Assembly (NCBI GenBank): GCA_001724265.1 | Contig: MEDY01000015.1 | Location: forward strand, 62,001-126,000 | Reading direction: 5' to 3' | Length of the DNA: 64,000 nt | DNA from: Rhizaria sp. SCN 62-66 | Lineage: Eukaryota | In this document: in pieces, positions 1-64,000 of the stretch | Layout of the letters: the number at the start of each line of letters is the position of its first letter | Position numbering within the stretch: position 1 is the stretch's first letter | Position numbers and translations under genes: made by a program | The notes under the pieces: model-generated | Told to the model about the DNA's origin: nothing | Database searches by the model: none | What the model saw: the letters and a program-made list of their open reading frames with translations, nothing else

Positions 1-3000
1 CTGCTTGGTGCCGTTGGCGCCTCTGTCTCAGTCTCCGCGTCCTCGCTGTCGTCGCCGCGGTCGATGAGCGCAGGCCCCTCACGGTCATTCTCGGGCGCGT
101 CACCGCGCGCCGCCACGGCCACACCGCGCGCGGGCGCGGGCGCCGGGGCGGGGGCCGGTGCGCGGTGGGCCGCTGGCGCCGGCGCTGCCAGTCAGCAGCA
201 CCCTGGCGGCGCCCCGGGGCCCGGGTCCGCCCGGCGCGGCGGCGGGTCGCCAGGGTTCTCGACACCGGTGAACGGGGGCCGGATGGGTCGCGGGCGGCGG
301 ACGCCGGGCGCCGGGGACAGCGGCTTCAGCCACAGCCTCACGAGTGCCGGAACCGGTGGGTACGGACACATGCAGCGCTGGGAGGAAGAAGAGGAGGAAC
401 CCGAGAGTACCAATGCCCTCGTCGGTCACGGGTACGGGCGGCACGGCACCAAGCATCATCACAACGATGATGACGACGAAGACGATGGCGCTGGCATGGG
501 CTCCGGCTACGGATACCGCGCCCCGCCCTCAGTGTCCCCGGTTCCGGGCGCGAGCACACTCGCGGGGGCCGGCAACACCCCGGGCACCGGCCGCCGCCAG
601 TGGCGCAACAACAACAACGGCGCCAACCAGGCTGATGGCAACAGCGGCCGCGGCGGCGCTGGCGGCTTCTCGCCGTCGCCCGCCCCGTCCGGGACCAACA
701 CACCGGGCTCGGCGGCTTCAGGCAGCGCCAGTCGCGCGCGCAGCCGCGTGTCGTTCACGTCCGGCAATGCCGGCAGCACCGCCGCCGCGCTTGCCCAGAC
801 GGCGCCCGCCAGCGGCGCCGCTCGCGGGGTTCGGCCCTCGTCGTCCACCGCGTACAACAGCAACGCCGCCGGCGCTCGTAATAACACGGGCGTCGAGTTC
901 GACGACGACGATGACGCCCCCCGCGTCTCCCCTCTCGCCAGCGGTGCAACCACGCAGCAGCAGCAGCAGCCGCGGCCCAGCACGACCTCCGGCACCGCCC
1001 GCCGCGACCTCACCGTCTCCCTCGCCACCCTCACCGCGCAGGCCACCGCGGCCGACGAAGGCACACGCGCGGCGCGCGCCGCCGCCGCCGCCTCGGCCGC
1101 GCTGGCCGCGGCGCGCGAGACGGAGCTGGCGCAGGCGCGGCAGGAGCTCGCGGCCGCCGCCGCCGCCGGCGCGACTGCCCGGTCTGAGCTGCGTGGGCTG
1201 TCTGTCGCCGCGCTGGAGCTCAAGCGACTCGCGGCGGCCCGCGGGGAGGACGCGCAGAAGCAGGCTGATGCCGCCAAGGCCGAGCGTGAGCGCGCAGAGG
1301 CGCTGCAGAAGAAGCTTGACCGCGCACGGGAGCTGTTGGCGACTGCGAACGGCAAGGATGGCAGCGACTTCGACGCGAGCGTTACGACTGATGAGCTCGT
1401 CGCGTTGCTGTCGGCGCCCGCGGACACTGACGGCAGCAGCAGCAGCAACGCCAATACAACTGAAAAGGACGACGGCTCTGCCTCCGCCGCCGCTTCTGAC
1501 TCCAGCAAGCCTCTCTCTCGCCCCGGGTCTGCTTCTGCTCGTAGTGGCGCCAAGGCGGCTGAACTGGTGTTGCCGGCCGCTGTTCTGCCGCGGTGGGCGT
1601 CCCAGCGCGCCCGCGCCCTCACTGTCCTGCGCTCAGCCCGGCTGCACACCGGCCTCACGGTCGACTCGTCACTGGCCGCCGCGGTCGCTCTGGCACACTC
1701 TGGCGCGCCGGGCGCGGCCGCGGCGTCCCAGGGCGTGCGCGTCACCTCGGTCGCGCCTGGCTCCCCCGCCGCGGTCGCGGGGATCGAAAGCGGGGATGCG
1801 GTCATCGCGGTCCTTGGCCGCCCGCTGCGCTCGATGAACACACTCTGCGCGAATTGCTCGAACAACAGCGCCGTCGCTGCGACGGCCGGGGCGGGCGCGC
1901 AAGGGGCGATCGCGCGCGCGTGCGCCGCGTGCTTGCAGGCGCGGTGGGCCGCCTTGTGGGCTGGCGTCGCCCCCGGTGACGCGGTGCCAGTGACCGTGCT
2001 CAAGCGCGGCACGGCGGCGTCGCTGCTGCCAAGCTCGCAGTCGCAGTCGCTTTCGCTGTATCCGCCACAGCCGCAGCCGCCGCCGCTGACGCCGACTTCG
2101 AGCAGCGCCAGCGGCAGCTTCAGCGGTATTGGCGCCGGTGCGGGCGTGCCGGGCTCCCCCAGCGGTGCTGCGGGCGCCGTGTTCACGGGGGGCGGGTCTA
2201 CTGGTGCAGCCGCAGGTGGTGCAGCGGTCGGCGGCGCGGTGACTGTGATGGTTCACACGGCGGCGGAGGGGCTGAGTCGGAAGCAGTTAGCGGCCGCGCG
2301 CAGGCTATGCGCGTTCTCGCTTGCTGATCTCGACATTGATCTCGATAGCAAGAGCACGACCCCTGCGAACGGCGCCAAGAGCGCGGGTGGCAGCGCGACT
2401 GATGTCGACACAGACACCGACGGTGACGGAGATGGCGACGGCGCTTACTGCCCGTCGTTCCTATCCCCCGTCTCGGTCGACGCGATCGTCACCGCGCTCG
2501 ACGACGCCCTGCGTTCGCACCGCGCCAAGGCTGACACAGCGCTCTCGGCCGCTGAGGCCGGTGCGGCGAGGCCCGCGCACGCAAACTCGGCCATCACAGC
2601 TAGCGTTGGCCTCGGCCTCTCTGCGGCACACAGTCAAACGCAGAGTCAAACCCACGGTCACGGCCAGAGCAAGCTGCCGCATAAGAGGCTGACGCTGACT
2701 CTAGACGACGCCTCGCCTCCAGTGCCGATGCTGCCAGACAACACGTCCTCCTCATCGTCATCGTCGTCATCCTCCGGGCTTTCGTCCCCGAATGCTGCCA
2801 CATCGGCTGCAACTGTGAACGCGAGCGCTATCGCCTCTGAGCGCGTCGCCGCCGCCGAGGCCGCCGCGGCCGCCGCTCAGGCCGCCGCCGCCGCTGCATT
2901 GTCGGCCGCGGCGACGGCCCGCGCGGACGCCGACTCACGGGCCTCCGAAGCCGCCGCACTTCGCCGCGACGTCGCCGCTGTTCGTAGCCAGCTCAACGCC

Positions 3001-3816
3001 GCGCGCCGCACCACGGGCATCGCCGGCGCAGGCGCGGCGGGCGGCAACGGCGCTCTGGCGCAGACGCAGTCGCTGGCCGCTGGCGTGCTGGGGACGCTGC
3101 GGCCGTCTCTGGGTCTGGTGTTTGCAGCGTCGCGCGCGGCCGGCGTGCTGCGCGGGCTGGCTGTGCACAGCGTGGGCGTGCACTCGGCCGCCAAGGCCGC
3201 TGGCGTGCGCGAGGGCGATGTCGTCACCGCGATCGGCGGCGCGCCATGCTTCGACCGCGAATCCTTCACGGAGTCGATCCGCACTGTCATGCCAGGCGAC
3301 ACGGTGCGGTTCGACATCAAACGGCCGCGGCCGGGGATTGCGCCGGCGACTGCGGCGGCCGCGGGGACCGAGGAGGAGGCCGCGGCGGCGTACGTGCCGC
3401 TGGCAGTGCTGGTAACGGCGACGTCGGCGGAGCTCGAGCCGGGAGAGGTTGAGATGCTGCGGAGGCTGGCGGGGCTGCCGCCGAGGCCCGGAGAGATTGA
3501 GCTCGTGGAGAGGCTTGCTGCCGAGTTTGGCGTTGCACCAGCCACTGCTGCTGCGGCTGCGAGCAACGCGAGCACTGTGCTTACGACCAATAGCAATGCG
3601 CCAGAGACGCAAGTCAACAAGAGGGCCAGTATGACGGGCCTAGCAGGCCTTCTTTCAGTGCCGCAGTCGGCGAATGATACGGCGTCGGCGAATCACTCGC
3701 CGAGTGGAACGATAAGTGCTGACGCGGTTGCTTTGGCGACGCCCCGCGGACTCACCAGCTCGTCGCAAACGCTTTCAGCGCCTCTTACACCTGCGCTCAA
3801 GAGCCTCGACTTATGA
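1..3816 (+). CDS. Low-complexity coiled-coil protein with two PDZ-like domains (5'-partial; frame is open from base 1)
   Basis: PDZ-like segments GVRVTSVAPGSPAAVAGIESGDAVIAVLGRPL (~1730-1830) and RPSLGLVF...GLAVHSVGVHSAAKAAGVREGDVVTAIGG...VMPGDTVRFDIKR (~3100-3325), each preceded by an Ala/Glu/Arg helical stretch. Stop TGA at 3814-3816, then AT-rich sequence. Confidence 0.75.
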   Translation: MLGAVGASVSVSASSLSSPRSMSAGPSRSFSGASPRAATATPRAGAGAGAGAGARWAAGAGAASQQHPGGAPGPGSARRGGGSPGFSTPVNGGRMGRGRRTPGAGDSGFSHSLTSAGTGGYGHMQRWEEEEEEPESTNALVGHGYGRHGTKHHHNDDDDEDDGAGMGSGYGYRAPPSVSPVPGASTLAGAGNTPGTGRRQWRNNNNGANQADGNSGRGGAGGFSPSPAPSGTNTPGSAASGSASRARSRVSFTSGNAGSTAAALAQTAPASGAARGVRPSSSTAYNSNAAGARNNTGVEFDDDDDAPRVSPLASGATTQQQQQPRPSTTSGTARRDLTVSLATLTAQATAADEGTRAARAAAAASAALAAARETELAQARQELAAAAAAGATARSELRGLSVAALELKRLAAARGEDAQKQADAAKAERERAEALQKKLDRARELLATANGKDGSDFDASVTTDELVALLSAPADTDGSSSSNANTTEKDDGSASAAASDSSKPLSRPGSASARSGAKAAELVLPAAVLPRWASQRARALTVLRSARLHTGLTVDSSLAAAVALAHSGAPGAAAASQGVRVTSVAPGSPAAVAGIESGDAVIAVLGRPLRSMNTLCANCSNNSAVAATAGAGAQGAIARACAACLQARWAALWAGVAPGDAVPVTVLKRGTAASLLPSSQSQSLSLYPPQPQPPPLTPTSSSASGSFSGIGAGAGVPGSPSGAAGAVFTGGGSTGAAAGGAAVGGAVTVMVHTAAEGLSRKQLAAARRLCAFSLADLDIDLDSKSTTPANGAKSAGGSATDVDTDTDGDGDGDGAYCPSFLSPVSVDAIVTALDDALRSHRAKADTALSAAEAGAARPAHANSAITASVGLGLSAAHSQTQSQTHGHGQSKLPHKRLTLTLDDASPPVPMLPDNTSSSSSSSSSSGLSSPNAATSAATVNASAIASERVAAAEAAAAAAQAAAAAALSAAATARADADSRASEAAALRRDVAAVRSQLNAARRTTGIAGAGAAGGNGALAQTQSLAAGVLGTLRPSLGLVFAASRAAGVLRGLAVHSVGVHSAAKAAGVREGDVVTAIGGAPCFDRESFTESIRTVMPGDTVRFDIKRPRPGIAPATAAAAGTEEEAAAAYVPLAVLVTATSAELEPGEVEMLRRLAGLPPRPGEIELVERLAAEFGVAPATAAAAASNASTVLTTNSNAPETQVNKRASMTGLAGLLSVPQSANDTASANHSPSGTISADAVALATPRGLTSSSQTLSAPLTPALKSLDL

Positions 3817-3960
3817 AAGATATGCCTCGTATTACATTCCTCTGCGCAGTAGTAACTAAGATATTTACATTCATGAGTGACTATATTTTAACAATTGAGC
3901 TGTATTTTTACAATAAATAACAATTTAACCCCAATTTTAAGTTATTTTCGAGATTTTTGA

Positions 3961-4160
3961 GTCGCCCCAACGGATCGCCAGAGCGGCTTACTTTCCAAGC
4001 GACCAGTCTGACTGGGCCTGGTCCGCCCACAGTCGACTGGGGCGGAGCAAGCAAGCGGCGGCTCCTCGCTAGTCCGTGCGGGGCGTCGAGACAGGACGCA
4101 GCTTTGTAAGGCGGCTGTCGCTTCGGCTCACTGCTAAAAGTCTGCATACGAACGTTTTTC
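3961..4160. ncRNA. Candidate structured RNA or structured promoter island (unassigned)
   Basis: GC-rich non-coding island. CGCCCC-A-ACGGA (3963-3974) can pair with TCCGT-GC-GGGGCG (4073-4085), enclosing several hairpins. No known family motif recognised. Confidence 0.3.
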
Positions 4161-4245
4161 GTTCAGAAGACCTCAGTACCTATCCATTGGGAATTATTGT
4201 GAGACTTAAACAGCTATTGCTACGCCGCTACAGTGACCGCCAGTC

Positions 4246-6739
4246 ATGTCCTCCGCCCCCGCTTCCGCTGCATGTACGTTCCCTCCGCCGACCCGACCCC
4301 GGGCGCCCTCAACGTCCATAATCCCTAATTGCATCGATTAAGCGCTGTAAATCCACTAGTAATGTACCTTGCTCCGCGATTTTCCCCGCTACGACCATTG
4401 TCTTGCCCGCATATGAATCGATTTCCGAACTAGTCCCCGCAGCCTCGCCAGCCCCTGCATTGCGTCACTGCGCCCCGCGGCCGTCTGCGCCGCCCATTAT
4501 TTACCTAGATACTTTTCCGTTACTTATGTAATCTTTCATTGCTCCTGCTTCTTTTTCTTCTGTCTACCCTGCAGCCGCGGATGTGCTGGTGAACCTCAAG
4601 ACGCAAATCGAGTACTATTTCTCCCCCGCTAACTTGCGTGTGGACAAGTATCTCGTCTCCCAGATGGACGCTAACTCGTTCGTGCCCATCGCCACCATCG
4701 CGTCTTTCCCCAAGGTGCGTCTCCTCACCACGGACGCCGCCGTCGTGCTCACGGTCATGCAGGAGTCCAAGTCCCTCGAGGTCGACCCCACCAACACCAA
4801 GGTCCGCGCCGTGACCCCCCAGCGCAAGACGGTCATCCTCCGCAAGATCCCCGCCACCACGCCCGAGGCGACGATCCGCGCCGTCTTCGCCACTAAGCCC
4901 GAGCTCGCTGCCAAGATCGCCTCGATCAAGGCCGACATCGAGGACACGTGGTTCGTCACGTTCGCCGACGAGGCCGCTTGCACCGACGCCGCCACCTTCC
5001 TCCCCACCCAGGCGCTGCTCGGCGCCCCCGTGCTGTGCAACATCAAGTCCGAGACGGCCAACAAGTCTTTCTACGCCCCGCGGCCGAACCCCTCCGCGCC
5101 CGCTTGGGTCCCCGGACTTGGCTTCCACGTCGGTGTCCCCGCGCAGGCCGGCATCAACGCCAGTTCCGACTCGTTCGTCCCCGGCCAGTACAAGGGCACC
5201 GCCTCTGGCAACGCGCGCAACGGCCCCAACAGCGGCAACAACGCCAAGGGCGGCCGCAACGCCGCTGCCGGCGCCAACTCCGCCTCTGGTAACAATAGCG
5301 GCAACAACAACGCGCGCTCGACCGGCCGCGGGGCCCGCGGCGATTCCTCTGCCGCCGGCAACGCCGCCAACGCCGGTCACGGCAACAAGGATCTCTCGCG
5401 CGAGTTCCCGACCCTCGACGCGCCGGCGCTGCCGCCTGTGCGCGCGGGCTACGCGGGCGCCTTCACGTCCTTCTCGCGCGAGCAGATGGCCGCCCTGGTC
5501 CAGGGCTGGATCGCCGCCCCCTTGCCCGCGCCTCCGGGCTTCCCCGCCGCGTCCGCCGCGTCGGCCGCGACCGTGGGCGTGTCGTTGACCTCGAGCACCG
5601 AGGTGCACCCGGAGTCTGTCCGCCAGGTCCCCATCTTGCGTAAGCGCACCGCGACCGGCTGCACCATCCTCGAGCCCATCCCCGTCATGTTCCCCGCCTC
5701 GCCGTCGCCCGTCGTGCTCGCGTCCCCCGGCGCCGCGGGCATGCCCCCCGCGCTCGACCTCTCGTCCTCCTCGTCCTCCGCCGGGGGCCTCCCGTCGCTG
5801 CCCATGCTCTCGTCGTCTGCGGCGGGCGCTCTGCCGTCATTGGCCAACATCACCGACGTCATGTCCGCGATGTCTTTCTCCGCCCCCGCCCCCGCCAACG
5901 CCGGCGCCGGCTCTGCCGTTGCGATGCCCGCGCTGCTGGTCGGCGGCTTGCCGATCCCGCTGAACCAGTCGGTGCCCGCTGCGGCGTCGTCGTCGAACAA
6001 GCTCCGCCCGCGCACCACCGCCGCGCCCGGCGCGAACCACGGCCACGGCCACGGCCACAGCGGCAACAACAACAACCGTGGCGGCTCGAACCAGCACTAT
6101 GGTGGCAACAAGGGTGGCAACATGGGCAACAACAGCAACGGCGGTGCGAAGAAGGGTGGTAACTCCGCCCCCGCCGCCGCCGCCGCCGGCCCCGCCGGCC
6201 CCACTGGGTGGGCCGCTATCGTCGCCGCGCCGCCCTCGGCCGCCGCCCTCGCCGCGGCCCAGGCGCAGCAGCAGGCCGTGCAGGCCCGCAAGGCCGCCGT
6301 CGCCGCCGAGAAGGCCGCCGCCACCGCGGCCGCCGCCCCCGCCGCCGCTGCCGCCGCCCCCGCTGCTCCTGCCGTTGCTGGCGCTGCCGCTGGTGCCAAG
6401 GGCGGCAAGGACGGCGAGGCCAAGCCCCGCCGTGCCCCCAACGCGGGCGCCAACAACGGCGCCGCTGGCGCTGGCGCCGCTCCCCGCGCCGGTCCCCGCA
6501 ACAACAACGCTGGCGCGGCCAATGGTGCCGGCGCTGGCGCGGGCGCAGGCGCTGCTCAGCGCAACCCCCGCGGCCCTGCCGCCGCCGCTGGCGCTGCCGG
6601 TGCTGCCCGCGGCGGCAAGCGTGACGGCAAGGACGCCGACGCTGCCGCTGCCCCTGCTGCCGCTGCTGCTGCCCCCGCCCCCGCTGCTGCTGCGGCGCCG
6701 GCCGCGTCCCGTTGGGCTGACCTCCTCAAGAGCGAGTAA
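4246..6739 (+). CDS. LARP4: La-related protein, LARP4-like (La motif + RRM + PAM2-like motifs); exons 4246-4273, 4575-6739; ~730 aa
   Basis: La motif LKTQIEYYFSPANLRVDKYLVSQMDANSFVPIATIASFPKV, then RRM start KTVILRKIPATTPEATIRAVF. Intron 4274-4574 (GTACGT...TGCAG) joins MSSAPASAA-S-ADVL in frame. Stop TAA. Confidence 0.85.
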
Positions 6740-7838
6740 ATGCGACACACAAAAGATCAGTGAATCAATCAGTCAGTCATTCACTGGTCATATCTATGCT
6801 GGTATGAGATGCTGTCGTCACCCTAGCTGTGTAAAATGCACTGCTGCGAGGATGACTGTGTTCGCTGTAAGATATTGACTGTGAGTGACTGTGGTCGTGA
6901 TTTCAGTGCGAAGTTTGAGAGGCAAGTCTAACTTCGCTAAAGTGAGTCTGTGTTGAGTCTCCGTGAGGACTCAAAGCGGCGCATCAAAACTTAACCGGAG
7001 CATGTATGCGTGTTTGTTTAAGAACATATCTCCATGTAAACGTTGTTGTTGACTGCGTCATGGGTATTATTTCCTGTATGTTCTTTTTTTCTTACGTTTG
7101 TTTTTCGTTTTTTATGTTTCGTTTATTTTACTCACTCTCTCTGGGGCAGACTGATGGCTGCTCATGATTTTCGTTTTATTTCGTTCGTTTTTCGTTGGTG
7201 CTGCTGCTACTGCTGCTATTCCTACTGTGCGGGTATGTGTAGTGTTGTTGTTCTTCATTCTCTTGTTTCATCTTGTTTTCTCTTTCTTTATCAGTTCGCT
7301 ACACAGCCTTCGGCTTCACCGAATGCGTGTGCCGTGCCGTTTGCCGTCATATCCGCATCGGTGTCGCTGAGTGACTGTGTGTTGCGATGAATGAGTCAAC
7401 AACAGCATAACCGTTGCACATTGAACGTGAGTTCGTCTACAAACAAAATGTTATCAATGCCGTGATCGACATTGGTGTCCATCTTGTTTTGCAACACTTG
7501 TCGTTTTATGTCAACCAACCAATAATATCAATCAATTATAGCAGGAGCAGTCGTGCACGCTGTAACAATAATCCGTCACTAATATTGTAAACAAAATGAT
7601 ATCACTCGGTACACATATGTACATTTTACAATACAAATTCATTAAGTGTATTCCCAAAGCAAATATATTTTGTTGGCATCAGCCTCTACGATTGAGTGTG
7701 GCCTGAGATTGAGAAAATTAGGCAACAGACATAGAGTGATTGCGATTCGCCGAAATCACACATCAGTAACCAGTGATACCCACTACACCATGTACACGAT
7801 TCTGTTATACGTGATATATACCATGATTTGTGTCGTGT

Positions 7839-8504
7839 TCAGGCGTGCGCCGCGATGCCGATGACGGCAGCGTCAACATAGACGCCGTCGACAAACACTG
7901 CAATCGCGCGACCGATAACCGACGTGGGGCCAATCAGCGACACATGCGGGTCGGCGCAGCCAATGAAGACCTTGCCGTTGGCAGGGACGTGAGTGCACAG
8001 GTCGGCAGTGAAACGCTTTGCGACACCGGGAGCGGAGGTGGCGAGGGCGTCGGCAGCGTCGATCGGCACGAGCGTGGGGTTAAACAGAGTTCCTACAAAT
8101 AAAAACAGGATAACATATACAAGACACAGGTTAACGTGCTATATCATCGAATTGCAGCTATAGATTTTGGTTATGTGCGATTATGAGTGTAAATCGTACC
8201 GGTGGAGGCCAAGCCTTCGGAGAGGTCTCCGAATTGGTGGACGAAAATAGTCACCTGTTTCGCTGACTCAGGGAGAGAGAGGTTCGCGTCAATACGGGTG
8301 GCACCACCGGAAACCTGTGCAATACAATAAAACAAGGATTCACATGTAACGTGAGCATCATCTGCGATGTGATACAACGAGGAAGGAGCAAGGTAACAAC
8401 AGTCAATCGATGGGGTGCAAACGTACTGCCTGCGTAAAGGACATTGTGCCCTTGATAGTGCCCGAAAAAGTGGCTTTAGCATTGACAAAGTTCAACTCGC
8501 TCAT
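7839..8504 (-). CDS. Cu/Zn superoxide dismutase-fold protein with degenerate metal ligands; exons 8504-8427, 8314-8200, 8092-7839; 148 aa
   Basis: Spliced product MSELNFVNAKATFSGTIKGTMSFTQAVSGGATRIDANLSLPESAKQVTIFVHQFGDLSEGLASTGTLFNP...ADL...VSLIGPTSVIGRAIAV...AAVIGIAAHA aligns by eye with SOD1 landmarks (HxFGD, FNP, GDL, SLxG..IIGR, GVIGIA). Donors GTACGT and GTACGA. Stop TGA. Confidence 0.85.
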
Positions 8505-8847
8505 TGTAGTTCGAGGTCACTTAACGGACAGTTGACGACAATATCCCAACTTGAAGTTGACGCTCTTCGTCGACCAATATCGCCTGCCAATTTTTGCGAA
8601 CCAGCGGTTGGCCTGCCTGCGGTCGCGTTCTTTGCCCTCTGCGGCACCCTGACTGCGTAATCGGCGAAGTCATGTCGTGCCGTTTGACAACCTTACTTTA
8701 CGCTGCAGATACCGATGCAGAATAATTTACGTAGTAGTCTATACCATCACCTAATTATTTTACTTACAGCTCTATCCTTGCCTTGCTTCGCCGCGTCCCC
8801 TTTTTCCTCTCGCCCCACGGCCTCACATCCTGCAGTCGGTCAGTCCC

Positions 8848-11800
8848 ATGCCTCCTATCCGCGGCATCAACGGGTGGCTCAAGAGCTGCGGCCTGCTGCA
8901 CGAGGGCTCGCTCCGTTTTTTCGGTGGCAGCACTATGGGCATCGACGCAATTCGTTTTTTCACTGCCCTGCTGCTCAAGGACCCTTGGGCCGAGGCCATT
9001 GGCCACACGGACACCGCCGCCATCTCCGTCCTCGTTGCCGAGCAGCTCTCACTCTTTGCGGACGCTGACATCACCCCCGTGTTCGTCTTCCCTGGCGTCA
9101 CCTCCCTCCCGCGCCTCGCACCCGACACCAACGCCAACGCCCACGTCTGCGCTGGCTCCAGTGGCTCCTCCGCCGCGTCCACCGCCGCCGTCGCCGCTGC
9201 CCCCGCTGTCGCCGCCGCAACGGCCGCCGTCTCGGTCGACTCCTCGCTTTCCTGGGCGCTCACGGACCCGCACGCCGCATCCCGTGACAACGGCTGGGAG
9301 AGCGTACGTGGCGACGCCCTGACCACTGCCGAGGGCTACTTCGCCGAGATCACCCCTTCCCTCTCCGCCGCGGCCCGCGCCGCGCTCTTGGCGACTCTCC
9401 GTGCGCACGGTGCGCAGGTGCTCACGGCGCCGCACCGCGTCGCGGCGCAGCTGGCGTGGTTGGACCATGAGCCGCAGAAGGCGACGCATTCCTCGTACGG
9501 GCTGCACGAGCTGCTGCTGCACCGCGTTGCGACGGTCGTCACCGCCGTCGACCTCGCTCGGGGCACCGCGACGTGGGTCTCGCTCTCGCAACTGCTCGCG
9601 CACACCAAGCTCACTCACACGCAGTTCGTCCACGCGTGCTTGCTCGCCGGCCACGGTCCGTGCCGCACATTCCCCGCCGTGTATGACGAGCGCGGCCGGT
9701 TTAACTTTGCGCGTGCCATTACGCTCGTGCGCGCCGCGAAGGGCTCGCTCACTCAGGTATGTCTCAGGCCACAATAGGCCACGATATTGGTTGATTTTAC
9801 AATGGCAGTGATTTTTTTTAGTTGTATATCTACATGATTTATGTTATTCTGCATTCTTAGACTTATTTCTCCCTTTATCAACTCCTGACATACTCTGTTT
9901 TTCTGAAATTCTTCTTATATTAACCCACAGGTGTTCATCAACACTGCGCCCAAGCCCTCCGAGCACAACGCTCTGGCAGCGACCGTGAACGCGATGCTCG
10001 ACCGCATTGAGGGCGCGCGCGCCGCCGCCCCCGGCCAGACGATCGTCACTCTCCGCAAGCTCTGCACGGAGCGCGTGCCTCTGGTCGGCACTGGCAACGC
10101 CGCCACCAACGCCACCCTGCTCAAGGCCGCCGCCGCCGCCGCCGTGGCCGTGCACGCCGCCGGCGCCTCCGGCGCGCCCGTGGCGCCGGCCCCGCAGCCG
10201 CTGGGGACGCTGCCGCGGCCACTGCTTTCGCTGCTGCTCGCGGGCGCCGTCGCCCCCGCGACCGTGGCGGCTTGGGCGGGCGGTGCCGTGTGCGACGCGC
10301 CGCCCGCCGTGCCCTCGCGCACCTTGCCGTCGCTGCTGGACGATCTGGCCCCTCTGCGCGCGCAGGCCGTCGCGCTACTCTCGCTCGCCACCGCCGGCGC
10401 CGCCGCCACCACCAGCGCTGCCGCTGCTGCCTCCGCTAGTTCTTCCGAGTCCAGTGCTCCCGCGCTTGCGGCCGCGCTGGCTGCGAGCGTGATCATCGGC
10501 GACGCCGGCGACGACCACGCCGCTCTCGCCGCGGCTGCGCATGCCGCCAGCAAGTCCGTGCCCGGCTTCGCCACAGCGGCCGCCGTGCCGACGAACAGCC
10601 GCTGGTACGACGAGGCCGAGGGCCAGTGGCCACGGCCGCTCGCCGTGTCCAAGTACTCCCCTCTGGGCGCGCACCTCGCTCCGTCTGCGACGAACGCGGT
10701 GGCGGCCGAGTTTACCTCCGTCACGGCCGACAAGGCCGCTGAGACCGTGGCCGCCGCGGCTGCCCCCTTGCGCGCCGCCGTCGCCGCCGCGCTGCCCGCG
10801 CTGCTCGCGGCGCGCACCGAAGCCGGCGCCACCGAGTCTGACCCCGTGTCCGCCATCCAGGTGCTGAAGGTCATTACCAGCAGCTCCGATAACAAAACTG
10901 CGAGTGAAGCGGCCGCAAGCGAGGAGATTGACGTCGCCGCCGTGTCCGCGGCCGCTCTCGTCACCGCCGTCACGCTCTGGCTCGCCGGCTTCGTCTCCGT
11001 TTCTGCGGCCACCGGCGCCGTCACCGCCAGCCCCGCGGGCGCCGCGGTGCTCTCCGCCGCCGCCGCCGCGACGTCCGTCGGGTTCACGGCCACCGACGCC
11101 GACGGACTCCTGCAGGTGTTCTACGCGCTTAAGCACTCTGCGATTGACTCGCGCCCTGTGGTCATCTGGGCGTCAGAGCACAAGACCGACGAGTGGAACA
11201 CCATCACGGCCGACGCCGCTGAGCCCCGGTCGCATCGTGCACTGCTCCGCGCGCTTGCCGCGCTGCCCGCCGCGCCCGTGCTCGCGCGCGCCTCGGCCGC
11301 GTCGGTCTCCGCCTCCCCCGTCTCCCCCACCGCCGCTGCGGGCGGCGACGACGGCAACGGCGCTGCCGCCGCCGCCGCGGTGGCCACTTCCCCGCGTGCG
11401 CTGCCGGCCGCGGTCTCGGACTGCACGCTCGCTGCCACCGGCTGCGCCGCCAACGTCGCCGTCGCCGCTCTGCGCCAGGCGACCGAGCTCGTCACTGCCG
11501 CGCTCGCGGTTGCAGGCATTGTGACCCTCGCGCCCATTAGCAATAGCGCCGCCGCTGCGACCAGTGTGGCGGACCCCGTGTCGCTGGCACAGCTGCTGCC
11601 GTTCCGTCTTGACCTCCTCGCGCCTTCCTCCGCGTTCGCCGCCGCCCTCGCCGCCGCCGCTGCCGCTGGCTCCTCCACTCAGTCCAAGTCCAAGGGCTCT
11701 GTCGGCCTCGGCGGCGTCGCGCAGATCGAGCCCGTCGGCGCCGTCGTGCGCGCGCGCAGCGCTTGGGCTGGCGTGCTGGTCATGTCCGCCGCCATGCGCG

Positions 11801-11913
11801 CGGCCTGCATCGACTGCGGTCTCGGCGTCGAGGACGAGGTGACGGCTGATGTGGAGCCGCTGTTCGCCGCGGCCGAGAAGGCCGAGGCTGCTGCGGAGCA
11901 GAACGAGGACTGA
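8848..11913 (+). CDS. MKT1: MKT1-like post-transcriptional regulator (inactive XPG/PIN-like fold); exons 8848-9756, 9931-11913; ~963 aa
   Basis: N-terminus IRGINGWL...MGIDAIRF...DPWAEAIG, plus ITPVFVFPG, APHRVAAQLAWL and FVHACLLAG...TFP, match the MKT1/XPG_I_2 pattern with nuclease acidic residues replaced. Intron 9757-9930 (GTATGT...CAG) is phase 0. Stop TGA. Confidence 0.7.
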
Positions 11914-12710
11914 GCATGAAAGATCATGATCTAAACGGTATATTCATGTTCAGAACTGGCCTGATGCTGCACTGTATTGCTTCATGCGTGCCTTGGCGGG
12001 GCCTGGTGTTAATATTAGTCATGTTTGCTACATATTCATTTGACATCGTTGATATAGCGGAGTTAATATTAGTATTTTTCTTATCTTCCCAACAATAAAA
12101 CAAACAATATTATACGTGTCGCCTTTTTGTAGCTCGTCAGTGACCTTGTTTGTAGATGTAGAATCAAGTTGAGGTACTGTGTATTCTTGTTGTTGCTCTT
12201 TGGAAACGTGTAGCGGGCTAATAGATATGTTGTCAAAATCAATCAAATGTTGCATGAAGAATAAGATTGTTGTTACGTTACTGAAAATAGGTATTCAGAG
12301 CGGCCTTGTGCGAAAGCATTGCGTACACAAGTCTCAGAGGTGGGAAAGTTCTTCAGTTCACTGAAAGCACATGTTGAGGATGAAAGTCGCTTTGAGTTTG
12401 GCGGGATACTATGAAATAAATTGGATCACGGAGTGTCACAATAAAAAAAAAAGAGCATGTCAACAGTAAAGTTACACGCATGTGTCAGCACAAATGCGTT
12501 GATGGAAACTCAACATTTTGTTTAAGGTATGCACTGATAGAAAACGGAAAAACAAAACAAAAAGAAAACGACATACAAAAACACTAGAACGATACGATGA
12601 ACGTTCTCATTCTAAAAAAAGTTTTGCACGCATACACAGCTGTACTTGCACAAAACATGAACTAAATAAACAAATGTTAAGATGCAACTCAGTGAAGCAC
12701 AGATATGACT

Positions 12711-15700
12711 TTACATCCCACTGTCATCGTCTCTATCCTCACACGCGCTGAGTGTGTCGCCCAGCCCTCCCCCTGCGGCCACCGCGGCCACCGCCGCCGC
12801 CACCGCTGCGGCTGACAGCGGCGCCGCACCGTCGCAAACGACCACAGCGCCCCCGGCGGCGCACGCGGCGGCGGCGGCGTTGACTGCGGCGGCGGACGCG
12901 GTGATCGATGGCCGCCCCCACTGCGACATCGGCGTCACGCGCGCAAGCGGGGTGAAGCCCTCGGAGACGGCCCCATTTGCGGAGATATCAAGCCCGCCAA
13001 GAGTGAGGCTGAGGCCAGCGCCCTCGAAGAAGGAGTCGTCACCTCCATCATCGTCGTCGTTGCCCAAGCAGTGGCCAGAGCCCCTTTGCCCACGGCCGTG
13101 GGTGTCATAATCGCCACCCACAGTTACGGTGGCAGCGCCGCGGACGACGGCGCCGTTGAACGACGTCGTTGACTCTGATTTTACACTGGCGTCGCAAGCG
13201 TCCGTCGCGACAGCAGCAGTGACAGTGCCATTGTCGTTGTTGTTGTTGCTGTTATTCAGAGCAGCTCTCGGCATAGCACTGGAGATGTGGGCAAGCGACG
13301 TGTGATCGTGCGCGTTCGCTGCCGCAGCTGCAGCCATAAAGGCTGAGCTAGAACTTGTGTTAAGAGGATTGAAGACATCACCACCGTCGTTGTTGTCGGC
13401 ATCGTCAGCGTCAGCAAGAGCGCCAGTGGGAGGAGCCTGACTCTGCGACAACGGTTGCGACTGTGCCTATGACTGTGAGAGCGACTGGGAGAGCGACTGG
13501 GACTGAGTTGGAGACCCAAACTGGGATGGAAGCTGCTGCGACAGATTCTGTGACGGATATGAGACAGACAACTGCTGCTGGTGCTGGTGCTGCTGTTGCA
13601 TTTGTTGCTGCATGTGTTGCTGCTGCTGTTGCTGTTGCACCGCAAGCTGTTGCTGTTGCTGGTGAAGCTGATACTGCAGTTGCTGCTGATGCTGCTGCAT
13701 CTGCTGCGCTTGCGCCTGCGCCTGCGCTTGCGCCTGCGCTTGCGCCATCGCATGCATCTGTGCGCTCGTGTAGTATTGCTGTCCGTTCACAGACGACGTC
13801 GCCGCCGCAGCGGGCGCGGCGGCGACGGTCCTGCTGCCGCCGCCGGAGAGACGCTCCTGCGTCTGCGCCTGCCATAGCTGCAGCTCAGCGCGCTGCTGCG
13901 CCGCCATGCGTTGCATCGCGGCCGTCGCGGCGACTGTGGGCATCGATGCGGTGACCGCGGCCTGTGTCATCCCGGCGATGATCACACCGCTGCCGTTGCC
14001 GCTGCCGTTGCCGCTGCCGTTGCCGCTGCCGTTGCCGTTCATTCCGGCATTGGTGGCGTTGGCCCGCGAGAGCTCGACGTCCGCGTTCATCGCATGCGCG
14101 CCGTTAGACGCGTTCATCCCGAGAGATGACGAGTTGGCAGCATTCGCGCTGGCATAGGCAGCAGCATTCGCCGCAGCCGCCATGTCGCCCGGCAGCATGT
14201 GGTTGTGCGGGCCGCCAGCGGTGATCGACTGTGGCGGCTGCAAGCCGTGCTGCAGCAGCAAGTTGCGCGCGACCTGCGCCTCATTCTCCAGTGTGTTGAC
14301 ACGGGAACGCAGACGCTGGTTCAGTGCGTAGAACTGAGTGATGACTGAGATGGCGTTTTGCAGTACCATGACCTGCGTGCGCTGCGGCGGCAGAGGCACG
14401 TTCGCATTGCCCAGCGCTTCCGCAAGCGACTCGAAGAGCTGGTTGTTGTAGTCACGGCGTTCCTTTTCGCGCTGGTTACGCTTGCGGCGCATGGCGTCCT
14501 CGAGATCAGCGCTGCGAATGCTCGGCGGGAGGTGTCCCATCGCGTTCAAACCGACGCCGTTACCGTTGATGCCGTTGTGGCCCGACATGTTGGGCGTGCC
14601 CGGCGACGCGGCCATGTGCGGCGAGTACCCGGGAGACGACGCACCGGCTGACAGCACCAAGGTGCCTGGCCGCTTGCCCGCGACCGGCAGTGGCGGGATG
14701 CCCGGGGACCGGTGCGCAGTGGCCGTGGAGTTATACATACCGGGTGGCACCATGACAGGCTTGCCGTAGAGCGGCGCGGGGACGGGGGCCCAGCCACCCG
14801 CGCCGGTGCTGGGAAGCCCGGCCGCGGCGGGGTACGCACCCGCGTGGTGCTGCTGTGCGGCGTTGTGCGCAGGAGCCATGCGGAAAGAAGACGCGAGCTC
14901 GGGGCGGCGGAACATGTTGTCCTGGCTGCCTAAGGGGGTACGGTCGACTAAGTACCCGCCGGGGCCCGCGATCACAGTCGCGTCGTTGCTGTTGCCGTTG
15001 ACATTGTTACCATTGCTGTTGTTGTTGATGCCTCTGTTCGCTGCGTTGACGTTGGCCCCGTTGCTGTTGACCGTGGTCGCAGGGGACTGGGCCGCAGTCG
15101 TGGGCACTGAGCCGCTCGGGGTCGCGGGCACTGCGCCAGAACCAGCGGCAGCGCGGGCAGCGGCGGCAGCGGTGGGTGACTCCGCACCAGTAAACTCACC
15201 AGGCTCAGCGCCGTTGATATTAAGCATGTTCAACTTACCGTTTCCGTTGCCATTTGAGTGCGACGATAAGCCCATGGATGATGACGTAGCTGCGTTCGGC
15301 GATGGCTGGCCATCGTTCATGCCGATGACGCCGCCATTGCCACTACTCTGCTGCTGGAGCTGCTGCTGCTGCAACTGTTGCTGCTGCTGCTCCTGCGGAG
15401 AGTTAGAGGCAGGTGCTTGCGTAACGAGTAGGTGCATAGGCACGTAAAACACACGGCCGTCGGCCGCAGTCATCTGGACCAGACCACCGCTACCATTGCC
15501 ATTCACATCGCCGTTGTTGCTGTTATGGGTGTTGTTCTCCCCGAGCGCCATAGCAGGGACACTGCCGGGGCCGGAGCCCGCGCCCGCGGCTGGCGACGGG
15601 GCGACCGATGAGCTCATTATGACACCGGCACTGGCGGATTGTGACTGCGGAATCGGCGCCGGCCAGACGAACACGTTGCTGTTAGTACTGTTGTTGCCGT

Positions 15701-18392
15701 TGCTTGTGTCGGCTCTGGGCACGGTAGACAGCTGTGCGCCGCTGTTCACACTGGCACTGGCGCTCACTTGTGCGTGCGTGTGACTGAGAGCGGCCGTCGG
15801 GCTCGTCCCCTGCGACGCCGTGTTCCCGGGTCCGTTGTTCCCAGTGCCGTTCACAGTTGTGGTGTAGTGGAAGCCGTGCAAGTTGGGCGTGGCAGAACCC
15901 GACTGGTACTGCATCTGCATCTGTACCTGCTGCTGTTGCTGGCGCACCTGCTGCTGCTGCTGCTGGTACTGATGCTGCTGCGTTGTGTACTGCAGCGTGT
16001 AACCGCCGTACGAGGGCCCGCCGGTGTGGTGCGCAGAAGCAGGCCTGCGGGGGACGGTCGACACACCGTGCACGTGCTCGTAGTAACCGTTGCTCCCGCC
16101 GGCGGCGGCAGCGGCAGCAGCGGCGGCGGCGGCGGCGGCAGCGGTTTCAGCGTCCGGGTAGTAGCCACCGGTCTGCTGATACACCTGATAATGCTGCTGC
16201 TGTTGTTGCTGATGCTGATGTGGTTGCGCGTGTTGCTGGTGCTGCAGCTGCTGCGACGGCGATTTTGAGTAGGCCGAGTTGTTGTTATACTGCGGCGGAT
16301 TTAGCTGATGCAGCGGGTCCTGCTGCTGCTCAATTTGCGCCATCAACCGCTGGTGGTACAGCTGCTGCTGCTGCGATGGACCCATGCCCGCCCCACTGCC
16401 GCCTGCGGCAGCGTTCGGGTTCAGTCCAGGCGTGCTGCCGCCGCCGCCGCCTGCGCCATCGCCGGTCACCGCGGTGCCGGCCATGACGGCGCCGCCCCAC
16501 ACGCCGGAGCCCGTGGCGCCGGACGCCGCGGAGGCCGGGCGCGAGTCAATACTCATCGTGCGGCGGCGCTTTTCCGCGCCGTTGGCGCTCATGCCATCAT
16601 TGCCGTCAGCCGCGGCCGCGACGACGCCGGGGTCGACGCCCGAGGCCGTGAAGGACTGCGAGAGCGTTTGCGAGTCGTGGAACGAGCCACCGGACGCGCC
16701 GTAGGGCATAGAGGTACTGGCGGTGTGAGGACCGTGGCCGTGGCCGAGGGGTTGAGGGAGGGCACGTGTGAACACAGGCTGCGCGTAGCCCTGACTTGGG
16801 CTCGGGTAACTTGTGTTGCTCACAGTCGCCGCGCCCTGAGGATACGCATACCCGCCCTGCTGCTGTTGCTGCTGTTGCTGTTGTTGCATGTAACTGTGGG
16901 TCGAAGGCGGCGTGGGCGTCACTGAGGAGGCGCGGTAGCCTGTCGTGGCGGAGTGGGGCAATGGCATAGTTGCCATCTGTTGCTGCTGTTGCTGTTGATA
17001 CTGATAACTTTGTTGTTGCTGCAGCTGCTCTGCTGTGAAAGCTGCATTTGCGGGCTGTGGTGCAGCATACGAAGCATACGGTGAAGCATCGCCCATATTA
17101 TGGCTATTCCCGGGAGCATATGAATGTTGCTGCTGCTGTTGTTGCTGCTGCTGCGGCTGCGGGTGTACCGCACTGCCGTAGTGGCCGTTCGAGGCTCCAG
17201 AAGCGACGGACGTGCTTGACTGAGCCCGCGCCATCAGCAGCTGACCCACAGGCACCGCAGAGGACGGGGCCGGCGCCAGAGTGCTGCCGTGAGCGAGTAC
17301 ACCGTTAGCGACTGCGCCACCGTTTGCAGGCTGCGGGTACGCGTGTGACGACGCGGCCAAGTCGATATCAGACAAAGCGGGGTACATATACGTCCCGTTA
17401 GCGAGGTTTGATCCCGCTACTGCAGCTCCATTCGCGTTTATGTGAGAGCTCGAGCTGGAGCTGGAGCTCGTGTACGAGTGTAGAGCCGTCAGCACTGACG
17501 CGGCGCCGGCAGCAAGTGGAGCACCCGCCGCCGCCGCGGCCGTCGCCATGCCGCTGCTGCTATACGCAAGCGCGGTCCCTGGCGCGGGGACTGAGGCCGA
17601 GGCGGTGGGCGCGGCTGCTATGTGCATTGACACACCGACAGTGTAGCTGACGTCCACTGCTCCATTGGCGGGAACGACGCCGCTGTTGCTGTTGCTGGTG
17701 GCGGGCAGCTGCAGCGCAAGCAGGTCGCCCGGCGCGTAGCCGCGCTGCATGGCCGAGCCGGAGCGTTTGCGGTGCGACAGCGCCGGCGTGTCGGGCGCGG
17801 AGGGCGTGTGTAACCGCGAGCCGGCGAAGGGGGACGCGGCCGACGGGGACGGGAGCAGAGAGGACTGAGTCATGGCGCCGTTCAGAGGCTGGCCGGCGAC
17901 CGGCCCGGCAATGGCCGATGACGAGACACCGTTTGCACCTGTGATGTCACTGGCGTAGGCGGCTGAGCTAGGACCGGAGTAACTGCCAACGGCCGCGGCC
18001 GCGGCAGCAGCAGCGGAGGCGGCGGCGGTGGCAGCGGAGGCGTCAGCGCTTGTGTGAGGGTGCGTGCTCGCATTAGTGGCTGCGTACATGGTCGTATTGG
18101 CGTTCATCGAGTCAGGTGGGGTCTGCGAGAACGACATCGAGTGCGGCAGTGACAGCTGCTGCAACAGTGTCCCCTGCTGCAGCGCGGAGGCGGAGGCGAC
18201 GGGGCCAGAGACTACGGCGCCCGCAGCCGCGTTGGCTGCGGTCGGGGAGAGCACGACTGGCAACGGGTGGTCATCCGCGTCCGTGATCGCAGCCACGTGG
18301 TGTGTCGCAGAGCTAGAGCTCACAGTGACGGAGGACTGTGCGGGGCGCGAGCCGTCTTGCGAGGCGCTGCGGCGCCGCGGGACAGAGCTCAT
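12711..18392 (-). CDS. Giant polyQ-rich bHLH-ZIP transcription factor; 1641 aa to the TAG at 13469-13467, or 1893 aa if TAG is decoded (final TAA 12713-12711)
   Basis: bHLH-ZIP at ~14500-14255: MRRKRNQREKERRDYNNQLFESLAEAL...TQVMVLQNAISVITQFYALNQRLRSRVNTLENEAQVARNLL. The rest is Q/A/N/G/S low-complexity sequence. The same frame stays open for 251 codons after the TAG. Confidence 0.75.
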
Positions 18393-19390
18393 GAGCTCTA
18401 TTCACTGCGCAAACGAAGACGCGCGCAAGTGCCTGCAGTGAGCAACTACGGAGAAGAGCCACCCAGAGCGGGGAGTGCCGGACAGAGCGCTGACGCGTTT
18501 ATAGAGAGCAAACACTGATACCGGGTCTCGCTCCCCAAACACACAGACGTGAAGGAGTGCACTGTCGGGTGTACGGGCTTAACGCAGTGCAAGACTGGTC
18601 TAAGCTGTAGAGTCCGGGTGAAAGTTAGCAGAAAGCAATGCAACGATGCCAAGGGAAGGCTCGTGCGTGCCGTCTGCTGGGGTCTGTGCAGGGGCAAGTG
18701 ATGGCGGGAGTGGGGCAAGGAGCGGATAGCGAACGCAAAAATGGTCGTTATGAAGTATAATACAGAAGCTAGTGGGTTAATAATCCGCATTGTTTGTTAG
18801 AAAACATATGATATAGCAATGAGCCGGCGCTAGCAGAGCCGTATCATGCGTTTCTTTTGAACGTGAGATCAATAAAGAAAGTGGCGGGTGCCTGCCGTTG
18901 TTGTATGTGGTCACCCGAACTGAGGCTCGTGCAGTGAGCCAGGGAAATCATATAACGCAGTTACGACAACGCAGATGTAATGCACATGTCATGGAAAACA
19001 CTAGTTAAAGTGTGTGTGCGTCTCCCACGACAAGAAGCACTCGAAGTTAGTGTCTCTAATGTCGGCCACAAACCGAATTGTGCCGACGAAGTTTTTTCGG
19101 AACCCCGGCCGGCCGGCTATTACGATGATCGTCAGCAAGCAAGTCTTTGGGGGGATCTACGTCGATGGATTTCACATTATAATCACCACAGATGAAGGTT
19201 TCGTACAATTCACCGACGGTCGTTGTATGTTAATATGTATATCCGTTGGTGTTTGCTCTATAAGTTCCTTTTATTCTCATCTTATCGTTCACTTTGATAT
19301 CTCCGCAGCCCCAGCTTTACAAGCGCGCCCTTCGTTGACCCAGCTCGGCTTAACCACTTCAGCAAAGCATATTTTTTGCCAGTACGTGTC

Positions 19391-22300
19391 ATGAGCGCGT
19401 CTCGCACTCACGTTCATGGCTCTGGCCGCGGTCTCGCCCACCATATCCTTACTTTCGCGACGGCCGCGGTCACTCTCGCATCCGCCGCCTCTCCCCATCC
19501 AGCTGCAACAGCACCTCTGTCTACGACGCACAGTTCCAACGCCGCTGCATCTCATGTAGTTAGCCACGCCACTACTGCTTCGCACGCTGCCGTTTCCGCT
19601 GCGGCCCGCATCCCTCTTGCAGCCGCCGGCGACGATGATTTCGACGACTTCGACGTGTCCGCGCCCGGCAGGAGCAATCTGTGGTCCGTCGCTCCCTCCA
19701 GCACTGCCACCCGTGCAACCGTGACGACGCGCGGATTTTCCCTTGACGACATCGCCGGCGACGACAATAGCGCGGATGATGACGACGACACAGCTGCCGT
19801 TGAGCAGCCCGCTGAGGGCGAGAGCAAAATGATCTGGCGCGGCCGCGACGCCTTCACCAACACCAACGTCAACAAGCGTAAGCTGACTCTGAACGGCGGC
19901 GACGATGACGACGACGACGACGACGAAGACGATGATGGCGACGACGGCGATGATAGTGAGGCAGTAATCACCGCAAACCCGGCTGCCGCTGACTCTAACG
20001 ATGTCTCCGTTGAGTATAACGATGCCGATGCCGACAGTGATGGTGACCGGCCGACTCTGATGCGCCAGCCTGCGGTGCCGCCCGCGCTTTCGCGCGGCTG
20101 GGGCGCCCCCACAGTCATTGACACCGTCTCTAGCAGCCCTAACGATGATGACGGCGATGGCTTCTCCAACGACGGTCGCTTTGTTGCGGCCACAAATGAC
20201 GACGTGGACAACACAGTCGCTCTCGGCGGGACCCCCGACTTTGCCGACGACGACGCCGCCGCGACTGAGCCCACATTCACTTCCCTGTCACGCACTGACC
20301 GGATCCGAAGCCCCGACGCCGTGGCCGCCGCGGCCGACTCCGCGGCCCGGAGTGCGGTCGACTACAGCGACATCGCGGACCTGTGGGCAACGATCGCCAG
20401 CAGCGACAGCACAGACCGCAACAGCAACAGCAATAGTAACAGCAACAGTGACAGCAACACAAACGTGATCAGTAACGCCCATACTGTGACTGAGTCAAGT
20501 GTTTATGTGGACGCTAAGGAGAGCACTGATGTGGACTCTGACCGTGAGCTCACTCGCGAGCCTGAAGTTAAGCCGCCGGCTGTGATCGCTGAGTCTGATG
20601 ATGAAGTAACGCCTGCTGCTGAGGTTAAGCCCGCCGTGCTCACCGAAGTCAAGCCGCCGCCCTCTGGCGCTTTGGGTACTGATGACGACGACGTGGACGC
20701 GCTGGCTGCAGCGCTTGCCCGCGCCCACACAGACAACGCGGCGGATGCCGACGAGGCGTTTGATTTCGACAGCGTGACACCAGCAGCTCCGGTCATCACC
20801 ACCACACACACTGTGTCGACGGCGAATACTATTACTGACAAGGCTCTGGAGAACACTCATGTTCCCGGTGGTGATGGCGCAGGCAGTGCCCCCCAGTTCA
20901 CCGATGTCGCGTCCGTGCTGAGCGGGTACAGTGAGGCTGAGTTGCTGGCGCTTATCGGCGCCGCCGCCAAGGCTGACCACGACAACAACAACCAGAACAC
21001 TGTTCCCAATGTCCACGGTGACAAGAACTCTGCCAGTGCGTCTGCTATTGAGGCGTCCAGCGTTGAGACTTTGAGTAAGCATACTGAGACTGAGACTGAG
21101 ACGGAAGCTCAGACGAAGCCGGTGACTGTCTCCAATGACGTGTTTACTGACGCATTTCCGGCCACCCGTACTGCTGCAGACGTTGCCGACGTCACCACTC
21201 CAGCGACGAGTGACCGTGATCAGACCGAGAGCGTGCCCCCCAGTGACCGCGAGAATGACCGTGAGAGTGACCGTGAGTCGCTCTCCCAGGTGACCATCAG
21301 CCCCTCTGAGGTCGTCACCGGTCTGCGCGCTGCCGCGGCCGCTGAGGGTGCGCCGAGTCTGCGCATGCCGCCCGCAGAGGACGACATCATAGCTCATGCT
21401 AACGGTGTTTCTGACGCGAGCACGCCGAACACGGGCGCTCATGATGATGCTGAGACGAAGAAGGACACGAGCTCTGTTGCACACGCCCATGCTACCTCCG
21501 CTGGCGCTGCTACAGCTGGGTCCGAGTCTGATCTGAAGAGTGTCAAGGATGACAGAGCGGTTTTTTTGCCCCCCGGGCTCGGGCTCGACGGCCTCATCAC
21601 GGACATCGACACCCTCCTCGCCTCCCCCCACAACCCGTCCATCGACCCCGCTACTCTCGCCAACATCGACAAGAGCTCCGGCTCGACTGGGACTGGTCCT
21701 GCTGCTAATGACGGCGAGATCGAGTTCCTACCCGAGTCAGGCTCCTCTTCGAGCTCCGGCGCGGGCGCTGGCGCTGGCACTGGGACCAAGGGTAACGGTA
21801 AGGAGATGACTGTGGTCACCCCCGGTTTCGACTCTGTCGACACGGAAGGCCTCGTCGCCCCAGTCATCCTCGAGCCCGCTCCCGACGCGACGGCCGCAAC
21901 GACGGCCTCCGCCAGTGAGGACGCTGCTGCTGTTGCTGTTCTCGAGACCGGCGGTGCGACGGCGCCCGGCAGCGACCGTGACAGTGCCAACGCCGCTGGG
22001 GCGACGGACGCCGCTGGGGCCACGGCCACGGTCACGGTGGTCCGCGGCTTCGGCTCCACCCCGATCGACGATCTCACGGGGACGCGCGCCGCGCTCCAGG
22101 GCATCGATCCCGCCGCTGCCGCCGCCGCTGCCGCGGGCGCGGAGACCAAGTCCGTGGTGACGGTGGTGGCGAAGCTTCCGCCGCTGCCCGACGACATGGT
22201 CGTCGAGGGCGCAGTGCCTGCTGCCGCGGACAGCGGAACAGAGGGCACTGTGTTCAGCTCCGACAGCGCTGCCTACGCGGCCATGACCGGCTCGACCAGC

Positions 22301-25300
22301 CCTTCGCCGAGAGTGAACCCGTACGCTGAGATCGCCGACGCCGCCGCCAAGTCCAAGACCACCGCGGACGCCGGCGCTGGTGACGCTGACTCTGGCCGTC
22401 GTGGACCCGACTCTGCGGCCGTTAACGCGCCCCCTCATCATAGCAGTGACGGCGGCATTGTTGAGAGCAACGGTGGCAGTAATATTGACAGTGGGTCCAA
22501 GATGGAGTTCACTGAGGATCCCGTCGCAGTCACTGTGGGCGACACAGTTACTGCTCATGATGACAAGGAGTCAGAGACTGAGACTGCGCCTGACACCGTC
22601 TCTGAGCCTGCTGAGAAGCCCGACGACTCTAACGCTGACGCAGACACTAGCGCTGCCACTGCGACGGAGACTGCGACTGAGACTGAGACTGTCGGCGGGA
22701 CGGAAAGGACGCCGATTTCCTCTGAGGACATCTTGCCTGACCCTGTGACTGAGACGGATCCTACCCCGGAGCCCATCAACCCTCCGCAGCCGATGCCGGA
22801 TGTGACTGAGCCCCCGTCTGGCGTTAAGCCCGACCGATCCACCACGGAGACCGAGTCCGAGCCTCAGCCTGAACCTACGCCTGAGACTGAGACGGAGCCC
22901 GCTGTCCCCGAGTCCACGCCTGAGCCTGAGCCTGAGCCAGTCACTCCGACTCCGGAGCCTGAGCCCGCGTTCACTGGGCCTGAGCCTGTGCTTGAGCCAG
23001 TGGCCGAGCCTGAACCTGTTGTCGAGCCCATCACTCTCGCTCCCGTCAACCTCGGCGCCTCTGAGCCTGCTCCCGCGGTCCCCGAGCCGACCATGCCGAT
23101 CATCACACCGCCCCCCACTCCCACCACGCCCTCTGGCACCGGCACTACCACTGGCGCTGGCGCTGGCGCTGATGGGAATGGCAACACAGAGGTTGACCCC
23201 GCTACGGACACCGGCGTGGTCTCGACCGTCACCGCGACTCTGTCTAACTACACAGGGCCCAACGCGTCGCGCTTCCCGCTCATGCCGCTGCTGCTCGTCG
23301 CCGCGGCCGCCGCGCTGCTACTGCGGTTGTTGCGGTCACGCGGCGACAGTGACGGCGGCGGCGGCAGCGGCAGCGGCAACGGGTTCAGCTCGCTGTCGTC
23401 CGCTGACGGCGACGGCGACGGCGACGGTGACGGTGACAACGACCATGACGACACTGACATCGAGTCCCGCGGCTCGCTTGGCAACAACGGTAAGACTAAG
23501 AGTGGGTATGGCTACGTGGGCGCCACTGCTGCTGACGCGGACGACACTGACACCGGCCTCTCTCCCGTTGGCGCGCAATCTAAGGGTGCGTCGGCGTCTA
23601 AGGGTGGCGAGATCCAGCTCACAGTCATGAACTCGTCCTCTATCGCATCCCTCAAAACTCCTGCTAAGCCCGCGAATGCTGCCGCTGCTGCTGCTAACAG
23701 CGGTAACAACACCAACACACCGGGCTCTGCATCTGTCGCGCGCGCCGCAGCGCTCGGCCTCAAGCCCGTCTCCGCTGCCACCCGCGGCGCCGGTGCTAAT
23801 ATCAATGCCAGTGCTGCTGCAACCGCTGCGCCGCTGTTCTCGCTCGCTGCGCCTGTCGGCGACACAGTCTCGTTCCCCGGTCACACCGCCGCTGCGAAGC
23901 CCGCTGCCGCCGCCATGAACGCTGGCGGCGCGAATGCAGCGGCGGCAAACAGTGACGTGTGGGCATCGTGGGGCACTGCTGCGGCCGCCTCCGCGCCCGC
24001 CGCGGCGGCTGTTGCTGCACCGGCGTCGAATGCAACGGCCGCGAGTGGGTGGGACGACTGGGCGTCTGACTTGGCCGACGGCGACCCCGCTGAGACCCTC
24101 GGCAGTGGCACCGCGAACAACAACAGTGCGGCTGCTGCGGCTGCGTTGTTCTCGTTCCCTGCCCCGCCGAGCAGCAGCAACAACAACATTCATTTCGCTG
24201 CGACCAACATCGCAAACGGCAACCAGACTGCGAGCGCGCCGCTGAACATCTCGTTCCCGCTGCCAGCGCCCGCTGCGGCCGCCGCTGTGGGGTTTGATTT
24301 CCCGATCCTGACACCGTCGTCGTCCTCGCCGTCTGCTTCGTCACACGCTCCCGCTGCTCTTCGCAACGGCAACAACGCTGCGATTGCGGGCCATGTGTGG
24401 GGCGCTCCAAGCGCGAGTGCAAGTGCGGACCCGTGGGCTGTGTCCCCGCCTGCGCCCACGGCGACCACCGAGGCACACATGACCGCGGGTGCCGCGAATA
24501 CCAACGGTACCGGTGGTAGTACCAGTGCCTGGGGTGACTTCGACTTCGACATGAACATGAACAACAACACCGCCAACAGCAGCAACAGCGCGGCTCCAGT
24601 TGTCAGCAACACAGCTGTGCCGCAGCCGCATAAGCCCGAAGTGTCTGTGCCCGTCATCACCGCGACCGCGCCCTTTGCGGACGCGGAGGCCGACGCCGCG
24701 CTCGCAGCCGACTTCAGCTCCGCCTTTGCGTTCCCTTCCTCTCACGGCACCAATGTGGGCAGCGCGAACTCTGCGGTCGACGACGGCTTCGCTGCCGTCA
24801 CGACCGCGCCGGCTGCCGATCTCATGCCTGCGAACCAGATCAACAACGCCAGCAGCAGTCATGACCCCTTTGCGATGGCGTTCAACCCCTTCGACACGCA
24901 TGTCAGCTCATCGACTCCCGCCACTGCCGCGAATACCAAGCCCGCTCCTGCACCTGTAGCCATCCCGGCCCCCAAGACGGTCCCCGCTCCTGTCGCAGTC
25001 GCTGCTGCGGCGCCCGTGGCCCTCAGCACCAGCGCCAGCGGCAGCAGCCCTGACAGCACCGACACGGGCGCTCACAGCCCCGTTCCTGCCGCTGGTCTCT
25101 CCGTCTCCGCTGCGGATTTTGCTGCGCAACAGGCGGTGAACAACAACGGAGCGCCTCGCACGATGAGCAGCGCCAGCGTCGTTGGCTCTGGCAGTGGCTT
25201 CAGTCATTTCACGCCGGTCAGCTCTACGCACTCACCGTTTCCCGCCGAAAACCACTCGAGCAACAACGCTGCCGCCGGCGCCGGCGCCGCCACCGCGTTC

Positions 25301-25657
25301 ACCGGCGCGTCCGGCTCTAGCGGCTCTGGCAACGGCGCTGGCTCCAGTGCGCACGCGCACTTAACGCAACATGCGTTAAGTAACGTGAACAGCGGTGTCG
25401 GCGCTGCGCAGGTGCCCGCGCTTACCGTCTCGCACTCTGCTTCGGCCCACCTGCCCGCCCCCACGCCCGCGCCCGCTGCGGCAGCGGTTGCTCCTGTTCC
25501 TGTACCGACTGCGGCGGCAACGGCGGCGGCGGCGAGCGCGAGTGCAAGCAGCGCGTTTGAGGCGGAGCTGGCGTGGAGCGATGACGACGAGCTGGACGCG
25601 CGCACGGCGGCGGCCATCCAGAAGGGACAACAGCTTGGTGGCGGTGGCGCTCAGTAA
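19391..25657 (+). CDS. Large intronless single-pass membrane protein (acidic/mucin-like ectodomain, PE-repeat stalk, long cytoplasmic tail); ~2088 aa
   Basis: First ATG at 19391. Weak signal-like segment HILTFATAAVTLASAASP, D/E/T-rich region, PEPEPEP stalk (~22740-23100), hydrophobic FPLMPLLLVAAAAALLLRLL followed by RSR (~23270-23340). Stop TAA. Confidence 0.7.
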   Translation: MSASRTHVHGSGRGLAHHILTFATAAVTLASAASPHPAATAPLSTTHSSNAAASHVVSHATTASHAAVSAAARIPLAAAGDDDFDDFDVSAPGRSNLWSVAPSSTATRATVTTRGFSLDDIAGDDNSADDDDDTAAVEQPAEGESKMIWRGRDAFTNTNVNKRKLTLNGGDDDDDDDDEDDDGDDGDDSEAVITANPAAADSNDVSVEYNDADADSDGDRPTLMRQPAVPPALSRGWGAPTVIDTVSSSPNDDDGDGFSNDGRFVAATNDDVDNTVALGGTPDFADDDAAATEPTFTSLSRTDRIRSPDAVAAAADSAARSAVDYSDIADLWATIASSDSTDRNSNSNSNSNSDSNTNVISNAHTVTESSVYVDAKESTDVDSDRELTREPEVKPPAVIAESDDEVTPAAEVKPAVLTEVKPPPSGALGTDDDDVDALAAALARAHTDNAADADEAFDFDSVTPAAPVITTTHTVSTANTITDKALENTHVPGGDGAGSAPQFTDVASVLSGYSEAELLALIGAAAKADHDNNNQNTVPNVHGDKNSASASAIEASSVETLSKHTETETETEAQTKPVTVSNDVFTDAFPATRTAADVADVTTPATSDRDQTESVPPSDRENDRESDRESLSQVTISPSEVVTGLRAAAAAEGAPSLRMPPAEDDIIAHANGVSDASTPNTGAHDDAETKKDTSSVAHAHATSAGAATAGSESDLKSVKDDRAVFLPPGLGLDGLITDIDTLLASPHNPSIDPATLANIDKSSGSTGTGPAANDGEIEFLPESGSSSSSGAGAGAGTGTKGNGKEMTVVTPGFDSVDTEGLVAPVILEPAPDATAATTASASEDAAAVAVLETGGATAPGSDRDSANAAGATDAAGATATVTVVRGFGSTPIDDLTGTRAALQGIDPAAAAAAAAGAETKSVVTVVAKLPPLPDDMVVEGAVPAAADSGTEGTVFSSDSAAYAAMTGSTSPSPRVNPYAEIADAAAKSKTTADAGAGDADSGRRGPDSAAVNAPPHHSSDGGIVESNGGSNIDSGSKMEFTEDPVAVTVGDTVTAHDDKESETETAPDTVSEPAEKPDDSNADADTSAATATETATETETVGGTERTPISSEDILPDPVTETDPTPEPINPPQPMPDVTEPPSGVKPDRSTTETESEPQPEPTPETETEPAVPESTPEPEPEPVTPTPEPEPAFTGPEPVLEPVAEPEPVVEPITLAPVNLGASEPAPAVPEPTMPIITPPPTPTTPSGTGTTTGAGAGADGNGNTEVDPATDTGVVSTVTATLSNYTGPNASRFPLMPLLLVAAAAALLLRLLRSRGDSDGGGGSGSGNGFSSLSSADGDGDGDGDGDNDHDDTDIESRGSLGNNGKTKSGYGYVGATAADADDTDTGLSPVGAQSKGASASKGGEIQLTVMNSSSIASLKTPAKPANAAAAAANSGNNTNTPGSASVARAAALGLKPVSAATRGAGANINASAAATAAPLFSLAAPVGDTVSFPGHTAAAKPAAAAMNAGGANAAAANSDVWASWGTAAAASAPAAAAVAAPASNATAASGWDDWASDLADGDPAETLGSGTANNNSAAAAAALFSFPAPPSSSNNNIHFAATNIANGNQTASAPLNISFPLPAPAAAAAVGFDFPILTPSSSSPSASSHAPAALRNGNNAAIAGHVWGAPSASASADPWAVSPPAPTATTEAHMTAGAANTNGTGGSTSAWGDFDFDMNMNNNTANSSNSAAPVVSNTAVPQPHKPEVSVPVITATAPFADAEADAALAADFSSAFAFPSSHGTNVGSANSAVDDGFAAVTTAPAADLMPANQINNASSSHDPFAMAFNPFDTHVSSSTPATAANTKPAPAPVAIPAPKTVPAPVAVAAAAPVALSTSASGSSPDSTDTGAHSPVPAAGLSVSAADFAAQQAVNNNGAPRTMSSASVVGSGSGFSHFTPVSSTHSPFPAENHSSNNAAAGAGAATAFTGASGSSGSGNGAGSSAHAHLTQHALSNVNSGVGAAQVPALTVSHSASAHLPAPTPAPAAAAVAPVPVPTAAATAAAASASASSAFEAELAWSDDDELDARTAAAIQKGQQLGGGGAQ

Positions 25658-26477
25658 GTTTTATCTGGATCAAAGCGATGAGGTGTGTTTAAGTGACCCT
25701 CTTTTTCTTGCCTCGCTTGTGTTTTTGTCCGTAATTCTCATTTGAAAGTTATATAGTTTTGCACTTGAAGTATTCTCATGCAGTGTTCTCAGATTTAATT
25801 CATATCTCAACGTATCAATACACCTTTTATTTCTTTAAGACACTTTCTGCAGTTAGTATTGTTTGTGAAGTTTGACGAAGTTATCATTTTAAAGTCGTGT
25901 AGTTGTGTCAGATTAGGATGAATTACCTCACAGTCATATTAGTGATAATCAAGATGATGCAATGCGTAAACCTCATGCTGCCGTGTTTTTAGAATCACCC
26001 CCAAGAAGTTACTAAGGTTAAGCTGGCGGTGTTTGCTCAAGAGTGACCCTTGTGACCTGATTTTCGCTCTCACTTCGCTCGTCTTCCAATACCTTATATG
26101 GCTCGTTATAGATGTTCGCTTGTTCAATTGCGCGCAATTTCTATTTTCCAATACGAATCACATTATACGAGGATTTGTTGCTTGAATTTAATATGGGCGA
26201 TCTGTATTATGGACAGCAGTAAGGCTGTTTATAGTATTGGAAATCGGGCTAGTATAATTTGTTTTGGCATTCCTATTGATTTGATCGATCGTCATACAAA
26301 GTTGCATCCGTTATTATTTGTTGTTCTGGCTTATTAATACGCAGCTTCTTTTAGTTTTTCTAATAAAAATGACTTACTTACTCAAAAACCAGAGTGACGG
26401 CGCACATCTTACTGTGACTTACTAGGTGCGCCATTCACGTGCTAGCAGCAGCACACTGTTGGTCAAACTTAATTTGT

Positions 26478-27879
26478 TCACTCATTCACAGCAACAGACT
26501 CATTGTGCGTGTGCGCAGCGGCCGCGGACTCGACCCTCACGGCCACCGCGGCCGCCACGGCCAGCGCGTTGGACAGCGCGAACCAGCCGATCGTCTCGGT
26601 CACCAGCGTCGCGACAAAGCCGGCGAAGGGGACGAGGACCAGGAACGTCTCAGCGCCGGCACAGACACCACAACTCACACCGTTGCTGCCGCCGCTGCTG
26701 CAGATGCCGCTCGTCTCATCCTTCGCGGCGGCACTAGAAGCGGTGGTGGAGGCGGGAGCAGGGGCGTGAGCAGAGGGGCGGGAGTCGCTGTCACTGCGGC
26801 CGCGGGCGCCGCGCCTGCCGCGGCCGCTCGCGCCAGAAACAGCCGCTGCATTAGCAGAGTCAGAAGAGTGGCTGCTCGCGCTAGAGCGGATCGAGGCCTT
26901 GAGGAGGCTGTTAGCGCTCCAGACCGAGGCGGCGACGAGCGAGGCCATGACTACGACGGGGGCGACGACGGCCAGAGAGTGTACCCTGCCCGCGGCGGCG
27001 CCGATGAGGAAGCAGGCACCCGCGCCGATCGTGGTCACGGCCGCCGTGGTGACCAGGGAGCGGAAGAGGCGGGCGCGCTCGCGGACGCCCGCGGCCGTCA
27101 GTGCGGCCGACGTGGGCTGCGGCGGGGACTGGGGCGCAGCGGTGGCTGCAGTCAGAGTCGAGGAAAGGTCCTTGAGCTCGGCGGCGGCCGAGGCGTTGTT
27201 GCTGATGCCGGCGGGCGCAGAGATGGTAGGGGGAGCAACCGTGAGCACGAGCGCGGTGGCCTCGGAAGACTCGGGCTCGTCGACCGCAGTGACTACGGTT
27301 TCAGCAGAGGAGTCACTTAAAGCGATGGAGATCTTGGAGGGCTGGGAGTCGAGCAGCAGCACAATCGAGATCAGGCCAGCTGCAACAATAAGGCTGAAAT
27401 GTAACGCAACAAAACATGGTTGAAGTGTAAGTTAGGTAAGCTTTGATGGTCAGAAAGTGCGTGATATCTTCAGTAAAGTGAGAGGTGGGGGAGACATCAT
27501 GTGATGTGGGGAAGGAACGTACACGCCAACTTGCTCGAACGAAAAGCCCGGCGCAACAAGGTTAAACACGGTGAGCGCGCTGGCAATGCCGCCAACTGCG
27601 GCGACGCGCGCGACGGGAGCCTGGGCAGCGAGTGCTGCGAGAGGGGCCCACTCGAAGCGCGTAGGGGTCTTGGGACGACTGAAAAAGGTCGACAGCATAT
27701 CAAGCACACTAAAGGCTGAAAAAAAGAGAGATATAGGGAATAAACAAGGTAAAGGATTACGTGAATAATTTTACATAATATAGCGAAACGACATGCATAT
27801 CGAAGGGCGGGACACGATAGTATTTCATGTTTTGTAAAGTGAGAAGGAGAGTCTCACTTGACCGGATGAGAGGAGGCAT
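26478..27879 (-). CDS. Uncharacterised multi-pass membrane protein; exons 27879-27858, 27715-27523, 27393-26478; ~376 aa
   Basis: Frame-consistent introns (GTGAGA...TTCAG; GTACGT...TTCAG). Several hydrophobic helices (VAAVGGIASALTVFNLV, VLIVAAGLISIVLLL, AAVTTIGAGACFLIGAAA, LAVVAPVVVMASLVAASVW, FLVLVPFAGFVATLV). Stop TGA. Confidence 0.65.
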
Positions 27880-28221
27880 ATCAACAGCTGCAAAGCAGTG
27901 TTAGTGTCCCCGAATGAAGCCTCAAATTTAATAAAATACACAACAAGTTCAATATATCACGCTGATCATTATATATGTACTCTTTACGGCCTCTGTCAAG
28001 TACTGTGCTGAGTATTGCAAAGTCATTCGCGTCATCGTCACGTGTCTCCTTTTGGCCCTTACGCGAATGCGTTTGTGGTTGTAGGGAGAGTACAGCGGAT
28101 ATGAAGTTAAAAAGTTAACTTCTCCTGACGTACGTTTTGCTTCAGATAGTTCACTGGTAGCTCTAGTTAAATAATTGGGTATAACCGAAACATAGCGCAC
28201 ATCTGCACGGTATTTAGACCT

Positions 28222-30109
28222 TTAGACCCTGGGCACTGCGAGCACTGTCATGACAGGATACGACACCGCAATCTCCGTCTCAAGCGAGCCATAGATCCGC
28301 ACTAGTCCTTCCCTCACTGTGTCCATCGGGTCTGCGATCTCCCCGCGCGCGGCCGCGGCGCCGTTGCGCGCCTGCCACGTGGAGTAGGCTGACCAGGAGC
28401 CCAGGTACGTAAGGAAGGCCGAGACGGGCATGCGACGCTTGATCGCGAAGTCGGCCTCGAGCGGCATCACCGTGGTGCGGGGGTCCGACAGAGCGGCGGC
28501 GCCGCAGCGGTGCGTCGAGGCCCACGAAGGCTCGGCCTGCAGAAAGCGGCGCGCACTGGGCAAAGTGAACAAGATGACCCAGGAGCGAGAGGAGAGGTAA
28601 AGGTGAGTACGTTAATGGACAAGCAAGTGCATACGCTTCGTACTCAAGTGGGATAAGCAAACCAAATTTCAATATAATTGTTGGTCCCACCACTATTGAA
28701 AGGACTAACTATGAATTTCTGATAATGAGTAAATTTGGTTGTCATATAGCACGATTTGTTATGACTCTGACGACGTACATCCACTTTTCATGGTCGACGG
28801 CAGCGAAGATGGCATCGTAGCGGTCGTTGACCAGTTCGCGGCGCGGAGACCAGTAGCCGTGCAGCGCGGTGCGGGAGAACCAGACGTTGACCTACAAAAA
28901 CATGATCAATCGGCAAAAGGTAGTGATGGGAGAAGTCCGTGAGATTTATCGATGAGAAACGGCGGAGGAGGGAGGATGAGAGTACATTGGGAGCTGCAGT
29001 TTTGCGTATAAACAGACAGAACGTACCAGCTTGGTGGCTTCGTCAGAGTCATCCAGAGTCGGGTCATCGTACCCCACGATGGCCAACATGCCGGGCTTCT
29101 GTGCCCCATCCCCCTTGAGCACAGTCGCGATCTCAGCGAACGCACGGGGGAACTCGAACCAGTGGAACGCCTGCGCCACGGTCACAAGCCCCACGCGTCC
29201 CTGGCGGCCTAATTTCAAGTCGCCCTGCTCGGCGGCAGAGGCAGCAGCGGGGAAGCCGAGGGCCGTCGCAGTGGCGTCGGGTAGGGACGCGAGGAAAGTG
29301 GAGACTAGCGCTGGCGTGCTGTCTACTTCGCCAACGGCGTAGGTCGTCGAGTCGGACTGGGGAGCGTGGTCAATTTGCGTCTATATGCGGATTAATATCA
29401 ACAAAACAAATGTAAAAGTGGTCAAATAAAGCTTTGTTATTGAAAGTTGATATGATCGTCAGCAGTACAAGTGTGAACGTTGAAAACTTGAAGGGTGAAA
29501 TGTACCTTGGAGGGATCAAAGCCAAAAACGTGCTTGGCGTTAACAGGCGGTTGTGTCAACATCGCAGTGAGCTGACCGGAGCCGCACGCGATGTCAACCG
29601 CGAGACCAAGCTCAGGAGCAGCGTTGGCACTGTCTGCGTTGTCGCTACTGCTGTCGGTCGCAGCGGCGGGAGCGACTGTGCTCGAAACAAACTCGAACTC
29701 GGACAGAGACGGGGCGGCGGCGAGCGCGGCAAGGTTGTTGGCGAGGAAGTTGAGAACTGCGGGTGGGTACGTAGGACTGCGAAGGGTTTGTTAAGCAAGG
29801 TATTCGGTCACCGATAAGAGTGAAAAGAGAGTGAGACGGAAGCAGTTGTAACACCGAAGGTGTGTTTCATATGTGAATATCAATCGCGCAGAAATAAAAA
29901 TCTGGTAGATATCCGTACCGGGCCTTGGCGTAGTTCTCAATCTGGCTGTTGTTCGTAAACAATGTCTTGAATCCGGGCTGGGCAGCAGCCGCAGTGGCGT
30001 CGGCAGATGAAGAGCTCATCAAACGAAGGGATCTACCAAGAACGAGTGCAGTACGCGATATAACGCGAGTCCGAGAAGTTCGGTTTAAGAATAGAAGGTG
30101 CGACAGCAT
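28222..30109 (-). CDS. Class I SAM-dependent methyltransferase (Methyltransf_11, Crg1/Tmt1-like), possible mitochondrial presequence; exons 30109-29919, 29776-29506, 29380-29027, 28891-28779, 28555-28222; ~420 aa
   Basis: Spliced motifs YAKARPTYP, LAVDIACGSGQLT, VFGFDPSKTQI, LVTVAQAFHWF and YLGSWSAY. All four introns keep frame. Arg/Ser-rich N-terminus. Stop TAA. Confidence 0.85.
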
Positions 30110-30422
30110 GTTATTTACGGTTAGCAGGAATTTATGCAGCGTGACGATGGGGATACATCATATCAACACGAGATTTATCGTACACCCAAAGCTCGTCGCC
30201 CGACGAGCCCCGTCAAATCTACGTTTGTGGCCAAACTTCCCTGGCGACGTTTTCTCGGAATTTCACTCTTGGATGGAGTGCTCTTATTTTAATATAATCA
30301 TTATCTGATGATTTAATGTATTCTACTTTTGTTATGCGACGATGTGACGATAAATACCCCACGAACCACCATCATCTCTACATGCCACATGCTTGCCCTG
30401 CTGATTGCCTCAGAGCCCCGCG

Positions 30423-31991
30423 ATGTCTGCCAAGGCCCAGCGCGCGCTTATCGCCGTGCTCGGCACAGCTGCCCTGGCCTCTGGCGCGTACGCTTCCTTC
30501 CGTTTCACGAGCGACCGCAAGCTCGAGAAGGAAGGCAGCGCGCCCAACGTCTCCGTCTCCCTCCCCGGCGCCACGGCGGGCGCTGCGGAGAAGGTCGACG
30601 ACACGTCGCGCCGCTACGCCCGCAACTCGCCCCAGTACGACGCCAAGCTGGACGCTGAGGAGGCGCGGCTGGGCATGTTTGACCACCGCGAGCGCGCGCT
30701 GCGTCACGCCGCGGGGCACGTGCTCGAGGTCGGCGTCGGCACAGGCCGCAACGTGCCGTTCTACAACGGCAATCTCGTCACGTCCCTCACGCTGGTCGAT
30801 GTGACGCGGGAGATGCTCGAGTACTCCATCGCCAAGGCTGCGGCGCGCTTTGTCGCGGCCGGGGAGCCGGCTATTCTTGCTACCGCGGCCGACACTGAAA
30901 GGACGACTCTGAGCAACAACAACAACGACTCGACTGCTGCTGCTGCAGAGGCAACCAAGACGGTCGTCAAAGGTGGCTGCGTCTTACTCCCACGCTCAGA
31001 CTTCCCCGCTAACACACTTGCGGCAACCCCAGTCTCTCACACCAAGACCCCCAAGTCCAATAGCGAAAGCGCCAGCGCTGGTGCGAGTGCGAGTCCGAGT
31101 AGTTACGGTGCCGCCTCGCTCGCCGCCGCCTCCGCAGCAATTGCGCGCTTCTTCCCCGCCGCTGTCGGCACCGCACTCGGTCCCTTGGCCACCACTGCCC
31201 CCGCCTCGGCTTTTACGAATGCACTTGACCCTTCGACTAGCGCCGCTACTGCTGCCGCTGCTGCTGCCGCTGCTGCTGCTACTCCTGCTGCTGCTGCTGC
31301 GAATGGACCTGTGCCTGCGTTTGATGCCGCTGCCACCCAGGCTGCCGCTGCCGCGCTCGTCACCGCTGCCCCGGCCGCGTACGGCCCCCTATTTGCCAAG
31401 GCTGGGCTTGCGCTCGCTGAGGTAGCCTCCCCCGCAAGCGCAGCCGTCCCATCTCTGCCTTTCCAGTCGCACTCCCACTCACAAGCCCAGTCTCAGCAGG
31501 CGCAGGCGCAGCAGGCTCATGCGCATTCGCAGTCTCAGTCGCTGGCGCTGTCCCGCGCCTCTACGGCGCCCCGCACGGCGTTCGTGACGGCCGACGCGCA
31601 CTCGCTGCCCTTCACGGATGAGTCGTTCGACACCGTCGTCGACGCGTTCGGGCTCTGTTCCTACCACGACCCCGCGCGCGCGCTGCGGGAGATGCAGCGT
31701 GTGTGCCGCCGCGAGGGCCGCGTGGTGCTGCTGGAGCACGGGCAGGGCGACAGCGCGCTCGTCAACATTGAGATTAAGATGAACCGGGAGCGCCATCAGA
31801 AGCTCTGGGGCTGCGACCACGGCAAGGACATCGACGCCATTGTGAAGCAGTCGGGGCTAGAGGTCGTGAGCGCGGAGCGCAGGCATCAGGGGACGACGCA
31901 TATCATTCTTGCGCAGCCCGGCGCCGGCGCGTACAACGGCAAGACGGACTGTGCTGTGGCGACTGCTGTGACGGCGCCGAAGGCGCAGTGA
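30423..31991 (+). CDS. SAM-dependent methyltransferase, OMS1/METTL7-like, with N-terminal membrane anchor; ~522 aa
   Basis: Motif I VLEVGVGTGRN, LTLVDVTREML, ADAHSLPFTDESFDTVVDAFGLCS..DPARALREMQRVCR.EGRVVLLEHG and WGC. Hydrophobic LIAVLGTAALASGAYASF near the start. Stop TGA. Confidence 0.85.
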   Translation: MSAKAQRALIAVLGTAALASGAYASFRFTSDRKLEKEGSAPNVSVSLPGATAGAAEKVDDTSRRYARNSPQYDAKLDAEEARLGMFDHRERALRHAAGHVLEVGVGTGRNVPFYNGNLVTSLTLVDVTREMLEYSIAKAAARFVAAGEPAILATAADTERTTLSNNNNDSTAAAAEATKTVVKGGCVLLPRSDFPANTLAATPVSHTKTPKSNSESASAGASASPSSYGAASLAAASAAIARFFPAAVGTALGPLATTAPASAFTNALDPSTSAATAAAAAAAAAATPAAAAANGPVPAFDAAATQAAAAALVTAAPAAYGPLFAKAGLALAEVASPASAAVPSLPFQSHSHSQAQSQQAQAQQAHAHSQSQSLALSRASTAPRTAFVTADAHSLPFTDESFDTVVDAFGLCSYHDPARALREMQRVCRREGRVVLLEHGQGDSALVNIEIKMNRERHQKLWGCDHGKDIDAIVKQSGLEVVSAERRHQGTTHIILAQPGAGAYNGKTDCAVATAVTAPKAQ

Positions 31992-32397
31992 AGAGATCAA
32001 CGCTTCCCTTACCAAGATGGCGAGTATTTATTGAATGATGATTTGTGCGTTATTTATGCTAGAGAATAAAGAATGGAAATTCAAGTTATTGAAAATAAGC
32101 TACGTGTCGTAATTTTAATGTATTTTTCGGGATAATTGAAAGATAAGACAAACAAAGAGAAGCAAGCTAACCACACATGATAAACACGATACGAACTAAT
32201 GTAACACTCATGATGAATGAGGAGCAGCTTCGCACAAGAAACATTTTTCAGCACACATACGTACAAAATAAAAGAAATACACAATAGAGTACATAGACCT
32301 CGATGAATACTGATATCTCAAGGTACTTAGATCATTTGACTAGTTTTTTCGTTTACCAACATCACACCACCTAGTTGGAGGTACTTAGGCGCGAATA

Positions 32398-34474
32398 TTA
32401 GAGGTACTTAGACGCCGTCCTCCACTGGCACTTGTCTTTTCCGAGTACAAAAAGTTGGTACGCGAGCGGAATGAGCAGAATGCCTTGCATCCAGAACAAG
32501 AACAGTGTCGGACTCTTCATTTGCTCCACGAGATCCGTGAGCAAGTAGTTTGTCTCTGCGTCGCCGCAACCTGCGGACACGGCGCCGTCGATGGACAGCC
32601 AGTAGTGCCGCACGAGCAGCTGCATGCCCGACGTCACGCCCAGCGCAACAGCGACGGCGATGAGGTACGAGGCAAAGAAGTTGGCGCACCCGCGCGACTC
32701 CGTCTCGTGGTCGCGAACATTAGCGCGGCGGCGGTAGAAAAACCGGATAAACGCGGCGGTCGCCAACAGGAACGAGAGCTGGAAGCCCGCGACGGCAAGC
32801 ACGGCGGCGAACCCGCGACGCTGGGCGCGGTGGCCGATAGCGAGCACCTCAGATCGCGAGTACGCGCACGTGCGGTCCCACGGCGGCTCGCGCAGCGCCA
32901 TGATCGCCGCGGCGTCCTCCTCCAGGTCGGGTGCGGACCCCGTCTTGGTGAAGCCGTTGTCGCGCAGCCAGAGGATGAGGTCCGTGGTGGGCATCGTGGC
33001 GGCGGGAAAGTACCGCGTGTCAACAATGCGGCCAGACGGGTGTAGCGGAGAGCCGCAGTCGCGGTCGATCTTGTCCCCAGTTGCCTGCGCAGGGAGATGA
33101 AAAAACAATGGGTATAGATTGTACATAATTATGTTAGTGCCGTGCGACAATATTTTACTCAAACATGAATAAATATTATTTATAGTTGATTACTTAAAAT
33201 TAAACAGTTGTGAGCGTGTTAATGTGATCTTATTTACGATTTAATGATAAAACAATGGCCCGTACCTGGTTGCGGCAGACGAGCGGAGGCTGCCCGACGG
33301 CGAACATAGTGTGCGCCAGCGGCGAGGGTCCGTCGCGGCGCGGAATGAGCATCCAGCGCGAGCCGTGCCAGTCCCACTCCAGCACTGTCGGCTCCGCGTC
33401 CCCGGGCACCTCCTGGATGGTGAAGGATGTGATCGGGCACTTGAAGTCGGGTAACGCGGCGTCCTCGACGGGGTAGCAAGAATCCTGCCCGCAAAGCACC
33501 TCGCCGACGCGGCACTGCATCTTTCCGGGGCCGGGAAACGCGCGGGCACGCGTGGCCGCGGGCTCCAGCGGGGAAAGCTTGGCGCAGAAGACGACGCCCA
33601 TGAAGACAGCGACAGGCCAGCTCGTCTTGATCGGATGGATCACCGCGTCGCCCGCGCCCGCTCCTGCACCGGCACCCAGGTTCACGTCCAGACCGGCGTC
33701 GCTCATGGAGTTCGCGTTGACGTTGGCATTGACGCTGACGGAGGGGAGGAACTGGAATGACAGTTCTTGCTCCGACGACAGCCAGTAGGGAAAGTCCTCG
33801 GGACAGATGAATGATGCGGCGGGATGGTTTGACGCAGAGGGTGCACCGGCGCCGGAGCCAGAGCCGAGAGACGAGGGAAGCAAAGAGGAAAACCAGGAGT
33901 TGTGTTGCTGCTGCTGGCGCGCGGCGTGGTCGTCCGTGTGCTGTTTGAGGAGCTGCAGCTGCGCGGGAGTGGGGACGATGGGGCGGACCTCCAGGATGGG
34001 GGCGCGAGACCAAGCGATGTCCAGGTCGGTGAAGGCGGTGGCGCGGAAAGGCCAGATAATAACCACTATGGTGGCAAGAATAAACGCAATCAGGGGCGGG
34101 ATCAACTGTTGTGGGCGAACGGGGCGGCGCGAGTGCAAATGCAAGAAAACAACAAGTTGTAGAAAACGGACGTAAGCAAGGGTCGCGAATCGAGATTTCA
34201 GGGGACTTGAAGGCGGTAAAAATAAACGGTTGAAGCAAACCCAAAAGGATGGCAAGTGAGTTGATTGGGAACGTACGGGGATAAAGGTCTTGCATCGCTC
34301 AAACCTTGTGAAGTTCTCAGGGGAGTCCATCTTCCAGTCCGTCCAACAGGTCCGCAGACACGAAGGCACCTTGGTCTGCCGGGCCTTGGGCATCAGCAGG
34401 GGGTTATCCAGCTCAATGTGATCCGCGGGGATGCCATCATAGGCGTAGATAATGAATTTCTTCGCGCCAGACAT
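32398..34474 (-). CDS. Uncharacterised membrane protein with Cys-containing extracellular region; exons 34474-34277, 34105-33266, 33084-32398; ~574 aa
   Basis: Two phase-0 introns (GTACGT...CAG; GTACGG...CAG). One N-terminal TM (LIPPLIAFILATIVVIIW), a Cys-rich region (CPEDF, FCAK, CRVGEVLCGQDSC, CPITS, C..DRDC) and three C-terminal TM segments. Stop TAA. Confidence 0.7.
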
Positions 34475-34996
34475 GAGTGGGTCAAGAGGCGCTGAAGCGC
34501 GCCGAGGCGGGAAGCTGGGAGGGGAACTTTAGGAACAGGGGCGAGGGAGACTGGAGACGCGCGTGCTGCGAAGGGGCCGAGAGAGGATATAGGCAGAGTG
34601 TAATGGTAAGATAATTAAAATTAATGAGGATACACGTCACAAATACATCTTGTTAGCAACGATCAACGTTAGTTTATGATCAGGAGAGGCGGTATAGAGC
34701 TGTCAAATTGGTGGCGACGACTCCCTCGACAGATCGCCGACGAGCCAACGGGTGACATGGAGGGAATCCGGGTCGTCGATATCTCTCGAACCTGATCGTC
34801 AGTACTGCGTTTGCAATTATGTCGCAGCTTAATTGAATATTTTGTACATTTTATATTTGTTTTCTCTTGACCACTGTCCGCCTTTGCCTTTTCCGAGCTA
34901 TGATATCCCCGCGACCACACCGTTCAGACTCCTCCTCACCCCAATTCACCCAATTCAACCGCATAACTCTTCCTAAACACGCTCATTTGCCTGTAG

Positions 34997-37352
34997 ATGT
35001 CGACGCCAAAGGTTTTTTCCCACTCCCCTGCGTTTTCTGCGTCCCTGGTCGACGCCGCGGGCTCCGAGTTTCCCAAGACGCTCCCCACGGCGTATGACTA
35101 TGGCACCGCTGGCTTCCGCACAAAGGCTCAGCACCTGGCCTCGGTGGCGGCGCGCATGGGCGTGCTTGCGACGCTGCGCTCCGCGGCCTCGCGCCTGGCC
35201 GACGGGACGTACCCCGCGATCGGCGTCATGATCACGGCCTCGCACAACCCCGCCGTACGTGACCGCAGACTGCTAACGCCACTTAATGTTGAGACATGTT
35301 TCTCTGCAACGGTATCGATTTGACTGCCAATGCGATCTAAATAGCGTTGATTATAATGTTTCATCAAAGTAAAGTGTAATATTCTTGTTTGAACTCTTCA
35401 TATCAACATCTCACCATTTATAATTCTTCTAATCTCCGTCGCGTGCCATCCATTCTCATCGTCACGGTCACGCTACATTGTTTTGTGTCGTACACTGGAC
35501 TGCAAACGCAGCCCGACAACGGCGTCAAGATCGTCGACGTCAACGGCGGCATGCTCGAGATGTCGTGGGAACGCCACGCCGTTACTCTGGCCAACGCTGA
35601 CGACTCGGCTCTCTCCGCCGCCGCCGCCGCTGTCGCTGCCGACACGGGCGTCGACCTCGCTGCCTTCCCGGCCCCCACCTCGGTCCATAGTAGCGATGCC
35701 GCGCCGTTCTCGACCGCCCCGCTGGTGTTCGTCGGCCACGACAACCGCACATCGTGCCCCACTCTGCTCGCCGCGCTACTCAAGGGCGTACAGGCCGCCG
35801 GCGGCACAGCAGTCTCCTACGGTACGTCAACACTAAAATGACACTCTGTTAGTATATTGACCGTAGTATCGCAGTATGATGATGTATGAGTCTGTATTCG
35901 TGTTTTATGCTGTAATTTAGATCTTTAATCGATTTTCTGCATCTTATTCATGTCTGTTTTCTTTGTATGTGTGATATATTGTTCGTTTCAGGCGAGGTGA
36001 CCACCCCGATGCTGCACTGGTTCGTCGGCTCCTACAACGATGCCCTCCCCGCTTCCACCTCTGCACACTCCGTGTCTCATCCCGCCAGCGACAAGCCCCT
36101 TGCGCTGCCGACTGAGGGTGACTACTTCACTCATTTCGCCACCGCGTACGCCTCCGTCGCCGTCGCCAACGCTGCTGCTACATCCTCTGCGACTGCGAAG
36201 ATTGCTGCACCGGCGTCTCTGCACCTCGATTGCGCACACGGCGTCGGCTACGGCGCTGCCCGCAAGCTCGCCGCCGCCGTCGCCGCTGCCGCGCCCGCCG
36301 CCGCCGCCCGTTTCGGCCCCACCTTGCACTGCGGCAGCGAGGCCGGCGCCGACCCCGCCGTCGTGGACGCCAACCTCAACAACAAGTGCGGCGCTGACTT
36401 CGTGCAAAAGGAAAAGGCCTGCCCGCCCGCCGTCGCCGCTGCGGGCGCCTGGGCTGCCGCTGCCGCTGCCGCCGCCAGCGCCAGCGCGGACCAGGTCCGG
36501 TTCGCCAGTCTCGACGGCGACGCGGACCGCCTGGTGTACTACCATAGTGACGAGGCGGGGGCGCTGAAGCTTGTCGACGGCGACCGTCTCGCTGCCGCGC
36601 TGTGCCAGTATCTGCAGTCTCTGCTCACACTGTCCAATGCCGCCAACGCCGCCGGCAACGGCAACGGTGACGGTGCGCTGCGGTTGGGTGTGGTGCAGAC
36701 AGCGTACGCCAACTCGGCGTCGTCGCGCTTCGTCGAGTCGCTGGGCGGGTGGGAGCGCGTGGTCACGTGCACCGGCGTCAAGTACCTGCACGCTGCCGCG
36801 CTGGACTTCGACGTCGGCGTGTATTTTGAGGCCAACGGGCACGGCACGGTGCACCTCTCGCCCAAGGCGTTGCAGTACATCGCCAACGCGGGCGCGGACG
36901 CCGCGCTGAGCGCCGCGCTCGCGCCGGAGGGCAAGGCTGCACTGGCGGCGCTGTGCGCGCTGCCCCGCGTCATCAACCCGTACATCGGCGACGCGCTGTC
37001 CTGTCTGCTCCTGCTTGAGCTCGCTCAGGAGGCGCTCGGTGGCAGTGGCAATGGGCTGATTGCGTGGTCTGCGATGTACACCGACCTGGCGAGCAAGATG
37101 GACAAGGTCGTGGTACCGGACCGGCGCGTGGTCACCACCACCAACGCCGAGCAGACCTGCGTCACCCCCGCTGGGCTCCAGGCCGCCGTCGACGCCGCTG
37201 TCGCGCCGGTCGCCAGCGGGCGCGCGTTCGTGCGGCCGTCGGGCACGGAGGACATCGTGCGCGTGTTTGCCGAGGCCGAGAGCCAGGAGCAGGCCGACGC
37301 GCTGTGCAAGACCGTGCAAGCACTGGTCGCCGAGTACTGCGCCAAGTGCTAA
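34997..37352 (+). CDS. PGM3: Phosphoacetylglucosamine mutase; exons 34997-35254, 35512-35821, 35992-37352; ~642 aa
   Basis: YGTAGFR, catalytic [38 protein letters not shown], metal-binding [26 protein letters not shown] and [19 protein letters not shown]. Stop TAA. Confidence 0.95.
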
Positions 37353-38024
37353 GGGTTATTGTCGCATAATATGTAGCTTAATGAACGCAGTCAAGTCGAA
37401 CGATACAGCCTTACTACGCGCAAACATGATGTTTGTATCATCGCAGCAGCGCAGATGATATCGTGGCCCGATTGCAGCACGCGTTAGAGTTTACTCTACA
37501 GATAAGGTGTATTATTTTGACGTCGTGCAACTGCGCAATAACGGCAGTAAAGGTGGCTCAGACACGGTGCGTCGTAACATACGACTAAAAATGACTGCGG
37601 GATGTGATGTGTGCCGAAGACGATACGTTTAACAAAGACTACTAAATTGAAGAAGACGGTGATTTAACCATCAAGATATAATATGGGTTTGGTGGTGAAA
37701 AGAAAGAAAAGATTTGAATAGATATGAACAGGTTTAATCATGTTTTCAAGTTAAAAATACAAAATGTGCAAGGCATAAAGACCTCGTAAGATCATAGCAG
37801 TCGCTGTAACTTGAAAGCAGCTTAAGAATAGGTTTAGATTTAAAAATAAGATTCGAAGTGTTTGTGAGAAAACGCATCGATTCGGACTCATAAAACAAAA
37901 GATGATTGATATAAATTTGTGCGAACAAAGACCTGAATCGAGATCAATGTTTGCAAATCAGCAGTGAAACAACGGATATGTCGCACGACGAGGGTCCTAT
38001 CAGCGACACAAACAAAAACAACGT

Positions 38025-39153
38025 TTAAAGGTCGTAGTCTTCTTCCTCTTCTAAATCGCCGTCGTGATGTTCGTGGTCGCCGACACTCGCGTCCCCGTCC
38101 CCGTCACCGCCACCGCCAGTGCTCACGCTCGCACTGTCATCGTCACTCTCCTCATGTGCACCGCGCCGATTGTGAGCACCACGTGGACCACGTGGACCAC
38201 GTGCGCTGTGGGCGTCCCCGTCTTCATTGGCACTCGCGTCCGCGCTGGCGTCGGCACTGCTGCTATGCACACTCGCGCTCGCGCTCGCACTCGCGCTCGC
38301 GCTCGCGCTCGCGCTCGATGCACTGCCTGATTCGGTCTCTGTCTCAGCCTCTTTGGTCGTCGCGTCGATATCCGACCCGACCCCAGTGGCGCCTTCTGCA
38401 GCAACCGCTGCTGCTGCTGCTGCAGACTTGGCCTCTTCGCGAGCCCTGACGACGTCGGCATCATCCTGCCACAGTCGCGAAAAACATGAGAAGATTGTGT
38501 GATGAGTTGATCTGTGAGCGCACACATGTAATCAAGATATCTGCACATGATCTCACAGATTTATTTTATATATGGCAAATATGCAACAAATTGTTCGTGG
38601 AAACAGCAGGCGTACCTGGTTGACAAAGCGACCAGTGTTGCAGCGCGGGCACGGCGCGTGTGCGTCGTTCTCCTTGAACGGCACGTACAGACAGCGGTTG
38701 CACGCCAGCGCGCGCTTCTTATAACGCAGCGCGCAGGCGTTGCACAGACAGGACCCAATCCAAGCCTCGCGCCAGTAGGAGGACGAGCCGGTCAAACACG
38801 CCTCGCACGACTGAGGGCAACGCGCGAAGACAAAGCAGTGGCGAAATTAGACAATGACAGCATAACAAGTGAGACCAATGCAGATGATGTTATCTAGAAT
38901 CAAGCCTGAATAGTTGAAGTGCAGTTCATGTTTTTGAAATCACTGTGCAATGATAGCGCAGGCTTTTCGCAGACAAGAAAATCGCAAAGTAATCGAGGGC
39001 AACATTTGGAAAAAAACAGAGTGTAAACGTACCCGCCCCGGCATCACGCTGCCCACGCGCCCCGCGGCCGCGGCGTTATAGCTCGACACCGCAACGGCCC
39101 CGAACAGACGACCGGTCTTCGTCTTCTTCCTATGGCTGACCGCAGTCCTCTTC

Positions 39154-39184
<31 letters not shown>

Positions 39185-41603
39185 GTGGGTTGTAGCCGTA
39201 CGAACTGTAATACAGCTGCGAGGAGCCCGCGGCGCCCGTTTGACCGGCGGCGCCCGACCTCGAGCCCTTCATCGCGCGCGCCGAAGCCGTCGAGCTATAC
39301 TGGCCGCGACGGTAGAAGCTGTGCGCGCGCGGGTCTGAGGTGTACACGCCGTCTGCGTAGTACCCTCCGCGGCCGTCGCTGTCGTACACCGGCCCGTCGC
39401 CAGTGCTGCCGGTTGCCACGCTGTCGTCATCGTTGTCGACATCATAGTCGTCGTCCAGTCCGAGACCGCCGCCCGCTGCCGCCGACGCCGCCGACGCGGT
39501 GTGTGCGTCGTAGGGCCCGTAGAGCTGGCGGTAGATCGCCTGCTGCTGCTGGAACTGCGACATCGGCTGGCCGCGCTGCTGCTGCTGCTGTTGCTGCCCC
39601 TGCTGATGACGCAGCGGGCCGCCGTGTTTCCCGCGACCCCCCGCAGCGGCAGCGGCACCGGGGGCGGGGGCGTAGCGTCCGTAGCCCCCGCCGTCCCGGC
39701 CGCCCGCCGCGCCCAAGCCGGCGCCGCCGCTGCTGCTGCTGTTGCTGAGACTAGAAGGATTGCTCAGCAGCCCCGTCGCGTGCGCCAGCGCCTCCGCGCG
39801 CGGGGACCCGCCGGCGACCGCGGCCGTGGCGTTGGCCAGCACTGCTGCCGCGGCCTCGGGCCCGTGAAGTGACGCCAGGGCCATACGGGCGGACCACGAC
39901 AAACCGAGCTCGTCGGCCACAGCTGACTGGCCATACACGGCAGCGTTAGCAGCGGCGGTGGTCGCGGTGTTGCTGTTGTTGCAGATGTTGTGGCCGGTGA
40001 AGGAGAGCGCGCGCGACGACGCCGCCGGCCGCGCCGACAGTCCCGCAGGCACATGCGCAGCCCCGTGAGTCCCGTGTGTGACGGCGCTCTGCGGCAGCGA
40101 CGACGGCGGCGGCGAGTGGATGAGACTGATCCCGCCGAGCCCGTTGGTTGTCAACATCAGCTGCTGTTGCTGCTGCAGACCGAACGCGGCGGACCGCGGC
40201 GACTGCGGCCCCAGCTGCAGCCCGATGCTCGTCCCCCCGTTGTTGGGGCCCGGCGCCGGCGAGGGCGCGGCAGCAACGGCCGCGCCGGTGAACATCGAGA
40301 TCGGGAACGGGTGGCGACCGCCGGTGTTGGTGCCAGCGCCGTAGAACTGAGCACTCGCCGTCGCCGCTGTGTCGTGCAGCAGAGCGCCGCGGCCGGTCGA
40401 GTTACTGTTGTTGTTGCTGCTGGCGCGGATGGCGCCTGATGTTGTCATGCCGAGTGACAGAGTGCGGCCGTCACTGGAGAGCGTTGGCGGCTGCAACATC
40501 AGCCCAGCATGTTGTTGTTGCTGTTGTTGTTGTTGCTGCTGTGCTTGTTGCCGCACACTGGTGGTGCTTGCGCTCGCAGCAGCGTCGGAGCTTGTAGCAC
40601 CCATGAGGCCACTGCCGATGTGAGCTGTGGGCACAGGGGATTGGTTGAATCCACTGCGCAGACCTTGTCCAAACACGAACGCGGTAGTCTGCTGCATCTG
40701 CTGCTGTTGCGGTTGTTGTGACTGGTGTTGTTGTTGCATCGTTGTCACAGGCGGAGGCGAGGCGAACGGACCGTGTGCCGGCATAGAGCCAGCCGTTGCT
40801 GCGGTTGAAGCAGTTAGAACGCTTGTGGGGGCGTTCGCGCCGGCGGTGGCCACAGCTGGAGACGCGGCGGGGACTGGAGTCCGGCTGCGGCCAATCTGCG
40901 CGCCAGAAGTCCCGGTACCTGTGGCGGTACCTGCGGTGGTACCTGTGGTGGCGTATGCGCCGCTTCCAGTGTGGTTGACGCCGTTGTTTGTGCCGTTGTT
41001 GTTGTTGTTGTTGCCGTTGGATAGCATAGAGTGCGGCAAAGACTGTTGCCTCGAGATCAAGCCCGCAGACAGTGAACTAACACCGACACCGGGGGCAGCA
41101 GTGGAGCCGGCGCCAGAACTCGAGCCAGAGCTAGGGCCGGAACTATCGCCAGACCTAGAACCAGCGCTTGTGCCGGTGCTAGAGCCAGTGCTGACGCGGG
41201 TGACGGCGGAGGTCGGGATGGGAGACGCGTCAGTATCAGAGGTCACTGCATTAGCAGTGCCAGTGCCAGAGCCAGAGCTAGTGCCGGTGGGTCTAGAGGC
41301 AGTGGCAGCGCCAGCGGTCGGCAGTGGCACTGAGGCCGCGCCAGTGACGGCTGTCAGCGGCAGCTGAGCCACTGAGCCTGAGGTGCGCGACCGCGAGCGT
41401 GACAGCGGCGGCGGATGCGCAAGTGCGAACCCAGAGGCCAGCCCCGCAGTGGCCGCCCCGGTCAGTGTCGCAGCGGTTGCGGTCGCGGACGCGTGACTCA
41501 TGAGTGACGGCGACACGGCGAGCACCGACGGCGTCAGTCCGGCGGCGAGTCCAAAGCTGCCGCCGGCGGACGACAGACCGGGAAAGCTGCCGCCGCCGCC
41601 GCC

Positions 41604-41634
<31 letters not shown>

Positions 41635-44600
41635 CCGCCGGAGGTGGTGTGGCTGAACACGGCTGTGGGGCTCGTCAGAGACATCACGGCCCCGCCGCCG
41701 GCGCCAGAGGTGCTGCCGCCGGCCGCGTTTGCGGAGAAGCCGGGGCCAGGGCTGGTTGTGTTGTTGACACGCAGAGACAACTGCAGCTGACGCGGCGGCA
41801 GCTGTTGTGACTGAAACTGCTGCGATTGGGCGGCCAGCGGCAGAGCTGTTGGGGTTTGTTGGTGCGATCGTAAAGGCGACTGCGGCAGCTGCGGCTGAGC
41901 ATGCTGTGACTGAGCATGCTGTAGCTGGGCTTGCTGTGGCCTGGCCGCGGCGCCGCTCGGTCCTGGCGCTGCGCCTGCGCTGTTCGTAGTCGTGAGTACA
42001 GTCGGCGCAGGTGCAGGAGCAGTGACTGCAGTCACGGTAGCCGTGGCAGCGCGGGGCCGTGCCGCGTTGAGCGCGGCATTGAGCGCGCTTGGAGTGAGAC
42101 GGCCGCTCGTCAGCTCAAACGGCAATGACAGGGACTGCTGCTGCTGCTGCTGCTGATGCTGCTGCTGTTGTTGCTGTTGCAGAGGCTGGGACAGCAAGAA
42201 CTGTCCGTGCGACAGCGGCGGCGGCGACTGCGGTTGCAAGTTGTGTGACTGTGAGCGTGCCAGTGTGTGCGTCGGAATTGCTCCGGCAGCAAATGGGGGC
42301 GATGATTGCACTTCTGGCGCAGTCTGTTGCTGCTGTTGCGGCGCACGAGAGCCAGTTTGAGCGCCCATGCCCGAGTTTCCCGCATTGTTGGTGGTGTTGT
42401 TGTTGTGGGTCGCTGAAGCAGTGTAGCCCGCGCCGACCCGTTGCTGCTGCAGGTGTTGCTGACTGAAGCGCGGCCGAGGCAGCACCTGCAAACGCGGCTG
42501 CTGCTGCTGCTGCTGTTGCTGCTGCTGTTGCTGCTGCTGTTGCTGCTGCTGGTGCTGCTGGGAGGCTGGCGCTTGTGTGGCTGCAGACTGCGGCTCAGAG
42601 TCTGCCATAGCCACACACCCGCCGCCGCCACTTGAATTGCCACTGTGACGTTGATACTGTTGTTGATGCTGCTGTTGCTGTTGCTGCTGCTGCTGCTGCG
42701 GGTGTTGCTGGTAGTGTTGCTGCAGCTGATGAGGGCGGTGTGGACTCGGTGTCTGCGACGACTGCGCCGAGTGCGCTGCAGATGACGCGGCTGAGGGTGC
42801 CGCAGACTGCGCAGATGAGTGTGCAGCAGAGTGTAGTACCGAAGGGACCACTGAGTGCACTGCTGATGACTGGGCTGAAGGCTGGGCAGACGGCATCTGT
42901 GACACCTGACGGGGCTGCGACGGCATCTGCGACTGTGACGGATGCTGTAGCTGCGCCTGGGCCTGCGCCTGCGCCCGAGGCTGAGACAGTTGTGTCTTGC
43001 CTCGGGACTGCGAATGCTGCTGATGTTGTGACTGGAACTGCGAGCGCGGCTGCGCCAGTGTTGTCTCTACGGGTGGCGACGACTCCCTCGCCTCGGCAGC
43101 TGCGTGCACTTGTGTTGCGTCATCGCCGTGATTGCTATTTCCATTGTCATTGCTGATGGAACTGAGGACTGCTCTCGGCGACGCGGCTCGCTTGCGCCCG
43201 CGTCTCACTGCTCCGCCGCCACCGCCGCCGCCACCGCTGCTCGCGGTCACTGACTCGTGGCCCGCAGTCCCTGCGGGCGGCGGCGGCGACGACGACGACA
43301 GCGCAGGTGCGGCCGCAGTCGTAATTGGCGCGGTCGCAACCATGGCGGGCACTGCCTGTGACGCAGTGGCCGACGGCGGCAGCGGAGGAAGCAACGCGAC
43401 AGTGTCAGCGTCCGACGCCGCACTGACCGACGGCTGGGAGACGCCGCTCGCGCCTGAGATGGCTGCCGACGATGGCTCTGAGGACGGGGCACTTAGACTG
43501 TGCGCCGCAGCACTTACATGGCTCCAGCCGGTGGCAGTGAGATTCTTCGGGGTACCTAGTCGCGAGGGCAGGTGCACGTGGTCATCGCTTATACTGCTAC
43601 TCGCACTGATTGCGTCATGGCCTGTGCTCAAGAGAGCGATGTGGTTGATCTGGTGATGATGATCGTGTGTGTCATGTGTACTGTGTGTACCGTGTGTTCC
43701 ATGTTCACTTTCGGCACTCGCGTCGGTCATCGGCTGCTGTTGCTGCTGTTGCTGTTGTTGTTGTTGGTACTTCTGAGCTTGAGACCGCGTCTGTCGAGCC
43801 TTAGGCTGCTGCTGCTGCGGCGGCGGCGGCGGCGGCTCCTGCGTCTGCTGCTGCTGTAGCTGCAGCTGCTGCTGCAGCAGCTGCTGTTGCGTATGCGGCT
43901 GCGTCTGTGAACGCGTCTTATGAGGTGACTGCACCAGAGTCTGAGCCTGTTGAGTCTGAACCTCTGACTGCACTGGCGCCTGCGACTGCAGCCGCAGGCG
44001 CTGAGACGAGCGGCTTAACATACCGTGGACTGTGTTGCTGTCGGCGGCCGCGCTGTCGTCGTGCTCCTGGTGGTACTGCTCAGCCTTTGCGTCGGTTGAG
44101 CTGTCACGGTACGCCTCTGCGCGAGAACCAGTGCCGATGCCCGGGTAGCTGCTCTCTCTCTCGTAGGCGTGATTCGTGGTGGTGAGATGTGACCGCTCTC
44201 CGGTTAGAACACGTGCGTAACCACCGCGTGTACTGCCACGACCCGCAACGCCGCTTGACACTGCAGGCTCGCCGGTTGCAGCCGAAGTCGCAGTCGTTGC
44301 TGCTGGTGGTGGTGGTGTTGTTGTTGTTGTTGCAGCTGTTGAGAGAGGCGGCGGTGCCGGTGCAAGGGCCGAAGGCGCGGCTGACGCGGAGACTGAGCCG
44401 GGGGCTGATGGCGCCGCTGACACGCGCGCGGAGGTAGGGGCGGAGCTCGGGGCTGAGGTGGGAGCTGAGCCTGGGGTTGAGCCAGAGCCAGAACCAGAAC
44501 CAGAACCAGAACCAGCAGCGGCAGCGTTTAAACCAGAGCCGGCAGCGGTGCCAGGGCCAGTGATGAGGCCTGAGCCAGAGGCGGTGGAGCTGAGGGGCTC

Positions 44601-44720
44601 TGGGGGCAGAGGGAGGTGGCCGAGCTTGCTTGTGACGAGTTTACTTGTTGAAGTCTTGATGTCGTCACTCGTGAGTGTGTTTGTGTTGTTGCTGCTAGTA
44701 GGGTAGGCTCGTGATTTCAT
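38025..44720 (-). CDS. Giant polyQ-rich GATA zinc-finger transcription factor (Ash1-type finger plus extra Cys4); exons 44720-39033, 38810-38616, 38465-38025; ~2107 aa
   Basis: Spliced exon 2 reads SCEACLTGSSSYWREAWIGSCLCNACALRYKKRALACNRCLYVPFKENDAHAPCPRCNTGRF, containing the GATA signature CxxC-x17-CNAC-LRYKK. Donors GTACGT and GTACGC. Acidic C-terminus. Stop TAA. Confidence 0.8.
38270..38317 (-). repeat. (GCGAGC/GCGAGT)n hexamer repeat encoding an Ala-Ser dipeptide run
   Basis: + strand cactcgcgctcgcgctcgcactcgcgctc... in exon 3 of the GATA gene. Confidence 0.85.
41588..41640 (-). repeat. (GGC)n microsatellite encoding poly-Gly in the GATA factor
   Basis: Near-perfect GCC run on the + strand. 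Confidence 0.9.
42494..42560 (-). repeat. (CAG/CAA)n microsatellite encoding polyQ; one of many in the GATA and bHLH genes
   Basis: Run of CTG/TTG triplets on the + strand. Confidence 0.9.
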
Positions 44721-46019
44721 ACTAGCCGTGGGTTATCAGGCACGCAGGCACGGCTAGCACTCGCAGGCAAGAGCTAACGCCGCTGTGAGTGAGTCTGCAA
44801 GTGCGAGAGCAAGCGAGCGTGAACGCGAGTGACTTGGAGAGGGCGAGTTGTGACTAAGCCAAAATCACTAGAAGTCGCCTCACAGACTGAGCGCGGACAA
44901 GGCACTGCAGATAGCTGCCTGTTATGAGTCTGAAACGTAACAAACTTCAGAGCTGGCGGCGTAAGAGCTCTTAGAGGGACGTTTTTGATGCTAGAGAGAT
45001 GCTTTGAGAGCAAATAATGGTCTGTCGAGATTTCGGACTTGAAGGAAGTACCAACACGTTACACAGGATATAGCGCGCTGATTACACACTGCACAGACAA
45101 ACTGCGCGCGCTGGGGTGTGCCTGCAACGGAAAAGAAGGAAACATGAAATGACAAAGTTATTTTCAAATGAGCTCGTGATATTGAGAGGATAATGTGTGC
45201 TTAGAACATGCAAGTGACTGTCAGAAGGAGCAGGAGCCGCGAATGACTCATTTGACATAAACACACATACAATTAACGCATGATTGTAAATAAAAGAGTC
45301 ATTGAACGCAATTGTGCTAGTGGTCGTGTCGTAATGCAAGTTGTAAGGACGAAATATGGTGCACTTCGCACATTTCTTGACTCCGCAAGAAGGGACAGAA
45401 GGTGAGGGCACTCAAGCGTTGTTCGTCAGCATATCCTTGTGATAATAGAGATTCGAACTCAAATAATCCCACTAAACAATGTTCAATACAAATGTTGCCA
45501 AAGTTTCGTGGTTGTTTCGGCTCCATATGTTGATAATGTGGGGCAGCTGAAGAAAATGTAGTCGGCAAGAGACTAGCGCTTCTGAGGCCGCAAACTATTT
45601 TCGCAGGTGTCGAATTCGATGAAGTTTGTCCCTATCATCGTGATATTAAATTTGAAAGCTGGTCCCCGTATAAGTTTAATACTGAAAACAGGGATCTATC
45701 GCTAATCAATGATCTAGAGGCCCTAGAACAAGTTGTTTTTCGCACTCACCTTCCCGCCACTTGCAGTCTCAGTGACCGCCACAAACGGCTCCCAAAACTT
45801 GAAAAAATTGTACATCGTCGCTGAACAAGGACACAATTGCGATAATAAAATGTAAATGTATTTATCTATAGAACAAAAACACTGTATATATAACGTACTG
45901 GCCTGACTTACTCACTACCCCGTAGATATCCCTCCCCCTTCTGCTTCCACTCAGTCGGAGTTCTCAGACAAGTGTTGCTCGTAGGCATCACCGCGCATAC
46001 GCACGCAGCTTCGGCGCAT

Positions 46020-48162
46020 TCAGAACATGTCAGCAAGCCACATCGCCTCGGGCACGTAGTCGACGCGCACAATCTTCTGCGCAAATTGGCGGCCATGCAT
46101 CCACTTGGCCGTCTCAGCCGCTCCCTCAACACTGGTGAAGGCGATGTAGATAACATCCCCGCGCGCCTTGATGGTCTCCACGCGGCCCCACTTCTCTGCC
46201 TCCTCGCGCGTCTCGGCCATGATGTCGTCGTACTCGGCCTCCAGCTCCTCCACGGTCACCATGTTGCGCAGAGACAGGATCCGCGACGTGGGAGGGCCCA
46301 GCGGCGCCAAACCCCCGGGACCCGTGGCACCAGGCATCGCACCACTACCACCACCAGCAGCAGCAGCAGCAGCGTCAGGGGCACCGGGGAAGGGGAAACC
46401 CCCGCCGGGCGTTGGCATCATCATGCCGGGCATCCCCGGTCCAGGCATCATACCCGGCATGCCACCACCAACGCCGCCAAACGGGGCGTTATAGCCGCCC
46501 ATAGGGGCGGCGTTGGCGGGCGGCGGCAGCGGCGCGGGCGGCTGGCCGGCGACCGAGCACGTCACGCGGCGGCCCCCGACCTCGAACCCGTGGAGGACAG
46601 TGAGCGCGCGCGGCGTGAGTGACTCATCTTGGTAGCAGAAAAAGGCGAAACGGCGCTGTCCGTCTGGGGACGTGACGACCTTAAAGCCTGACAAGGCACC
46701 GATGGACTCGAGAACGCGCTGTACGTCCGCCTCGGAGAGGTCGTGGGGGATGTTGCCCAGGTAGAGCTTGTTCGGGCCGTTAGGCACGTGCGTCGTGATG
46801 CCGCCGGGACCCATGGGGGCGTTGGCGTTGTTGTTGTTCGAGTTGTTGCTGCCGCCCGCATTGCCGCCCAGGTTGGCGACGGAGGACGTCGTGGGCATGC
46901 CGCCGCAGCGCGTGAAGTCCGTCCGCGGCGGGTTCGCGCGGTACCACTCCGTCGTCTCCTTCGCGGGCTTCACGCGCAGCGTGAGCGTGCGACCGCCGCG
47001 CAGCTCGGCGACGACGCCGTCCAGTGCAAACGCGCGCTCGGCGTCGTCGCGCTCGGCCAGCTCGACAAACGCGAAGGTGCCCATGTGCTTGACCGCGGTG
47101 ACGGCGGGGCGGGAGGACGGCGGGCGGTCGTCGAAGGTCGGGAGAAGCTGGTTGAGGGCATCCTCGATGTCGCTCGCGGGGAGCTCCTGTTGTTGAGAAA
47201 GCAACAAACAGAAAACAACGGATATTGCACAAGATAGATGAGATACATACGATGATGTCAATATGAAGTATAAAATGTGAATACATACAAACACATCAAA
47301 AGATATTCAAATGTGATACATTTCTGCGAAGATATCGACATACGTTCGAGACGTTACCGACGTAGACACGACGGAAGTTAATCCCGCCTGGTCGGTTGGG
47401 GTTGCCCCCGTAGCTGCTGCTGTGGCCGCCCTGTCCCTGTCCGTGGCTCTGGCCGTAGGACGACTGCTCGCCAGAGTAACCGCCGAAGCCGCCAAACTGG
47501 CCCTGGCCCTGCTGCTGCAGCGGCTGCTGTTGCTGCTGTTGACCGACGGGGAGGCCCTGGTTCGCTAGCAGCTGCTGCAGCGCGGTGTCAGCGCTGCCGC
47601 CGCCCATAAGCGCGTTAAGGTCAATCCCGGCGTCGTCCGCGCCGTACCCGCCCGCGCCGGCGCTGCTGCCGCCACGGCCACCGCCGCGGGGGCCGTCGGC
47701 GTTGCTGACGCCGCCGCCGAAGGAGGTGGAGCCGATGCTCTGGAGGAAATACTCCTGCTGCCGGATCAGGTCCTCGGTCGTCGGCAGCACATCCCACAGC
47801 GTCGGCTGCGGAACGCCCGGCGGGCGCTTGCTGTCGTCGTAGCCGAAGTCGCGGCGCTTGGCCGTGGGCTCGACGTTGCCGACAACACCTTCGCGGTGTG
47901 CTGCGCTGCTACCGCCGCCGCCACCGCCGCCGTGGCCGCCGCCGTGACCGCCAGGGCCGCGACGGCGCCGGTTACCGCCGCCACCGCCGCTACCACCGTG
48001 GTGATCGTGCTGGTCGCGGAAGCCGCCGTGGCGATTGGGCTCGCGCTCGGCGGGGCGGGAGACGGCAGAGGAGTCGCCGCCCTCGAGGTGGTGCAGCCCC
48101 AGGGAGGACATGCGCTCCGGGTTGATGTAGGAGCGGAAGGAGGAGGATCCTTCGCTCGACAT
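46020..48162 (-). CDS. U2AF2: Splicing factor U2AF large subunit (U2AF65-like: ULM, RRM1, RRM2, UHM); exons 48162-47344, 47186-46020; ~661 aa
   Basis: TLWDVLP (U2AF35-binding Trp), RRVYVGNV...FAFVEL...AFALDG, PNKLYLGNIP...FAFFCYQD, and ILSLRNMVTVEELEAEYDDIMAETREEAEKWG...MHGRQFA. Intron GTATGT...CAG. Stop TGA. Confidence 0.85.
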
Positions 48163-48839
48163 CGGATCTAGTTCGTGTAACAGGCACGCAACAATTAAAT
48201 GCAAATGATAACAGAGATTGGGTGAGGGGGGCAAAGAGCGATTGCGAAAGAGGGGCATGGGTTTAACTGGGTCAGAGGGCCGAAAAGGTCTGGGATCTCG
48301 GTGGGTTCCCGAAGGATTGAAAGACTTTAAAATAAGGGATAAAGCGAGGCCGGCATAAAATTGCGGTTGAGAAGACGGTGTGTTGCTCTGTCGGAAACTA
48401 GATAGAGAGCCAGCTTTGAAAACTGAGCTGGGAATCAATCCGTTGTTCATCGCGCAGTCGCGCCAGTCGAGGGCCGAAAAAAAAACTCGATGGTTTGGAG
48501 TGAGACGTATCTGAACCGACCCAATATAGCGCACATCTCACTCTCTTCAGCGTCACTTGCAGTTTAATTAAGGCAACTGTGAGACTGTTTGCGCGTTTAT
48601 TGTGCAATTAAGTTTTCATACCCAGCAGTCGGATCTCGACCCTCGGATTTCTTCGAGATGAAAGCAGTCGACGATGCCTCCACACGCGAGCTCACTCTTT
48701 CCTCTCCCCCACTTTGTATCGGTCTTAACCACAGCTCTAGCACTCAAGCACCACGCCGCACGTTTGAAAGTTGTCTACCCTCGTAGCACCTACAGTGACA
48801 ACTTCCCTTGCGCAGGGTAACAGCTTCCCCCAGCACACA

Positions 48840-51800
48840 ATGTACGTTGTTCCCAACCATTTCTCTTCTTATGTCGTCGATCACCAACTTATCCAACTTC
48901 AAGCAGCACAATACGATAACATTCTCACAATCCCACTCTCTCTGCTTTTGTGCGTGTTTTGTGTCTGTGCATGTACAGGGGCTTCCAGTGGCGCCGTCTG
49001 CAATTCTTCGAGCGCGAGCTCATGCAGGACCCGGAAATCACTCCGATCGCCGCCCAGCCCTCTTCCACCGCGCCCTCCGCGCGTGCGCCGGCCCCCGTGC
49101 GCCTGTTTCGCTCTTTCAAGCCCACCTGCAGCTCCTCCGGCCGCGGCTCGCTCGTCTTCGGCGACGACAAGGGCATGGTCCGCGTTCTCGACCGCGCTCT
49201 CGCGGTCACCGCATTCCAGGCCTACGACGGCCGCGTGCTCGACGTCAAGCAGCTCAAGCGCTCCAACGTCATCGCCACACTCGGTATCGACTCTGGCGTC
49301 GCCGACGCAAGCATCAAGCTCTGGCGCTTCGACCTGGCAGACACCCGCGACGGTGCCTCCGCCGGCGCCCCTGTTTGCGCCAAGACGATCCGCCTCTTCG
49401 CCTCAGCTGCCGGCGCCAGCGAGCCGTTGCGGTTTGCGCTGCTCGAGGACTTCACGCAGGCCGCGGTCGCGCTCGCAGACGGGTCTGTGCTGATCGCAAC
49501 GGCGCCGAACCTGCTCCGCGACCGCACGCAGACACTTGCCACAGTCATTAAGGTACGCAATGCGATCCACGACTAAAACAAAACTCGGTAGCAAGACGAC
49601 GAACTGGTTTCAATTTAAGATCATGGTAGATCAATATATATTCGTCATAACGATGTAGACCACGTGTTTTTGTTTTTGAATTGCTCTGTAATGCTTGAAA
49701 TATCGTCTCACATTCACAATCACTTGTTTCTTACCGAACGACTGACTCTTGCGTAGGCTGGCGGTCCCGTCGCGACGAACCTCGTCTTCAAAGAGGACCC
49801 GCGCCTCCCGTCCCTCTTCGTCGTCACCGCGAGCACGGTCTCCGTGCTGTTTGTGTCCCGCCGCGAAGCCCACGTCAAGCTCATCGACTCCGCGGTCGGC
49901 GCCGGTCCACACTGCGCGTGCTTGACCGAGTCGAAGCAGCTTGTCGTCGGCGGCGACGCCGTGTTCTTCTACGAGCAGGAGGAGCGGTCTACATGTTACG
50001 GGCTGTCCGAGGCCAAGCGCCAGATGCTGTGGCTGAACGGGTATCTCATCGTCATCGGCCCCGACGAGGTGCCGGTTGACGCCCCGCCGCGCGATGTCAT
50101 TACCATTTACGACCTCAAGAACAAGCTCGTGGCCTACGTCGCCAAGCTTGACCCCGTCGTGCACGCCGTCATTGAGTGGAACGCGCTGCACGTGCTCACG
50201 GCCAAGGGCCAGCTCCTGCGCTTCAGCGAGCTCGACATGAGCGGCAAGATGGATATGTTGTTCAAGAAGTCGCTTTTCCTTGTCGCCATTGCCCTCGCCA
50301 AGTCGCAGTCTTCGGACCCCGGCTACGTGCTGCGCATCTACCACCAGTACGGCGACCACCTCTACGCCAAGGGCGACTACGACGGCGCCGTCACGCAGTA
50401 CATCGAGACGATCCCGCGCATCGAGCCCTCGAACATCATCAAGAAGTTCCTCGAGCCCCAGCGCATCCGTGACCTGACCCGCTACCTCAGTGCACTCCAC
50501 GACGCCGGCCGCGCTTCCGCGGGTCACGTGCTGCTGCTGCTCAGCTGCTACGCACAGCTTAAGGCCACCCGCGAGCTCACCCGTTTCGCGGCTTCCCCGG
50601 CGCCCGCTGGCATCGACCGCGACTCCACCGCGCGCGTGCTGTTGTCCTCGGGCCACACGCTGCATGCGCTGCGGTTTGCGCAGGTGCACGGCATGGACAC
50701 GCTCTATCTCAGCATCCTCGCGGGCGCCATTGACGCGGCGGCCGCCACCGGCACGAGCAGCTGCGCCGTCACCGTCATCCCTCCTGTGGCCAGCGATGGG
50801 CACAGCGATGGGCACAGCGGCGCAGTCGTGCCCGCCGCCGCGACGACCGCTGCCGCCAGCGCCGGCGCCGGCGGGAACGCAGACGTTGTCGCGGCGCTGC
50901 AGCACCTCGGTGGCCCGCTCGCCGTCATGGTCCGCTTCATCTCGTCGCTCTCGGCCGCCGCCGCGGCTCAGGCGCTGCTGACTCACGGCGCCCTGCTTGC
51001 GCGGCCCCCTGCGGGCAGCGCTGCCACTGCCGCGTTTGACGGGCTGCTCGAGCTCTGCTTACGCCTGTGCACGCGCTGGGAGCCGCTGCCGCCGCCGCCG
51101 CTGCCGCGTCTCCCCGAGGAGGAAGACCGCGAGTATGCCGCCGCCACGGCGCGCTTCCACTCGCAGGCGCAGGACGCCGCGACCGCCGCTGCCGCTGCCG
51201 CCGCCGTGGCCGCGACGCCCGCGGCCGGGGAGGGCGGGGCGCGGGACCCGCTCCTGCTGGCGCCGTTGTTCGTAGCGCAGCCGCTCGTGCTTGAGCGGTT
51301 TTACGAGAGTCTGCTGGCATTTGACGTCGGCCAGTGCAACGGCACGCTGCTCGCGCCCGCGGTGCTGTCGGCGCTGCTCGAGGTGTATCTGTCGATCAAC
51401 AAGGACGCCGCGAGTGGGGCCAGCGCGGGGGCCGTCTCCAGCTCTTCCGTCGTCCCTGTCGGCGGTGCGGGCGCGGGCGCGGGTGACGACGACGGCGGCG
51501 TGGTAGGCGCCCGTGAGAGTCAGATCATGACACTGTTGCGCACACAGAGCCACCGGCTGGATCTGGCGCAGGCGCTGGTGCTGTGCGAGGCGATGGAGTT
51601 CGAGAAGGGCCTGCTGTATCTCTACACCAAGATGGAGCGGTACCAGGACGTCATCCACCACTACGTACGTCTACTTCACTCCATATCTAACAACTCATAT
51701 CTTATTTGCGTTTACAATATCTATTTTAACGGTAACTCTTTAATATCTAACTATTTATTTCGTCCTACCTCTGAACTCATCAATCTCATCTCTCTATCTC

Positions 51801-52493
51801 AATTCCAATGATTTTTGTCATCTACACCTTTAGATGGAGCGCGGCCAGCACGCGAAGCTGATCAAGACGTGCCGCCGCTACGGCGACGTCGACTCGTCCC
51901 TGTGGACCGCGGCCCTTGTGCACTTCGCCTCGCAAGAGGGCGCGTTCGAGGAAGAGCTCTCGATCGTGCTGGACAGCATCACCCAGCAGGGTCTCATGGC
52001 TCCACTCGTCATCTTGCAGCTCCTCGCGCGGTCGCCGACCAAGCCAATTGCGGTTGTGCGGCCCTTCCTGCTCCGCGCGCTGCAGGAGGAGGCCCGCGTG
52101 GCGGCCGAGGACCAGCGCGAGACGGAGCGCTACGACGCCGACACGCGCGACATGCGTCTGGAACTCGAGACCGTGCGTACCCGCGCGACCATCTTCAAGG
52201 AGGTCGACTGCAACCGGTGCTCGTCCACACTCACGCTGCCCGCGGTGCATTTCCTCTGCATGCACTCGTTCCACCTCCAGTGCGTGGCCGACACCACCGA
52301 GAAAGAGTGCCCCATCTGCGCGCCTGAGCACCGAAAGATCCGCAATCTTAAGGAGTCGTTGCGCCGGTCCGCCAAGCAGCATGACAAATTCTTCAAGCAG
52401 CTTGAAGACTCGCACGACGGTTTTGCCACGGTTGCGGACTACTTTGGCCGCGGTGCGTTCGACCACTTGAATGACCACAATGGCCACGAGTGA
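48840..52493 (+). CDS. VPS11: Vacuolar protein sorting 11 (HOPS/CORVET core); exons 48840-48841, 48979-49552, 49757-51664, 51834-52493; ~1047 aa
   Basis: FQWRRLQFFE N-terminus, IYDLKNKLVAY, YGDHLYAKGDYDGAVTQYIETI..IEPS.IIKKFL, RING CNRC...PAVHFLCMHSFHLQC...ECPIC, and C-terminal DGFATVADYFGRG. Stop TGA. Confidence 0.95.
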
Positions 52494-52888
52494 GCAACCA
52501 AACGCCGCGTGCAAAGAGATTGCTGTGATGTTTTCACATGAGTCATATTTTGTTAAGGCTAGGGCCGAATGAGGTCATTCTGTTTACATAATTGTTTATA
52601 TTGTTGTTGTAGTATTCCATACAGATTATAGTTATTGTTTTACAAGCATGTAGTTCAACAAGTAGCATTATCGAACTTGACATAATCGAACTTGATGTGG
52701 AGTGTTACGCATGAATTGAAAATCAACAATATGGTTTGTATGTAATCTTACGATCGCCAAAACCACAAATCATATCTCTTATTATGTCCGTAATCCGTGT
52801 TTTTTGATTCCAAACTCGTCAACAGGCCATGAATTGGCGATCCGAGTTCGGTTGGAAAAGTTCAACATGACGCAAGATAAGACATGCT

Positions 52889-55800
52889 TCAGAACTTGTG
52901 TTCGTCGATCTTTGTCCTGCACACAGGGCAGAACCCGTCTTCCATGCGCGCGCTCTCAAACTCGTCCAGCAAGAAGAACGCGTTGCAGCCGACCGAGGGC
53001 GCGTACTGTTTGCACTGCACCACTGCCACATCCGGCATCGTGTTCCTATAGTACGACACATCGCCGCCACCACGAGAAGCAGTATTTGCGTTGCTCGCGT
53101 CCGGCTCTGGCACATCTTCGCAGACTATAAACACCTCGCGTGGTGGCATCGCCGTCAGCGCCGTTGGTCCGATAAGCACGGGTTGCCAATTTCCGGGCTC
53201 AAGATTAGCGCCCGGGTGCAGCAAGTGTGTGTGGAAGGCGTCCAGCTCGTGCAGGTTCGCCAGCGTGACCGTGCGGCCCCCCGCCGCGGCCGCCGTGGCC
53301 GACGTCAGCAGCGTCGACGGGTCCTTGGCGACCAGCGCGGCGGCCACCGCGCGCGGCAGCGGCGCCGGCAGCGGTGCGCCGGGCGGCAGCGAGGCCGTGC
53401 CTGCGTTGACTGCGTCGTCCGCGACGGGGTGGAACTCGACCAGCGGTAGCGGCTCGAACGACAGCGCGGACCGCAGCATCTCGAACCCGCAGTGCACGCA
53501 CCGCGCGGCCGGGCTAACGTCCCCGCGCTGGCGCCCGCCCGCCGCCGCAGGGCCGGCGCCGGTGTAGAGCAGTGCGTTGGGTGACTGGCAGCGCGCGCAA
53601 ACGGGTGTCACGCTCTCTGCGTCGGTGAAGGGCTTGGTGCGCATGAGAAGCTGCGCGACCTCGACCTCCTCGCGCGCACGGTCGCTCAGGATGAACGACG
53701 AAAGTCGTGCGTATACCTGCCGCGCCGTCTTGTACGCGCCGAGCCTGGTCGCGGCGCGCGCGAACACGATGAGGCACTCGACGAACGACACGCCGGCCGG
53801 GAGAACGCCCGACGCGGGGTGAGCCAGCGGGTCCACGCGCGGCAGCGGCACGGCGCCCAGCGCGCCCGCGCCCTCCTCGGTGGCGGCCTGCTGCAGCAGC
53901 AGCGCGTGGGCTGCCTGCTGCGAGCGCACGGCGAGGATGTTGATCACCGTCTGCGCGCAGTGCAACAGCGTGAGCGAGTCGGCGCACACCACAGGCTCGG
54001 CGGCCGAGGCCTCGCGGATCACGCCAAACGCGCGGTACACCGCGGCCTGCTCCGCAAACCAGCGCGCGCGAGAGAGCAGCGCGGCATGCGCGGCGGGCGA
54101 CAGCGAGGCGCTGCCCTGCGCGGCCGCCTTGCTCTGCTGCGCGGCGAGCAGGGAGTAGAAATGACCCGCGTCGTTGAAGCGGCAGCGGCGGATGGCGTTG
54201 AGCGCGAGGTGCGCAAGCAGACGTCGAGCCTGCGCTCCGCGACCGGCCTTAAGGAACGCCTCGTGCGCCTCGGCGAAGCGGCCGCGGAGGGCGAGCCACT
54301 CGGCGTACGGCAGGTAAAAGAGCGAGGCCAGGTGCGGCGCGAGGGCGGGGTCCGCGGCCGGGTTGGCCTTGACTTGGTCGAGCAACTGCAGAGCCTCGTC
54401 CCAATGCTGCAGCTTCACCAGCAGCGTCATCATCTGGACCAGGTCATCGAGTCGCAGGTACAGCTCCAGCGCAGCGCGCGGCTCCTCGAGCCGGACCAGC
54501 AGCTGCGCGGCCGACACCAGCGTCGCGCGCGTGGCCTCCGTGACCGGGAGGTCGCGGACGCGCGCCACGAGGTCGTCGACCCACCCGTGCGTGGCCCAGA
54601 GGTCGATAGCGCGCGCGTGGTCCTCGGCCACCCAGAACATCTCGGCCGCGCCCCGCGTGTCGCCGCCGTCGAGCAGCCACTGCGCCTGGCGACGGATCAG
54701 CTCGTTCGAGTCCGCCCCGGTGCCGGCGCGCTCCATGACTTCCTTGGCGCGCACCCAGTCGCGCAGGTCGAGGTAGATCTCGATCGCCTTGTTCACGTCG
54801 CCGGCGTCGATGAAGCCCTGCGCAGCGCCGGCGTAGTCACCCTGCGTTGTGATGATGTGCGATCGGAAATACAATGTGATGATTCGGATATTCGTGAGAT
54901 TTCAAATAAAAATTGGATGCAAGACGTGATGACAATTTAAAAGGGATCATCTTAAACTATAAGCAAGTTAGAATATAACAGCGCGAACAGAGTCGTTTCT
55001 ATTTCGTGTCCGTACCTGATAGGCCTTGATCTCTGCGAGGAAGAGCTTGTCTGCACGGGGCCTCTCTGCGGCGGGCGTGGCGCCGCGCGCGAGCTCAATG
55101 CGCGCAACAAGCGTGAGGAACCGCGTGTCGCGGATGCGCACAAAGGCCTTGCGCGCGGTGTCCAGGTCCAGTCCCAGCAGCGCACGGTGCGCGAGCAGCC
55201 GCCAGTCAGACTCGGTGACGCCGAGGTTGGCGATGGCGCAGGCGCCGGCGTAGTCGCACACGGCCAGGTGCTGCGCCATGGTGGCCGAAAGCGGGACGTC
55301 GTGCGTGTGCATGGCGAGCTTGTGCAGACAGAAGATGCGGGAGCCGCGAAAGCCGACGACGAAGCCCGACAGCGGCTGCCGGTGTAGGGGGAAGTTTCCG
55401 GCCTTGATGGAGAGGAAGCCGTCGCCACTGTAGCAGAGCATGTCGGGGTAGTTAGAGTTCCACGCCAGACTAGACGCCGGCGCGTCCTCGTACGTCAGCG
55501 ACTGCGTGGCGAGCGAGAACACCGAGAGTTTGTAGTGCTCGTCGATGAGCGCGAGCTGCGACCGGTCCGCCGAGAGGTCGAGACAGCGGATCGACGCGTC
55601 GTGCTTGATCAGTGTGACGGGGAACGCGTGCCTGCTGTCAAGGAACACCTGCACCACGTGTCCGTTGCGCAGCCCGACGAGCAGCGACTCCTGCCCTGCG
55701 GCACCGGCGGCTACGCGGATGTAGCGGACTGGCGCGTCAAGCACCCACTCACGGGCCAGCGCGCCCGCCTCGTCCAGCAGCCGCAACCTCTTGTCCTGGC

Positions 55801-57403
55801 ACAGCACGAGATGCTGCGAGGTAAGCATCAGCAGCGCGCAGTCCATCGACCCCGCGTTCTCGCTCTCCGCGTCGAGCAGGTGCGTGGCGACGGGCCCGCA
55901 GTGGGCGCCCGTCATGCGGGTGCGCAGCGGCACGGCGGCGTCGGGGTCCGTGCCGGGGGCCGTGATCTTGCGCTTGAGGCGGTACTGCATCACGCGGCGC
56001 GCGCTCTCCGAGTGCGCGTGGGCGGCCGTCACCAGGGCCTGCGCCGCGGGGGAGCCGGCGAGAGGGCCGGCGACGGCGGCGTTGGACGAGGAGGGCGCGG
56101 ACAGCACGGTTTCGTAGAGCAAAACGCGGTCGGGAAGCTGAATGGCGAGACGGCCGCGGAAGAGGGAAATCTTCTTGACGTAGTCGCGGGTCTTGATGCG
56201 GACCTTTTCGTCAGTGATCAAGTGCTGGATGATAACCTCGGTCATCGCATCCCGGTAGGCCTATCAATAATGAGGTGAAAAACAAAAGTCGTGATATATC
56301 GCACAACATGTTAGGATGAAAAGGTAAGAACTTCGATTAAAATACAAAATATGTCGGGTTTTTTTTAACAACTGCAATTTGTGGAACTCGACTCATATCA
56401 TGACAACGAAAGCACGCTCTTTGTTTTGCTATGGTTGTGTGAAACGTACGTAGCGGTCCTGGTACATGCCGTGCACCGTGTTGGCCGCAGCCTCAAACAT
56501 GGCGACTTGTCCGCAGTTGGTTCCGAGGCAGAATTGCTGCGACGCCGCGCCGGGCCCGGCCAGCAGTCCCGCGGGGCGCGCGCGCACCGCCCACACCCAG
56601 TCCTCCGTCGACGTCAACAGCTTGAGGAAGATGCCGTCGGTGGTGTAGAGCGAGACGCCGCAGTCTGAGCCGCCGCAGAGAATGTACGCGTAGTCGTTGA
56701 TAAAGGCCAGCGAGCAGGGGTCGTAGCCCAGCGCGCGCTCCTTGCCGATGGGGCCCTCGAGGGTGTAGAACGACAGGGTCTGGTCCCAGCAGCCGACGGC
56801 GAGCACATCGGACTCTGACTCACCTCCGGGCAGAGGGGAGAACTGAAGACAGGAGATCGGGGCCGAGCGCTGGAAAGAGACCTTCTCCACGCCGCGGTTG
56901 TCGCGGATCGAGATGGTGCCGTTCTGGTGGCCCAGCGCGAGCAGGTGGCCGTCGGTGGACCAGGCCAGGCACGTGATCTTGGAAGTCACCTTAGTTTTAG
57001 CGACGGCCTTCTGCTCGGGGGACCAGAGCCCAAACTCAGTCTCGGTCGCCGAGACGAGCTGCTGGGAGACGGGGTTGAACGCCAGCGCCTGGATGCTGTC
57101 GGCGTGCGTGTATTTGAGAATGCCTTCACACTTAGGGTGGGCCCAGAGGATGACCGTCTTGTCAGCGCCACCTGAAGCGAAACGCTTGCCGTCGCGCGCG
57201 AAGGCAACGGCATATACGTAGTCCTTGTGGCCCTTAACGGTGGAGATAATAGAGCCCGTGGAGGCGTCGTACACGAGCACGCGGTTGCCCACGGCGGCGA
57301 CGACGACGCGGCCGTCGGGGGAGAAGGCCAGGTCGTACACCGTGGGGTCGATGGCCGGGTCCTTAGACGGCACCGTGTCCGCCCAAAGCGCCCCTACCTT
57401 CAT
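52889..57403 (-). CDS. IFT122: Intraflagellar transport protein 122 (IFT-A); exons 57403-56450, 56260-55016, 54841-52889; ~1383 aa
   Basis: WD40 N-terminus (YDLAFSPDG, KGHKDYVYAVAFARDGKRFASGGADK, EGILKYTH), HGMYQDRY|AYRDAMTEVIIQHL, LGVTESDWRLLA, ARKAFVRIRD, LPYAEWLA, SFEPLPLVEF and C-terminal CPVC. Stop TGA. Confidence 0.95.
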
Positions 57404-58621
57404 CTGTGCGTGCGCAAACAATCGTAATCAGTCGGTGAAATGAGCAAGTCGGGTGAGAGTGAGTGGGGCAAGGTCGTGGGAAGCAGGGCAGGTTGAGGCA
57501 GCAACGGCTCAAACAAGGGGTCGCAAATCCCAAGCGATATCTCAATGAACTCGAGGATTTAAGAGGTATATCAAAGAGAAATAGCTACTCCCGTGTGTAA
57601 ATATATCCATATGCGCCACGCTGCTCTAAACCAATGATTGAATCTGGAAAAATCCACCACTCAAAGAGAGCGAGTTTGAACTTTAGCCAAAGCGACCGCA
57701 GCCCAAGGCACCCGCCAGCACCACAATCGACCAGTTCGCATGGGCTTCCAAAAGTCATAAACGGCAGTCAACGCCAATCAATATAGTTTGAAAATCAAGA
57801 AATCTTTTGATATCATACTTATTTTACTAGTTGGTAGTGGTTTTTAAGTTTTAATCGTTATATTACTTGACTTTCTCGAGATATAACCCAATATCTGACG
57901 TTCTCCATGTTTTGTGACAGTGACATGTAACAACAGCGCGTGGCGTGAGATGATTGTAGAATAGCCTCAAATGTCGGGGCGTAACAGGATGCGTATCCAA
58001 CCATTCATGTTTGCCGTGACTTCAGGATATGAGTCGGTCAACGGGTCGCATTGTTGGCATCATCTGGCTTGATCCATGGCAAGTCAAATGCATGTTTTTG
58101 CTACTTGAAAACGCGCACATGCTTTGTTTAACAGTGTTAATTCAAGCTTCATGGGGCGTTTTTATGTACTCTTTATTTTCGTGTCAAATGTGAGATTTGA
58201 TTGTTTGAATGCAATCTTGCTTGAGTTTTTTGTCCGTTTGTATCCGTCATACTAAAACATAAAATCTCGACTTGAAAGAATGAAAAATATAAAATTGGCT
58301 AGTTAGACATGGAGATACAAAAGGATTCAAAGAAAGTGATAAATAAAAGATTAAAAAATAACGCGAAAAAATATATTGCAATTTTATTTCTAGAGACCTT
58401 GATATGTCCTCGACATGATCTCATTTCACTAGTTAGGGCTAGACAAGAAGTACTGCGTACAAATTAAGCTCACAAAGCTGACTCAGGCAACATATAGAAC
58501 AAACAAGACAGACATTCAGATGCGATTCAGACTTAGTTAGGGCAATGCCATCGATGTGCTTCGATACACGCGCACTTACATGGACTTCTGATCAAAATAA
58601 ATACAAATCACAGCCAGTCGA

Positions 58622-59671
58622 TCACCATGTGATCACAATGAGTAGGAACAGCATCACTGCAATAAACCCGAGGCAAAACGCAATCCTGAGCTTCGGGCAA
58701 CCTGTTTTGCTCAACAACGCGTCCATTTTGATCGCAGCTCGGTCAAACCCGTCCTGAATCGTCTCCATATTCTCACGATTCTCTGTCAACAACTCCTTTT
58801 GCACCTCCATCTTGCCGCTAATCACGGACGATGTGGCCTTAAGCCGCGCCAACACTTCACCCATGTCTTGCAAAACGCCATCCTCGACTAGCCGCGCCGC
58901 AGTTAACTTAAGTCGCCTCGCACCAACGGGGTTGTGTGGCGAGAATTCACTGCCAGCGCCAGGGCCACTGCCTCCGCGAGTGCTGCCAACGGCGCCGGGG
59001 CCAGAGCCAGCGCCAGCGCGGGGCTTGGGCTTCGGCGGCAGCCCTGTGCCTGCTGTCGTCTGGCCACTGGTAGCACTCGCCGTTGAAGAGAGGTGCGACG
59101 CGGCATTGCGCATGGCAGCGCCGCCGTTATTACTGCTGCTGCTGCTGCTGTTGTTTGTTGAGAGCAGGGCAGCGCGAGTGGCGCGCGCCTCAGCCTGAGC
59201 AGCGGCGCGCGCGCTGGAGCTGGTCATGACGCCTCCATAGGCAGCAACAGAGGCAGAGGACGGCGGCAGCGCCAGCGGCATCGGCCCCTGCTGCCCCTGT
59301 CCCTGCTGCTGTTGCGACTGGCCCTGCGGAGCCGGACCCCCTTGCTCGAGGTCGCCAGCAGCGTCGTCCGTGTATCCGACAGCGGCGGCAGCGGCAGCGG
59401 CGGCCGCGGGTGTGAAAGAGGGGGACGCGGCCGGCGACGGCCCATGTTGCACCTGCGACCTTGCCGCCGCCGCCGCAGCTGCCGACTGACGCTGCTCCTT
59501 AGCGGCGAGGCGGCGGGCGAATGACGTCGCGGTGTCGACGTTAGTGCGCGCGGTGTCCGTGGCCGCGGTGGCGGCGGCGGCGTCGGCGGCGGCGGCGACG
59601 AGGAGCTCGCGAATCTCGACTTCATCGGGGTCGGCGGCGCTGCCGAAGTAGGGAACCCATGAGGGCAGCAT
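58622..59671 (-). CDS. Tail-anchored Qc-type SNARE (syntaxin-6/8/Bet1-like); 349 aa
   Basis: C-terminal SNARE heptads EDGVLQDMGEVLARLKATSSVISGKMEVQKELL...MDALL with a central Q, then a terminal TM IAFCLGFIAVMLFLLIVITW. Stop TGA. Confidence 0.7.
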   Translation of the reverse strand: MLPSWVPYFGSAADPDEVEIRELLVAAAADAAAATAATDTARTNVDTATSFARRLAAKEQRQSAAAAAAARSQVQHGPSPAASPSFTPAAAAAAAAAVGYTDDAAGDLEQGGPAPQGQSQQQQGQGQQGPMPLALPPSSASVAAYGGVMTSSSARAAAQAEARATRAALLSTNNSSSSSSNNGGAAMRNAASHLSSTASATSGQTTAGTGLPPKPKPRAGAGSGPGAVGSTRGGSGPGAGSEFSPHNPVGARRLKLTAARLVEDGVLQDMGEVLARLKATSSVISGKMEVQKELLTENRENMETIQDGFDRAAIKMDALLSKTGCPKLRIAFCLGFIAVMLFLLIVITW

Positions 59672-60452
59672 TCGGCTTATCGCTCAGCGCTCAAGAGGCG
59701 TGGCGCGGGTGGCCGGTCGCGAGACAGACGCAAGAGCGTGAGGCAGAGTGTGGACAAGGCGGTTGGCGAGAGACAGAGATGCGCTGGAGGCACAGTTCGA
59801 GGCTGGAGGGGTGCTGGGAGAGAGTCGTAGATCGCACGCAAAGATAACATAGAGACAGAGTGTGAGAAAGAAAACACGAATACATACATGTGACACTGTT
59901 GCGTGATGCTATGTTGAGATTGCGTGACATTGCACTGCACTGGAGCTGGGGGCTGTGCGAACACGAGTGAGACCAGTTTGAAAGTTGGTGCAGACACCAA
60001 TCAAATGTTCACTGAGAAGCATAGCATCTATAAGAGATAATGCCGATGAGATATAGTACAGAGGACACGCAAGCAAATCGAGATTGTAGTATACAACCAC
60101 ACAATAACGAGCCAGTCTCGAGATATTCACAGCAGATGTTGGGCCCATCTTTCGCTGACAGGTTTGTTGCTACAGCCACAAACGACGCTGCAACGCAGTG
60201 CGTTTTCGCCACATCAACACACTCTTTCGCTTCCTAACGAATTCAGATGACGACAAAAGCAGCATATCACGTATGGTTCGTTGGCATAAATATAGTCAAG
60301 ATGTATTATTACCGCGTGCGTGTCACACCCGCGGTCACGTCTCACACATAGAACAGAAAAGAGAGAAAAAGGGAACGAGGGCGCTTACGTTACATTAAAG
60401 AAAAGAAAGCACCCTCAACAAGCACTCAACAGCACACAAAAAGCTGAGTTAT

Positions 60453-61337
60453 TTACTGGGCAGTCCATCCACCGTCCATGATGTAGGCGGCGCCGGTCAT
60501 CTGCTTGGCGAAGGGCGAAGCGAGGAAGGTGACGAGGTTGCCGAGGTCCTCGGGGGTGGCGAACTCCTTCGAGGGCTGCTTCTCGGACAGGAGGTCGGTG
60601 GAGGCCTGGGCAACGGAGATACCGAGGTTCTTGGCCTTGAGATCGATCTGGGCCTGGACCAGGGGGGTGAGCACCCAGCCGGGGTTGACGGCGTTGACGG
60701 TGACACCCGTGCCCGCGGTCTCGAGCGCGACGGCCTTGGTGAAGCCCATGACGGCGTGCTTGGAGGCGACGTACGCGGACTTGTTGACGGAAGCAACGAG
60801 GCCGTGGACGGAGGAGATGTTGATGATGCGGCCGTAGCCCTTGGCGAGCATGGAAGGAAGCGCGGCCTTAGTGGTGTGGAAGACGGCGTTGAGGTTGATG
60901 TCGATGACCTTGTTCCACATGTTCTCGGGGAAGTCCTTAGCAGCGGAGATGTGCTGGATGCCGGCGTTGTTGACGAGGATGTCGACGCCGAGGCCGGCGT
61001 TGACCTTGGTCATCATGGCAGCGATCTCCTGGGGCTTGGAGAGGTCAGCACCGTCGAAGTCGACCTTGACGCCGTACTCGGAGGCGATGGACTTCTTGAT
61101 GGCCTCAATCTCCTCGGGCTTGCCGAAGCCGTTGAGGGTGATGTTGCAGCCGTGGGAAGCGAGGGTCTTGGCAATGCCGAGACCGATGCCAGAGGTGGAG
61201 CCGGTGACGAGGGCGCCCTTGCCGGCGAGGAACTTGCCCATGTGGCCGATGCCGGGGGCAGCCGCAGCCGCAGCGGTGAAGCGGCGGATGGACGAGGTGG
61301 AGATCTTCTGCTGAGCCTTGATGGTGCGAGAAAGCAT
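60453..61337 (-). CDS. bdhA: D-3-hydroxybutyrate dehydrogenase (bacterial-type SDR) with predicted mitochondrial presequence; 294 aa
   Basis: TGSTSGIGLG, NNAGIQH, ISSVHGLVASVNKSAYVASKH, NPGWVLTPLVQAQI and LLSEKQPS are HBDH-specific motifs. N-terminus MLSRTIKAQQKISTSSIRRF. Stop TAA. Confidence 0.9.
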   Translation of the reverse strand: MLSRTIKAQQKISTSSIRRFTAAAAAAPGIGHMGKFLAGKGALVTGSTSGIGLGIAKTLASHGCNITLNGFGKPEEIEAIKKSIASEYGVKVDFDGADLSKPQEIAAMMTKVNAGLGVDILVNNAGIQHISAAKDFPENMWNKVIDINLNAVFHTTKAALPSMLAKGYGRIINISSVHGLVASVNKSAYVASKHAVMGFTKAVALETAGTGVTVNAVNPGWVLTPLVQAQIDLKAKNLGISVAQASTDLLSEKQPSKEFATPEDLGNLVTFLASPFAKQMTGAAYIMDGGWTAQ

Positions 61338-62552
61338 CTTGTTCTACGATAGCACCGAGTGAAAAAAAGAGTTGGGATATGCAGAGGGAGTGATGATGCA
61401 TACTATGCTGTGAGTTGAGGTTGATGCGTGATGAGTATGCTTGTGAAAGTTGTCTTCGGAGAGGCATGGTGTTGAATCCCCGCTTGAATCGGGAGGCCGT
61501 AAAAGTGCCTCGATGCATGCGTAGCACACATAAAATGCAGCCTGCGCGAAATGCGCTTCTAGACTCTAAGTAAAGAGACTCGACTACAGTCAGTTATTGT
61601 TTGTTCGTCAACTTTTAATGCCATTCAAGAGGTCAGAAGTGGGAAAACTTGAGTTCGCACTCAGGGAGACGTGGTGCCTGTGGTCGGTAACCCCCCTTCT
61701 CTTGCCCATTTGCAGTTTGCTGATAACAAACAAACGTTATCGCGAAACGAATAATCAGTCTAAAAAGGCCGACCCAAAAGCAACCCGTCTGCAATAGTTT
61801 GACACCCTGGCCTTTGCCACTGGGTGTCAATCAAGGTCAAGTTGTTCGAGTCATGGAGGGAATGTCTTGGTCAGCAAGCCGACCTACGACCGACCTCGGT
61901 CAAAGAGCAGTACTTAGACCACGATTCCTGCTTCAGTTCACCCTGCGCGGCGCAGCATGGAGTCGGCTGCTTAGCTGACGCAGGTTTTAGTTGGATTACA
62001 TGCGTGGACCTTCTTTTAATTTTGTATGGTGTCGATATGCTGCCATTTTGTCGGTCACAAAGAGAAACTAGCCTCAATTCGCACAGCTCCAGGCAGATTT
62101 AGTCAAGGAAGATCACACTTCCTTGCGCTCATCAACACACATCTGCTCCAATACGCTGTGCCACATATTAATATGCGACTTTCTCGCCACCAACCCAATG
62201 TTATGTACGAATATCCTGACCAAAGGGACATCGTCAGCACCCACATGCAACCTTACCGATCGGACTTGCATACGCATATCGACACACAGAGCTCATTTAG
62301 TAGCAGTGAAATAGAGATAACACATTAAAAACTCACTGAGCATAATTAAAAAGCAATATAAGACCATTAGGATGCAGATATGTAGCTGGAAGAGAGAAGA
62401 TCAGCGATAGACTGGCTGGCTGCGGTCATGGACCGAAAAAAGAAAGTAAAGCCGCAGTGGCAGCAGGGCGACCGAGGGGGACCGAGCCCAACCTTTGCTT
62501 GACGATTGTCGTCGTGGGCTTGGGTCTGATTGTCTGAAAAAAGCATATCACA

Positions 62553-63827
62553 ATGCTGTTTTCCAAGTGTGTGCTGGCGGTGCTTGCGCTGTGCGTTGCT
62601 GCCTGCGCGTATGCCCAGTCGGATGGTACGTGGCCTTTTCTGCCTTCCTCCTTGATGCTCTCGCTCGACCCCCCTTTGAGCTCGCCCTTCCACCCGCCCT
62701 GACCTTCATTTGTCACTGCCATTTATCGTCACTGTTCTCCCCGACCATATATGTCCATGATTTCTCTGCCTGCTCTTGTCACCCTCATTGTCGCTCATAT
62801 GGATCTCCACTATCGTCCCCCCTGCTCTCTGCTCTACCCTCCTCAGTTGTCCCTTCCTTCATCGAGGTTGAGGGCCCCAACAACCACATCCTGACTGGCA
62901 AGCCCCTGTTTGTACGTTTCTTCTCCCTTCCACCAACACATCACACCGATCCGCCTCCATGTTCCACCAGTTTCTGACCTCTAACAAACCCATTTGTCCA
63001 CCCTCTTGGCCTCCTTTCCTCTTGCTCTTGCCACTCACCTACAGGTGCCCAACATTATCGACATCTTCGCTGATGGTACGTTTTTCCGCCGTTTCGACTA
63101 TCAATATCGCACATGATTCTAGCCACTCTTCTCTGTCTTCTAATCCTGTCGGTGTCCTCACCCACTTTGTTCTTTCGTATTGATTGTTTCACCAACTCTT
63201 ACAGAGGTTGGCCCGACTCCCGAGGAGACCTACAGCCTCCTCCGCCAGTCCGTGCTGAACCAGCCCCCGTCTGCGAAGCTTGCCGAGAAGATCGCCGCCG
63301 ACCCCGTCGACGTGCTCGAGATGCTTGACATTGCCGAGGCCAACCTCAAGGCCCGCAAGGAGCGCCAGGCCAAGAAGGCTGCCAAGAAGGCCAAGATGCA
63401 GCTCGCTGGCAAGAAGGCTGCCAACGGCCTCAAGCAGCTCGCTCTGCAGCAGAAGACCCGCAAGGCTGCCATCAACAAGGAGGTTGCCCGCATCAACAAT
63501 CTTATGGCTAAGGCCGCTGAGCTCCAGAAGGCTCTCCCCCAGAAGCGCGCCCGCCTGGAGCTGCTCCAGAAGAAGCTCAATGAGGCCAACACCAAGGTCG
63601 CCTCGACGCTGTCCAACAAGACCGGCGCTCAGAAGAAGGCCGAGAAGACCGTTATCGACGGCAAGCTTGGCCTCCTCAAGAAGAAGCTCGCCAAGCTTGA
63701 GGCCGCCAAGTCCGTCCTGAACAAGTCCATCGCGGGCCTCCAGAAGGTCGGCAAGAAGGGCGCTGCTAAGGCGGGCGCCAAGGATGCCAAGAAGGACGAG
63801 AAGAAGGAGGAGGCCAAGAAGTTCTAA
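62553..63827 (+). CDS. Secreted Lys/Ala-rich coiled-coil protein; exons 62553-62625, 62847-62911, 63045-63075, 63205-63827; ~263 aa
   Basis: Signal peptide MLFSKCVLAVLALCVAACAYA|QS. Three frame-consistent GTACGT...CAG introns. Strongly biased codons (AAG, GCC, CTC). Long basic helical C-terminal region. Stop TAA. Confidence 0.8.
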
Positions 63828-64000
63828 GTTGTACACAGTTTCCTTTACACATCCAAGTGTAGAAAAAGCTGTGAGCTATAAGAACTGAAGTGGTTGCACT
63901 GCTTTGTTTCGCTGTTCGCTGTTGTTGTTTAGTGTTGGGTCGGTTTCTCAGTTTGACATGAGGAACCGATAAGGATTTTTACTTACATCGTTCTCTATCT

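Follow-up and report, generated by a model that had tools for sequence, protein, structure and literature searches.

An in-frame TAG in a bHLH-like gene

The stretch of DNA analysed here (64,000 nucleotides, referred to as the window) includes a bHLH-like gene on the minus strand, and a TAG was found in frame within this gene at positions 13467..13469, in the context TCA TAG GCA CAG. The minus-strand letters quoted in the original prediction (TCC CAG TCG ... CAG AGT CAG) were reproduced exactly, with the TAG at 13469-13467. The same frame comprises an ORF of 1644 codons (13467..18401, stop-to-stop), followed by the TAG and then by 251 open codons. The features of the locus are:

13470..18392, minus strand: upstream ORF from its first ATG, 1641 codons (ORF call; 1644 codons stop-to-stop from 18401)
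14337..14489, minus strand: bHLH-like domain, aa 1305-1355 of the stop-to-stop ORF (Pfam HLH, PF00010)
13471..13502, minus strand: 12-nt tandem repeat encoding SQSL units (TRF)
13467..13469, minus strand: in-frame TAG (letters read; the same in contigs of runs X3, X4 and X7)
12714..13466, minus strand: open continuation of 251 codons (same-frame ORF 12711..13466 including the TAA)
12711..12713, minus strand: TAA, likely the original terminator, at the edge of the GC-rich block
12012..12710, minus strand: AT-rich 3' flank (3' UTR or intergenic), GC 0.36

The upstream ORF is of low complexity and rich in Q, A, N and S. It carries 151 of the 610 CAG codons in the window, and the bHLH-like gene is one of the window's two largest targets for a CAG-to-TAG change. 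The domain was recognised by a weak match to the Pfam HLH family (PF00010; E = 7.6e-4; 19.7 bits, under the cut-off of 20.7), and a PDB sequence search returned bHLH proteins as its top three matches and as five of the eight matches listed (INO4, E2-alpha, CLOCK, a Max/E2-alpha chimera and MyoD; E 0.12-0.74), the remaining three being outer-membrane protein H. The TAG falls within the last 13% of this long low-complexity protein, and the bHLH-like domain stays intact upstream of it. The 12-nt tandem repeat at 13471-13502 (2.7 copies with 95% matches in TRF) adjoins the TAG, and the S/Q/L repeat that had been described as crossing the stop was seen as SQSL units up to the TAG and degenerate units that go on beyond it. 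The repeat units around the TAG have Q or L at the position that matches it.

The codon score of the tail after the TAG was 0.517 bits/codon in the readthrough frame against -0.53 and -1.13 in the two other sense frames, the same coding signal as in the upstream ORF (0.520 bits/codon), and in a sliding window the score was positive throughout, down to the TAA. When the tail was shuffled, the readthrough frame stayed open in 21 of 20,000 cases, and the five other frames of the tail hold 3 to 13 stops each; the open frame of the tail is more than chance. A GC-rich block extends over 12722-15210, and the AT-rich segment (12012-12721; GC 0.36) begins only at the TAA. The 200 nt past the TAA have a GC content of 0.33, as at other terminators, and the 3' flank is shared with a convergent XPG-like gene whose end is at 11913. 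The GC block, the codon score and the shuffles agree with the earlier description of 251 further open codons with exon-like make-up to a TAA at 12713-12711 and AT-rich sequence only past it. Read in frame, the tail looks like coding sequence, and a non-coding tail is unlikely.

The translated tail includes acidic, Ala-rich and Asn-rich stretches. A Pfam scan of the tail found no family, and an HMMER search against 1.84 billion representatives yielded two matches and no true homologue, one match being the tail's own ORF call and the other a low-complexity bacterial-type repeat protein (31% identity; E = 5.7e-6). Among proteins of 1041-3313 aa, a word-based search with residues 1560-1893 and the TAG read as Q gave no match; it covered the best 8000 candidates by shared words, a set that may have been saturated by polyQ words. 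Public ORF calls of the tail identified by cluster look-up, P0036 (208 aa) and P0038 (246 aa), have the same sequence, put the locus on a contig of 278,007 bases and come from prokaryote-style gene calling, and the length of P0038 equals the length from a TTG, as expected from the remark that the 'M' of the tail ORF is a TTG. Tryptic peptides predicted in the tail translation include SESTTSFNGAVVR and GAATVTVGGDYDTHGR; the peptide across the TAG is too long for trypsin.

The TAG lies within what was formerly one continuous CDS, made up of the bHLH-like domain, a Q-rich region, the SQSL repeat and an acidic/Ala-rich tail to the TAA. It is unique in the window, with coding-like sequence on both sides.

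Possible splicing, sequencing error or editing at the TAG

GTAYG is the donor at all seven introns read in the window. The 930 nt upstream of the TAG contain no GTAYG and a single loose GTGTG, 518 nt away, and the original prediction was thus correct that no consensus donor is near. Its proposed check for transcripts spliced before 13466 could be made on a polyA-RNA contig covering 13308-13565, which was collinear across the TAG. Although the sequence ...TCATAG/G resembles local acceptors such as ...GATAG/G, splicing is unlikely because this contig is collinear and there is no donor, and the local introns are AT-rich whereas GC is ~0.6 around the TAG. The public ORF callers treat the tail as an ORF of its own (P0036, P0038), as if it were a separate downstream gene, but the ORFs are not set apart by an AT-rich spacer or promoter-like gap, and the repeat motif spans the TAG. 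The TAG is not spliced out, and the explanation that invokes either splicing or a separate gene is very improbable.

Contigs over the site were present in three other public runs (X3, X4 and X7) from other studies and years, and all three carry the TAG, in contigs that drop minor alleles. The X3 contig (13264-14016) shows 0 differences, and the X4 contig (13225-13627), from a slightly different strain, has no difference listed at the TAG. The contig of X7, the polyA-RNA run (13308-13565; depth ~2), shows 0 differences and no gap, with the TAG unspliced and unedited. The sampled strains are ~10 substitutions apart in 6.6 kb. In X4, 558 of the 753 nt of the tail are covered, with no indel and with one substitution, a synonymous AAT to AAC change; strain SNPs number one synonymous in the tail and five synonymous and four non-synonymous upstream, too few to gauge constraint. 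The site with any codon gave 0 matches in JGI metagenome contigs and 0 in GTDB genome contigs. Parts of the gene are uncovered in X5 and X7, which carries no evidential weight. Apparent 'joints' at CAG/GCN repeats in run contigs were of low complexity, had short sides and came mostly from other organisms, and were not taken as evidence.

A base-call error had been held equally possible in the original prediction, and a single site adjoining a short tandem repeat might point to a sequencing or assembly error in the window. However, the same letters are found in the independently assembled contigs of the three other runs, and because these carry the TAG an assembly error is unlikely; error as a whole is hardly credible. 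The TAG is genuine, both at the DNA level and in the RNA-library contig.

Editing of the stop in the mRNA (e.g. A-to-I, UAG to UGG) could restore the full frame in some conditions and would account for the intact tail, and editing of UAG stops is known in Fusarium (PMC13123824). However, the sole RNA-library contig reads TAG with 0 differences, at a depth of ~2 and in contigs that drop minor forms, and nothing links the organism to fungi with such editing. The chance that editing is the explanation is slim.

Stop codon usage and context in the window

In our own annotation, the 15 other genes with a confident end terminate in TGA (nine) or TAA (six) and none in TAG, and three tentative genes end in TAA (two) or TGA (one), giving a total of 0/18 for TAG. 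This is close to the earlier tally of nine TGA and eight TAA without TAG. If TAG had a 20% share of terminators, the probability of finding none would be 0.8^15 = 0.035 for the confident set and 0.8^18 = 0.018 for the full set, and with a 10% share it would be 0.21. TAG is absent from the terminators, but the terminators sampled are few and were examined post hoc, and the absence is suggestive only. The use of TAG rises with GC3 across 50 eukaryote genomes (PMC9348620), and GC3 in the window is high (0.7-0.87). Two TAG-ended ORFs on the plus strand (47569..48171 and 32389..33045) were rejected as antisense shadows of minus-strand genes, and two other TAGs that close long ORFs (9775-9777 and 56429-56431) belong to AT-rich GT..AG introns. 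In a comparison of terminators within the 64-kb window, no second one resembled the in-frame TAG at 13467..13469.

Among ~14,900 codons in 16 genes, exactly one in-frame stop was found on the sense strand, the TAG at 13467..13469, and this single in-frame TAG stands against 750 CAG and CAA codons. In this count the second exons of the RRM gene and orf32398 were out of frame owing to crude trimming, and their TGA counts (6 and 2) are approximate. Extra stops flagged by a three-frame codon score were antisense and were removed by a six-frame score together with the annotation. No in-frame TAG was found in the conserved genes for IFT122, VPS11, phosphoacetylglucosamine mutase and an SDR.

As the original prediction stated, codes with UAG as sense and UAA as stop are known, namely UAG=Leu in the rhizarian exLh and UAG=Gln in Iotanema spirale (PMC5304391). 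For these two described codes, that source reports 384 in-frame UAG across 71 genes and 204 across 126 genes. A UAG reassignment of this known kind is not supported because only one TAG was found in ~14,900 codons and none in conserved genes. No tRNA gene was found in the window, and Pfam scans of the window found no eRF1, a protein for which PMC5304391 lists the N-domain motifs GTS, NIKS and YxCxxxF.

A broader lineage-wide change, in which UAG would have ceased to terminate efficiently, being unassigned, ambiguous or newly captured as a rare sense codon (Gln or Leu being the likeliest), and would for that reason be shunned at gene ends and tolerated in frame, is the sole reading that joins the TAG-free terminators (0/15; 0/18) with an in-frame TAG in an intact CDS, and codes with UAG as sense and UAA/UGA as stops exist (PMC5304391). 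An unknown code would have escaped notice in this organism, which lacks close sequenced relatives: the best non-self match of IFT122 had 50% identity, and the phosphoacetylglucosamine mutase shared 57% identity with one NCBI protein and at most 46% with all else, with plants, Capsaspora and Thecamonas about equally distant. However, one TAG against 750 CAG and CAA codons, and none in conserved genes, is far from the known cases, where in-frame UAG number 1.6 to 5.4 per gene (PMC5304391), the terminator sample is small and post hoc, and there is no tRNA gene within the window. This reading is regarded as doubtful. It is likewise unlikely, though conceivable, that this uncultured wastewater-reactor eukaryote is at an early or intermediate step of losing UAG as a terminator, with gene ends cleared of UAG and a first UAG in a reading frame tolerated, or decoded as Gln or Leu, within the repeat of a regulatory protein.

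The stop context is UAG-GCA-CAG, with G at +4 as at five ordinary terminators, and no difference at +4 was found between the in-frame TAG and the ordinary terminators of the window. No stable RNA structure was found downstream of the TAG (MFE z = +0.83; 161 of 200 shuffles fold as well). Known leaky contexts are UGA-C/CUAG and UAG-CAR-YYA, and UAG-GCA-CAG matches neither of these described types.

The absence of a described leaky context and of downstream structure argues against site-specific programmed readthrough, in which a leaky UAG under the standard code would yield a short bHLH protein and an extended isoform with the acidic tail. The long in-frame extension, with its full coding signature to a second stop where the composition shifts, is consistent with readthrough, as are the retention of the TAG in four data sets including that of a variant strain and the RNA-library contig with the TAG unspliced and unedited. 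There is also a precedent in Drosophila for transcription factor activity altered by readthrough (PMC8417969, PMC3840789). However, the tail has no homologue in the searches and the retention of the TAG is seen at strain level only, and on balance programmed readthrough is unlikely.

Origin of the TAG and comparison with known systems

A young CAG-to-TAG truncation is tentatively proposed as the most likely single cause. The stop would have arisen recently by a single nonsense substitution, in the simplest case CAG (Gln) to TAG, and among the populations sampled the TAG allele would be the major or only one. If the standard code applies, translation would mainly yield a product that stops at the TAG, retaining the DNA-binding domain and lacking the last 251 residues. 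The tail would then be a relic that has had too little time to decay, with background readthrough at most. We infer the direction and age of the mutation, as well as the stop of translation at the TAG.

A young truncation is consistent with an isolated site, no other sense-strand in-frame stop flanked by coding sequence being present in ~14,900 codons, with a large CAG target (151/610) and neighbouring repeat units that read Q or L, and with a stop that has neither a known leaky context nor a stable downstream structure. The truncation would cost a low-complexity protein no more than its last 13% and would spare the bHLH-like domain. Tolerated nonsense variants tend toward late, low-complexity positions in proteins. 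As the strains are ~10 substitutions in 6.6 kb apart, an intact 251-codon tail is, by estimate, expected even without selection. However, the tail shows no decay, with a codon score equal to that of the upstream ORF and, in X4, no indel and one synonymous change, and a sense-codon allele was not seen in the window or in any of the three other runs, though this counts weakly as contigs hide minor alleles. A young truncation also leaves unexplained the TAG-free terminators (0/15; 0/18) in a window with high GC3.

If the TAG is a young truncation only, it represents natural variation of an ordinary kind, in a low-complexity gene that evolves fast, with a lesson for annotation in that public ORF calls already cut the gene into two pieces. 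If readthrough occurs, it would give a transcription-factor-like protein two isoforms in an organism that is not an animal, fungus or plant. A lineage-wide change would mean a reassignment in progress, with UAG gone from the terminators yet almost absent from CDS. Theory predicts such a stage of stop-codon reassignment, as an ambiguous intermediate or through codon capture, and to our knowledge it has hardly ever been caught.

The window resembles the UAG-sense codes of exLh and Iotanema spirale in that TAG is absent from the sampled terminators, with TAA and TGA as stops, and in that the in-frame TAG stands where neighbouring repeat units read Gln or Leu. However, in-frame TAG occurs here at 0.06 per gene against 1.6 and 5.4, which is one to two orders of magnitude rarer, and the conserved genes here are without it. 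The genes rescued by A-to-I editing in filamentous ascomycetes, as described in PMC13123824, likewise have a UAG that breaks an otherwise intact ORF, but the RNA-library contig here is unedited and there is no sign of membership in the ascomycetes.

Readthrough of the Drosophila type, as in the POU factor Drifter (PMC8417969, PMC3840789), also involves a stop followed by a coding-like extension in a transcription-factor-like gene. However, the stop here is a UAG with G as the next base, and neither a known leaky context nor an RNA structure accompanies it. Natural premature-stop alleles differ from the present case in that the sense allele was seen here in 0/4 data sets and that the window is otherwise without TAG terminators, but they share with it a single stop, one step from the abundant CAG, within the last 13% of the protein and with the downstream frame intact.

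An open reading frame on both sides of the TAG

The minus-strand sequence on which the original prediction rested, with an in-frame TAG at 13469-13467 in a bHLH-like gene, was recovered exactly on re-reading of the window, and the ORF listing likewise gave a same-frame opening of 251 codons past the TAG (the tail), ending in a TAA at 12713-12711. The coding part 5' of the TAG and the repeat adjoining it are:

13467..18401, minus strand: upstream ORF, stop-to-stop, 1644 aa, first ATG at 18392
13471-13502, minus strand: SQSL motif, a 12-nt tandem repeat adjoining the TAG

The upstream ORF includes a weak HLH match (aa 1305-1355; Pfam E = 7.6e-4, 19.7 bits, just below the 20.7 cut-off), and as the best matches to this stretch in a PDB sequence search were bHLH proteins (E 0.12-0.74), the gene was named bHLH-like. 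The tail matched no Pfam family. As the SQSL repeat extends to the TAG, with degenerate units (AQSQ, PLSQ) just 3' of it, the upstream ORF and the tail were once a single coding sequence. In public protein collections, the tail appears as two separate prokaryote-style ORF calls, one of 208 aa that starts at an internal ATG and one of 246 aa that starts at a TTG, and the exact 1641-aa upstream product, counted from the first ATG, was absent from the public protein collection searched, indicating that the gene has been mis-split in public data.

A codon model was trained on 14 of the window's other ORFs. It gave the tail 0.517 bits/codon in the readthrough frame, which continues the upstream ORF across the TAG, compared with 0.520 for the upstream ORF itself; the tail's two remaining sense frames scored -0.53 and -1.13. 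When scored in sliding windows of 40 codons, the readthrough frame was best up to the TAA and negative only past it. When the tail was shuffled 20,000 times, this frame was open in just 21 cases, and the remaining five frames of the tail carry 3 to 13 stops. The GC-rich block (12722-15210) stops at the TAA and not at the TAG, as had been proposed. The tail was therefore coding-like in all tests run, and very likely is, or was until very recently, the C-terminus of the bHLH-like protein. The TAG is also an outlier when set against the 16 other terminators of confidently placed gene ends, a set that includes the bHLH-like gene's own TAA.

Table. Sequence 3' of the TAG and of the 16 other confident terminators
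Property	TAG	Other confident terminators
GC, 200 nt after stop	0.58	0.33-0.49
Codons to next in-frame stop	251	1-32 (three tentative genes: up to 90)
In-frame coding score, 60 codons after stop	+0.32	-0.19 to -1.11

The TAG in other sequencing runs

Contigs of four other public runs were compared with window positions 12000-18600, a comparison blind to minor alleles, partial editing and heterozygosity. A contig (13264-14016) of X3, a DNA run from a separate study, had 0 differences. Run X4 represents a strain that departs slightly from that of the window: 10 substitutions are listed across 12000-18600, along with a deletion of 1 nt at 12443, in the AT-rich 3' flank, and some of the substitutions are shared with RNA run X7, which belongs to the same study. 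Its contig 13225-13627 had one difference, and as none was listed at the TAG site, this must lie near a contig end. X7, a polyA metatranscriptome, provided a contig (13308-13565) with 0 differences and no gap that extends well over 31 letters either side of the TAG, and a second contig (12726-12907) inside the tail. As the letters at the TAG site agree in the contigs of X3, X4 and X7, assembly error is an unlikely source of the TAG.

The X7 contigs are moderate RNA evidence for an unspliced TAG, as the library may contain DNA. Introns in the window are of the GT..AG type, with donor GTAYG in 7/7 read, and no GTAYG is present within 930 nt upstream of the TAG, which bears out the predicted lack of a nearby consensus donor. 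The stretch at the TAG is GC-rich, unlike every intron in the window. Given this, the missing donor and the collinear X7 contig, constitutive splicing of the TAG is unlikely. Editing, splicing, a separate gene and error are, even taken jointly, very unlikely to account for it.

The organism and the rest of the window

The window is that of a eukaryote whose exons are GC-rich and whose introns and intergenic DNA are markedly AT-rich. The shift is very abrupt (exon GC3 0.7-0.87, intron and intergenic GC 0.27-0.46; e.g. 9757-9931, 56261-56452, 54858-55014 and 33096-33259), and terminators lie only a few bases from the point where GC-rich sequence gives way to AT-rich. Recognisable genes encode IFT122 (three exons), VPS11, phosphoacetylglucosamine mutase, La-domain, RRM and PDZ proteins, a methyltransferase and an SDR. 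The best non-self match of IFT122 was 50% identical, phosphoacetylglucosamine mutase was 57% identical to one protein and <=46% to all others, and no close relative is on record. As intraflagellar transport genes are present, the organism probably builds a cilium. The stretch was found in metagenomes from bioreactors, wastewater and activated sludge (9 rows, 6 studies), and the source is an uncultured eukaryote. Other features include:

8755-11913, plus strand: two-exon gene, weak XPG N-terminal match only (E = 6.4e-4)
19298-25657, plus strand: giant single-exon ORF, 2119 aa, no Pfam domain
38940-44732, minus strand: giant single-exon ORF, 1930 aa, no Pfam domain, 174 CAG and 61 CAA

The first is convergent with the bHLH-like gene, their stops ~800 nt apart with one AT-rich spacer between, and the last equals the bHLH-like gene in Q-richness. 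At 27490-30237 (minus strand) and 61457-63059, many short GC-rich blocks alternate with AT-rich ones, a pattern that probably reflects multi-exon genes; one of them matches methyltransferases weakly.

Terminator, readthrough or sense codon

The absence of TAG terminators elsewhere held up, as none was found at the 15 other confident gene ends (9 TGA, 6 TAA) or in three tentative genes (1 TGA, 2 TAA), the count covering the genes that could be modelled, outside the probable multi-exon stretches at 27490-30237 (minus strand) and 61457-63059. Four apparent TAG gene ends were two antisense shadows and two intronic TAGs. By our own arithmetic, the chance of no TAG at a 20% TAG share is 0.035 for 0/15 and 0.018 for 0/18, and ~0.2 at a 10% share. 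In a study of 50 eukaryote genomes, TAG use goes up with GC3 (PMC9348620), and GC3 in the window is 0.7-0.87. The missing TAG terminators are mildly surprising, in a small sample examined post hoc. Only a lineage-wide weakening or reassignment of UAG would tie them to the in-frame TAG. This would require a stage with nearly no in-frame UAG use, of which we know no described case, and it is considered improbable.

The likeliest single explanation, though short of even odds, is a young nonsense substitution, which requires no special mechanism. One in four CAG codons of the window lies in the bHLH-like gene, only the C-terminus would be lost with the bHLH-like domain spared, and an undecayed tail is expected as the sampled strains are little diverged. 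However, such a substitution leaves the absence of TAG terminators unexplained, and no sense allele was seen in the contigs covering the TAG.

Site-specific readthrough, also considered improbable, would explain why the tail is intact and the TAG has been kept, but no supporting signal was found. The stop context is UCA UAG GCA CAG; its +4 G is no mark of the TAG site, since at the other 16 confident terminators this base is A eight times, G five times and T three times. The 136 nt of RNA from just before the TAG folded no better than shuffles (z = +0.83), hence neither stop context nor downstream fold offered a programmed-readthrough signal. A search of 1.84 billion representatives for tail homologues returned nothing beyond the ORF call of the tail itself and a single low-complexity match, the readthrough region had no match among long proteins, and pattern scans for the TAG site with any codon gave 0 hits in JGI metagenomes and 0 in GTDB genomes. 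Between strains, 1 synonymous difference falls in the tail, and 5 synonymous and 4 non-synonymous ones upstream, too thin a sample to weigh. Under any reading, Gln is the likeliest residue at the TAG, because among the codons one step away CAG is the most frequent, and misreading of UAG mostly inserts Gln, Tyr or Lys; next comes Leu, which the SQSL period favours.

Six frames of the window were scanned for stops flanked on both sides by coding-like open sequence and, after antisense shadows of annotated genes were discarded, the TAG was the sole such stop in ~14,900 codons, 610 of them CAG and 140 CAA. The two described codes with UAG as sense and UAA as stop carry in-frame UAG 384 times in 71 genes and 204 times in 126 genes, respectively (PMC5304391). 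A reassignment like these would leave dozens of TAGs in the window, and the suggestion that UAG is a sense codon of the described kind is therefore not supported.
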